Source: Blepharisma stoltei ATCC 30299 (Eukaryota; Protista; Ciliophora). Taken from it: a DNA stretch of 64,000 nucleotides. A program made the position numbers and the translations under genes. The stretch spans positions 630,644 through 694,643 of the forward strand of contig CBFDEM010000015.1 of NCBI GenBank assembly GCA_965603825.1, given 5' to 3'. This document shows, piece by piece, positions 1-64,000 of the stretch; within the stretch, counting starts at the first letter, position 1; each line of letters begins with the position of its first letter. Below the pieces are notes generated by a model, which saw nothing but the letters and a program-made list of their open reading frames with translations, had not been told where the DNA came from and searched no databases.

Positions 1-982
1 ATTCTCCATTTCCCCAAGTATAAATGTCTCCTTCTAAACTTATAGCTCCAAAAAATCTATAACCACAGGCTATTTTATAAAAGCTTATTTTCGGCTCCAA
101 TATAAACGGTAAACTAATGAATTCTTGGCGATTTTCGTTAAGGATTGCTCCCCATACATATAAACTTCCTTCTGTATTAATGCCTAAGTTTGAGCCATAA
201 TTGGTAGCGACCTCTACAAATGAGGATTCTACAGCAGGATGAGGAATTGGGGTCATAAAAATTTTTGTCTGCTCAATGCCTTGTCTTGCATCTTCATTAT
301 TACCCCAAGTGTAAAGTTTCCCTTCAGCGTTTGGCAATGTACAAAATATAAAGGGAAAGTCCTCAGATTTATAGTTCTGGTTGAAAGTATGCACTGTCAA
401 GTTATATTTGGTGCTAAATTGCAAATCAGAAAACTCTATTGTGACTTGTTTAGTCTCAGTGAGATTTCTTATAGTCAAATTAAGGGTTTCTTGGCTGGTC
501 TGCAATTTTAGATGACAGTCAGAGTAGTCAAGCAATTTAGCTTCTTCAGGGATAGTTCAGCTTCCATCAGGACTTAGAGAGGCTTCTATTTCTTTTTCAG
601 CAGCTCCAGTTGTCTTAATGCAGAGATTTTCGACTGAATAAATCCCGCCTGAATTTCAGCTGATATTGACAGTGACTGAGTTTTTATTTGTTTTTACCAA
701 GGAAATGATGGGGTCTGCTGGTAGCTGTTGAATGGATTTTTTACTTATACATAGCTCTCTGCCGTTTTCTGAGTCACGAGATTCATGAATGAGTCCATGA
801 GCTTCAGCAATTTGATGAGCAAATTTTCTTACATTTGGAGCTGTATCTGGAGGAAAAAGAAGTGTTGTAGCCTTTGCATTCTTAAGAAATTTCTCGATTT
901 CTTGAGTAATTGCATCTTTGATGTTTTGATTTCCTTTGATGCTGGCAAAAAGTGTGTTCGGGATTATTGTTTTTTCTTCCAT
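1..982 (-). CDS. R3H-domain + RCC1-repeat protein (3' end runs off the window)
   Basis: N-terminus has an R3H motif (RKFAHQIAEAHGLIHES). Reading TGA as Trp, the frame stays open to the window edge and gives RCC1-type repeats (EGKLYTWGNN; EGSLYVWG; KIACGYRFFGAISLEGDIYTWGNG). Confidence 0.75.
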
Positions 983-1899
983 TTATATTTATAGATCTAT
1001 AAGCCAACTCTGCAGGCTCAATTTTATAGATAATCAGTTCATTGTATATACTGCGTAACTCTGAGAATAAAATAACGGACTGATAAAATTAACTATAGGC
1101 AATGCTAAAGAAAATGAGGCAAGCCAAATAATTCTAAAAAAATCATGCATAAAACATTAAAATTCAGTTTTTAAAATTATGGCAATAAAAATATGACGAC
1201 CTTAGAAACTGAATTGTATATGGATTTTACAGCTCAATAAGCTAAAGAAGAAAAGCCTTAATCAAGGCTGGGCATCGTTTAGACAATTAGAAGCATGATT
1301 AGGACTATTTATGATGATAAAATCCACTTCATAGACCAAGAGTTTTATTTTAAACAAATCTCTTGCCTCAGATCACCTAAATTTTATTGCAAATATCAAA
1401 GAAATAATTCAAACCTATGGCCAAGAATTGAGGTTGCCAATTGTGCCATACTAAGAAGTAGTGTTGGACAAAGAAAAGTGTCAATTATCAGATTAGTAGC
1501 TTAAATATAATTAGATTTGACTAAAATAGTAAGTAATTTAAACTATTTAAAATCTTCCTATAATTAAATATGTGCTCAAATGGCCATTTCAAAATTCTTA
1601 ATTTTATTGTATGCATGATGCCAAAAATAGATAACTTAGCCTATGATTTTCTACATACATTAAATTGAATGCATTCCTTTGCATATCAATGAGCTTTAAT
1701 TTCAGATTTTTTTAAGAATTATAATGCCGTATCTTTATTGAGATAAACAAGAATTTCCACAGTTATAAATTAAAGAAGTTATTTTCCTTTCTTTATAATA
1801 ATTTCTTTTTGATGTTTTTGCCATATCATTTATCCATTGAAATTTAATTTCCTACTAGCTATGGTGAAGCATTAATTATTGTAAAAATATTCCAACTGA

Positions 1900-2856
1900 A
1901 TGCGGAGATCTAACTCTTCTTTTTCTTCGAATAATCACCAGAAAAAGCAAAACTCTCAATTACCTGGAAGCCCTAAAAGTCCTTCGATACTGAAGAGATC
2001 GAAATCTCCAACCAAGTCATGCAGATCAGTGAGATTTGATGACTCAATTTCAGGATTTCAAGAAGATAGCGATATTAATTATCAGCTTAAGAACTTTTAT
2101 CAAGAGCTTAAATATAACAACGAGTCAAAGAAAAGGGAAAACTCTTTCATTTCAAGCTCTTCCAGTATCCAAGAAAAGAGTTCCATCAATAGTAGAAGCG
2201 ATAAAGTAATTTCTATCATCCAAAACACCAAAGAAAAGATCTTAGACCGCCTCGGGTCAGCTTCAAAGCCGAATACCCTAAAAAACAGGCCAAGACCAAA
2301 AGACAAAATCAGCACTGAAAATTTACAGTCAATTGTCGAAAAGCGAAAATCTATAATAGCCAACGACGGAGGAACCCAATACAGAAATTCTTTTTTGCAG
2401 ACTAAATCTCATTTAAGAAGCAAAAGTGAGAGACCTTCAGGAGGCTCAGGCGTTTTTGAGCCCAAAGTTATCAATTTAGCCTTTAGGAACCAGAATTTCT
2501 ACAGCAAGCTTAACAAATTTTATGGGAAAAGTGACTCAAACCCAGCATCTAGGGAGCAGTCGCCAAAAAGAAGAACTGCAGGCGAGCTTACTTGGCAATC
2601 AGTAAAAGACGAGCTTTATAGCTCAGCCTCAGGCTTTTCAAACTGCTCTCAGTCTTCTTTGGTCTCATTTTCTAGCCCTGCTGAGAATAAAAGAAGGAAA
2701 TCCAACATTTTCATGAGCATAAACGCCCATTCAATTAGTCCCAAGCCTCAAAAAGCTGAGCCAGCCCATCGAGTTTTCTCAGTCCTTAAAACCCGCTATT
2801 CAAGCCCAAGTGGCTCCACCCGCTCAGGAAGAAGCAACACGAGTGTAATTTATTAA
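1900..2856 (+). CDS. Hypothetical Ser/Lys/Arg-rich low-complexity protein
   Basis: 318-aa ORF from ATG to TAA between AT-rich spacers; no recognisable domain. Confidence 0.65.
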   Translation: MRRSNSSFSSNNHQKKQNSQLPGSPKSPSILKRSKSPTKSCRSVRFDDSISGFQEDSDINYQLKNFYQELKYNNESKKRENSFISSSSSIQEKSSINSRSDKVISIIQNTKEKILDRLGSASKPNTLKNRPRPKDKISTENLQSIVEKRKSIIANDGGTQYRNSFLQTKSHLRSKSERPSGGSGVFEPKVINLAFRNQNFYSKLNKFYGKSDSNPASREQSPKRRTAGELTWQSVKDELYSSASGFSNCSQSSLVSFSSPAENKRRKSNIFMSINAHSISPKPQKAEPAHRVFSVLKTRYSSPSGSTRSGRSNTSVIY

Positions 2857-2889
2857 TTTTGGTAAATAAATAAAAAAAGCTTAATGATA

Positions 2890-3510
2890 TTATTCTGTCT
2901 TTGGCTTATTCTTTCTAAATGCTTTCAAAAGTCCGAAAACTGCTACAAAAAGTACCACAGCCCCACCTATTGCAACATAAACTGTATTTCCAAGCACAAA
3001 GTCTTTTACTTTATCTAAAATAGGCTTTTCCTTTGGTGCTCTAAATGGTATAGGCTTATGATCATACTGCAAATATAATTTTTCTAGATGCACTGAAGGC
3101 AGCGTCATATCATCGTTTGGTCCTGTGTAGTTATAATACTGCCCATCTACAAAATACAAGAAAGCAGGATAGTTTTGAACCTCAAGTCTGACAACTAGTC
3201 GCATATTCTTTTCCATGTTGACTTTTCCAGTGTTAAGTTTATAGCCTTTTTCTTTGACTTCTTCTGAGAAGAATTTCCACTGTGGAGAATAAAAGGTGCA
3301 CTTTACGCTCTCTGGGTGATAGAAATAGACAAACCATGGGTCTTTTGAATTTCGGATGAGTTCATCGAAGTTCTTTTCTGTGATGTCGGTGGACACGTCG
3401 TCTTTGATTTCAGAGACTATTCGTAAGGCTTCTTCCATTGAGGGCTTTTCTTTAGGATTGCCAAAGTTAAATGCAAGAGTAAGAGCTGGAATAAGCAGCC
3501 AAATTACCAT
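2890..3510 (-). CDS. Transmembrane thioredoxin-fold protein (TMX/PDI-like, non-canonical active site)
   Basis: Signal peptide, Trx fold (WFVYFYHPESVKC, i.e. SxxC in place of CxxC; VQNYP cis-Pro), C-terminal TM helix and a KxKxx-type ER retrieval tail (KPKTE). Confidence 0.8.
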   Translation of the reverse strand: MVIWLLIPALTLAFNFGNPKEKPSMEEALRIVSEIKDDVSTDITEKNFDELIRNSKDPWFVYFYHPESVKCTFYSPQWKFFSEEVKEKGYKLNTGKVNMEKNMRLVVRLEVQNYPAFLYFVDGQYYNYTGPNDDMTLPSVHLEKLYLQYDHKPIPFRAPKEKPILDKVKDFVLGNTVYVAIGGAVVLFVAVFGLLKAFRKNKPKTE

Positions 3511-3580
3511 TTACACGTGTAAATATTATGGAAATATTTCATATAGTAAATATTGAATTTAAGCAACTTTATTAATATAA

Positions 3581-4285
3581 ATGATAAGGAATTTAATAAG
3601 AAAAGCACACACCTGTAATGACATTCTAGAGAACTTTTCACCGCTTTCGTCAGAGACTGACAGAGTTTACAAGATTTTTACTAATGCAGTCAATGGGCTT
3701 TTATATCCAGAAAATGGGGAGTATCTCAGTACATTTGGGGAATGCTCATCATATTATGCACTTCAAGGAATCAAAAAGAGGATGCAAGCCCATCCTGTAG
3801 GAGCCAAAATTCTCCAAGAGAAGCCTAGAATAAGAACTCCTTATGTAGACTTCAATAAACTTCGGGCATTATCTCCTAATACATTTGGAAAACAGTATAT
3901 CGACCATATGGACTCCTTAAATTTAGTCCCTGATGAAAGGCCACTAGTAAAGCACATTGGAGACCTAGATTTAGCCTATATTTTTCAAAGATACAAAGAA
4001 ATCCACGATTTTTTGCATTTATTACTAAGTAAAGAAATCAGCGTATATGAAGAAATAGAGGTAAAAATTTATGAGTTCCAGCAGCTAGAACTCGCCTCTA
4101 CTGCACTTGCCTCTTTGGTTGGGCCTCTTAGGCTGTCATTGTGGGAAAAGATTGAGTTGCTTAGAAACGGAGCCCCAAAAATGATTTCCCTTGCAAATAA
4201 AGGCAAATTCTGCATGAATGTACACTATGAAGCTCATTTCGAACAAGACATGGAGGAGTTCAAGAAGTGGTTTTTCAGTCCTTAA
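3581..4285 (+). CDS. COQ4: Ubiquinone biosynthesis protein COQ4
   Basis: G.KILQEKPRI, LPxNTFG-like segment, and RYKEIHDFLHLL...E (HDxxH-x11-E metal motif). Confidence 0.9.
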   Translation: MIRNLIRKAHTCNDILENFSPLSSETDRVYKIFTNAVNGLLYPENGEYLSTFGECSSYYALQGIKKRMQAHPVGAKILQEKPRIRTPYVDFNKLRALSPNTFGKQYIDHMDSLNLVPDERPLVKHIGDLDLAYIFQRYKEIHDFLHLLLSKEISVYEEIEVKIYEFQQLELASTALASLVGPLRLSLWEKIELLRNGAPKMISLANKGKFCMNVHYEAHFEQDMEEFKKWFFSP

Positions 4286-4302
4286 ATTAATTTAGACAAA
4301 AA

Positions 4303-5652
4303 TTATCTTGGGTATCTCCCGAGGACCATATTTCCATAGTCAGCGAGGGACTTGTCCTGCCTTGATTTTCCTCTTTCTTCTATTCCGAAGAACTTATTGG
4401 CGTCTTCTTGAAACTCAGGCTTGTATAGAATGGCATTAGGAGTGCCAGTCACAGGGAAGCTGGGAATGAATTTTGGAGAAGCCTTGGTGAATTTTACATC
4501 GTTAAACGCTGGGTGGGAGATAAATTCAGAAGGAATTTGTCGTGACTTTGGAGGCTCAGAGTGCTGTTTGGGTCGGAAAGGGCTTGGCATTGACTTTGTA
4601 TCTCTTAAAGCTCCTGTTATTGGGTCAAAAGTGATAGTCCTAGGGTTCTTTTTAGCGTATCTCGGGAATGAAGGGCTTTCTATTTTTGAGAGTGACTGGT
4701 CTGATCGGTTTATCTCAAATTGTGAGACTTCCTCAACATATGATTTATTTACAGATCCATTTCCTTTCAGCTGATTTTTCAGCAATTCTTGGACTTCTAG
4801 GTTTTCTCTATACTGTTTTGCCCTTCTTATTTTCTGTTCCCTTTCATAAGCTTCGTCATCTCTCAGCTTTTTCAGCTCTTCTAGCCTTCTAGCTTGTTCT
4901 TTTTCCCTTTCTAAAATCTGGATTTGCTTTTGTTGCTCTTTTAAGCTGAGCTGAAAATCTAGGTTGCTGGTTGTTTCTTTTCTCTGCTCTTCCATTCGTA
5001 CTTTATCATAAATCCCTTTATTCAGTCTATTATATGCTTCTTCTTGAGATATATTTGGGGCTGGGCTTTTTCTCTGCTGGAAGCTCTGGAGGATTTCGTC
5101 TTTTTGCCGCAGCTGCTCTTTAAGAATTTCTAGCTCTCTTGTGTATTTTTCAGCTAAACTTAAAGGAGCTGGCTCTTGGTGAGGTTTTTCTATAGCAGGG
5201 TCGATATATTGTGTGGCTTCTTCTTGAAAAGATCTATCGAAGCCTTGCTGTTTTGTATAGCCAGGTGACTGGTCTTCGTATTGATAGTCATTATTCCTGA
5301 CAGTCCCTGCTTTTGGTTTATAATTAGGAAGTTTTTCATCATATAGTTGACTGTAATTTTTAGGAATAGAGCTAGATCGTGGCTGATAGCTAGACTGTGT
5401 AGGCTGCTCGTAGTCTTTCTGGGGATTAGAAGGCAGGTCTTCTATATACTGTTCCCTGTTTCTAGGCTCCTCAGACGTTATAACTGGCTTCCTGACATTG
5501 TACACAATATGAGAGCTTTGGGCGTTTTTATCAACATCGAACCTTTTTCGGCCAAATCTGAATTCTCCTGGCTCCTAAGTAATTAATACTGAGTTTAGCT
5601 GTGGGTGGACTACTCCTATGTATCCTCGGTTATATTCTGTAGTATAATTCAT
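4303..5652 (-). CDS. Hypothetical coiled-coil protein (one 15-nt intron at 5575-5589)
   Basis: ATG at 5652. Removing GTATTAATTACTTAG joins it in frame to the 400-aa ORF. Central Glu/Gln/Lys coiled coil. Confidence 0.7.
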
Positions 5653-5756
5653 TAATAAAATGTTATATTAAGCGAAAATAATTAATAAGTAACAATAAGC
5701 ATTCTAGATCTCTGAATAAAAATTATAATAAATATAATAATATAGAATAGATAGGA

Positions 5757-6086
5757 TTAAGGATTATTAGCATGGCTAGTCTTTTTTAGGAACGAAATTT
5801 TATATTGCAAATACAACGCAGCGAGGAAAAGCAAAAGAATAACTGCAGATTGGCCATAAACCAGCATCGTTTTCACTTTGCTATATTTCTTGACGTCGCT
5901 CTTTGGCTTTTGTTTAGGCTTTGCATAACTTTCTCCAATTGATGTAGAGGTCCTGTTAAGATCTTCAATTAGGGAATAGCTTTTGCTAAATCTGTCTACT
6001 CCAACTGATGCAGAACTCTTATTCAATCTTTCATATCCAGCTAAATCTGCAGCCACTTTAGGATCAGGTGCATTTTTCCTTGCCAT
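5757..6086 (-). CDS. Small tail-anchored membrane protein
   Basis: 109-aa ORF with one hydrophobic helix near the C-terminus. Confidence 0.6.
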   Translation of the reverse strand: MARKNAPDPKVAADLAGYERLNKSSASVGVDRFSKSYSLIEDLNRTSTSIGESYAKPKQKPKSDVKKYSKVKTMLVYGQSAVILLLFLAALYLQYKISFLKKTSHANNP

Positions 6087-6226
6087 TCCTCTTATTTATT
6101 AATTATTTCCCAGTTTAATTTGAACGAACCATAAGGAAATTTATAAAACATTTTTGATTATTTTTAAGTATTAAGTGCTAATACTCTTACTGCAAATTAA
6201 ATTATTAACTTAAGCTTCTAAGCATA

Positions 6227-7243
6227 ATGGGAGAAGAAGACCAACGGAATTTGGAGAAATCAATCCAAGACCTCTGTGTCTTAATACACACAGAATTCGG
6301 GACTATGGGCGAAGAAAACCCATTCGGCGTAGGAATCACCGAAGTTATCCACATGGACAGTTTTCAAGCCCTCGCAAGCATTATGAATATCACAGACGGT
6401 CTTTTAGACATCAAAAAACAAGCCAGAGGCACGCCTGAGTACCAACAGTTCCTAGACAACGAAACTTACCAAAGAGCCCTCCAAAAGCTTGAGAACGAAG
6501 TCCGCAATCATATAAAAATCGAGCAACAAATGAAGCTTTATATTGATTCAATGACAGAGAAGCTTGAAAAATCAGAGAAAAAACAAAAAGGACTGACCCA
6601 AAGCAATAACAAAGTCGTGGATCAGCTCAGACAGGACACTGAGACCTTAAAAGAGCTAATTGAGTTAAGGAAAAAAGAAGTCCAAGATTTGAAAATGTCA
6701 AGCTCAGGCAAAATTAAGCTACCAACTACAGATAGGCCAATGTCAAGGACAATGGCAAAAAGAGAAGAAAAGTCTGCAGAACATGAGCAAAGGAATTCTC
6801 GGCTCCAACAGGAGTGAAAACGGTTAAAAGGGACCTTAGCTGAAAAACAAAAAGAGTACCAAAAGCATGTGGTGGAGCTAGATAAGCTGCAAGAAGCCTT
6901 GACTTCTGTGAATGAGCCTACTCTAGAAGAGGAGCAGAAGCTTACCGACTATTATAAGCGAAAATATGAAGAAAAATGCCTAGAGGCAGCCCAAATCCAA
7001 AACAAGCTGAAACGATTACAGATTTATGAGAAAGCGCCTGTCAAAAAGCAGAAGTCAATTTCTCCAATCCCTTCTACAAACTCAAGGAAAAGAGGGGAAG
7101 AGCAGCCTCTTTATAAGATGATTTCGAACTCCCGGTCTTCTAACAACTTGCAAAGAGTGACGTCAGTGGAAAAGCTGAGAACTGACCGAGTGCCAGTAGC
7201 AATAAAGCAGAGGGTGCAGATGTCTTATACATCTAGAAAGTAA
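6227..7243 (+). CDS. Coiled-coil protein
   Basis: ORFs 6227-6817 and 6869-7243 are in the same frame, joined through TGA (6815-6817) read as Trp. Confidence 0.75.
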
Positions 7244-7283
7244 TTAATGATTAACTATTAAACTCACTTTCATACTTCAAATT

Positions 7284-9668
7284 ATGGAAGAATTTGACAT
7301 CCAAAGGTCAGTTTTGTTCTCTGACGAAGAAAACAGTGAAGAAATTGGCGATGTTGAAGCCAAACTCAAAGAAGAAATTCGTGACGGCAAGTTTTCAGTC
7401 AACGAGCTGCTCCCTCCTCCCAACCCGCTGCTGCCCAAAACTTTGATGCCATCTGAGCCTGCTTTTCAAGCACAGAAAATCCCGTTTATGTAACTCTTAT
7501 TCAGAGCTCTGGAACCTTTCTACGGCGATGAAGAACAAGCCGAGCAAGGCTTATCAGCTGATAGGACTGCATTTCCAGCGCCTTATCCTCCAGAGACTTC
7601 ATTGCGGAGTTTATTTGAAAGTCAATCAATAGTCTACCTGAGGTCTAAATCTATATATGACGACAGTGTTGACGCTGGCTATTTCAATGCGAATTTGTGC
7701 GACATCAAGTGTCTCATATTAAAAAAACGCTCCCTTGAGACCAAGGGACAAAGACTCTATCAAAACGAGTTGTTACAAGCTGAGTTGCCTATGTATTATC
7801 AGCCTGCTGATAGCACTGATAATACGTTAGTATTCGAGTCCAGGTTTGAGTGCGGGAACCTCGCAATGGCTGCAAAAATAGGGGAAAACGAGTATAATCT
7901 GTTAATGTCAAATGATATCAACTCTAAAGGGCACACACAATGGTTTTTCTTTAGGGTGGAAAATACCAAGGCAAATATGAGGGTAAAATTTAACATTGTG
8001 AACTTCGCCAAGGCAGATTCACTGTTTAATGACGGCATGAGGGTGCTAGTGTACTCTTGCAAGTACTATGAAAGATATGAAAAAGGCTGGACAAGAGGCG
8101 GGGAAGATATACAGTATTATCCTAATGGGATTTTGAAAGATCCCAAGAAGACAAAAACGTACTATAACTTGAGCTTCACTTATCAGTTTAAATATACAGG
8201 GGATTCTGTGTTTTTTGCCTACTCACTGCCGTATACATATACACAACTGCAGCAGATGCTGGATAACTATGAAAGAGATCCAGCGAGGAACAAGTATTTT
8301 GCGAGAAAAACCCTGTGCAGGACTATTGGGGGGAATAATTGTGATTATTTGACGATCACTAATAAAGGGACACTAGAGGAAATAAGGAATAAAAGAGGAG
8401 TTGTACTGTCAGCCAGGGTGCATCCGGGGGAAACAGTTGGGTCATGAATGATGCATGGAGTTTTGGATTTCTTGACCAGTGATGACCCAGAAGCCTCTGC
8501 GCTGAGGGATAGATATGTATTTAAAGTGGTCCCAATGCTAAATCCTGATGGTGTTATTAATGGAAATTACAGATGTGGGTTGGTAGGAGCTGACCTGAAC
8601 AGGAGGTGAAAAAATCCTATCAGCGTCCTCCACCCAACTATTTTTAGTCTCAAACGATTAATTAAATCTATGGCTGGGAACTACGATATAGAACTTATAT
8701 GTGACCTGCATGGACATTCTAGGAAGAAAAATGTGTTTATATATGGCTGCAATGTCCCTGATTCCCCTCAAGCTTGCAAAATTTTCCCTTTTATTTTGTC
8801 AAAACTTTCCCCAATTTTTAGTTATCAGTACTCAAGATTTGGGGTACAAAAGTCAAAAGAATCCACAATGAGGGTCACGATGTTTAAGGACCTGAAAATC
8901 CCTCAAATTTATACAATGGAATCGTCTTTCTGCGGAGCCGACTTCGGGCAGTACATGGGGATGCATTTTACTGGACAAATCCTAGCTGGGATTGGGAGGG
9001 ACTTGTGCAGGACTTTAATTGTTTTTGGGCAAAATCAGCCAATAATTCAGTCTCCTGTTTCCAAAGGGAAAAGACAGCCAATGCCTCTAGCGAAAAGCAG
9101 AATTAAAAAAGGAAAATTACCTGAAAAAACTCCCAAAAAAGCAGAAAATAAGGCAATGATAGAGCCTTTTAAGCTATTTGGGGTTGATTATGATGAGATT
9201 TTAAACGAAATGATGCAAAAAGAAGATATTTTACATAATGGAGAGGACGGAGAAGACTCAAGTGGCTCAGATTCTGACCCTTCAGAGGACAATTTAGAAA
9301 TTGAAGAGCTCAGGAATTTAGTCCCATTGTCTTATTCAGCCCCTACAAAGAAAAAAGAAAAAAATAAGAAAAAAATAAACCAGCCTAAGACATTTACCAG
9401 AAGGATCCCAAAACAAAAATGCAAAAAATGTGGCGAAGAAATGCAGCCTGGGCACCAATGCAAAGTCCAGGATGCCCCTCCTCCACCTAAAAAGGCTCCT
9501 ATTGGGCTCAGGACGTATTATAATCTTGCAGGGAAGCGAGTTCATGATCAAGCTACTCAGACACCTCTGTCATTATATCCTAAGGCTGCTAAAGGGATTA
9601 CAGATGAAGAACCTAACCGAAGCACTTCTCCTCACGCGCTGAATGCTTCAATGGAAAATAATTTATAA
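7284..9668 (+). CDS. Cytosolic carboxypeptidase (M14D, Nna1/AGBL/CCP tubulin deglutamylase family)
   Basis: [53 protein letters not shown]. The conserved Trp residues in GSW-MMHG and DLNRRW are TGA. 15-nt intron GTAACTCTTATTCAG at 7490-7504. Confidence 0.92.
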
Positions 9669-9686
9669 CTTTTATCAATATTAAAT

Positions 9687-10667
9687 ATGACTACTAGGTT
9701 GCTTGAGAACCCAGTTGAAAAAGAAGCTGAAAAAGCAGTCAAACGAGACGAGTTTCTAAAAGAGTCCAAAGAAAACTCCACCAAGTCGCGGTATGGTCTT
9801 TTTTCCTTCACAGGGACACTTGCGATATCTGATGATGCAGGATATTACAAAACTGCTTCAAAAAAACTACCAGATGGAACTGTCAAAACCGGCCCAAAAA
9901 ACTTCTCGACAAGCCCAACAAGGACAGGGAAAGGGCCTGACGTTTATTTTTCGAAGCCTGAGTTCCTTAATGGAGATCTCTATAGAGATCCTATAAAGCC
10001 ACAGCTAAATGAAAAAGAAAGAGCAGAAAAAATGAAAAAAAGCCATGACGTGCCCTTCCGACCAGCTGGGCCAGTAGAGGAGCCTAAAGGATACGAAAAC
10101 ATGCCAACTCAAACTTTCCACTATAGACAAAGAGAGCCTGATGGGTCAGTTAAGCTGGAGCCGAGAAACTTTTTTACGTCACCTCCTAAGGCAGGGGCAG
10201 CTAACTGTACACCTGGTGTTACTTTTGACAAAAAGATTGACTATATTCCTGACCCTTATGATAGGGTCAAAGAACTAAATAGACAAAAAGCCGCTGCTGA
10301 TAAGGCTAAACTCCAAGATAGGCCATTTAAGCCAAGTTCTCCATCTGGCTATACTTTTAGCGACTTTAAAACTGCTTTGGAAGACTCAAAAATTCCTTTA
10401 AAAATAAAATCCCCAAAATACAAAATGAATGTCCTTAAACATGATCGACCTTTCTTCCCAGCCAGCCCAACCAAGAAAAACATTTTAGAGGCCTGCTTTG
10501 ATAAGTACCCGGAGCATATGTCAAACCCTCTAACCTACCCTCAGCGAAAATCTCCAAGCTCCCAAGCCCCTTGGAAGCCTACAGTTAATTTCATTACTAA
10601 GCCATCTCCTTCAGTAGCCCAAAATCTTGCCAATATCAGAGCTGAGTTCCCAGGAGTAAAGATATAA
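9687..10667 (+). CDS. CFAP96/C4orf47-like (DUF4586) cilia-associated protein
   Basis: Repeated KNFxTSPxxxG and Y/F..DPY motifs plus Pro-rich PF(K/R)P repeats typical of this family; recognised by eye. Confidence 0.6.
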   Translation: MTTRLLENPVEKEAEKAVKRDEFLKESKENSTKSRYGLFSFTGTLAISDDAGYYKTASKKLPDGTVKTGPKNFSTSPTRTGKGPDVYFSKPEFLNGDLYRDPIKPQLNEKERAEKMKKSHDVPFRPAGPVEEPKGYENMPTQTFHYRQREPDGSVKLEPRNFFTSPPKAGAANCTPGVTFDKKIDYIPDPYDRVKELNRQKAAADKAKLQDRPFKPSSPSGYTFSDFKTALEDSKIPLKIKSPKYKMNVLKHDRPFFPASPTKKNILEACFDKYPEHMSNPLTYPQRKSPSSQAPWKPTVNFITKPSPSVAQNLANIRAEFPGVKI

Positions 10668-10693
10668 TTAATATGCCTAAAATTAAATATAAA

Positions 10694-11833
10694 ATGGAAG
10701 ATGTTGAAGAAGCCTCAGATACAAGTGCCAACAGTTCTTTACTAGACAACTCCCGAAGCATTCTAGAATTCAACTTCGATTTACCTCAGGACAGAGACCA
10801 CTACAAAAAAGATAAAAAATGTACCGTCTGCAAAACAAAATTCGGTAAAGTCGGCCTGGTGAATTTTAAAAAATACTGCTGCAAGTTCTGCTATAAAGGA
10901 GTCTGTTTGAAATGCTCACCAAAACAAGTGATGCATCCTGAAACGCTTAAGCTGGAAAGGATCTGCAGCAATTGCTATCAGAAATCCAAGGAAGCACAGG
11001 TTGTTGAAAAACAAGAACAAAACTTGATAGCGGTGCAACAGATAAGACAAGAAGTGATTGCCAAGGTAGAAGAAGAAAATCAGTCAAAAAATAAAAATAA
11101 GCAAAATGCTAAGATTTTGGCTGAGAAATACGAGAAATTAAAGCTGGAAAAAGACCAAGAGCTAAGCCGGCTAAATGATGTTATAAAGCAGCTAAATGAA
11201 CAAAGAGATACTTTAATTGACAATTTTCAACAAACTAAAGAAAAAATGAACAAGGTGCAAGAAGAAATGGCAAATCGGGATAAGCTGCAGAATGACTTAG
11301 ATAATGACCTTTCTGGTATAATATCTTCTTCTGAAAGAGATAGAAATGAAATAGGCCAACTCAGAAATAACCTTGCACAGATCCAAGACGAGCATGTAAG
11401 ACTAATAAGACAGATAGAAGAAATGTCAGGGCCGGTTGACACAAAGGCAAAGGTAAAAAGGAAAAGCAAAGGCGAAGAAAAAATGCTGGCAAGGATAGAA
11501 AATGCCAAACTTGAGTACCAAAAAGTATTAAATGACCATAATGATATGAAAAAAGAACTGGAGTTTAAAGAAAGTGAGCTTAAATTGGCAGAAAAACAGA
11601 TAAAAATGCTAGAAGATAGAGACCATGAAATTGAGATTCAAAATAGGCTGAAGGATAATAAGTCAGAAACTACAGAAGGTCAAGAAGATAGAGCTGGAAA
11701 TCTTAGGAAATTAATTCAGGAAAATGAGATACAGATAGATAAATTGAAAATAGAAGTGGAAAAAGCCAGAAAGCAGAAAAATATGAAGAAAAAGAAGAAG
11801 AAAGCAGTAGAGCTTAAAGGGACTGATTCATAA
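10694..11833 (+). CDS. FYVE-like zinc finger + coiled-coil protein
   Basis: CTVC..KYCCKFCYKGVCLKCS..RICSNC followed by a long coiled coil. Start at 10694 or 10673. Confidence 0.8.
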   Translation: MEDVEEASDTSANSSLLDNSRSILEFNFDLPQDRDHYKKDKKCTVCKTKFGKVGLVNFKKYCCKFCYKGVCLKCSPKQVMHPETLKLERICSNCYQKSKEAQVVEKQEQNLIAVQQIRQEVIAKVEEENQSKNKNKQNAKILAEKYEKLKLEKDQELSRLNDVIKQLNEQRDTLIDNFQQTKEKMNKVQEEMANRDKLQNDLDNDLSGIISSSERDRNEIGQLRNNLAQIQDEHVRLIRQIEEMSGPVDTKAKVKRKSKGEEKMLARIENAKLEYQKVLNDHNDMKKELEFKESELKLAEKQIKMLEDRDHEIEIQNRLKDNKSETTEGQEDRAGNLRKLIQENEIQIDKLKIEVEKARKQKNMKKKKKKAVELKGTDS

Positions 11834-11884
11834 ATTAAATGCATTTCCTGAAATTTTATTTTATAAGAGATTATTAAGAGATAC

Positions 11885-12661
11885 TTATTTTTTAACTTTA
11901 CCAATTAGGGCCATGATTTTAAGAAATAGGCCAATAATGTCAATATATAGAATCATCGCACCAACCACATAGTCGTCTGTGGTTATTCCATACTTACTCC
12001 CATTCACTATAAGCTGGGTATCATAAATAATATAAATCCCATAAAAATTCACCCCCACAAAGCACCAAATCTATATATAATCTACCACTGAATAATGGTT
12101 TCCTACATTGTAAAATGCAAAAATCATTAGCAAAATGATTGAAGATATAAAACTAAGAGAGACTCCTACAGGATGTCTAAATTCTTTTTTTGTCTAAATA
12201 TTTGTTACTAAAAAGGCATAGACTGTCAAAACTAAAGTAACGCCTAAAGTCATTAACGCTGCTGCAATGACAGTGTAAGCGTCATAAAATGTGTAGGCAG
12301 TTGAGACCATGTAGCTTTCGCAAAGTGTCTAAGTAATCGTCACAAAAATTATTAGCAAGATATAATTGGTAGGAACCTTGCGAGCTTTGTCTTTTGAGAA
12401 TATTAATACGAGCATTAAAGCTATAGCAACTATAATAGAAATAACGAAGACTGCGATATCATTTTGAACGAATTCTGTTAAAGTCTCATTAGACATAACA
12501 ATCCCGCAGAATATAACTGTGAGTAAAAGCTGGGAACTTAGAATTCCGTAGACTTTCCTTATAAATCCTGTATAGAAGCTACCTAATTTGTCAGTTTCCG
12601 GAGCTTTTTTCAAGTCGAAATTTGGATCATTGATTTCGAGGTTAACACCTGGATACTGCAT
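11885..12661 (-). CDS. TMBIM/Bax inhibitor-1 (lifeguard-like) membrane protein with several 15-nt introns
   Basis: LGFIRKVYGILSSQL (after removing GTAGCTTCTATACAG), VPTNY, IIYDTQLIVNG, DDYVVGAMILYIDII. Confidence 0.85.
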
Positions 12662-12998
12662 TAAATAATTATAAGTTAGCATTAAATTCGTTTCGCCTTA
12701 AAATTAATAAATTGAAATAATTTTCGCTATAAACTAGACAGTTTGTGTTTGAAGAGGCTGGGTTTATTGCCTGATAAAATATTTACATTGCAAAAAAATG
12801 CTAATAATCATAAATCAATTCGTTGAGAATGGTAAATCTAAGATCAAAGCTAAAAAACTCATTAATTTCTCTATCAATTGTTTTCCTATATTATCTAAAA
12901 TTCTAAAACTACGAGTAGTGTTTACTAAGAATGTAGATAAATATATAACTAAAATTAATACATCTTTAATTATATCAAAGATTAAAAAAAGTACTTAT

Positions 12999-13774
12999 TT
13001 ACTTTTTAAACATCTGAATCAGTTCCATAAACCTAATAAACAGGACAATAACATCTAAGTAGATTAAAATTGCCCCAACTATATAATCATCAGTACTTAA
13101 TTGATATATACTACTATCAAGAATAAGTTGAACATCAATAATAAGATAGCCCCCATAAATTAGCACACCAATAGTGCAATAAATCTAAATAAAGCCTACA
13201 ACTTCTAAAAAACCACCTGAATAAAACATAAAAAAAATCATTATAGAAGTAGAGCTGATCAATAGCACCACAAACCCCTTCATTATTTCAAAATCATATT
13301 TTTCCTACATATGCTTTACAATGCATGAATAGCCAGTGAGGATAAGAGTCACGCTTAAAGTCATAACTGCTGCTGTAATAACTGTAGAAGGGTCACACAA
13401 AGAACAGCAAGTAGCCACCATATAGCTTTCGCATAAAGTCTAAATAATTTTCACAAATAAGAGCAAAACAAAATAATTTGTAGGAACTGCACAAGATATA
13501 TTTTTGCAACATTCAGAAGAATATATAAGGCTATAGCGCAAAATGCAGCTAAGATAGCGAAGACATAATTTTCTTGAACAAACTCGGAATAAATAGGATT
13601 TGACATGACAATGGCACTAACTATGGCAGTTACTAAGAGCTGCGCACTCATGATGCCATATACTTTTCTAATAAAATCTGCCTAGAAAATACTTAATGAG
13701 TCGTCACGAATAGGAGCTTCTTTTATATCGAAGTTTGGATCATTGACCTCAAGATGCACACCTGGGTATTCCAT
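12999..13774 (-). CDS. Second TMBIM/BI-1 paralog; apparent 1-nt frameshift near 13510 (pseudogene or sequence error)
   Basis: Same motifs and intron positions as the 11885-12661 gene (FIRKVYGIMSAQL, VPTNY, DDYIVGAILIYLDVI). VPTNY is out of frame with the preceding exon. Confidence 0.75.
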
Positions 13775-15107
13775 TTTACAATTATTATAACGAATTAGAA
13801 ATTTAATTATCAGAGATAAATAGATTAATATGAAACTTAATAATTTGATTAACATTTTTGAATTGCAAAGTTTTTAAAAGGCATTTGTATGCTCAAAAAA
13901 TAATAAATTTTATTTTCGCAAACAATAGATTGATAATTCTATTATAGTTATTTAAATTTTAATAAAATTTATTATGGATTACTTACGAAAAACCGAAATG
14001 ATCCTATAATTAAAAAAAGGTAAAAGCGTGCAGAAGGAGTTGATTAAAATGAGAGACAGATAATACAAATCTAATAAAAGCAACATCATTTTAAAGGCTA
14101 TTCTGAAAATTTAACTTTTAGAAGAATTTTTATCATATATGAGGTTAACGCTTCAAGTAAAGGAAATATAAAAAGACTATAAAGGATAATAATGGCACAA
14201 ATCCTATAGCTAAAGTTATGGCAAAAGCATAGATATTGAAATATAATTGGCACATCGAGGCTGATTAAGTAGTCTAGAAAATATTTTCTGGAAGCATTTG
14301 GAGTATACCGATTTATAAATCTTATAAAGACTCTCAAAATATGTCTTTCTTATAGCTCGCCTATTAGTTCATCGATCTATTCTGATGACTCTCTAGAATT
14401 GTCAAATTTTACTGTATTTGCCAATTTTGCCATCTTTCAGTTAGTTCGCCAGTCTATATTTAAAATAGCAAATTGAGTTGGAGAGACAATATCATTCCAA
14501 GCCTGGCTCAAAAATCCAAAGAATCTATAAACTACATATACTTCTGAAATAGTAAAAAATATTTAAAATCTACAAATAAATGACTAAAACTCAAATTTAT
14601 ATCTATAATTAATAAAAATAGCATTTTTATTTTAAGCATCAAGGATTCTAATAAATTGGGCCATAATATTCTTAATAGCTGAGTATCCATAAATAATATA
14701 AACCCTAATATAATTACTCCAAAAGCGCACAAATCTATTACTAAAAAAATCACCAAAATAAGTATAAAAATTAGCATTAACAATCAAACTTAGTACTACA
14801 AATAAGGACTATATATGCTTTTCTTATTAATTTCATAAGATAATTCTCATTCAATCATGGTTAGAAGCTTTCTTCATGCCAAAGCTCTAATTTATCTCAA
14901 GATTTGAGACTGAAATTGAATTTAATAGTTATAAGATTAGCCTATTTATAACTGAATAAATTGAGTATGAAAATTGCAAAAACTCTAAAAAGCGTTTGCA
15001 TTAGGCAAAAAGTAAGAAGTTTAATGAAATAAGCATCTCTCAATTTCTATTAAATTTTCTAATAATCTTGCTGACATCTAAAGTTTAATTTTCCATTTTA
15101 TTAATAA

Positions 15108-16376
15108 ATGAAAAGAAACTCAAGGAACCGGAATACCTCAGAATCAGACTCAAACCCAGCCCCTTCGCCTCAAAAAAGAATGAAACAAGACGAAAGCACC
15201 GTCAGCTCAACTGACACTTGGAGAGAAATCAGTAATTCCTATTCAGGCGGGCTAATGACAATAAACATTTCTAGTTCCCCATCAGACAAAGTCTTAGGTT
15301 TCGACATGGACAGCACCCTAATCTGCACAAAATCAGGCAAAACCTTCGCAGTCAACGAAAATGACTGGAGACTCTTATATGACCAAATCCCAGAAACCCT
15401 GAAAAAGTATAGTAGTGACGGCTACCGCATTGTGATCTTCACAAATCAAGGAGGCGTCAAAGCTGGAAAGCAAGACAAAAGCGCTCTTCAGAGAAAAATA
15501 GAAGCTGTGGTCTCTGCTCTTGAGGTCCCAACTTTAGTCCTTGCCGCAATAGACGACGATGAGTTTAGAAAACCATGCCCAGGCATGTGGGATTACTTTG
15601 TTAAAAACTTAAATGGAGGGGTTGCTCCAGATATGGAGCAGTCTTTCTATATTGGAGATGCAGCAGGAAGACCTGCGAGTGGAGGCAGGAAAAAAGATTT
15701 CAATGACACTGACTTAAAATTTGCGCTAAACATTGGGGTTACCTTCCAGACTCCTGAACAGTTCTTTTTAGGAGCACATGAAAATATCCCAGAAGTCGAA
15801 ATAAACCCAAAACTTATCAAAAAAGGTAAAATTAATATAGAGGGGCCTGTGTTGAAAGGAGAGACTGATAATTCAACATTAATGAAAGACCATCAGGAAG
15901 CAATTATTTTTGTAGGGTCTCCTGGGTCTGGAAAATCGACTTTTTGGAAAAATAATTTATCGAGGTATGTGAGGGTTAATAATGATACACTTAAAACCAA
16001 GGAAAAATGCATGAAGACTATGAGGGATGCCCTTAATGCAGGAAAATCATGTGTAATTGATAATACAAATCCTACTGCTGAAGTCAGGGCAAATTACATA
16101 AATATTGCAAAAGAATTCAATGTCCCTGTCAGGTGCTTTTTATTTTCTATGCCAAAAGAGATGGCTTTCCATTTAGATACTTTGAGACTTGTTAATAAGC
16201 ATAGAAATCATTTGTCTGGAAGGGTTGGGAGTATGCCAATCCATAAGTTTTATAAAGACTTCCAAAGGCCTGAGCTGAGGGAAGGGTTTGAAGAAATTAA
16301 AGAAGTTGAGCTTGTAGGAGGGCCATTTGATAATGAAGAAGATGAAAAACTATTTTTCAGTTTTGTTCATTCTTAG
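15108..16376 (+). CDS. PNKP: Bifunctional polynucleotide kinase/3'-phosphatase
   Basis: HAD motif FDMDSTL, IFTNQGG, RKPCPGMW, YIGDAAGR, DLKFALN; kinase P-loop GSPGSGKST; VIDNTNP. Confidence 0.95.
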   Translation: MKRNSRNRNTSESDSNPAPSPQKRMKQDESTVSSTDTWREISNSYSGGLMTINISSSPSDKVLGFDMDSTLICTKSGKTFAVNENDWRLLYDQIPETLKKYSSDGYRIVIFTNQGGVKAGKQDKSALQRKIEAVVSALEVPTLVLAAIDDDEFRKPCPGMWDYFVKNLNGGVAPDMEQSFYIGDAAGRPASGGRKKDFNDTDLKFALNIGVTFQTPEQFFLGAHENIPEVEINPKLIKKGKINIEGPVLKGETDNSTLMKDHQEAIIFVGSPGSGKSTFWKNNLSRYVRVNNDTLKTKEKCMKTMRDALNAGKSCVIDNTNPTAEVRANYINIAKEFNVPVRCFLFSMPKEMAFHLDTLRLVNKHRNHLSGRVGSMPIHKFYKDFQRPELREGFEEIKEVELVGGPFDNEEDEKLFFSFVHS

Positions 16377-16682
16377 TTTAATTACTTATTCTTAAAATTA
16401 CCTAAAAATAGTTATTTGAAGAAAATAAGTCATGGATTTTCAATATTTGTAAAGAAATTATATCAATTTATAAATTTTCCCTCTTTTTTAAGTACAGATT
16501 GATATTATCTAATTTAATCGGACATATACACTTGATTTATTGAAGATTTTCAATAATTATTATATTCTATTCTGCCAAATTTTATTTTCACAAGCTATTT
16601 TAAATATCCATATTTCTATAATAAGATTTACCAAAATAGATAAATTTTAATGCTGACACATCTTTAATAAATAATATTTGCA

Positions 16683-17588
16683 ATGGCAAGCCCAGGTCTC
16701 CTTACAATCCATCCGATATGCGCAGAGCTTAGAAGAAATGTCGAATCCTTCGGGAAAATGGACCCTTATTGTGTTGTTGGGGTTGGCCCCGCTATCGAGA
16801 AAACAACAGTTGCCCGAAATCAAGGAAAATTCCCCAATTGAAAAGATCACTTAAATTTCAGAATTTTCAACGAACAAGTATTCATAATTGGTGTCTGGGA
16901 CCGGCGCCAGTTGCTTGGCGACGAAGAGATCGGCAATGCCCAAGTAAGTCTATATAATGCCAAAACAATGGGAGTTTTCGAAGAGTGGATCCAATTATTC
17001 CACAACGGCCACGATGTTGGACGAGTAAGGGTAAAGGCGACTTTTAAACCTGAAATGATGCAGCCTGGAATGCCACAATACCAAACTGCCCCGATGCCTA
17101 GGCCTATTATTCCGCCTCAACCGCAGGTGATTCTTATAGAAGAGGGTCATCATAGGCATCATGCTCCTGAAGTTATAATAGAGCAGGTTGGGGGATATGG
17201 ACGTCCTCAGCAGGAAGTAATTATTATAGAAGAAGGACGGCATGGACATCATGGGCATCATAGGCACCATCATGGACATCATAATGAAAGAATTATAATT
17301 CAAGGTATTCCTCCTCCTACTCAATTTTCTGGGCCACAATTTGGGTATCCTATGCAGAATGGTTATCCTATGCAGAATGGCTATCCTATGCAGCAAGGAT
17401 ATCCTATGCAGCCTGGATATCCAATGCAACAAGGCTATCCTCAGCAGCAGGCTTATGTCCAGCCTGGAGTGTATTCGCAGCCTACCATGATGCCACCAAC
17501 TCAGCAGAGATTTCAAAATCAGCCCCAACAGGGGATTTATGCGCCTCCTGGATTTTCCCAGCCAAGCTGCCCTTCATTTGACCCTTAA
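16683..17588 (+). CDS. C2-domain protein with His-rich and GYPMQ/XYPPX-repeat tail
   Basis: ATG at 16683: FGKMDPYCVV...GKFPNW(TGA)...VWDR..GDEEIG (C2 domain), in frame with ORF 16911-17588. Confidence 0.85.
17340..17445 (+). repeat. 15-bp coding tandem repeat (GYPMQ[NQP], about 6 copies)
   Basis: GGx TAT CCT ATG CAG units seen directly. Confidence 0.85.
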
Positions 17589-18339
17589 TAATAATATTTC
17601 AACTTAATAAACTCAATATTCTGAAAGAAGAATGCGTCCGCTTATATATTACACTCTGTTAAAAATTAATAATCATAGATTTTATCTGAGCAGTAAATTT
17701 GTGAAAATCAAATTAAATCCTCCATATCTAGATATAGTAATCTATTAGTCATTAAGACCAATATTTTAAGTTTATATATATGCTAGTTAAAAACTCCAAG
17801 CCGCTTTATTAGGTTTTTATAAAGTTTAAATTAAATATCGTTTAAAAGTAATTACAAAATCCTTGCTTTAATATAATTTGCTTATTTGGCAGGCTTTCAA
17901 TGTTAATTTTCTAAATAGGCATAAGAAATTGGAGATAAAGTTTAAAATTTTATTGCTTTATGTTCAAAAATTATAGTTAACGAGTTAATTATGTTCAAGC
18001 TTCTTTATGTTCACCCTTAGCAAAACGCTGCGGATCAGAATTGTGACGGAAAAGTGCCTTTAATCATGGCATGACCTGGATAATATTGCAAGCAAGACAA
18101 TTATAGCCTAAATCATAACTTTTTGAGTCAATTTAGATTAAAGCTTCTTATAATATATTACTATTATATCGAACTGGGTTTTGCTTATTCTTATCTCCAA
18201 ATTTACTTTGTAATTAAAAGGAAAAAATTTGCGAATTTGTAGAATTAAAATAAAATAAATAATCAAAGTAAAAATTGGGGAAATAAAAATAGTAAAATAT
18301 TTATTCATTGCATGAATTAAAGTGTTTAAGGGTCTAATT

Positions 18340-21300
18340 CCATCACCCACTAAAGGGTCTTATCTGCAGCTTCTCTTCCTCAACTCATTTCCTACCAGAG
18401 CTTGAAGAAAACAAATTTTTAGAATTGTCAGTGAAATTTTATTTGTCTAAATTTCTCAAAGACTGCAACCAAAACAAGAAAAAAGAGCTCTTTTCAGCAT
18501 TCTGCATCTCAGTTAACCAAAAATTTCCCCCAGAATCAATCCTAAGATGTCATAGATTACCTTCAGGAGATGCTATCCTGATTCCTAAAGAAAAATCAAT
18601 ACAACAAGATTTACTGAATCAAATCACATATGAATTAAAATACAAAGGAAGAGAGATCATGATACCAATCGGAATCTTATGACTAGGTGGTGAAATCAAC
18701 TACAATAGGTATCGGATTAATTTTACATTACCTCCTGGAATATCGATTGAGGAAACAATTAAATCATTAAAGCAAATCTGCAATATAAAAGAAATAATTA
18801 TGAATAACACAATACAAAATGAAGGCAAGTTTCACAGTCTTAATTTTATACCAGAAGCAAAATACACAATATATGCTGAATTTAATTCACTAGAGCAAGC
18901 ATTAGATCTCACAGATATATTGAAAATAGGAAATAACTAAATATGATTAAATCACGCAGGAACAATGCAGTGCAACACTTGTAACGAAATCGGACACCTT
19001 GAATCAAACCACGATAAAATTATTGAAATCAGAGAAAAAAGAAAAAGAATTAAGCAATCTAAGAAAGTCAAGAAAGGTTCAAGAAATTTAAATTTAATCG
19101 ATCAAAAATACTTAGTCTCTGATAATAAATATGAAAACAACTTAAAAACACGCAAGATCTCAACAATTAAGCCACCCAAAAAAAACATTCATCCTCCTGT
19201 TAAAACTCAGAATAATGAACCAGTTAATGCCTACAACTATGATATCAAGACATATATTCCTCTAAAGAAGAGCATCATAAAGCCGATAGAAATCATAGGA
19301 AGAACTATTCTAAAAGAAAATCACAAAAATACAATCAAAAAAATTTTTATAATTAAAAAGACTCCAGCAATAAGGAAAAATGAACCAGATAGAGAAGATG
19401 TAAATTGAAAGCTTATTAAGGAATCTTCGCAATCCTATAATGAAACTGCTTCCAAATCTCCAAAACTTTCTCCATCATCAGAAATAAATTCATCCACTTT
19501 GATGACAGATTTTCCTGAAATAAACGTTTCTAAAATCGAAAACCCATTCTTACATAAAAAAGAAAAGAAAGAAAAACTGACAGTTGAACCCTTGATTTCA
19601 ATTTATAACACCCAAAATAAGAAAAAGTTTGAAAATCCTTTCATCAATAAAGATGAAAAAGAAATTTACAAAAATAAAAAGATACAAATACTAGAGAGCA
19701 GAATGTTCCAAGATATGATTAGACCTCTATGCACAATTCTCTTTATTGAAGCATCTGATAATTTCACAGATCCAAAAAAATGATTGAAAATAACCCATTC
19801 TCCCTTAAGAAAAAATAATGTCCTACCCGCTCAAGTTGAAGAGAAATTATAATTCCAAATCCAAGAAGATTGTGCGAAAAAATAATAAGAAAAAATTTTG
19901 GATTCATCAACATTTCAGGAATTGGAAAAGACGATCTATCACGAAGACAATTAAGAAATGTTATGATCGAAAACGATATTACTATCTTAGGAATAGCTGA
20001 AACTTGATTAAAAGATAAAGTTTATATTGATGGTTTTGTGTGAATAGGTAATAATGGACCTATAGTAGGCTACAGAGGATCAGGTGGAACTGGCTTATTA
20101 ATTCATAATTCACTGGCAAATGAAATAACTTGAATTGAAACTAATAACCATAGAATAACTGCAGCAAAGATAGAAGATTTTTTGATAATATGCATATATG
20201 CACCAGTACTTGCAAACCACGGAAATGAAAAATCAATTAACGAATATAAATGAAACTTCTATATCAACTTTCAGAGGAAATAATAGACACACTATTATCG
20301 ATTATATTATTTCAGAAACCCTATCAAAGATTAAATACATAGAAGTTCCACAATTAAACACCAATCACGTATTATTACTATCTCATATAAAAAGTGTCCA
20401 GATAATACCAAAGCAAATATCCGTGATTCCATGATATAAATTAGAAGGCAAGGAATTAGAAGCGTTCCAACACAGAATCTGAATCAATTTCCAGAATAAA
20501 GGAATCTACAAAACTCTTGATCCTTTAGCAATATTTAATAACATCAAATCAACAATTGATGAAGAATCAAAATACCTACTAAAACATTTAAAACCAGACC
20601 ATTTTAGAACCCCAGAAATGAAAATCTTATTAAATAGAATAAATGACTCGAGGAAATGAATAAAATTTTGCTGAACGCAAAATAATAGAGAACTTGCTAA
20701 CAAACTACAAAAGGTAAAAAAGGCATGAATAAATAAACTAAAAAGACTATCTAACTATGAAAAAATCAGTGAAAGCAGATTGAAAGAATGTATGCAAGAT
20801 CCATATGGAGCCTGAAACAAAATAAAACGTCAGATGAATAAAAATAGAATCGCATTATCATTAAACACAGAAGAGATTAAAGCTTGAGCAACAGAATTTG
20901 AAAATCAATTTAAAAGTAAAATAGAATTCATACCACAAAAGGGATGCTCAAAAGAAGAACTATGAGATTTCCAAGATATCCAGAAAATCATTAAAAAATT
21001 ACCAAACAAAAAAGCTCCTGGACCAGACAATATAAGAAATGAAATAATAAAGAAAGGTGGAGATATAATGGCAGAAGCAATTACACATTTCCTTAATAGT
21101 TGCAAATTAAATGGAATCCCAGACAAAGCCAATGAAGCAAAAACAATCCTTATATACAAAGGAAAAGGTAATCCGAAGGAACTTAATAGCTATAGACACA
21201 TAACCTTAATGAATAATTTTATGAAGATTCTTGACAAAGCAGAACTAAAAAGAATTGAAAATACGGTTAATATCTCAGAAAGACAACATGGATTCACAAA

Positions 21301-23061
21301 AGGAAAGTCATGCATGACTCAGATTTTTCTCTTAAAATCTACACTGGAATATCGTAAGTATTACAGGATTGGAAAAGGTAGAGACTCATATATATTATTT
21401 GTTGATTTCTCAAAAGCTTATGACTCAGTTAATAGAATTAGACTATTAGAGAAAATTAAAGCAAAAAATATAAAAAATGATAGCTGAAAAATAATCTCGC
21501 AAATGCTAAAAGGTGAACAAACTACACTTGTCATAAATGGGATTGAAACAGAAAAAATAAACATAACAAGAGGTGTGAGACAAGGAAGTGCAATATCACC
21601 ATTGTTATTTAATATATATATAGATGATATAGAAAAGGAAAATAATGACATCAATATAGAACTCCTCCCCAATCACCAATTAAAATCAAAAATCAATTTT
21701 CAATATGCGGATGATACAGCTTTTGTAATAGAAGATTGAAAAGACATTGAAAACATTTTAAATAAACTTGATAAATGATCAAAAGATAATGATATGAACT
21801 TGAATATAGGACCGGAAAAAACAGCAATAATGCCAATCATAACAAAAAATAGGAAAAATATTATAAGTAAACTACCTAAAATATCATACCAAAATCATGA
21901 AATACCAGTTGTTGAAAAATATAAATATTTAGGCAAAATAATGAATGGAAATATAAGAGGTACAGGATTCGACCAAGCGCATTATAAATACCTCAAAGAT
22001 AAAGCAAAAATATCTACTTGCTCTCTAATCCCTATGATTAGAAGAATGCTTAACATCCCAAGTAAAACTCTTATAAACTGCTTCAAAGCAATATTCTTAC
22101 CAAGATGCACATATGGTCTTGAAATATGCTCAAGAATTAAATGCAAAACTGCAATTAAACAAATTCAAAGATCATTCAATAAGATTATAAGAGAATGTTG
22201 CCATGTTTATGACAAAACACCTATTGAGCCCATATTACTTGATTTAAATATTCCAACAATACAACAATATATTGACCAAAAATTATTGATATTTTTACAA
22301 AAAATTTTTGAATTAACACATATATCTGAGATTGCAACCCATTTCCTAAGAAATTTCGATAATGCAATTACACCGACAATGAAAATCTACCAAGAGTTGC
22401 TTCAAAAATATAATTTTACAAAACCATTCGATTTTAATAACAACATGATTAGCTGAAATGACAAAAATTGAAAAGGAAATGTCAAAGATAAACTCAAAAT
22501 CTATTGAAGAAACGAAAACATGAGCATAATAAATAAAAAAGTAACATAAAGATGTTTAAAGAATTAAAGAATCAAACTTTTACCACGAATAAACTCCCAA
22601 AATTCTGAATACTGAATAAAAACCTAATTACTGAAACAAGAATAAAGGCTGCTTGAAGATATGGTGCTGGTCCATCTAAAGTATTAGTTCTATTGAGAAA
22701 CAGAAATAATCAAGATAACACTTCGAATTTATGTGAATTATGTAAAGTCAAGGAAACAGATAAACATATTCTTAACGAATGCATAAAATATAAAAACGAA
22801 AGAATCAAATTTATACAAAGATTACAAGATATGATAGGCAGATATATTAACAATACAAGCATATACAATTGACTTATTTCAGATGCTACAGAATTAAAAT
22901 TTTTAGAAGAATTAGGTGAAGAAAAATGAGAAAAGATTGACTTTTTAACAAAGATCACACTAAGAAGTATTGATGATAAATTGCGAACTAGCAGAGAAAA
23001 CAGCAAATACAAGCATTTCTTTGAAATCCAAAATATTGAAGATGAAATAGTACGCCAATAA
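18340..23061 (+). mobile_element. Degenerate non-LTR (LINE-type, APE-bearing) retrotransposon: ORF1 with zinc knuckle + ORF2 APE-RT-CCHC
   Basis: ORF1 CNTCNEIGHLESNH. APE: FINISG, GIAETW, GSGGTG, IYAP, IIDYII, TNHV. RT: KAPGPDNI, YRHITL, QHGF, DFSKAYDSV, GVRQGSAISP, QYADD, YKYLG. C-terminal CELCKVKETDKHILNEC. Lesions: TAA at 18938-18940, deletion of the APE GDFN segment near 20250, frameshift near 22540. The 5' boundary is approximate. Confidence 0.93.
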
Positions 23062-23476
23062 TTAATTTAGAAATAGAACCTTTTAGCCTGATAGATCGGT
23101 CTAGTAGCCAATTTTGGGATTTAGGATTTTCAGCATAAGTTTTACTGTCAGAAGAGGCTGATTGTTTGCTTAAATTGATTTTGCTTGACAATCCCCATTT
23201 GATGGTTGCACTTGTTTTGAAACTGATACCTCAGACTAGCAGCCAAGATAATTCCCAAAGTAATTTGGAGCTAGTCTTTCTCATAAAAATCTTGCCTAAA
23301 ATATTTAATTTGACATGATTATTATTAATTTTAAATTAAAACTTTGTTTGTCCTGCTAGAATTGACTTAATAAGGCAATTTATCAAATATTCAGACTAAA
23401 TACAATAATAGAGTTCAAAAATTTATAGATTTTTATTCACAAATCCAATTATTTTAATTTTAAACATAAATTTAGC

Positions 23477-23725
23477 TTAAAACCCTCCTTTCATCTGCTG
23501 GAGCACACGAATGACGCAGTTATTAGTCAATCTTAATTGTTCCAAAGTAGCAGCTCCTTGAGTGCCTATACTTAAATACTTATTCCCAAAAATCACACTT
23601 AATTCACCTTGGCCAAACATCTGTTGAAATTGGTTGTGAAGCTGAGCATAAGTTCACGAGCTGTTTACTTGCAATGTGCGTTGTTGCCCGTTCATATCCT
23701 CTACTCTTATCGTCAAGTTCGACAT
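23477..23725 (-). CDS. Divergent ubiquitin-like modifier, single domain (82 aa, ends GG-F)
   Basis: MSNLTIRVEDMNGQQRTLQVNSSW(TGA)TYAQLHNQFQQMFGQGELSVIFGNKYLSIGTQGAATLEQLRLTNNCVIRVLQQMKGGF*. Beta-grasp pattern and clear paralog of 39680-40225. Absent from the ORF track. Confidence 0.85.
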
Positions 23726-24553
23726 TTATAATTATAAGAAATGGAAATTTGTGTAGATTCTCAGGTGATTTTATAAAGTAAATAATGAAATGATAAAATA
23801 GCTATTAAAATGAGATTTAAAGAAAGAAAACTGCAAGGATATTCTTTAATTACGTTGCATATATGATAGAAAATATTATTTTTAGAAATTTTATCTGAAA
23901 TTATGCTGAGTTTTATTTTATTTTGATGTTTAATAATTTTGCCTTGGGTATAATAATTTTATCTATTAAACAATGGGAAATCTTATTTAATAATGCTATA
24001 AAGTAATGAAAACAATTGATTTTGCTTGAGATGTTCTATAACTTTTGTGAAATCAAAATTTTAAAATTTAGAATTAATTCTTATCAATAATATTTTTGGC
24101 AATTAAAAATTAAGAAATGCTTAAGCTATATTTCTTCTCTTACATTTATATCTGCACTATTAATTTTATAAGGAAAATAATACAAGGCTTCATGCTGAAT
24201 ATTATTAGCTATAGGCTTGGTCAGATGCTAGTTAGGGGGGAACATTATATATAGTGTTTTAGGCGTTTTATTTATTTTAGTTATAATAAATTAATAAATT
24301 TCTTATCTTTATCTCAGTGAGAAGTAAAGTACTTTAAAATCATAATACATATTATTTTATATTATTTGACTTTGTAAAATGATAGGGTGCTAGGTTCATT
24401 CCTTTTATGACTGATTTCTTCAAGTCTAAGAACAGATAGACTTTTATTTGCTAACTAGTTTCTCTAAATCCTTAAAGGCTCAATTTTCATTTAAAAAATG
24501 CGGTAAACTTTATTTCAATGCTTTATAAAAATTTATAGATTCCATATTAATAA

Positions 24554-27347
24554 ATGGTGCAAAGACAAGATGTTGAAACCTATACCTTAGCTCAAGTAAT
24601 TCATGCGCTCCGAGCAATTCAAGGGCATTGCAATATACTAGAAGAAGGTTCTACTCCTTTGCACGATAAGTTAATAAGGCAAAATTCTGATGAAAATTTA
24701 GATAATGACCTTCTAAATGAACTTACAAGCAGCATCCCAGTCAAAGCAATCCCATATTCATTTATTGAGCTGTTAATCTTAATCTGAAATTCAGTAAATC
24801 CACAAAATCAAATATCCCAAGAAAATGATTCGGTCTTTATTTTTTATAAAAAATATAAATGATTGAATAAATTTTTGGAAGACAGAGAACTTAATGATAT
24901 TTTCTTTATAGTTGGCAAGCGTCTATGCAAAACTGACTGAAATATTAAAGGCAAAACCTACAAATGTTTATTTTTTAAACATAAAAATACCCAAAAATTT
25001 ACTGTCAAAAGAAATAATTCAGAGCAAGAATACTTCTATAAATTTGGTGAGAGCAATGAAGATTTATATGTTTCTGGGTACATAAATTCTGAGGTGCTCA
25101 ATCAGAAATGCTCAATTTTACAAATTCCTATTAAAAGCAGTGAGATCAAGAGCAGAAAAGAAATAAATTATCTACTGATCTCTGATAACCAAAAATTATG
25201 AAGCTCTTGCTACCTTAATTCTCTTCTAAAAACACTTGTATACAATGATAAATTTTACCAAAAAATCCAGACAGTGAAGTACCCATTATTTTTTGGTTTA
25301 TCATCAGTATTGCTAGCTATTAAAGAATCTAAGCCACATTATAAAATTTATAAGCTTACAAACTTACTTAAAAATCAATTAAAAGCTGAATTCCCTTGAG
25401 TAATTTTTTATATAGATTGAAAATTTCACCCAGCAAGAATGCAAAGAATTAATGATGGAGTTAATAGGCAGACTTTCAGAATTTACTGAAATAGATTCAT
25501 TATTTGCAATTACAAATGAGCAAGCCTTAAATTTCAAGGAAAAAGGTGAGTATCGTTTTCTCAGCATAGCACCTCTTCCAGAAAAAGATGAAGAAAAGTG
25601 TTTTTGGGAGCAAATAATATATAAAGTGGCGCCTTTTATTAAATTCAATAGATTAAGCAAAGAGAAACCATATGCTTATTTTGAAAAAAATGAGGCAACT
25701 GCTTATTATTTGGCAGCAATTTTTACTGAAAATGAACAGAAATGAATTTATTGCAATTCCTGCAATCAATGGATAAACATCAGTATAAATCCAAAAAACA
25801 AAGAAAAAATAATATTCAGTGAAGGAGCTGCATATTTTTATATAAAAATAAATAAAAAAGATTTTGAAAAAGATAAAGTTAGTAAGCAACTTTCGCTTGA
25901 ATGGGAAAGAAGGAAATATAAACAAAAAAAATTGCCAGAGATATATAAATCCACAGAAAAAACCAAAAAAATTGAAATTGAAAAATTGAAAAATATTGAA
26001 ATTCAGCAAAAAATCCAAAATAGCGAAGATATTATAAATAATTATCAGCTAGAGAGATTGAATAATCAAGAAATAACAAATAATCGAAAAGAATTAATGG
26101 CTGAAAAAGATGAAAATGGTGAAAAAATGCAAAAAGATAATAGGATTCAGCGAAAATTACAATGGAAATTAATAACTCTTAAAGAATTGATATTTGAAAA
26201 CGAAATTCTAGAGAAAAGATGCATAAACTACGAAAACAAAGCTGAATTACTAGAGAAAGAAAATCAAACATATAAAGCTCAGAATGAAGTCTTAAATCAA
26301 GAAAAAGAAATTTATAAAGCTCAAAATGAATTTTTAAATCAAGAAAACCAAACTTATAAAGCTCAGAATGAAGTCTTAAATCAAGAAAAAGAAACTTATA
26401 AAGCTCAAAATGAAGTCTTAAATCAAGAAAACCAAACTTATAAAACTCAACTAAAATCATTAACTGAAGAAATAAAAAAGCTAAGAGAAAATAAGATCCT
26501 AAATTATCCATTAATTTTTGACAGAAAAAAAGCAGGGATTCCTAATATCGGGAATACATGCTATCTTAATTCACTCTTACAAGTGTTTGCAAGCAATAAT
26601 GAATTTTGTGAGAAAATTCGACCACTAACATATGAATTATTCTCTACTTTGTCATCACTATTAGTGAGTATTAGAGATCCCACAACTAATACAATCTGAG
26701 AGTTCGTGATGGCTTTTAAAAGTAGATTTAATGATGAATTTCCATGGGTAATCTTTATATAGCTTGGCGATTTAACCCAGCAAGATTCTAAAGAAGTGTT
26801 GCTAATGCTAATAGGGAGATTATCAGATTTTACTAATATTGAACCTTTGTTTATAATTTCATATAAACAGATATTAAATTGCCATGATTGCAATTATAAA
26901 GCAAAGGCGACTGAAACAAACACTTTTATTACAGTTCCCATTAACAAATTCAGTTCTATACAAGAATTTATAACGGATATAAAAAAGCCAAAAAAATTCA
27001 TTGGTGATGGAAGCCAATTATATTGCGAAAAATGCAATAAGCAGCAAGATATGACGGTTGAATATGAAGAAATTATATGGCCATCTACAGTTACCTTTTA
27101 TTTATCCTCAAAGAATGGCAGAATTAGAATTAATAAAGAATTAGATATTGAAGGAACTATTTATAGATGGTACGGATTAATATGCCATTATGGGGATTCA
27201 TGATCTGGGCATTATTTGGCATATACATGGGATACTAACAATTGGACTGAATATAATGATAGCAAGACAGCAAATCGCTGCAGCCGCAGCATTGATGTGG
27301 CAAATGGATATTTAGCCTTTTATGCAAGGGCAGGAAATCCCAAATAA
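24554..27347 (+). CDS. USP (peptidase C19) protease: degenerate USP-like N-terminal region, coiled coil, active USP domain
   Basis: One frame with TGA=Trp and introns at 25400-25415 (16 nt) and 26748-26762 (15 nt). Internal degenerate box SSCYLNSLL..QQECKE. C-terminal GIPNIGNTCYLNSLLQ, QQDSKE, GHYLAY..WTEYND. Confidence 0.85.
26250..26450 (+). repeat. 42-bp coding tandem repeat (YKAQNEVLNQEKET/NQT, about 5 copies)
   Basis: Near-identical 14-aa (two-heptad) units visible in both DNA and protein. Confidence 0.9.
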
Positions 27348-28160
27348 GAATAATAGTTATTTAAGGAAAATAATATTCATAAATATTAATGCATCTAAGG
27401 AGTTATAAATTGTAGGAAAAAATTCCAGAAGATAAGCAGAGGTAATTTCTTTTTACTAATCTGGCTATATCATTATATTTTATTTTGGCTAGTTTTCCTT
27501 TAATCGAAACTTTTTGATAATGTGGCATTCCTTAGTCACCTTTTTTTCTATTCCATTTCAAATTAATTTGTAGCATTATATATGAGTAGAAGTTACCTTT
27601 GAATATAGAGCTTTTTTATATTTTCCTTAATGCTTATCTAGGATCATAAATGATTTTTGAGAGGGCTTAGTTTTAGGTTTTCTTATCTTGTATTGAGTAA
27701 AATGCTATAGTAAAATTTCTTATACCAATTCTATGCTAAAATATATGTCGTTGTTTTATATTTAGTTCACTGTAAAATCTATTCGAGCTGAAATATTAAA
27801 TTAACTGCATGCCCTGTAGGCAGCAAAAAATTTTTACTCGCTTATAGAAAGGGATATGCAAAAATAAGGCGTTATAACTTCCTGATTTGGTTTGTCAGCT
27901 CAAGAAGTTAAAAATAAGGCTAATAGCACATACTTGCCAACTACAGACTGATTTATTAATTATGCATATTGAGACTGCTCAGGAGAGCTTCATTACTTTT
28001 TCATAGACAGGGCTAACCTATGCCTAGCTAATCTAAATCCGCTTAGACAATATAAAATATGCTCTGAATAATGAAATTTTATTTACGAAAATCCACACAA
28101 TTTCTCAAACTGCATCATTAAAACTTTATCTTTTTATATTTAAATTTAAACTACTATGGC

Positions 28161-29756
28161 CTATGAGCTTATAAAAAATGCAAGATAGCACGAACTGAAA
28201 TCTGGCTGCCAAATCTTCGAGTTATTATCTAAATATTCTCTCCATGTGCATCCATCTTTTGTATATGCGGCATATTTCTTCGTGTTTTCTATCTGGTAAA
28301 GGCATTTGATTGCTCCATATATTTCATATTTTGATCCCATATAATTAAATTCTTCAGGGAGAATATATTGATTTCCTATTGGCAATTCTAATATTAAAAA
28401 TGATCCCACTTCAATGGATTCTACTGTATTGCTCATCAATTTAGTTTGATTGCAAATACTACAAAAATCTTCATTTCAGGTACTTGTTTTTATATTTTGA
28501 TCGATTTCTTCATGAATTGGTTTATTTGCAAAATTCATGAATTCAATAACATTTATATAGTCCAGTTTTATATGCTCATGCCCAACTTCACAGTTAACTC
28601 TTGTTGTCAATATAGTTGAAAATAATTTTTGATTTGGATAATATTCATAAAGCTTATTTATAAGCCAGTTTATCACATTTTTAGGGTCTTTTTCAAAGTT
28701 AGTCTATATAAAATTTACATAATAAGAGTTCTGTATTAAAGTTATGTTAAAATCTGATAGTAAATTATCAACGAAATTTTGGAAATTTGACCTTTTCATA
28801 GTGTGAAATAAAATGTTTAAGCTCACTAGTGTTGGGTCTATTATACTTTTTGATAATTCAATAAATAAAGATGTGCTGGCAAGAATCTGTAACGCCGAAG
28901 TGAGGTAGGAATTATCATTTATATCAGAAAATCCATGTTTTTGGTCAGGAAGAAGTGAAATCATTGAGGTAAATAAACTACCATTTCCTACAGTTAGGTA
29001 AGCTTGGCTTGAGTTGAGGTGCTGATTTTCAGGTTGAAAGGTATAATAATTCCTTGCTGGCTCATAATAAGCACTTCTTGATAAATTTAAATTACTTGCA
29101 ACAGGCTCCTCATTTCTGCTTACTTGCCTTGAATTTTCAATAATTTGACTGAGTCTTCTTACCTCATGTTTTAACTCAGCTACGTTTTTTTCTAAGTCTT
29201 TTATTTTGGCATTATTTCCACTATTAATTTCTACTGTCCTCTCATTTCCTAAATTTAGCCCGCTCAGCACACAGCTATTGGCAATATCCCCGTAATTAAT
29301 ATATTCACTTATAAAGCTTTCAAGCTGTATTTGGACATCGTTAGGATCATTAAGCAACAGGATTTTTAGCAATGCGTCTTCTTCATTTGTCCTTATTTCT
29401 TTTGTTGTTATAATTTTTCTTATATATTTGTCAATTATTCTGATTCCTGAGTCTAACGATTTTAACCCATTTTTATTGATTTCTTCGAGGTTTTTCATAT
29501 TTGTAGAAACCTCTGAGGAGAATTGTAATTTAATATTTTGGAGTTTTGATTTTTCTTCTTGAAAAGATTTCAGAATACTTATTATTGTGGGCTTAGCAGG
29601 TTTACGATATAGATATTCAAACCTATGAGTTAAAGAGTTAGAGGCGGAGTGAGATTTTTTATGTAGTTTGCAAAATACTAACTTTTGATCTTGTCAGTCG
29701 CACATGTACTTAGGTTTTCCATCGCATGATGGGAAGCTACAAATATTGTAGTTCAT
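28161..29756 (-). CDS. Catalytically inactive USP-fold protein with N-terminal Cys/His zinc-finger (B-box-like) and coiled coil
   Basis: ATG 29756: CSFPSC..CDW..FCKLHKKSH..H. The Cys box reads GFSDINDNSYLTSALQIL (Cys to Ser) and the His box reads KKYAAYT (His lost). Intron at 28704-28718. Confidence 0.75.
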
Positions 29757-29904
29757 GATTAAAGTTTATTAAGAAATTTTAGTTTTGACCTTAATTCTTC
29801 ATAAATGATTTTATTTTTCTGTAAAAATTAATTCTGAATACAATTATGAACTAGGCAGAGCTAATTGAAGAAGTTTATGGCGCTGCTAAGTTAAATTAAA
29901 TCAT

Positions 29905-30185
29905 TATTCAATAATATAATAAAAAATTTATTTCTTGCGATCAATATATAAAATTATTTTAAGATTATAAAGGAATATTTTCTCTAGATCTAAAATTCTA
30001 ATATAAAATTATTTGAAGAATGCATTTTTGGAAAAAAATTATAAAAATTTCTATCACTCTTATGGAAATCATAATCCTCACCAAATCAATAGTAAATATA
30101 AAGACTATTTATTTATATATAAGAATTCAATAAATTAAAGACCAGGTTTAAGATAGCCCTTAAAAAACGCAAATATACATTCAAC
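29905..30185 (+). repeat. Non-coding repeat copy 1 (upstream of USP 30388), similar to 60955-61211
   Basis: Shared blocks such as ATATATAAAATTATTTT(T)AAGA.TATAAAGGAATA and CCAAATCAATAG.AAATATAAAGA. Confidence 0.7.
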
Positions 30186-30387
30186 AGGTGTTCTGATCTT
30201 CTGTTCTCTTCTTAATATATACGATTTTCCTTTTTAATTAAATTAAATTAATATCAACTATATAGATTACCTTCTATATAGTAAGGATACATTTAGCAAT
30301 ACATTTTGATATTCAAACCTTGCATCAAAAAAGTAATTATTCTCAATAATTAATGATAAAAACATAAATATGTAGATTCCAATAAAT

Positions 30388-31233
30388 ATGGGTCCCTGTC
30401 TTGGCAGAAATGATCATCAAAGCGAACAGCAAAAAGGAATTCCAAATATTGGAAATACTTGCTACATGAATTCTGTCATTCAAGTATTAGCAGCGACTCC
30501 GAACTTTTTAGCAAATTTGGATAGTGTCAAACAAGCTGAGTTAATTGCTTTGAAAAATTTTATACAAGGAGTGAAATTAAGATATCCCTCATCAAGCTTA
30601 TCAATTTTGGCCAATGATTTTAAAAATCAAATTTCTCAAGCACATCCAATTGTAATTATAAAATAGTTTCAAGGGTCTAGAGAAAATGACGCAAAAGAAT
30701 TATTTGCCATTATATTATCCATTCTAGGTGAAGAGGAAACGGTAACAAACCCATTCAATATAGTTTTCAAAAGATCATTTAAGTGTGAAGAAAAGAACCA
30801 TATTGCTTATTCTGAAGAAAAATCAAATTTAATTATTATTCCAAAAGGAGCTAGCATTGAAAATCACCTGAAAAATATGGATAGTGAAAAGAAGTTCTGA
30901 GGAGATAACCAACTCTATTGTGAAAAATGCAAAAAAACTAAAGATATAACTATGAAAACAGAAAGAATTGAATTACCAGAGATTTTAGTCCTTTACACTC
31001 CAAAGGATGGAAATTCAAAAAATAATACTAAATGCCTTAATGAAGTTATTTTAGAGCAGAAATCGTACATACTTTATGCTGTTATATGCTATAACTCATG
31101 GCCTCGACATTATTATGCATATACAAGAATCTCAGAAAAATCTTGGCGCAAATATAATGATGATCGTACAAGTGAGTCAAATAGTTTACCCGAAAAAAAT
31201 GCATATCTTTTGTTCTATAAGTCTAATTATTAA
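30388..31233 (+). CDS. Minimal USP protease with putative N-myristoylation/palmitoylation (MGPCLG)
   Basis: GIPNIGNTCYMNSVIQ, ENDAKE, CEKC, RHYYAY..WRKYNDD, AYLLFY. Intron at 30652-30666; one TGA=Trp. Confidence 0.9.
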
Positions 31234-31674
31234 ATTTATAAGATAAAGATTTCTAAGTAAACTAGTTGATTATCATAATAATAAATAGCTTAAAATTTTA
31301 TTTATATTTAAATAACTTAGCCAAACTTTTTTAGTCTCATCCACAAAAGCATAATTATATTTAATCCATCTTCTTTGGATGCTCCCTATAATAATAGCTG
31401 CACATTCCACTATAGCAATAAATATTCACTCACCTGTTTCAATTTATCATATATTCAAAATATGTGCTTATTTAGAATTTAGCTTAAATCATAGATTAAA
31501 TTAGACTATAAATAATTCATTTAGTTGTAAGTTAAATAATTATAAATAAAATCAATTCTGTAGAATCTTAATCTTCGCTTTTATTTTATCCTTAAGTAAT
31601 ATAATTTAAAAATAAAATTATTTAGAAGAGCAAATAATCTTTAAGAACTGCATTACCACTATAAATTTATAGAA

Positions 31675-32721
31675 ATGGAAGTCAATATTAAAAAAGCAGC
31701 TGAAACATTTTTGAGTTTCTATCTAGCATGCTTATTCTGGCTGATTGCGACTTGTGTATGATATCTTTATTGCTTATGAGAAATATTTTATAGGCTCTTA
31801 CATTTGGCTTTTAAAAAATTTCCACATTATGTAATGATCTTTATAGGATGCTTATTTTCTTGTTTTAGATGTAAAAGAAAAGCAAAAAGAAAAAATCAAA
31901 ATTCTTACAGCATGCCCGAGCAATATAGGAAACAAGGGATTCCAAATTATGGAAGCACCTGCTATTTAAATTCAATAATACAGATATTGTCTAGTACGAA
32001 TGAGTTTGCTAGTTCAATAAAAAATTGTTTTGGGCTATCAGATATTTTTGACGATTTGAGATCTCCAAATCATGATTTTGAGCCTAAAATACAGAATTTC
32101 TTATTAAAGCTAAGCAAGGAGCACGAAATGGTAATTTTAGTTCAGTTTTCTTTGGGAAAGCAAAATGATTGTAAAGAGCTCTACAATATTCTTATTGAAA
32201 CTCTTGCAAAAGAAAACTCAGATGCAGAGAATTTCTTTAAGATTGTTAAATACCAAAAAATAATATGCAGCATGAACCATAATCAAGAAAAACCTGAGAC
32301 TTCTTATTTTCTTCTTTATCCAAAAAGCGCTAATTCGAGCTTAGGCTCATATTTAAAAGACTTAAAAGATAAAGCAGATGAATTTAATGAGAATAATCCT
32401 TTATTTTGCGAAAAATGCAATTGCTTAAGAGCTACAACAATTAAGATCGTTTCTTTAGAGCTGCCACAAATATTGGCAGTCTATTTACCAGGGAAACCAT
32501 TTAAAAGCATAAAATCAGTAGAAAGTATTAATTTTGAAGGAAAATATTATGAGCTCTATGGAGTAATTTGCTATTTTGAGCATAAATATTCTAGCCATTA
32601 TATAGCATGCACACTAGATGAAGATGGCAAGTGGAGAGAGTATAACGATGCTTTTGCTACAGAGAAATGCCCAGATATGAAGAATGCTTATATGCTGTTT
32701 TATAGGGTTAAAAGCAAATAG
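31675..32721 (+). CDS. USP protease with hydrophobic Cys-rich N-terminus
   Basis: ATG at 31675 in frame through two TGA. GIPNYGSTCYLNSIIQ, QNDCKE, SHYIAC..WREYND. In-frame 15-nt intron at 32131-32145. Confidence 0.9.
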
Positions 32722-33264
32722 TTAGAAACATATTTATTTTTCTTTAATAAAACTCATTTTAAGGCTTAGATATGTGTAAAATGAAGACGTTTTTGAGTTA
32801 CTTTTGGCTTGGTATTTTTATAATTAAGAGTAAAAGAAAATATGAGAGTTAATTATAGTTATCATTAATTATTAGAAATTCTTGGAGTTGAATATTTGCT
32901 GTATCCTATTATTTGCTATGGATAAAGAAACAATTATAAGCAATATCTGGGTAAGCATTTTCTCAAGGAGTTTGGATAAATGTGATGATTTTAAGTTGAA
33001 AGCAGGGGCTTTGATTATAAGAAAAATTATCGTATATTTGCAAAAAATAAGTGATAGCGCTGCATTTTTAATTATTTATAAAATAATTATTTATTTAAAT
33101 TTATGTAGATTTGTTAACTCGGATAATTAATTATCTAGTATTTTGACTATTTCTGTGATCAAATGGCAGGGTTATTGCAATAGCAGTTCCCTCTGCCTAT
33201 AGAGACACAAATAATCAGTTAAAATTTCATAATTCTATAAATTTGCCCTATAGAATATATAAAA

Positions 33265-34341
33265 ATGCAGCAAGAAGAAAAAGAAGGCGAAAGAAGTCAA
33301 AATCGCAGTTTTAAATTTTATTTATATCTCTTATACATATTATCACAACTGGGCAGCTATTGCAGCTTGATTTATGGTGCAATAGCCAGATATTGCGAAG
33401 GGATATGCGATTTCATAATATGACTAATATGCTGCAAGATTAGGGATCATAAAAAGTTTGAATGAGATAACCAAATAGAAAATCCAAACTATTTCAGCCA
33501 AGAGGAAATCGTAAATTACCCCGGAATAAAAGAAAATTATTCCAGAAAATTAGGAATCCCGAATTTTGGGAACACTTGCTACTTGAACTCAGTTTTACAA
33601 ATTTTAGCAAGCACCCCAGAATTTTCTAAATGCTTAAATCCAGATTTTGAGCTTTCAGGAACTTTATTAACCATTATCAAAATGATAAATAAATACTCAG
33701 ACACTAATTTTCAGCCAGAAATAAACAGCCTTTTAAAGATCATTCAGCAATCATATTCAGACGTATTTTCTAAATAGTTTACTTTAGGCAGACAAAATGA
33801 CAGTAAAGAAATATTTGTAATTATAATCGATAAATGCTCAGAAATTAATGAAAATTTGAAGGATTTATTTTTTATTAGAAAAGATGAAACAATTATTTGT
33901 GAAAATGGACATATAGAAAAAAAAGAAGAGGTGGAAACACTTTTATTAATCCCTCAAAATTTCAATAAAGATATTAGTGGCTTTATAGATATTTTAGAGC
34001 AGAAAAGCGATTTTAGTGGGGAAAATAAGTTATACTGCAGCACCTGCAACAGTTTAAAGGACGCTAGTATTACCTCAAAATATAAGCTGCCAAAATTTTT
34101 AGTTTTTTATTTTCCTGGTGAAAATCCGAAGAAAAGGAATATTAAGGAATCTGAGACATTTAAAGATAAAGAATATGAACTTTATGGAATAATTTCTTTT
34201 TATCCGTCTTACCGACATTATATAGCTTTTACGTTAGATGGTGGAATATGGAGAGAGTATAATGATATATCAGTGACTGAAAAGAAGCCTGATTATTATT
34301 ATACTTATATGGCGTTTTATAGACATGCAGAGAAATTATAA
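33265..34341 (+). CDS. USP protease with hydrophobic Cys-rich N-terminus
   Basis: GIPNFGNTCYLNSVLQ, QNDSKE, RHYIAF..WREYND. Intron at 33763-33777. Confidence 0.88.
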
Positions 34342-34769
34342 AATAATTTTAGATAATTTAATAAAAGTATGCAATCAAAAATAAATAATTTTTGGAAATT
34401 TTTGATAATAAATCATCAAAAAGAAGGAAATTTTGCAAGTGTTAAACCAAGTTTGTAATTTGGGGGATGGCGTTAAATAGTGACATTAAATCATTAATCC
34501 TCTCTAAGAATTCTCCAATTTGCAGTTAAGAGCATTGCAAAACTCATAAAAAATTGTCAGATAAGAAAGCTGGAATTCATTAAAAGCTACTAATAATTTA
34601 GAAAATTAAACCTTTTAAATTGGAACATTTTTTAGTATTTAAAGGGGAGGGATCTCGGCCCATAGTAATTTTTTTATAATAGTCTTTTTTTAAATTAGAT
34701 AAAAAATATGCAACTTTTCAGACATAAGATTAAATTTAAAATCTTAATGAGGCAAAATAACCATAATAA

Positions 34770-35504
34770 CTATAATTTAAGCAAAATAAAGCCTCCATTA
34801 AAACAGTCTAACACTATCAGCTTAGAATTAGCTGAAATTCCTAGTGCTTCTAGTGTTGAACTCCCGTTCTCAGGAACTCGAAGTGTTTTTGACCCAAGTA
34901 TACAGACTATTCCCCTCTTTCCAAGCTTATCGCGAATATTTCTCTCCAACGTTTCAAAAGTGTCAGTCTTTTTGGTATTAAAAATAATAAATCCGTCTTC
35001 AAACTCAATCATAATTCTTATTTCATCTTTACTCACTCTCACAGAAGTTGAACTAGTAAAATCTAAATCTTTTAAGGAATAGTTTTCTTCTGTTGCCAAA
35101 TCAAGTCTCTTTTTGTAATTTCTGATAATAACTTCTTTATGCATTTCGATGTCTTGGCTAATGTTAAATTTAGCTTTCACTAAATTGGTGAACTCAGAAA
35201 GCTTCATATCGCTGCTTCTTATTTCAAGAACCTCTTTTCTATCTCCATATTCTACAGAGATATACAAATCAGGGATAATTTCAATATCTAAGCAGCTGTT
35301 GTTCATAATTTTTAATTCAAGGAGAGATTTTTCGCCATCACGGTTGAAATTGAGGTAGTTTGGATTTTTGAGGATTTTGAGATCATTAGTCAGGGAAAGG
35401 GCAGCTTGGATATTTTGATAGAGCTCAGAAAATTTCATATCAGCTGAGGCTTCAACTACAAAGTTTTCTCCTCCAATTACCTGAATTATAATCCTTAAAG
35501 ACAT
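34770..35504 (-). CDS. Divergent triple-domain ubiquitin-like modifier (ends GG-FILLKL)
   Basis: Three ~78-aa beta-grasp-like repeats (..SLLELKIMNNSCLDI; ..SLKDLDFTSSTSVRV; ..TLEALGISANSKLIVLDCFNGG). Confidence 0.8.
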   Translation of the reverse strand: MSLRIIIQVIGGENFVVEASADMKFSELYQNIQAALSLTNDLKILKNPNYLNFNRDGEKSLLELKIMNNSCLDIEIIPDLYISVEYGDRKEVLEIRSSDMKLSEFTNLVKAKFNISQDIEMHKEVIIRNYKKRLDLATEENYSLKDLDFTSSTSVRVSKDEIRIMIEFEDGFIIFNTKKTDTFETLERNIRDKLGKRGIVCILGSKTLRVPENGSSTLEALGISANSKLIVLDCFNGGFILLKL

Positions 35505-35971
35505 TTTATCAATGGAATCTATAAATTTTTATTAACTATGAAATTGTGCTTTTAATATGGTTTTTATAAAATTTTAGTTGAGATCGAACCTAATAAGGAG
35601 ATCTGTTAATTTGAAATTAATGATAACTTATAGAAGCTTGCAAAGATCAAAAACTGGAAGAGTATGTGGAAGTTATAAGATAAACCATCTAATTTCTTGC
35701 AAAATTTACTATCTCAAGAGATGTAATGATTTTTTTTATATATTATATCCTGAATGAGGGATTCTTATTTACTATCTTGATTATTTCCCCACTTTATAGA
35801 AATTACCTTTCATATCCATATAATCTTATATGGATTTTATGCCTTTATATTTATTTTAGAAATAAAAGATAGATCTTCAATGAATTTTGGGTTCTCATTG
35901 TAAGCCTATTAAGAAAATATAATAAAATCTCAAGATTAAATATTTTAATATTTTAATAACAATCTGTAGAA

Positions 35972-36412
35972 ATGGAAAGACTTCAAGCTGAGTTTAACGC
36001 AATTCAATCAGAAAGTCATCCAGAATACTCTGTTGAAATAGTCAATAACAATTTTTTCCACTGGAAAGGCACTCTTCAAGGACCTCAAGACACTCCTTAC
36101 CAAAATGGAAAATTTAGGTTCGAAATTGTTTTCCCTCAAAGTTACCCCGCATCACCTCCTGAATTTTTTTTCAAAACAAAGATTTTTCATCCCAATATAT
36201 ACGAAGTCAACGGAGAAACTTGTGTGAGGGTTCTAAATATTTCTTATAATAGAAATATCCCAGTTAGAATTATTATTGCTTATGTATTTGATCTGCTGGC
36301 GAATCCTAATCCTGATGCAGGGTATGTCCAAGACTCAACTCATGCTTATTTGTATAATAGGCCAGGATATACATCTATGGCTGCTGAGTGGACAAGATTA
36401 TATGCAATATAA
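35972..36412 (+). CDS. Divergent E2 (UBC-fold) conjugating enzyme
   Basis: WKGTLQGPQDTPYQNG, YPASPP, FHPNI...GETC (active Cys), LLANPN. Confidence 0.93.
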   Translation: MERLQAEFNAIQSESHPEYSVEIVNNNFFHWKGTLQGPQDTPYQNGKFRFEIVFPQSYPASPPEFFFKTKIFHPNIYEVNGETCVRVLNISYNRNIPVRIIIAYVFDLLANPNPDAGYVQDSTHAYLYNRPGYTSMAAEWTRLYAI

Positions 36413-36540
36413 TTCTTGATTGTAGGCATTGCGAGAATTTATTATCAATAGAGATAAATGCTTATTTAATAAATTTCTTATTTTCTAATAAATAATAAAT
36501 TAATTAGATAATAACTCAATGACATATTTATAGAAATATA

Positions 36541-37965
36541 ATGAGCAAAAACTACAATTTGAGCTATTCAAAAAATATATTATCACTTGCATGCAGTGCA
36601 TTAAAGATTCTTAATCAATATAATTGCTTAGCCAACAATAAAACAAGCCTGTTTTATAAGATAGTGAATTCAGATATAAATGACAGAAACCTGACAATTT
36701 TGAGTGATAGTCTTCCTAAAGATGGAAACAGTCCAAATATTTTTGAAGCTTTAAAGTTCCTATTATTATCAAAAGACTCTTTAGTTGCTGAAAAAGTCTA
36801 TTTTTCTCGTAATATTTCATTTATTCGTGAGGAGGAAATATTTAATAAAAATAATGACATAGTTATTATTTATGATCAACGGAGTCCAAGTATTGATAAA
36901 GATCATTATGAAAATTTGGGCTTTTGCTTGACTTTTTCAATTAACGTTAGTGAGACAACAATGATAGATTACACTCAAGGAGTTAAAGAAGTTACTGAAT
37001 GGAAATTTTATCAAAAATCACATCCTGGATATATTTATTGTTTTTGGCGAATAAATTCTCAGGCAAGTCAGCAGCAATTCAATGAAGAATCAAAGGAAAT
37101 TATGCAAAGCCATTCTCCAAGAACTCTATCTCTAAACCTTCCCAATACACCCATTAACCCAAATTATAAAGGACTTCCAAATTTAGGAAACACTTGCTAC
37201 CTAAACTCAGTCCTACATATCCTAAAATGAACAGAAGGGTTCGCGTCATTGATTCAATTATCTAGAACCCCCCCAATTCCACAATTATTTGCTGTTCTGT
37301 CTATTATGAACACCACTCAAGGCATAGAGAATCCCTTGAGAACTTTAATTTCCAGCTTAAACAAAACCTTTAAAGATGTAATTTTTAAATAGTTTCATAT
37401 AAAAAAAAACCATGATGCTAAAGAGTTATTTACAGTTCTTATTGGCGAAATAGAAGAAAATATCACAAATCTCTTTTGTATAGTAGTGCATAAAACTCTG
37501 CATTGCCATCATAATGAGAGATATAGCATTGACCATGCAGAAGAAATAACCGAGAAATTCCTGTTTTTATGTGTACCATATGGTGATGTTGAAAGCTATT
37601 TTATAAGGCTAGGAGAAGATCAATGATTTGAAGGGGAAAATTCTTTAAGGTGTAAACGCTCAAATACCTTAAAAAGAGCTAGAATTTCGACTAATAAAAT
37701 AGACTTTCCATCGAATTTGGCAATTTATGTGCCGCCATCAGAATCGAGGAATGAAAATATTAAGACGAGTTTTATTCAAGAAGATAATCTATATCTCCTT
37801 TATGGAGTCATTGCGTACAATCCTTATATTCTTCATTATTTTAGTTATGTTTTGATCGAAAATAACTGGATAAAATTCGATGATGAAACTGTTACTTATG
37901 AAGCGCCAAGGCTTGATTTTGCTTACCTGTTGTTTTATAAAGCCACCTTTCTGCTAGCTGATTAA
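36541..37965 (+). CDS. USP protease with degenerate N-terminal domain
   Basis: GLPNLGNTCYLNSVLH, NHDAKE, LHYFSY..WIKFDDE, AYLLFY. Two TGA=Trp; intron at 37378-37392. Confidence 0.85.
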
Positions 37966-38098
37966 TTCAAATAATAATTAATCTATTCTGAGAATTTTAA
38001 AATCTGATAAAAAAAGTTAATATATTATTTAAAAAAGCATTGGGACGGAAAACCTGTGAATTCAATATAAGTAGTTAAATTTATAGAGTTATTATTAC

Positions 38099-39595
38099 CT
38101 AATTTCTTTTATAAAATAGCATATAAGCGTTATCAAAGTCAGGGTCTTCATATGATACTGATATATCATTATATTTTTCTCATTCTCCTTCTGTATTTAT
38201 TGTATATGCAATATAATGGCCATAAGTGCTCACTCCATAATAGCAAATTATGCCATACAAGCAATAACTTACATTATTGAGCTCTATTTCCCTAAATTCC
38301 TTAAATTCCCTCCTTATGCTCATCAAGCTGCTAGTTCTTTTTGGCATATAAAATGCTAAATTTAAGTGGCATTTTATCTCCAAAACATTTAATGTCGTAT
38401 CTGCTAATCTCTCACAGTTTTGGCAGTAAAGCTGATTTTGATTGATATATTTCTTAGGCAACCTTTTATCATCAAAGTATTTTTTAATGTTTAAATAATG
38501 CGGAGGAACAGTCATAAACAGCTCTGTTTCGCAATTATAGCTCTTATGAAGATGAGTGTTATGGCATTCGAACATTTGATCAATATAGACTTCAAAAAAA
38601 TGATTTTGAGGGTTTAATTCATTACAAAATGAAATAATTTGGACGAATAGCTCCTTTGCATCATTTTGCCCGTATCCTAAAAACTGCATATAAATTACCA
38701 TAGGAAAATTCTGCCCAAGATCAGTTTTAAAAGTTTCTGCATTTCTCTCAACGCTATTGGCTGAACGGTATTTTATTGAATTTAATAATTTGTTGAGAGA
38801 TATTTCTAGAGAGGTTTGCAGTGAAAGATTTTCTGAAAACCCTGGAGTTGAAGCTAAAATTTGTAGAACAGAATTCAAGTAGCAAGTGTTTCCGATATTC
38901 GGGATTCCAATTTTTGAAAAATATCCTAATGGTCTTCTTTTTCTAATTTTTTCTTCTGAAGAATATTCTTCATTAGCTCGTTTTTTTGGTACTTTTTCTT
39001 TGATTTCGCTCTCATACTTAAAACATAAAAACGACACTTGAAGTTCTGGGGGAAATTTTTCAAGTTTACTTATGTTAAGTGAACAATTTAATTGAGATCA
39101 GTTGCCCTTGTCTTTGAAAAAAAGCTTTTTTGAAGGAAATGATATTGCAGACACCAAAGAATATTGATAATTCTGAATAGTGATTTCATTTTTGATGCTT
39201 AGCTGGGATTTTTTAGATGAGATGAATAAGAGATCATATTTTTTATTGATGTCTTTCTTTATTTCTTCCTCTTGCTTATAAGAATCATCAGGGAGGCAAA
39301 CTCATAATTTAGCAATATCTTCAATCTGTCCGCTGCTCGTAAAAAAAATCTTTATAAAATGCTTCAAATAGCTAAATCAATCAAACAATCGCAAGTTAAA
39401 ATATTTAAAAAACATTTTCTTAAAAATTTCATTATCCTGATTTCCCTCATCTAATTCCTTAAATAAATTTTGCAAAGCAATCATCCAATTACAGGTTGAT
39501 GAAATTTTTTGTAAAAATGAGTATTCCTTGTTTAAATTGTGGAAAAAGTAGAGATTAGACTTAAAATTCCAATATTGATCGTTATGTGCTTTCAT
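38099..39595 (-). CDS. USP protease with degenerate USP-like N-terminal domain
   Basis: Single frame with TGA=Trp. GIPNIGNTCYLNSVLQ, QNDAKE, GHYIAY..W(TGA)KKYND, AYMLFY. In-frame intron at 38684-38698. Confidence 0.87.
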
Positions 39596-39679
39596 TTTTA
39601 TTTGTAGATTCAAAACTTTTAATAGCTTAAGTTAGCAAAAGCTCTTTTGATATGAATTATAAAGAAATTTATATTTTAG

Positions 39680-40225
39680 TTAATTTTCGGATTTTATAAA
39701 ACCTCCAACCATTTGCTTCATAACTTTAATGGTAGAGTTATTACCAATTCCTAATGTTTGCAGGTCTATTTCACCATTGCTGGTTAGAGAAAGGTACTTA
39801 TTTCCTTTTATAATTGTCAATTCTTGGTTTCCAAAAATCTGCAAGAATCTTTCATAGAGGTGCTTAAATTGCAGATTTGGAGGAACTTGAATTGTCCTTT
39901 TAGTTCCTTCATTGTCTTCAATGACTATAGAAATTTGCTGAGGAGCTTGCACTGGAGGCTGTTCAGGAGCAGGTGGGTTGGGGTTTTGAGGCCTTTGAAC
40001 ACTAACAACGCGGATAACTGAATTATTGGTGATATTTAGTTGCTGCAGTGTGAGGTTTTGGGAGTTCGGACCGATGTATTTATTTCCATACATGACTGTG
40101 AGTTCGGTTCCACCAAACATAGTCTGCAGATGTCTAAGAAGCTCAGAATATTGCCAATCACTCTTGCCTTGCAGAATTTTTGTTGTTCCGGTAGCATCTT
40201 CGATTCTTAAAGTAAGATTTGACAT
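39680..40225 (-). CDS. Divergent double-domain ubiquitin-like modifier (ISG15/FAT10-type architecture, ends GG-FIKSEN)
   Basis: Two related Ubl domains joined by a Pro/Gln linker with no internal GG; C-terminus TIKVMKQMVGG. Confidence 0.88.
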   Translation of the reverse strand: MSNLTLRIEDATGTTKILQGKSDWQYSELLRHLQTMFGGTELTVMYGNKYIGPNSQNLTLQQLNITNNSVIRVVSVQRPQNPNPPAPEQPPVQAPQQISIVIEDNEGTKRTIQVPPNLQFKHLYERFLQIFGNQELTIIKGNKYLSLTSNGEIDLQTLGIGNNSTIKVMKQMVGGFIKSEN

Positions 40226-40481
40226 ATTTTATAGAAACATGCACAATGGAAAATTAATAAAATTCATAAATTTAAGAGTTTTAAGAAAGCTATTTGCGGA
40301 ATTTCAAAAAAATTAGTAACTTATAAGCGAATTTGGCTAGTTTTACTAATAGCATATTTTAACTACTCAGCTGCTTAAAGTTCAATTGTAATAAACTCGT
40401 TACTGAAATATAGAAACTAAGCCAAATTTCAATTCATAGGAATAAATGTGTTTCTATCTAATCAAAAATTATTATTAAAAA

Positions 40482-41160
40482 TTAGTTTATATTTCTGTAA
40501 GACACCAAATAAAGGAGATTCCAATCAGGACTTCATCAATTGACCACTTAATCGTTAAATTCCTACCATAAGCCTTTTTTATCATCTTTAGCAAACGCTA
40601 TAAAATGGTTTCCATAATAGAATATCGCTCCAAATATATTATATCTGAACGCTTCACCACTGCAGCATACTTAATGACTCAGACAAATTTTTAGTAATCC
40701 CTCCAAATTTTTATAGCAATATTGAAGAATACCTTCGAAGCTACAAAACCCAGCAATATTCAGAAGCAATGATTTATTAAAATGTAACTTATGCGGCTCA
40801 AATTCGATTTCCATGATGAATGAGTCCTTATAAACAAGCCAACTTACTTGATATTGTCATTTCAAGGCATAGATGCTATAGTCAGACTTCCTAAAAGTTT
40901 GGATTTTGAAGAAATCGGTGCTCTCTGTTTGAGTTGTGTCTTATACAGTTCATGGGTCTTCTGGGCATTATACAACATACACAAAAGAAAATTACTCATC
41001 AATACATTATAATGATAAGCATATGCAAATATTGATTTTCAGAATGGAATTCCTAGGGTTTATTTAGTTTTTTATTTGCTGAATTCTTTGGTTTCTTACT
41101 AAAAGCACTGCTGCATATGTATATTTAAGCGAGCATTGTCCAAATATTGGAGCTTTATTA
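40482..41160 (-). pseudogene. USP pseudogene
   Basis: YNIFGAIFYYGNHFIAFAKDDKKGLW*EFND*..LYLVSY with in-frame TAG/TAA. The 5' part is eroded and its boundary is approximate. Confidence 0.7.
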
Positions 41161-41194
41161 ATTATTAATAGTAAATCTTGTTTCCTAAATGTTT

Positions 41195-41647
41195 TTATCC
41201 AAATGCATCTCTAAATGTTCTTTCTCTTGCTATATTGAATCATTCTTCTCTGCTTATTAAGCAAATATCAGCTGCCTCACACATAAATCCATGCTCTGGC
41301 TCAGGCCTGTTCAGTAATTCGATGAGATAGTCAATGATAACCCTGGGATGGCAGTTTGGGTTTCACATATGGTTAAGCAGAGAATGACAAACTCTTCCAT
41401 TGCTAGGGAAAATATTTGGATGGAATATGGGTGTCTGAAAATATACTTTGGGAGGCTTGCTTGGGTATTTTTTGGAAAATTTTATTAAAAATTCAAAAAG
41501 ACCGCCTTCAAAAGCAGTGCCTTCAGGCCCATTGAGATTTCCGAGTCATTCATAGTAGTCTCCCTGGTGAGTATTCACAGAAACAAAAGGCTGAGGATTT
41601 GCTTGCAAATCATTCAGTTCAGTCATAAGTCGTTGCAACGCTGCCAT
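41195..41647 (-). CDS. Divergent E2 conjugating enzyme (150 aa)
   Basis: MAALQRLMTEL..W(TGA)LGNLNGPEGTAFEGG..YPSKPP..FHPNIFPSNGRVC..W(TGA)NP. Missed by the ORF track. Confidence 0.92.
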
Positions 41648-42213
41648 ATCAAGCTTATAAATTGTAATTCTACAAAAGTTAATAGCTTTAAAGAAGTAAA
41701 AAAGTAATCTTTTAAATTTTCGTTAAACTATAATTATAAATTACCCCATTCCTTGCTCTAAAGTATATTTTATAGCTTAAAAATTTCTGCTTATAGATAG
41801 TTATTTCCTTGATGTATGCTCACAGGCAAGAAGCTTAGGATTACCTTCCAAAAACTTAGTTCAGGTATGGTTTATATTATTCTGATCAATTAAAAGAAAA
41901 ATGCTATATCATTTTTCCTCCTTGCATATATCCATTCTATAGAATCTCTTAGTAAAAGTAATAATCATGATTACACAAGCCTGAACTCTTATTTATAAGT
42001 TGTCACCATAGAAAAGCATGGCGATTTTATCCAACTTTTAAATATCAATATAGCAACTACGTATTATGGCTAAATTTAAAGTTTATTTTATAGTTTATTC
42101 TGGATTAAAGGCCCATTTGTATATCATTAACTTAGCCCTAATAACTCTAAGCTTGGCTACAACTAATCAAAATTTTATTTATAAGTCAATTTGCATTCAA
42201 TAGATTTATAAGT

Positions 42214-42693
42214 TTATCCCATAGCGTGTCTATACGTATGCTCTCTTGCCTTCGCTATAAATTCATCTTTACTTCTTTTAAGGACAGTGGTTGGGTCATG
42301 GGCATACCCACCAGCTGCATTTGGGTCATTTAATAAAGCAATTATATAGCTTATAATGGTCTTTGGAGTAAATCTACTATTCCACCCACCGCCCACGCCA
42401 CCACGAAAAATCGGCAAGCAAACATTTCCATTTCCATTTCCACTGTCTGAATAAACATTTGGATGAAAAATAGGAGTAATAAATTTGCACGTAGGAGGGT
42501 TAGTTGGATAATCAGCAGGGAAATTTAGCTGAAATTCGAAAAGTCCTCCTTCATATGGAGTTCCAGGCGGGCCATTGAGAGTTCCCTTCCAAAGTCTGAA
42601 ATTGTTTCCATCAATATCAGCTGTCGCATAAGGTAAAGGATCAGATCTCATCTCATTCAAGTCTCTCATAAGTCTTTCGGTTGCGCTGTCCAT
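42214..42693 (-). CDS. Divergent E2 conjugating enzyme with Gly-rich insertions around the active Cys
   Basis: GPPGTPYEGG, YPTNPP, FHPNVYSDSGNGNGNVCLPIFRGGVGGGWN. Confidence 0.93.
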   Translation of the reverse strand: MDSATERLMRDLNEMRSDPLPYATADIDGNNFRLWKGTLNGPPGTPYEGGLFEFQLNFPADYPTNPPTCKFITPIFHPNVYSDSGNGNGNVCLPIFRGGVGGGWNSRFTPKTIISYIIALLNDPNAAGGYAHDPTTVLKRSKDEFIAKAREHTYRHAMG

Positions 42694-42789
42694 TTTTAAT
42701 TATTAAGATTCTATAATTTTTTGAGGTTTTGTGCTATGATAGATTGATTTTATTTTATTTCATTATATAAATTATAGATATCTAGAATT

Positions 42790-43096
42790 ATTGTAAAGAG
42801 CTCTACAATTCTTTGATTGAAACTCTTGCAGAAGAAAATTCAGATGCAGAGAATTTCTTTAGGATTGCTAAATACCAAAAAATAATATGCAGCATGAACG
42901 ATTATGAAGAAAACCTTGAGACTTCTTATTTTCTTCTTTATTAATTTTCTGGAAATTTTGGTTATTTCTGTGATCGAATGACAGAGCTATTCAATAGCAG
43001 CTCCCTCTGTCTATAGAGACACAAATAATTAGTTAAAATTCATAATTCTATAAATTTCGCCCTATTGAATATATAAAAATGCAGCAAGAAGAAAAA
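42790..43096 (+). repeat. Chimeric duplicated fragments of USP 31675 (32168-32319) and the promoter/start of USP 33265 (about 33138-33281)
   Basis: Direct nucleotide similarity: TTGTAAAGAGCTCTACAAT..CAGATGCAGAGAATTTCTTT and CTATAGAGACACAAATAAT..ATGCAGCAAGAAGAAAAAG. Confidence 0.85.
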
Positions 43097-43292
43097 GCTT
43101 TTAAAATTTTGATTCAGCTGTTGAAATGATATAAATAATTGAGAATTTATAAAAATTACAAAATGCGAGATATTACTTTATAAATGCAAATTAAATAATA
43201 ACAAATAAAACCTTTAATGAAATTAAAAATTATTTATTCAATTAAATCAAAAATTTATTTATGACATATTATCCATCTATAATTTATAGAAT

Positions 43293-43856
43293 ATGCAGGG
43301 CAACGACAACTCAATGGTAACTATAACTTTAATCGACATCGATGGTCGGCCAGCAGAAAAAGAGATAAATCTTAATTGAACCTTCTCTTTATTGGCAAGA
43401 CCTCTATTAAACGAATATGAAGCAGATAATCAAAGTCTCGCTCTGAATAATGGAACACTTTTAAGGTTGGTAGATCATCAAAGCGAAAAACTTCGTGACT
43501 TAGGATTTGAGGGCGAAAAAGTAGTAAAAATAATGCATGCAAAAAAAGGCTGTCCAGATATATCAGTTCGCGTTGAAAATTTGATAAACTCATCAAAATT
43601 TAGTGTTATGGTAAACCCTTTATCAAAATGTTTTGATGTCTGCCAAATGCTTGAAACCAGGACTGGATTACGTCTATTAAATAATAGAGAAGCTTCTGTT
43701 ATGGTGAAATCCGTTTATTTGAATTTTGAAAACAATTATTATAAAACGCTGAGAGATTTAAAAATAAAGCACAATGAAAGTTTGAATATCTTGAAATTTG
43801 AGCGTGGAGGTCTTTATTGTGCAAAACGAATCAATTATTATAAAGCACCAAATTAA
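43293..43856 (+). CDS. Divergent double-domain ubiquitin-like modifier (ends GG-LYCAKRINYYKAPN)
   Basis: ATG at 43293 in frame via TGA. VTITLIDIDG..LRDLGF and ISVRVEN..KTLRDLKIKHNESLNILKFERGG. Confidence 0.78.
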
Positions 43857-43999
43857 ATGAAAAGAGAGTCGAATTGAATAATGATTAAACTTTTAGTAAT
43901 TTTCTGATATATTTCTTATAAAATTCATGCTGAGTCTCAAAAATATGCCAAAAACATATATTTTAATTGTTTTCTTATTTAATTTCATGTATTAAGAAA

Positions 44000-44622
44000 T
44001 TTTTGACCCAAGCATACAGTCTATTTTTCTTATTCCAAGCTTATTACGAATGCCTCTCTCTAACTTTTAAAAAGTATCAGTCTTTTTGGTATCAAAAACA
44101 CGAACTTCTTCATTAAATCAAACATAATTCTTATTTCATCCTTAAGCACTCTCAGAGTAGCCGAACTAGTAAATCTAAAGCTTTTAAAGAAAAATTTCCT
44201 TGTGTTGCCAAATCTAGTCTCTTTTTGTAATCTCTGATAGTTTCTTCTTTCTAAATTCGATGTCTTGGTTAATTTTAAATTTAGTTTTCATTAAATTAGT
44301 GAACTCAGAAAGCTTCATATTGCTACTTCTTATTTCAAGAAATTTCTTCTATCTCCATATACTACAGAGATATGCAAATCAGGGATAATTTTGACCTCTA
44401 AGCAGCTGCTGTTCATGATTTTAAATCAAAGAGAGATTTTTCGCCATCAAGGTTGAAATTGAGGTAGGTTGCATTTTTGAGATTAGTGAGGATTTTGAGA
44501 TCATTAGTCAGGGAAAGGGCAGCTTGTATATTGTAATAGAGCTCAAAAAATATCATACTGGCTGAGGCTTTAACTACAAAGTTTTCTCCTCCAATTACAT
44601 GAATTCTAATCCTTATGGACAT
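44000..44622 (-). pseudogene. Frameshifted, truncated copy of the tri-Ubl gene 34770-35504
   Basis: High nucleotide similarity with several indels; ends before the GG-encoding 3' end. Confidence 0.88.
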
Positions 44623-45560
44623 TTTATCGCTAAATCTATAAATTTTTATTAAATATGAAATTTTGCTTTTTATATATTTTATTATAAAAATTTTAGACCT
44701 AATAAGGAGATCTGTTAATTAGAATTTTATAGCAGCTTGCAAAGATCACAAACTGGAAGAGAATGTAGTAATTTATATCTAATTTCTTGTTAAATTTTGC
44801 TATCTCAAGAGATGTAATGAATTTTTATATATATTATATCCTGAATGAGGGATTTTTATTTGCTATCTTGATTATTTCTTCTACTTTAAGTGGAAATATT
44901 TATCTTTTCGCATAACCTGTAGAGTGCAGAGAACAATTTGTCTTGAATAAATAAATATAGAGAATTTGCCAAATTACTCTTGCAGGTTTAAATTTCAAAT
45001 AATATAATTAGCATACGATATAGCTCGCTATCAACTGCTAATTCAAGTTTTGGTAAATGATTGAGTTTATAGTGGCTTAGCTATAATTTATAATCTAAGC
45101 TCTTCAGCATTATCATTTATGGCTAAAAATATCTTCAAAATATCATATTTTTAACCTGAATAAATTTCTTTATTAGAGAAATAAAATATTTCATATTTTC
45201 GACTTAATTTTTTAAACTACTGCAAGTATATGATGCATCAGATTTAAATACTTATTTCATAAAACAAGAATAATTTCTTCATGATTATTATTTAATTACA
45301 AAATTCAAATAAAAAGCTAGATTAGAAAATGCCTAAAATTTATAAATTGCTTAAAGCAGCAATGAATATAAATTTTTTCTTTATAGAAATTACCTTTCAT
45401 ATCCATATAATCTTATATGTATTTTATCACTTTATATAAATATTTTGGAAATAAAAGATAGATCTTCAATGAAATTTTGGGTTCTCATTGTAAGCTTATT
45501 AAGAAAATATAATAAAATCTCAAAATTAGATATTTTAATAATTTAATAACATCTGTAGAA

Positions 45561-45975
45561 ATGGAAAGACTTCAAGCTGAGCTTAACGCAATTCAATTGG
45601 AAAGTCATTCAGAATACTCTTTGAAATAGTTAATAACAATTTTTTCCACTGGAAAGGCACTCTTCAAGGGCCTCAAGACACTCCTTACCAAAATGGAAAA
45701 TTTAGGTTCGAAATTGTTTTCCTCAAAATTACCCTGCATCACCTCCTGATTTTTTTCAAAACAAAGATTTTTCATCCCAATATATACGAAGTCAACGGAG
45801 AAACTTGTGTGAGGGTTCTAAATATTTCTTATAATAGAAATATCCCAGCTAGAATTATTATTGCTTATGTATTTGATCTGCTGGCCAATCCTAATTCTGA
45901 TGCAGGGTATGTCCAAGATTCAACTCATGCTTATTTGTATAATAGGCCAGGATATACATCTATGGCTACTGAGTG
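45561..45975 (+). pseudogene. Frameshifted copy of E2 35972-36412
   Basis: Near-identical DNA with small deletions (about 45620, 45720, 45750) and a truncated 3' end. Confidence 0.88.
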
Positions 45976-46239
45976 TTCGATCCTCCTTATCTTAAGAAGA
46001 AAAAGCTTATAATAGAAGTATATTTTTAAGGATTTTATAAAAATTATTTTTAATAATAAAAAAATTTTCTAAATAGGACTACATTGCATTTTTAGAAATT
46101 GTAATATTTTCCTGCTGAAGTTTTATCTTAAACTCAATAATCATTTTCCAAGAATTTAAACAAACTTTGCAAAGACATAATAATTCATTATTTGCTTAAT
46201 GATAAATTTCCTAACCAAATCCAATTTAAAAATCCAAAA

Positions 46240-48132
46240 TTAATTTTTATTTTTATAGAAAAGCATATAAGCGCATCTAAAATTCGGCTTATCAGCAAAA
46301 GAAACCATCGAATCGTTATACTCAACTCATGAATTTTCAGCCTCACAATAAGTATAAGCAAAATAGTGCCCAGACAAATTGGTCCCAATATGACAGATAA
46401 CTCCATAAAGTCTATAATTGTTGTTTTCAATTGTTATATTGTCTTCTGGAATAAAAGAGGTTGGTGCCGGAGTCAAATAGAAAACTAAATTAGCTCGGGT
46501 CTCAATAGAAGTTGTCTCAATTGTCATATCTCTCAAGCAGTCACATTTGTCACAATAAAGAGCATTCGCACCTTGAAATCTCTCTGGATTCTTTAATCCA
46601 TCTATATAGCTTTGGATACTCCTTATCCTATTTGTAGGTACCACAAAAAACGAGGAGCTTTCTTCTGGAGAGCCTGCATCATGCCCTCTACAAATAAACC
46701 TTTTAACTCTTTTTATCAAAAACAAGTCGAAATTAGGCTTTTCGTCAGCGACTTTTGAGATGATAATTTGGAAAAGCTCTTTAGAGTCATTTTGGGTGCA
46801 TCCTTGGAACTAAATAAAGGCTACCATTGAGAATTCTGAGCTTAATTCATTTTTGAATTGGGAAATAGCAGAGGCTAAATTGCCTGATTTTGATTTCATT
46901 AGCTTAAAGATATTAGAAAGATATGTGAAAAAAGGTTGATTTATCCAGGCTACTATACCTTCAAAACCTTCAGTGCTAACTAGAATTTGCAATACAGAAT
47001 TCATATAGCAAGTATTTCCAATATTAGGTAGGCCGCTATTGCAGTTCGCCAGAGATTTAGGTTTTGGGGTACACACGATGCCATATGCGTAAGAATTATC
47101 AGTTCTTTTGATATCATATGCCGCATTATAGGGGTGAACTATGTTTTTTCTATCATCTTCAAAGCGATTTCTTCGACTTCTCTCATTTCCGATTTCGCTA
47201 ATATTGCTCCCAATCGACTTTTGGACAATACTCTCCGTCTTATTCTCTTTTGAAGCTTGGAAATTTTGTAAACTTCAAGCAGGCACAGGATTTGCTTGAG
47301 AGTTCTGATATTTGTCTTCTCGGTAATGCAGGTCCTTATTTCTTCCCCAATTATCTTGAACTGGGCTAGGACTTTTGTAAATACTATAGATAGCATCATA
47401 CTGAGAATTCTGAGGATTCTTTACATGATCGAAGTTTTGATTTTCGCTCTTTGGTACTCTATTAAGATTACGGCTTTGTCTCTCATCTTGATCTTGGGTT
47501 TTATTTCCAAATGTATAACTTACGTCATAATGTCTTTTATCTGTATAATGAACATTTAAATTAGTATCTTTTAGCGCTACATCTCGGGTGACCCTTGAAT
47601 TGATCTTAATATTTTGGTTTGTAATTTTTAATTTTTCTTCGTTCTGGTTTGGCTTTTGTTGAGGTGCTTGAATAGTCTTTGAAGATCCAGAACTTTGTTT
47701 TGGTTCTTGTGGCTTTGATGGCGTGCTTACAACTTTGCTAATTCCACTTCGACTTTCAGGCTTGCTTACGCCAGCATTGCTAGAATTTCTTGAGTTTGCA
47801 TTAGATGACAATTTATTGCTATAGATGATACTTCTTGCTTTATCTTCATTTCCTTTTTTCCCTGAACTTTGACTTAGTTCTTGCGGTTTTGGTGGCGTGC
47901 TTAAAACTCTGTTATTTCCACTTCGACTTTCAGGCTTGCCTAAACCAGTATTGCTTGAATTTCTTAAGTTTGCATTAGTTGACAATTTGTTGCTATATGA
48001 GATACTTCTTGCTTCACCTTCATTTATTTTTTTCTCTGTTATAGATTGGGTTTTTGGATTAATTGGTCTTCTTGGAATATCAGCATTCAAATAATTATGA
48101 TTGCCTTTGACCGGACCTGGAAATTTTCTCAT
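46240..48132 (-). CDS. USP protease with long disordered N-terminus containing a 58-aa duplication
   Basis: Single frame via TGA. GLPNIGNTCYMNSVLQ, QNDSKE, GHYFAY..W(TGA)VEYND, AYMLFY. Intron at 46810-46824. Confidence 0.87.
47705..48025 (-). repeat. 174-bp-period internal coding duplication (2 copies)
   Basis: ARSI.YSNKLS.NAN.RNSSN.G..KPESRSG...V.STP.KPQE occurs twice. Confidence 0.9.
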
Positions 48133-48993
48133 TTCTATAAATTAAGGTTACCGGAAAAATAAGTTACAAGATTTAATTAGAATAATTCCTATAACTATTG
48201 AAGCAATTATTTTATATCAATAAGATAAAAAATTATATCTAGTAAACTAAGTCTAAAATTACTTTGTGAATATTTATCAAATCAAATTTCAACTTTGCTT
48301 TTCAAAATAAAATTATAGATTTAAATATCTCCAAGTCATTAATATGAATTATTATATAATTGATCACTAGCTTTATGCTTTTAGCTAAATAAATATCCTT
48401 CTAATACAAATGTGCTCTTTTAATATGATAGCCTAAAATTCACTTAGACTATCTGTGCTGCCAATACAAGGGATCAAGGTATAAAGGAACTCTGAGCTTC
48501 AAGTAATTTGATGTGCTATTCTACCTAAATTTTAATATAGAAACTGCTGATAATTTTTTTAGATTATGCTCAACTTTAGCATAACTGATTAATTCAAATT
48601 CTTTTTCATTAGTTTGAGGTTACACCAGCTAAGATCATATCTATTGTCAGTGATTTAATCAGTAGTAAATTTGATTCTATAAATTTAACATATTTTTCAA
48701 CGCTAAAAGATAGTTTAAATGTTTAGAAAGATTTTAGAAGAATTTTTGATCTTCCAAGTCTTAAACTGAATATGCTAAGAAAATTCGTCCTCTATTTCAA
48801 ATTCATCTTGATAAAAGCAAATACTGATGATCTTTTATAGATTAAGCTACTGTAAATATGCATCAGAATAAAGTAATAACTTTCTTTGCAATTATTAAAA
48901 GAAAATATAAAATTTATTCTAGATATTTGTTGGCCTCAAGCATAAAATATTTAAAATTTAATTCTACAAATTCAAGTATGAAAAACATAGAGA

Positions 48994-49932
48994 ATGATGA
49001 TATTAAATTTTCTTAGGAAGATTTTTGGCTACTTTTTCGATTCTCCAAGGCCTATAATAAGTATACAAAATTTACCAACTCTAAGTATTGTTCCTGAAAA
49101 AAAGCTAGTATTTCCTATTTGAGCATCCCAGCCAGATGGCATAAAATCTCATAAACAGGGACTCCCTAATGTTGGGAATACCTGTTATTTAAATGCTCTT
49201 CTACAAGTATTATCAAGCACTCCAGATTTTGTTCAAAAATTACCTTCAAATTCAAAAATATGTGTTTCACTGTCAAGAGTTATATCATGAGTCCAACAGA
49301 AAGGCAGACTTTCAATTTTCGCTGAAATAAAAAAGCTTCAGCTATATTTATTTCAAGAATTCCGCATGGTAATAAATACGTAGTTTAACGAGCACTCAGA
49401 AAATGACCCAAAAGAGCTTTACTTATCATTAATGGGCCTTTTGCCAGATTCAAGCGATTTCTCTATAATTTTATATAAGAAAATTCTATGCAAACTATGC
49501 CACAATTTTTCAAATTTAGAAGAGCCATCTCTCTTTTGCATTCTAAAAAATCCATCAAAAAAAGAAATTGAAGAGAAATTAAAAAATCTCGAAGAAGAAA
49601 AAGAGTATAAAGGGGGAAATTTATTGTATTGTGAAAATTGCTCGGCAAACAGGGAAATGGTAATGAGCACCTTTGGCATAAATATACCAAACATTTTTGT
49701 ATTTTATATTGGGAATGTGTTGGGCAAAAGAGCTCAAGGAGCTTATAATTTCTTTTATTGTGGTGATAAATTTGAGCTATATGGGGTAATATGCTATTAT
49801 AATAGTGGGTGTAGGCATTATATTGCATATACATTAGATAATGCAGAGTGAATGCAATATAATGATGACCATATTAGCTACTCATCACCTGATTTTGAGC
49901 ATGCTTATATGTTATTTTACAAAAAGACATAG
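48994..49932 (+). CDS. USP protease
   Basis: GLPNVGNTCYLNALLQ, ENDPKE, CENC, RHYIAY..W(TGA)MQYNDD, AYMLFY. Intron at 49369-49383. Start inferred. Confidence 0.85.
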
Positions 49933-50007
49933 CAAGCTAAATATACCTATTTATTATTTTAAAATAAAGTGATAATTGTAGAATGTATAAAAATATCCTT
50001 AATAAAA

Positions 50008-50370
50008 TGATTCATATAGCGCAAGAATTTAATAAGCTCAAACGAACTACATAAAGGAATCGAGTTAATATAGGACAAGTTTTTCCATTGGAATGGACTG
50101 CTGATAGGCCTTAGAAACTCCTTTGAAGTTGGCAAATTTCGATTCAAGCTAATTTTCTATTCCAATTCTCCAACTTCTCTTCCGAATTTTTCTTCAAAAC
50201 AAGAACTTTCCACCCAAATGTGGACTCTGACGGGAAAGCATGCACACAAGTTCTCAAATTCACTTTGAGGCCAAATATATCAATAAGCAGCATCTTGAAT
50301 TCTATATGCGTTTTGCTAAGAGAGCCCTAACCTGATGCAGGGTATTTTAACGACGCAAGCCTTAGAAAGC
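50008..50370 (+). pseudogene. E2 pseudogene (closest to E2 54628-55065)
   Basis: FHWNGLLIG.., TFHPNVDSDGKAC, P*PDAGYFND with stops and frameshifts. Confidence 0.8.
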
Positions 50371-50399
50371 AATGATAGGTTTACAAATTTCGTGAGGAG

Positions 50400-51108
50400 C
50401 ATAGACAGCCACTCTTTTGCAGTGGCTTTATATGGAGTTTATAATATTATGAGAGAAAAAGAGATATCGAGCAGAATTTAAGGATTTTTAAAGATCAAGC
50501 TAACCAAAAATTTTCATTCGTAAGCTCTATGCAGCTTGATACATTTGGCCACCAAGATTCAAAAGAGTTTTTAGTGTGCCTTTTATCAACATTAGAAGAG
50601 CTTTCTAGCGTAAGTTTGTCAAATATCACTCCAATTCAAGAGTCTATATGCATGAGTTGTATAAAGTCCCTACCATAATCAAGAAAATCAAAGCTTTTTT
50701 ACGATTCCAAATAACCAAAAATCAAATCAGATGCATTTAAGAGACTTCAATGCAAGGTATAGAATTTTAGAGGAGATAATATACTCCATTGTCAATTTTG
50801 TGAATCTCTGAGGAATATAAGTATTAAAACTAAGAGAATTTTATTCTGAAATGCTAATTTTTTATCTGCCAGCTTATAAAAATTTTCCTAATGCCAAAAT
50901 TGAGGGAAAACTGAAGTTAGAAGAGTATGAATTCAGTCTCTATGGTTTTATATGAAGCTATGGCTCTGGAAATATTGGGCATTATACAACTCATATTAAA
51001 GATGGGAATGTTTGGAGATTATATAATGACTCAACTGTAAGTGATAAAAGCTATGATGCAGGAAATAGCTATTTAGTTTTTTATTTATTAAATAAGTCGA
51101 GGACTTAA
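50400..51108 (+). pseudogene. USP pseudogene lacking the Cys box
   Basis: Family intron GTAAGCTCTATGCAG at 50520-50534, HQDSKE, SLYGFI..GHYTTH..WRLYNDS..YLVFY. Frameshifts present and no upstream GNTCY. Confidence 0.75.
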
Positions 51109-51302
51109 AAAATCCATAAATAATTTCAGTTAATTTTGTATCGTATAATGTAAATTTTCTTTTATTTCAATTATAAAAGAATTAACTTAAATTAACAGGA
51201 TATATCCTTTGCGAATTAGAAAAATAAATACTCATGCGCAAGGTTTAGCATATAACTATTTATTGAAATCTAGTTCCATTATTAAAATTTATAGAAATCA
51301 AA

Positions 51303-51743
51303 ATGCAACGACTTATGGACGAGTTTATCAATCTGCAAGACAGACCAGAACCTTATATCACTATAAACATAATAAATCACTCATTTTACAACTGAAAAGG
51401 AACACTTAATGGCCCTGATGGAACCCCATACGAAGGTGGCCTATTCGAGTTCGAAATTACATTTCCACCAAATTTCCCAACAAGTCCTCCTGAATTTCTT
51501 TTTAAGACGCCAATTTTTCATCCAAACATTAGATCTGATGGGCACGTTTGTTGTGAAATCTTTTCAAATGCCTGAAACCCAAAAGTCCCTGTTAGAAACA
51601 TCATTTCGTATGCAGTAGGATTATTAAATGAGCCTGAACCAAGAGCAGGATACCAAGGACCTGCCACAGAATTATGCTTGAAGAATCGAGAAGATTTTAA
51701 TAGGGAAGCAAGAAGATGGACTTTTGAGCATGCAATGGGGTAA
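51303..51743 (+). CDS. Divergent E2 conjugating enzyme (146 aa)
   Basis: MQRLMDEF..W(TGA)KGTLNGPDGTPYEGG..FPTSPP..FHPNIRSDGHVC..W(TGA)NP..EARRWT. Missed by the ORF track. Confidence 0.93.
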
Positions 51744-52660
51744 AAGGACAATTAAGATAATAAATTCTAGTAAATCTTAAGAATTTTTAATTATCATTTT
51801 AAAATGTTTAGTAAGAGGTCTTAAGGTTATATAAATTGCAAAATACGAATACAGTGCAAAACGTATCACTGTTTTGAAAGACGATAAGTGATTAACTAAA
51901 AGCATTAAACTTATAAAATTAGAGTAAAAGAGTCCAGCACAGATAGTAAGATTTACATATATTTCTGCAAGAGCATTGCTTGTCTTGGTCGGATAAGATA
52001 TTAAATATGAGCATCTGATCTTTAATCATATATTCAAAATTTAATTATATCAATGATAAAGGTAATTAGAATTGGCCTATATAATAAGAATGAATAAAAC
52101 TTATTTAGATTTTTACTCCTTAATATATTGCTTTAGAAAACCGTATATTGATTAAGTTCTTATTTTGTTAGGCATAATCTAATAATTTGAAATCAGCTAG
52201 AGAAATTGGAGTTGCAAATACTGGGTCCCTTAAGTTTGCGAATGCCTACTATATTTGGAATTTTCATATTGTCTATCGTTCATCAGCTAAAAGTTAAAGC
52301 CAATTCTCAGGCACAGCTAAAGTCAAATAATTGTATATGCTATAAAGGGCACAATTTCTAAACTAAACCCTAATTCTAAATTTAATTACTGATTCTATAT
52401 CATTCAAAAATATATAATTTTTATCAATCAAAGCTGATTGGCAAGCCACTTAAAATGCATCCATAGCTTAGACTTAGAAAGAAATCCTGTGCTTCTTGAG
52501 GGCTTTAGTCAAGAGAAGTTATCTAAAATGAAATTTGTAGAGTTCAGAAAGTCTTTTCAGAAAATCAGATTTGACAGTGAATCTTAATGTAAATATAAGC
52601 ATAAATCAAAGCAATATTATGCTAAAATAAATTATAGAATCATAATTATTTCCTTAGAAA

Positions 52661-54583
52661 ATGTCTGACGCACGAGTTTGAAAATTTTGCATCGCAGTCA
52701 ATCTCACTTATTCCCTTAAACAATTTATCAATTTCGAAACCAATCTGTTGCTGTCTGAAACCTTAAATCAGGTACTAAATTCCTTACAATGAGATGAACA
52801 AAATCAAAGGGAGCTAGCCTTTTTACGAGATGAGCTAGACCAAGTTTTAATAGATAATAGCTGAACTATTTCATGCATTGAAAAAGATCTTATTGATTTA
52901 CCATTACAACAAAAGATCTTCTGTGCTGCTGATAAAATAATGATTTTAAAAGATCTTCCATCGAGAATTTGCTCAATTAAAATAAAAGAAAATGAAAATA
53001 GCTATTTTCTTGTCGCAGCGCTTTTAGAAAATGGCAAAGCACTTTATCATTGGAAAGATGAAGATTGATACAAAATTGGGTTTGATAAGTCCATGCCTGA
53101 TGAACCGCATTATTTTTACTTTTGCGAGGCTCCTCTACATGATATAGAGCGGATTTTAAACTCTAAATGCTATGAAAAAATATATTCGCTGCTTAGAGAC
53201 TCGCATACCGAAAATGAGTCTCTACTAGATATTAGTGAAGCATCTGAAATAAACCAAAGAGCTAGCATAGATGAAAGTAAAGAAAGCAATGAAATTATTG
53301 AAAAAGGGGTAAAAGATACAAAAAATCAAGAATTACAAACTGAAATTGACAATGAGCAAGTCTGCAAACTTAAGCTATCAATTAAAAATTTACAGCAAAA
53401 TGTAAAAAAACTCGAAGGTTCAAATCAGAAATCGCAAAACCTAATAAATTCTTTGAAACATGAAATTCATGAGCTTAAGGAGCAAAGAAAAGCCTCAGAA
53501 GATATAAAAAATAAATATGAATCGGAAATCGCTAACCTTGAAAAAGAAAAGAAAGAAATGCATGACACCATTCAGCTCCTTCATAATCAAGGACAACAAA
53601 TGAGCGCGGGCCATAATTTCCAACTAGTCCAATTGGAAAAATTAAATCACGATTTAGTTTATGAGAATGAATCATTAAGAGAAGAATGCAGAAAACTTAA
53701 AGAAAGTCAAATAATTGAGCTACCTCCCAATCGTAAGCACGGCCTTCCTAATTTAGGAAACACCTGCTATTTGAATTCTCTTTTACAAATATTTTCGAGT
53801 ACTCCTGCCTTTGAGGCTGCACTTCAAAGTTTAACCCAGCCATTTTCAAAATCTCTTAAAGACCTTTTGCTCAATATGAAAAAGGACAACAGCCCTCGGA
53901 CTATTGGAGGCTTGACAAAGTTATTTTTATCAAATCTGGTGCAAAATTATCCGTTTGTAAAAGTTATTTAGCTTGTAGCTTACACTCAGCAAGATCCTAA
54001 AGAAGTTTTGAATATGATTTTAAGCAAATTAGGAGAAGAACAAAGGAATTTTGATATTTTTTCAATTGTTTTTGAGCAAAACCTAATATGCAGTAAAAAG
54101 CACAAATCAGCTTATTCAGATGTCAGCTCATTTTTAGTAATTCCTCCACAATATAAAGAATACCCAGAGAATTTTATCCTCAGCAAAATTAATAATCCTT
54201 CAAAGATTAAATCATTTTGCAGTCCATGCAAAAAAGAAGCTGATATTAGCATTTCTGCGACTCTACCCGTCTACCCACAACATCTTATCTTTTATTTTCC
54301 AGCTTCTCCTCAGGCTCTAAAACCTTATATTCATTTTAATAAAAACAATTGATATGAATTATATGGAGCTATTTGCTATTATCAAGAAGAAAGCTTTCAT
54401 TATACTGCATTAACTAAAGATGGAGTTGATTGAAATGAGTATAATGATGAGCACGTTGAAGCTAAAAGCATAAACCCATCCCTAGTATTTTTAGCATTTT
54501 ATTCTAAAGCACCTCCATCAATTCCTGGTACAAAGGCTGCTCCCATCCCTACATCTGTTAAAAAAAAGGAGAAATGATTCTAG
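52661..54583 (+). CDS. USP protease: degenerate USP-like N-terminal domain, coiled coil, active USP
   Basis: ATG at 52661 in frame via TGAs. GLPNLGNTCYLNSLLQ, QQDPKE, FHYTAL..W(TGA)NEYNDE. Intron at 53957-53971. Confidence 0.85.
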
Positions 54584-54627
54584 CGTATATTTCGCATTAC
54601 TTTCTATAATAATTATTTTAGAATAAA

Positions 54628-55065
54628 TTAAACTGCATACATATGCGTCCACATCCTAGCTATTCTTTCATATTCCTCTTTATCAGCGCTTCTGACTGCA
54701 GTTGCATCATTAAGGTATCCATCCTCAGTGCTAGGTTCACTCATCAGCACACAAATGCTATCAAGGATCGATTTTACTGTTGTTGTGCTTTGCCACTTGT
54801 AATTAAGCAGCATTGTGCAAGCTTTGCCGTTCGAGTCCACGTTTGGATGGAAAATAATCGTTTTGAAGTAAAACTCTGGAGGACTTTGAGGGAAATCTTG
54901 AGGGAAAAGAATCTCAAATTGGAATCTTCCGCCTTCAAAAGGAGTTTCTGGTGGGCCTATTAGTACCCCACCTCAGTGATAGAAATCATTGTTGATTAAA
55001 TAAACTAATAAACCGTCAGTTGGATCTTCACAAAATTTTGCGAAATCGGCCTGGAGCTTTTGCAT
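54628..55065 (-). CDS. Divergent E2 conjugating enzyme (145 aa)
   Basis: MQKLQADF..W(TGA)GGVLIGPPETPFEGG..FPQSPP..FHPNVDSNGKAC. Divergently paired with the E1 across about 320 bp. Confidence 0.93.
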
Positions 55066-55387
55066 ATATGTAGAATTATAAATAATAATTTTTTGCATTA
55101 GGGCCATAAAGAAATTAAAAAGTTTAAAATAAATGAATTAGGAAATGCATCTTGTGTTTTTATTGCTTCATTCTTATATGATAGAGTCTTCATGTCTTTC
55201 GCTAACTATTTTTCTATTTATCCAGAAATTGCTAAATTAGTCTTAAGTCCCTTAATATTTCTGGACTCAGGAATTTTGCCTAAGCTGATTTTCCCATAAA
55301 CCCATCCTTACTTTACCTCGTTGCTCATATTTTCATCTTTATTCACACTTTTAACTGAGAACTAAGGATTCTACATTTTTGTTAATA

Positions 55388-58300
55388 ATGTCAAGTCAAG
55401 ATCATCTCTATTCGCGCTCAATCGCTGCTATTGGTATGACGACTCAAAAAAAGCTTTTCACCATCCGAGTCTTGATTTCTGGTCTCCGAGGAGTCGGTCT
55501 AGAAATCGCTAAAAACTTGATCTTAGCTGGTCTCAATACAGTAACTTTGCATGATGATTCTATAATTTCGCTTTATGACTTAGGGACCAACTTTTACATA
55601 AGCGAGTCTCATATAAACCAAAACCGAGCTGAATCAGTTGTCTCCAAACTCCAAGAACTCAACCCAAACGTCTCAGTAAACATCCATAAAGGAGAAATTA
55701 CCCAAGAAGTTATTTCTCAACACTCATTGGTGCTTCTTACAGAAAGTGATGGCGCCACGCTCAGAAGGGTGAATTCCATTTGCAGAGAGCTAAGTCCTCA
55801 AGTAGGTTTTGTGTCTGTTGAAGCCTGAGGAGTAGCTGGGCACATTTTTGTGGATTTTGGGGACAATTTCGAAGTTTCTGATAGAAATGGGACAGACCTG
55901 AAGAGTTATTTGATTACCAATATAAGCAAAAGCAATCCTGGAGTAGTAATGATAGATGAGAAGCAAAGGCAAATGCTTCAGAATGGAGAATATGTAAGGT
56001 TCAAAGAAGTGGAAGGAATGACTCCTCTTAATGATGGCAGAGAACGAATGGTGACTTATATAGACCAGCACAGCTTTTCAATAGATGAAGATACCACAGA
56101 ATACCCAGATTATGTAAAATATGGAATCGTTGAAGAGGTCAGAAAACCTTTCCATTATGATTTTCGGCCTTATGAAGTTTCTATTAAAAATCCTGAAGAA
56201 TTAAAGCCTTTCATACAGTCTGATTACTCAAAAGAAAACAGGCCTCCTCATCTACATTTAGCTATGCTTGCTATCAGAAAATTCCAAGAAGTTCATGGAT
56301 TTCTCCCTGAAGTCCACAATGAAGACCACGCAAATCTCTGTGTGATTTATGCAAGGGAAATCAGAGAGGTTTCTTCACAAGAGTTTGGCATAGATGCAAT
56401 TGATGAATCCATCATCAAAAACGTCGCGAAGTATGCAAGACTGCAAATTCCTCCAGTTACTTCAATATTTGGAGGAATTGCGGCTCAAGAAGTCATAAAA
56501 TTCACTGGAAAATTTACTCCAATCCAGCAGTGGTTTCATATAGACTGGTTTGAGCTAATCCAGCCAACTGCAAGCATTGTTGACTCAAGGTATCATGATC
56601 TCCAAGCCATTATTGGAGAAGAAGGAGTCAATAAGCTTAAATCAGTCAATTTATTTATGGTCGGGTCTGGGGCTTTGGGATGTGAATTGCTAAAGCTTTT
56701 TGCATTGTCTGGAATTTGCTGTGGGTCTGGAGAACTTACTGTCACTGACGACGATAACATAGAAGTCTCCAATCTGACGAGACAGTTTTTATTCAACATG
56801 ACTAATGTGGGACAATCCAAAAGTGAATGCGCCACAAGGATAGCGAAAATTATGAACCCAGAAATTAACGTCACTGCTTTGAAAAACAGAGTTTGCCCAG
56901 AAACAGAAAACTTGTTTAACGATAGGTTTTGGGGGAAATTAAATGCAGTTTTTGGGGCTGTGGATAATGTACATGCACGAGTTTATGTAGATTCTAAATG
57001 TGTTTGGTATAAAAAGCCACTCTTTGAAAGCGGAACAGAAGGGACAAAAGCGAATTCTCAAGTAATCATTCCGTTTTTAACTCAAACATATTCAGATATT
57101 CCACAAATGTCTGAAGAGAAAATCCCTGAGTGTACTTTAAAGTCTTTTCCATATGCAATTTCTCACTGTATTGAGTGGTCTCGAGAAAAATTGTCAGATT
57201 ACTTTACTTCTGGCCCTGGAGAGCTAAATAAGTACTTGGAAAACCCTGAGGCTTATATGCAAAAACTACGAAGCATGAGGAACGCTGCAATGCAAGTTAC
57301 CCAGCTAAAGCAGCTAAAAGAATATTTAGAGCTTTCTAAAATAAGCAGCTTTGACGATTGTATTGCTGTCGCAAGACAAAAACTTAATGAGCTATTTAAT
57401 GAAGAAATTAGATCATTATTACATCAATTTCCCCCTGATGCAAAATGGTCAGAAGGTGGCGATTTTTGGTCAGGAACCAGGAGATTACCTGAGCCTTGCA
57501 TTTTTGACACAGAAAAAGAAGATCATATAGGATTTATAGAAGCTTATGCAAATTTGGTAGCCTTTAACCTTAACATTCCACAGAATAGAGACAGGAATTA
57601 CATAAAAGAAGTGGTGTCTAAGGTCCAAGTTAGGGAGTTTGTCCCAAGAAAAGTCTATATACAATTAGAAAATAGCGAGGATCAGCAGCCGCAACCAACA
57701 GGAGAAACTGACATAAAATTAAGAGAAGAATTGCTGAGCTGGACTGAAGGATTTTCATTAGAAAATGCCAAGCCTATGACACCAATTGCATTTGAAAAAG
57801 ATGATGATACTAATTTCCACATTGATTTTATCCACACTGCTTCAAATTTGAGGGCAAATAATTACAAAATTTCAACTATAGAAAGGCACAAAACCAAGGT
57901 TATTGCTGGAAAAATCATCCCAGCTCTTGCAACTACAACTGCAGTTATTGCGGGAATCGGGGTAGCTGAATTTATTAAATATACTCTTGAGTTAGAATTA
58001 GAAAAAATGAGGGATAGCTTTATGAACTTGGCGAGTCCGTTTATCCTTTTCCCAGAACCTCGGCCTGCAATAGTGATTAAATCTGTTGAATATGATGAAA
58101 TTTTAGCTGCTCCCAAGAGGGCATATAATGACGGCTTTACCAAATGGGACGATATTGTCATTGATGGGCCTTGCACAATGGGAGAGCTAGTTGACACTTT
58201 GAAAGAAAAATACAAGGTTTCCCCATTGCAGATTGCCTGTGGAAAGTTCTGCTTGTTTAATCAATATTCAAGAGATAATAAAGATGAGCTACTTAAAAGA

Positions 58301-58441
58301 GAAGTTTATGAGCTATACAAAGAAATTAGTGGAGACAAAACAGAGGGTAAAACGTCGGTTGGTCTCATATTATTTGCAGTCTCAGTTGAAGATAAAGCTC
58401 AAATGATGCTTCCACCTTTGAAGTATATTTTCAGTCATTAA
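55388..58441 (+). CDS. Monomeric E1 activating enzyme (UBA1/UBA6/UBA7-type architecture), divergent
   Basis: LYSRSI, GLRGVGLEIAKNLILAG, VGSGALGCE, SNLTRQFLF, DNVHAR, ESGTEG, catalytic IPECTLKSFP, FEKDDDTNFHIDF, AGKIIPALATTTA and a C-terminal UFD. One TGA=Trp at 55826; 1017 aa. Confidence 0.95.
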
Positions 58442-58574
58442 CATTTAATTAAAATATATCGAAGTATTATTTCGCTTATTATTAGTTTAAATATTTAACA
58501 ATTTATAAAGATAGAAAATTAGATCATTTATTTTCCATTTTTACTTAATTTTATTAATTAATTGTAGATTTGAA

Positions 58575-60605
58575 ATGAAAATTCCTGAGGATCAGAAATA
58601 CTGAGATTTATGCGCATCTATTTGCTTAATTAATACTATATCAGAATATCTTCATAATGATGAAGATCAAATTAGCAGTTTAATGCAAATAGAGCAAGCT
58701 CTAAAAGATTCTCAAAAATTTAACTTGAAAGAAGAATCAATAAAACAGCTGTGAGATCATACTGAAACGAAAAAAGATAGCATTTGAAGCTGGCTCAACA
58801 TTATTTTGGATGGTTGTTATCTATGAAATTTGCTTTTTTATCGAGAAGAAAATACAACTTATATTTCTTCATTAAATTATTGAAAGTTAGCCTGAGGGGA
58901 ATATATGAAAAATAAGTCTGCTTACTTAGCTTGTATCAGCAGTACAGATAAGCCTAAAGTCTTATTAGAAAATAGCTATGGTAAATTCTTGCTGGTGTTA
59001 GCATTTTCTAATTCTGAAAAAATTATGTATTATTTTAAGAAAAATTCATGATTTGCGTTAGGGAATAGAGAAGAAAGCATGGTAACTTTTCTCCCTGATA
59101 TGTATTTATTGTACATAAGAACGGAAGATTGTCAATTTCACGAAGATATTAATTACGCTGAACAATTTTTGATTTTGAATAGCATGGATAACCTATCAAT
59201 TTTTTCAAAATTGGAACATTCATATTATTCTGAGCGATATGAGAAATCAAGAGACATAGAGACATTGACTAACGAAAATGATATTCTTAAAAAATCGCTC
59301 AATAAAGAAGCACATAAATATTCGGAGAGACTTGAGAATCAAGAAAGAGATATAGAAAGATTGACTGCTGAGAATGAAACTCTTAACAAATCAGTAAATG
59401 AAGCTTCAGGTGCAATGTCAAAACAAAAATCTGAAATTGAAAAACTTAAAAATGAAATTTCTAATTTAAAACAGCTATTAAATAATAAAGAAAGAGAAGC
59501 AGAAAATCTAGAAAAAGCTAATAAAGCATTGGAATCTGAGCTCAACAAGCAAAAGCAAAGCAATAACTCGCTCCAAAGTGAATATGATAAGTTAATGCAG
59601 TATAATAATAATTTATCTTCGAAAAACAAAGAGCAAGTGCAATCCGAGCTTGAAAAGTTTTATAGCAAGATAAATCAAGCCTGTGATGAACTTAATCAAG
59701 GCATAATCTCAACAATTCATTGTCCAGAAGCTGAACTAGTTCGTAAAGATCACACCCTCAAACAGTATGACCTTTCAGCAAGTTCTCATTTGAAAGAATC
59801 AAAAACTTCTATATTTCCTAATATTAAACAGGGAATTCCCAATCTCGGAAACACTTGCTATTTGAACTCAGTTTTGCAAATCTTCGCAAGCACAAATACG
59901 CTTTTTGAATTTATTGGTACAAAAGAGGATAGCTTGTCAATAGCCTTATATAATGTTCTTTTAGCTATTCGAATGGGAAGCTTTGAAGCATTAGTAAGAT
60001 CATTAAAATCAGAGATTGACGCAGTCTTTCCGATGTTCTTGCATGGAGAGCAACAGGATGCAAAAGAACTACTCGTAACACTATTTGATCATACTTTAGA
60101 TGCAAGAGCAAAATCATTATTCTCTTTTTGCTACCATGAGAAGCTGCCTTGCGATAACTGCGGAAAAGTATCACTTCTAATAAGGGAGGAAAATTTACTT
60201 CTTATTCCAAGCCATGAAACAAGTATTACATCTTTTCTTAATAAAATAACAGAACCAAAAAGCATTCAAGGTCAAGGACTGAAATGTGAATCATGCAATC
60301 AATTTTCAATTTTTAAAACAGAAATCACTAGTATTGAGTCTCCACATTACTTAATTTTCTACTTGTCTAGGTCAGAAAATGGAAACCCAAGGCCTTATAA
60401 TTTTTTAGAAGAGACTTTAACATTAAATAGCCAAACTTACTGCTTGTATGGAGTTATTTGCTATTATAAGAATGGAAATGGAGGGCACTATACAGCATTT
60501 ACAAGGGATGGAGACCAATGGAACAATTATAATGACAATATTGTTGGAATTAAAACCTTTGACCAAAATGATGCTTATTTAGCTTTTTATTCAGTAATAT
60601 CTTAA
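58575..60605 (+). CDS. USP protease: degenerate USP-like N-terminal domain, coiled coil, active USP (intronless)
   Basis: ATG at 58575 in frame through several TGA. GIPNLGNTCYLNSVLQ, FPMFLHGEQQDAKE, GGHYTAF..WNNYND, AYLAFY. Confidence 0.88.
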
Positions 60606-60954
60606 CTCATCATTTAGCTAAAATTAATTTAATTCCTACGTTAAAATATTTTGGCACATATATAATATTAAAGGCTCAAAAGGCATTACAACTCTTTTAA
60701 AAAAATAAGTATAAAAAATTTGGAGCAAGTTATGGGTTTCTTTTTTATTATGCATCAATAGCCTAAAAAAAACGCTACTATGTCACTTAACCAATGTCTG
60801 TTAAGGCATTAAAATATTTAGTTTTGTCATCTAGTGCTGTTGAAGGCAATCCATCAAATTACAAATTTGAATGCCTACCAAGTTTACCAGCATATGACAA
60901 TAAAATCAAATTGCAATTGCCTTTTAAATTAATCATTAATTTAATAATTTAATG

Positions 60955-61211
60955 AAAATTTTATTCAATATTTAAAATAGAACAGCCATGTAATGAATAT
61001 ATAAAATTATTTTAAGAATATAAAGGAATACTTCTGTATAGATAGAGAATTCCAATTGAAATTAATAATAAAGAATTTAATGTATCTTTGAAAAATAATT
61101 CAAAAAAATCGCTTTTATCCAAATCAATAGCAAATATAAAGAATATTTATTCCTATATAAAAATTCAATAAAATAAGGGCTAGACTCTTAAAAAATGCAA
61201 ATATATATTCC
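60955..61211 (+). repeat. Non-coding repeat copy 2, similar to 29905-30185
   Basis: Collinear shared blocks with the region upstream of USP 30388. Confidence 0.7.
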
Positions 61212-61385
61212 TTATATTTATTCCTCCTTTATTGTATAACAAATAAACTTGATCAAAATAATCATAATAAATTAGTGAGTCTCCAATTCGCCTCCAGACT
61301 GTATCATTTGACAATTCACTTTCATAGATTGATCCACCACATTCAATTAAATACAGTCTCTCTGCGCTTATAAGAATATTTGCAT

Positions 61386-64000
61386 TTAGGGTGTTAGGGT
61401 GTTAGGTGAGGTGTTAGGGTGTTAGGGTGTTAGGGTGTGTAGGGTGTTAGGGTGTTAGGGTGTTAGGGTGTTAGGGTGTTAGGGTGTTAGGGTTGTTAGG
61501 GTGTTAGGTGGTGTTAGGGTGTTAGGGTGTTAGGGTGTTAGGGTGTTAGGGTGTTAGGTTTAGGGTGTTAGGGTGTTAGGGTGTTAGGGTGTTAGGGTGT
61601 TAGGGTGTTAGGGTTAGGTGTTAGGGTGTTAGGGTGTTAGGGTGTTAGGGTGTTAGGTGTTAGGGTGTTAGGGTGTTAGGGTGTTAGGGTGTTAGGGTGT
61701 TTAGGGTGTTAGGGTGTTAGGGTGTTAGGGTGTTAGGGTGTTAGGGTGTTAGGTGTTAGGGTGTTAGGGTTAGGGTGTTAGGGTGTTAGGGTGTTAGGGT
61801 GTTTAGGGTGTTAGGGTGTAGGGTGTTAGGGTGTTAGGGTGTTAGGGTGTTAGGGTGTTAGGGTGTTAGGTTGTTAGGTGTAGGGTGTTAGGGTGTTAGG
61901 GTGTTAGGGTGTTAGGGTGTTAGGGTGTTAGGGGGTGTTAGGGTGTTAGGTGTTAGGGTGTTAGGGTGTTAGGGTGTTAGGGTGTTAGGGTGTTAGGTGT
62001 TAGGGTGTTAGGGTGTTAGGGTGTTAGGGTGTTAGGGTGTTAGGGTGTTTAGGGTGTTAGGGTGTTAGGGAGGTGTTAGGGTTTAGGGTGTTAGGGTGTT
62101 AGGGTGTTAGGGTGTTAGGGTGTTAGGGTGTTAGGGTGTTAGGGTGTTAGGGTGTTAGGGTGTTAGGGTGTTAGGGTGTTAGGGTGTTAGGGTGTTAGGG
62201 TGTTAGGTTAGGTGTTAGGGTGTTAGGGTGTTAGGGTGTTAGGGTGTTAGGTGTGTTAGGGTGTTAGGGTGTTAGGGTGTTAGGTGTTAGGGTGTAGGGT
62301 GTTAGGTGTTAGGTGTTAGGGTGTTAGGGTGTTAGGGTGTTAGGGTGTTAGGGTGTTAGGGTGTAGGGTGTTAGGGTGTTAGGGTGTTAGGGTGTTAGGG
62401 TGTTAGGGTGTGTTAGGGTGTTAGGGTGTTTGGTGTTAGGGTGTTAGGTGTTAGGGTGTTAGGTGTTAGGGTGTTAGGGTGTTAGGGTGTTAGGGTGTTA
62501 GGGTGTTAGGGTGTTAGGGTGTTAGGGTGTTAGGTAGGTGTTAGGGTGTTAGGGTGTTAGGGTGTTAGGGTGTTAGGGTGTTAGGGTGTTAGGGTGTGGT
62601 TTAGGGTGTTAGGGTGTTAGGGTTAGGGTGTTAGGGTGTTAGGGTGTTAGGGTGTTAGGGTGTTAGGTGTTAGGTGTAGGGTGTTAGGGTTGTTAGGGTG
62701 TTAGGGTGTTAGGGGTGTTAGGGTGTTAGGGTGTTAGGGTGTTAGGGTGTTAGGGTGTTAGGGTGTTAGGGTGTTTAGGGTGTTAGGGTGTTAGGGTGTT
62801 AGGGTGTTAGGTGTAGGTTAGGGTGTTAGGGTGTTAGGGTGTTAGGGTGTTAGGGTGTTAGGGTGTTAGGGTGTTGGTTAGGGTGTTAGGGTGTTAGGGT
62901 GTTAGGGTGTTAGGGTGTTAGGTGTTAGGGTGTTAGGGTGTTAGGGTGTTGTTAGGGTGTTAGGGGTGGTGTTAGGGTGTTAGGGGTTGTTAGGGTGTTA
63001 GGGTGTTAGGGTGTTAGGGTGTTAGGGTGTTAGGGTGTTAGGGTGTTAGGGTGTAGGGTGTTAGGGTGTTAGGGTGTGGTTAGGGTGTTAGGTGTTAGGT
63101 GTTAGGGTGTTAGGGTGTTTGGGTGTTAGGGTGTTAGGTGTTAGGGTGTTAGGGTGTGTTAGGGTGTTAGGGTGTTAGGGTGTTAGGGTGTTAGGGTGTT
63201 AGGGTGTTAGGGTGTTAGGGTGTTAGGGTGTTAGGGTGTTAGGGTGTTAGGGTGTTAGGGTGTTAGGGTGTTAGGGTGTTAGGGTGTTAGGGTGTTAGGG
63301 TGTTAGGGTGTTAGGGTTAGGTGTTAGGGTGTTAGGGTGTTAGGGTGTTAGGGTGTTAGGGTGATAGGGTGTTAGGGTTTAGGGTGTTAGGGTGTTAGGG
63401 TGTTAGGGTGTTAGGGTTGTTAGGGTGTTAGGGTGTTAGGGTGTTAGGGTGTTAGGGTGTTAGGGTAGTTAGGGTGTTAGGTGTTAGGGTGTTAGGGTGT
63501 TAGGTTGTTAGGGTAGGTTAGGGTGTTAGGGTGTTAGGGTGGGTGTTAGGGTGTTAGGGTTAGGGTGTTAGGGTGTTAGGGTGTTAGGGGTTTAGGGTGT
63601 TAGGGTGTTAGGGGTGTTAGGGTGTAGGGTGTTAGGGTGTTAGGTGTTAGGGTGTTAGGGTGTTAGGGTGTTAGGGTGTTAGGGTGTAGGTGTTAGGGTG
63701 TTAGGGTGTTAGGGTGTAGGGTAGTGGTAGGTGTTAGGGTGTTAGGGTGTTAGTTTAGGGTGTTAGGGTGTTAGGGTGTTAGGGTGTTAGGGTGATTAGG
63801 TGTTAGGGTGTTAGGGTGTTAGGTGTTTAGGGTGTTAGGGTGTATAGGGTGTTAGGGTGTTAGGTGTTAGGGTGTTAGGGTGTTAGGGTGTTAGAGGGTG
63901 TTAGGGTGTTAGGTGTTAGGTTAGGTTAGGGTGTTAGGGTGTTAGGTGTTAGGTGTTAGGGTGTTAGGGTGTTAGGGTGTTAGGGGTGTTAGGGTGTTAG
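61386..64000 (+). repeat. Telomeric repeat array (TTAGGGTG)n = (CCCTAACA)n, heterotrich ciliate type
   Basis: An 8-nt unit repeated to the window end, G-rich strand 5'->3' towards the end, with scattered indel variants. Confidence 0.97.

Follow-up and report, generated by a model that had tools for sequence, protein, structure and literature searches.

The telomeric end of one Blepharisma stoltei contig encodes a ubiquitin-activating type of enzyme (E1) together with four ubiquitin-like proteins (Ubls). This raises the question of whether the E1 still serves ubiquitin or has turned to the Ubls encoded around it. We analysed the whole stretch of 64,000 nucleotides (the window) and consider it likely, with a probability of about 60%, that the E1 is a fast-evolving, catalytically intact UBA1 duplicate which activates the clustered Ubls without Arg72 over ubiquitin, in a private cascade.

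A subtelomeric cluster of ubiquitin-system genes

The gene cluster spans 37 kb and is subtelomeric. From 23.5 kb to the telomere, every gene that can be recognised is a ubiquitin-system gene. The set comprises a single E1 with five E2s and four Ubls, as well as ten USPs whose triad is intact and one inactive USP, and several decayed copies accompany it. The genes are separately oriented and have introns and poly(A). The cluster also shows lower GC. Its borders and the decayed copies are as follows.

18965..23061, + strand: non-LTR retrotransposon-like ORFs (RVT_1), inner border of the cluster
40300..41200, + strand: USP remnant
44000..45975, no strand given: decayed duplicates of Ubl-3 (83% identical DNA) and the E2 at 35972 (95%), with frameshifts and stops
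49980..51108, + strand: remnants of one further E2 and one further USP
61389..64000, + strand: telomere, CCCTAACA-type repeat

The window genes read TGA as Trp, and translation table 4 yields whole genes. The ciliate code table 6 was tried as well and rejected, since it broke frames which stay intact with table 4. A CCCTAACA-type telomere, TGA as Trp and introns of 15-16 nt are traits reported for B. stoltei in the accessible part of bioRxiv 2021.12.14.471607. The closest homologues with a species name come from B. stoltei as well. The E1, Ubl-2, Ubl-4 and one E2 were found on four contig records and the genes further in on two, and we therefore infer that the terminal block of the cluster is duplicated on a second contig. 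Neither patterns nor Pfam matches for RING, HECT or B-box were found among the cluster ORFs, although a diverged or intron-split E3 could escape such a search.

RNA-like contigs cover the E1, Ubl-1, Ubl-2, Ubl-3, several E2s and USPs, while on Ubl-4 there is only a diverged contig. These contigs come from four runs of one study. None of the runs listed is recorded as RNA; the RNA status of the contigs is a guess and stretches without coverage prove nothing. Five 15-nt GT..AG introns are missing from them and the coding regions are covered. Poly(A) ends were observed after the E1 (58469) and after Ubl-3.

The E1 descends from UBA1 and has a changed Arg72/Arg42 pocket

55388..58441, + strand: UBA1-derived E1, 1017 aa, full domain set, one TGA read as Trp
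57032..57136, + strand: remodelled Arg72/Arg42 pocket and crossover loop

According to Pfam, the E1 has the single-chain architecture IAD-FCCH-4HB-AAD-SCCH-UFD. Its best PDB match is UBA1 (665 bits), followed by UBA6 (618) and UBA7 (493). In quick and FastTree trees, both built without UBA6 and UBA7, it was placed inside the heterotrich UBA1 clade with a support of 98-100, on a long branch (1.09 changes per column on its stem) and with its exact place unsure. It is 47% identical to the B. stoltei UBA1 (P0004); the inventory of host E1s and Ubls was taken from protein searches. This nesting in ciliate UBA1 argues against orthology to UBA6 or UBA7.

Yeast Uba1 binds ubiquitin Arg72 through Gln576 and Asp591, and UAE is described as strictly Arg72-selective in the accessible text of PMC3731359. 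In the human enzyme, Q608, S621 and D623 engage ubiquitin Arg42 and Arg72, as the available part of PMC5290280 reports. Translated with table 4, the window loop reads as it had been quoted in the first-pass annotation, with two extra residues in front, and it aligns with human UBA1 without gaps. As claimed there, Asp623 is replaced, by Gln573 (codon 57104-57106). Ser621 corresponds to Ile571, Leu601 to Glu551 and the Pro-Pro of the loop to Met-Ser, and the equivalents of Leu931 and Glu214 are changed too. The annotation also read the loop as a shift from SSSxDPP to SDIPQMS. This is right for Ile571, Gln573 and Met-Ser, but Asp570 is ancestral in alveolate UBA1 (118/120 listed homologues) and not a change. 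Two of the three residues which bind ubiquitin Arg42/Arg72 are changed, and the acidic Arg72 pocket of UBA1 (Gln608, Tyr618, Ser621, Asp623) is not preserved as a set.

Other parts of the interface are retained. Gln608, Tyr618 and Glu626 are kept as Gln558, Tyr568 and Glu576, as are the ubiquitin-facing Asp570, Phe878, Asn880 and Arg194. A blocking Arg comparable to Uba3 Arg190 was not gained. Since Gln558, Tyr568, Asp570 and Glu576 are kept and nothing of this kind blocks the pocket, ubiquitin may still be charged, and a dual specificity like that of UBA6 would fit the sequence as well. The loss of Asp would remove the positive selection for Arg72.

Asp occupies the Asp623 column in 116 of the 120 listed homologues (the best 120 of 1179 matches). 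The other four are the window E1 (Q), the B. stoltei paralogues P0002 (W) and P0003 (Q), and the ENA protein P0094 (N). The first-pass annotation had named an altered loop in canonical ciliate UBA1 as evidence against its idea; however, Asp is kept in the UBA1 of B. stoltei and in three from Stentor, as well as in those of Tetrahymena, Paramecium, Euplotes and Stylonychia. As a reference we used the 116 proteins left after removing the four without Asp; Asp counts inside it are circular, and 116/120 is the fair figure. At least 90% conservation among these proteins was found in 268 columns, 39 of which are changed in the window E1. In the loop, 5 of 10 conserved columns are changed compared to 39/268 overall (Fisher p 0.007, with the loop region picked after the finding). 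In a sliding scan the loop ties with residues 7-25 as the most changed conserved stretch. Across the 116 proteins the loop has no change in 92, and the maximum is three. Judged from these alignments, the loop change is real and beyond chance.

The catalytic Cys582 (codon 57131-57133) corresponds to Cys632 of human UBA1. All 17 ATP and catalytic residues that we checked are intact in the window E1 (P0001) and in P0003, two proteins with 80% identity and a common Pro-Gln at 572-573. The catalytic Cys is missing from P0002, along with three more catalytic positions, and also from P0094, a related divergent E1. By these residues, decay is real among the related divergent E1s.

The four Ubls lack both Arg72 and Arg42

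23477..23725, - strand: Ubl-1, one domain, Gln at position 72, one residue after GG; RNA-like contigs
39680..40225, - strand: Ubl-2, two domains (ISG15/FAT10-like layout), Gln at 72, six residues after GG; RNA-like contigs
34770..35504, - strand: Ubl-3, three domains, Cys at 72, six residues after GG; RNA-like contigs, poly(A) end
43293..43856, + strand: Ubl-4, two domains, Phe at 72, 14 residues after GG; one diverged contig from one run

The tails given in the first-pass annotation (QQMKGG, KQMVGG, DCFNGG and KFERGG) were found as described, with Q, Q, C and F at position 72. Position 42 is S, T, V and S, and position 44 is Ile or Met. Arg72 and Arg42 are both absent in all four Ubls, and the register holds against ubiquitin. 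They are 17-26% identical to a ubiquitin unit and do not carry its LRLRGG tail. The di-Gly is present in each of them and is followed by further residues, so each needs trimming. Models of Ubl-1 and Ubl-2 have beta-grasp folds, with Foldseek matches to ubiquitin, di-ubiquitin and ISG15; Ubl-3 and Ubl-4 are called ubiquitin-like by alignment and profile.

Relatives that share the tail of Ubl-1 are 87-91% identical to it, among them an MMETSP transcript (87%). Arg72 is absent in five further relatives as well, four from B. stoltei and one an MMETSP transcript. The related Ubls on four other B. stoltei contigs have Q, H, Y and H at this position. Three of these contigs, matched by their length, carry USPs of the cluster type too.

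E2s and USPs of the cluster

35972..36412, + strand: E2, UBE2D-like, HPN and Cys intact
41195..41647, - strand: E2, HPN and Cys intact
42214..42693, - strand: E2, HPN and Cys intact
51303..51743, + strand: E2, HPN and Cys intact
54628..55107, - strand: E2, in head-to-head orientation to the E1, alone among the window E2s in keeping the Asp117 equivalent
24554..27347, + strand: USP with degenerate first domain, coiled coil and intact second domain, two tiny introns inferred
28161..29765, - strand: USP-fold protein without catalytic Cys and His, Cys/His-rich N-terminus
30388..31233, + strand: USP, triad intact, 15-nt intron at 30652 absent from RNA-like contigs
31675..32721, + strand: USP, triad intact, hydrophobic N-terminus
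33265..34341, + strand: USP, triad intact, 15-nt intron at 33763
36541..37962, + strand: USP, triad intact, 15-nt intron at 37378
38099..39595, - strand: USP, triad intact
46240..48132, - strand: USP, triad intact, 15-nt intron near 46810
48994..49932, + strand: USP, triad intact, tiny intron inferred near 49380
52661..54583, + strand: USP, coiled coil, triad intact, 15-nt intron at 53957
58575..60605, + strand: USP, triad intact, coiled coil, final gene ahead of the telomere

HPN and Cys are present in all five cluster E2s, and Cys, His and Asp in the ten USPs. Most of the cluster E2s are without the equivalent of Asp117, which is needed for transfer to lysine.

Similar cassettes in probable rumen-type ciliates

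We scanned metagenomes with six E1 motifs from outside the loop and obtained seven loci (L001-L007). In L001-L005 the loop is rebuilt, GC is about 21%, the genetic code is the standard one and CCCCAAT repeats are present. CCCCAAT is the telomere reported for rumen ciliates in the accessible part of bioRxiv 2022.01.05.474053, and these repeats suggest that the five loci come from rumen-type ciliates. L001, with its remodelled loop, is too short for neighbours. In all four loci which are long enough (L002-L005), a Ubl, an E2 and 2-4 USPs adjoin the E1. Three of these are telomere-capped at both ends, and L003 is a 7.9-kb chromosome with E2, Ubl, E1, USP and USP only. L006 and L007 have the canonical loop and no cassette, and are weak controls at 3.2 and 5.0 kb.

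The Ubls of L002-L005 have P, L, K and E at position 72 when counted from GG (the Lys belongs to L004) and A, T, I and L by alignment, never Arg. The corresponding E1s keep 16-17 of the 17 catalytic residues, and 5-9 of the 10 loop columns are changed, an enrichment which is not significant in L005 (p 0.088). Their loop has indels, so the Asp623 column is not firmly assignable. The claim of the first-pass annotation that the E1 is co-adapted with the clustered Ubls is now well supported at the sequence level: the pocket is changed, both Args are lost in 4/4 Ubls, the residues for catalysis are intact and the pairing recurs in 4/4 loci. Activation of these Ubls rather than ubiquitin, which the annotation also proposed, is a more tentative point.

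In trees, the rumen-type E1s group with three canonical-loop proteins, apart from the window E1. A single clade of window and rumen-type E1s was rejected with LG+G4 on 20 rows (AU p 2.3e-5) and with a mixture model on 12 rows (AU p 1.4e-4). By this test, the E1s of the rumen-type cassettes have a separate origin. Twelve conserved sites are changed in both E1 lineages (p 0.003, a value which shared tolerance to change could inflate), and five of these lie at or just before the crossover loop.

UBE2D is the closest relative of all cassette E2s. Asp117 is lost in 4/5 window E2s and in 4/4 rumen-type E2s. The Asp-Pro-Leu motif is replaced in the cassette E2s, and residue 119 is Tyr or Phe in 9/9 of them compared to 0/32 viral E2s. 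Together, the Asp117 loss and the motif change hint at unusual acceptors or a transthiolating partner. Window and rumen-type E2s as one clade gave p-AU 0.43, against a background of viral E2s only. This value would allow an old cassette whose E1 was replaced as well as complete convergence.

We also considered a viral origin and rejected it, since viral contigs held no relative of the window E1 or of the L003 E1, and a Ubl profile match was found in 0 of 48 viral E2 loci. One of the 48 had an E1 profile match. Atlas searches matched only generic clusters of E2 and ubiquitin-like genes.

A model of the cascade and its alternatives

The pocket changes, catalytic residues, Arg losses of the Ubls, clustering, transcription and recurrence are directly seen, and from them we infer all enzymatic steps of the following model. 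The cluster USPs would trim the 1-14 residues after GG. The E1 would then adenylate the Ubl and form a thioester with it at Cys582. Its neutral Ile571/Gln573 pocket would accept Gln, Cys or Phe at position 72, against which canonical UBA1 discriminates. The cluster E2s would receive the Ubl and pass it on without a clustered E3, either to a transthiolating E3 encoded elsewhere or to non-lysine acceptors, and the many USPs would reverse the tagging. The subtelomeric position, duplication and decay suggest a role in conflict or defence. This is the weakest step of the model and a leading guess, which we draw from the ISG15 and Bil analogies together with the pattern of gene birth and death.

Besides the retained interface residues and the decay of related E1s, two observations speak against the preference for clustered Ubls: position 72 varies among them, leaving no one-to-one complementarity with the pocket, and the E1 is accelerated as a whole, as its 39 changed conserved columns show. 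The varied residues point to a permissive pocket, as would be expected if the E1 were dual-specific like UBA6, charging both ubiquitin and the cluster Ubls and feeding either to the cluster E2s. Retention of Gln558, Tyr568 and Glu576, as well as of the larger part of the hydrophobic interface, fits this too, and the UBA6 pocket takes both Arg72 and Tyr161 of FAT10 according to the accessible text of PMC12355090. However, UBA6 keeps the Asp (D616), whereas the window E1 has lost it together with the Ser621 and Leu931 equivalents. Moreover, polar pocket mutants of UBA6 are reported, in the same part of the source, to be impaired in the activation of ubiquitin but not of FAT10. We consider dual specificity rather unlikely.

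It could also be that the E1, E2s, Ubls and USPs are subtelomeric duplicates drifting under relaxed selection and that the matching losses are coincidental. Drift would agree with the pseudogenes and inactive paralogues within and near the cluster, with its lower GC and with the retrotransposon at its border. Against it, all 17 catalytic residues are intact while the loop is a hotspot, Ubl-1 is highly similar to relatives with the same tail, one of them from an MMETSP transcriptome, and the cluster genes appear transcribed and spliced in the RNA-like contigs. Drift is also hard to reconcile with whole telomere-capped chromosomes of another ciliate lineage being filled by the same gene set, and we find it improbable. 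We give equally little credit to the idea that activation of the Ubls falls to the NEDD8 or SUMO E1, or that they stay unconjugated, with the window E1 altered for another substrate. At position 72, NAE accepts residues that are hydrophobic or polar without charge, Gln included, and SUMO has Gln/Glu there, as far as the accessible sources describe. One source labels a paralogue of Ubl-1 as Rad60/SUMO-like, and SUMO chains match the Ubl-1 model nearly as well as ubiquitin, so the fold search is not discriminating. The Ubl profile, on the other hand, matched 46 PDB sequences at E<=0.01 and none of these is named SUMO or NEDD8. Activation by another E1 would also leave the repeated E1-Ubl-E2-USP linkage unexplained.

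Returning to an E1 that prefers the clustered Ubls, a broader proposal is possible, although we find it doubtful: ciliates may have repeatedly built operon-like, orthogonal E1-E2-Ubl-USP cassettes without E3 from UBA1 copies with a neutralised Arg72 gate. Such cassettes would serve an immunity similar to ISG15 and Bil and would tag invaders or prey on non-lysine acceptors, beyond the reach of ubiquitin-directed effectors of pathogens.

Comparison with known systems

The window E1 shares the full domain set, the ATP site and the catalytic Cys with UBA1, and differs from it in its long branch, five pocket/interface changes and the clustered Ubls without Arg72. To our knowledge, few dedicated Ubl pathways have arisen from UBA1 (UBA6, UBA7). 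The cluster would be a further one, of a kind that arose at least twice independently in ciliates. It resembles UBA7-UBE2L6-ISG15-USP18 and UBA6-FAT10 in that a UBA1-type E1 is joined by a dedicated E2, a dedicated USP and a Ubl of several domains, and the two beta-grasp domains in the Ubl-2 model match ISG15 and di-ubiquitin. The animal UBA7/ISG15 and UBA6/FAT10 genes are dispersed, whereas the window genes are clustered and provide several Ubls per E1. Furthermore, ISG15 keeps LRLRGG and UBA6 keeps the Asp, as far as the available sources go, whereas the window cluster has its Arg72 gate rebuilt.

Bacterial Bil is an operon with a JAB-type DUB, whereas the window is a eukaryotic locus with USP (UCH) proteases, and the likeness is in layout only. 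It consists in a compact set of Ubl, E1, E2 and DUB; the abstract on Bil, an ISG15-like anti-phage system, mentions no E3. In the archaeal ubiquitin operon, a pro-ubiquitin is trimmed by a linked protease (accessible part of PMC5654768). This operon carries a RING gene, whereas none was found among the cluster ORFs of the window. The window differs from both in its full-length UBA1-type E1, UBE2D-like E2s and USP-family proteases. The closest systems in layout are the archaeal operons and Bil, and the closest in origin UBA6 and UBA7. No description of this cassette was found in the literature we searched, which has most subscription papers outside it; the papers on UBA6/FAT10 and PMC1949818 likewise contributed nothing on ciliates. 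The locus would represent a prokaryote-style ubiquitin cassette in a eukaryote. Since all parts lie side by side, reconstituting the pathway in vitro would take only a few small genes, and the locus would let the Arg72 gating rule and the escape of an E1 from ubiquitin be examined on a natural example.

The cluster may also be a natural counterpart to engineered orthogonal ubiquitin transfer. In xUB-xUba1, an exchange of five residues made Ub and E1 orthogonal to the native pair, and cross-activity in the yeast version was about 1,500-fold lower, as stated in the accessible part of PMC5290280. The same interface is concerned, i.e. ubiquitin Arg42/Arg72 against E1 residues 608, 621 and 623. As far as that text describes, xUB-xUba1 reverses the charges, whereas the window pair neutralises them and keeps Gln608.

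A second site of change in the E1 and a separate UBA1 paralogue

The UBA1-derived E1 of the cluster has a second hotspot of change at residues 10-25 (window 55415-55460), which adjoins the ATP-binding Arg10 and is of the same size as the hotspot in the crossover loop. A heterotrich UBA1 paralogue, derived separately, was found on a 99-kb contig (ENA protein P0094). It has Asn in the Asp623 column and lacks the catalytic Cys, and its sister is the canonical P0017/P0022.

Further Ubl proteins

P0130 of B. stoltei consists of three units of Ubl-1, the one-domain Ubl of the cluster, arranged head-to-tail with no GG at the joints and with a Gly-Cys end. Such a protein would be a non-cleavable poly-Ubl or a decoy. 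Many multi-domain Ubl proteins (P0158-P0272, with one cluster of 40 members) end in Ile/Val-Ile/Val-Gly-Ala and may constitute another Ubl family, one whose members terminate in GA. P0214, P0249 and P0271, from Logan, ENA and JGI contigs, are Ubls of one or three units that have GG tails, and position 72 is N, T and R, respectively. The 79-kb contig of P0214 may contain another cassette.

N-termini of the cassette proteins

One Ubl, two E2s and three USPs, including proteins of the metagenome contigs L004 and L005, start with Met-Gly and have a Ser or Cys nearby, an arrangement that resembles myristoylation or palmitoylation signals:
P0142
L004:3942-4433
L004:4517-5488
L005:3760-4353
L005:4419-5450
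L005:8892-10064

The window USPs starting at 31675 and 33265 have hydrophobic N-termini. Such N-terminal sequences suggest that the cascade may act at membranes. By eye, the N-terminal regions of the USPs at 24554, 36541, 38099, 52661 and 58575 look like degenerate second USP domains upstream of the active one.

Repeats and a retrotransposon-like element

Distant parts of the cluster have short repeats in common (70-91% identity), one of which adjoins the telomere:
window 32164-32319 and 42786-42941
window 33126-33283 and 42940-43097
window 29940-30182 and 60993-61210

At the inner border of the cluster, the macronuclear DNA carries a non-LTR retrotransposon-like element (18965-23061, + strand). 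Contigs of one study, presumed to be RNA, stem from a near-identical copy and have one base more than the window, at 22546.
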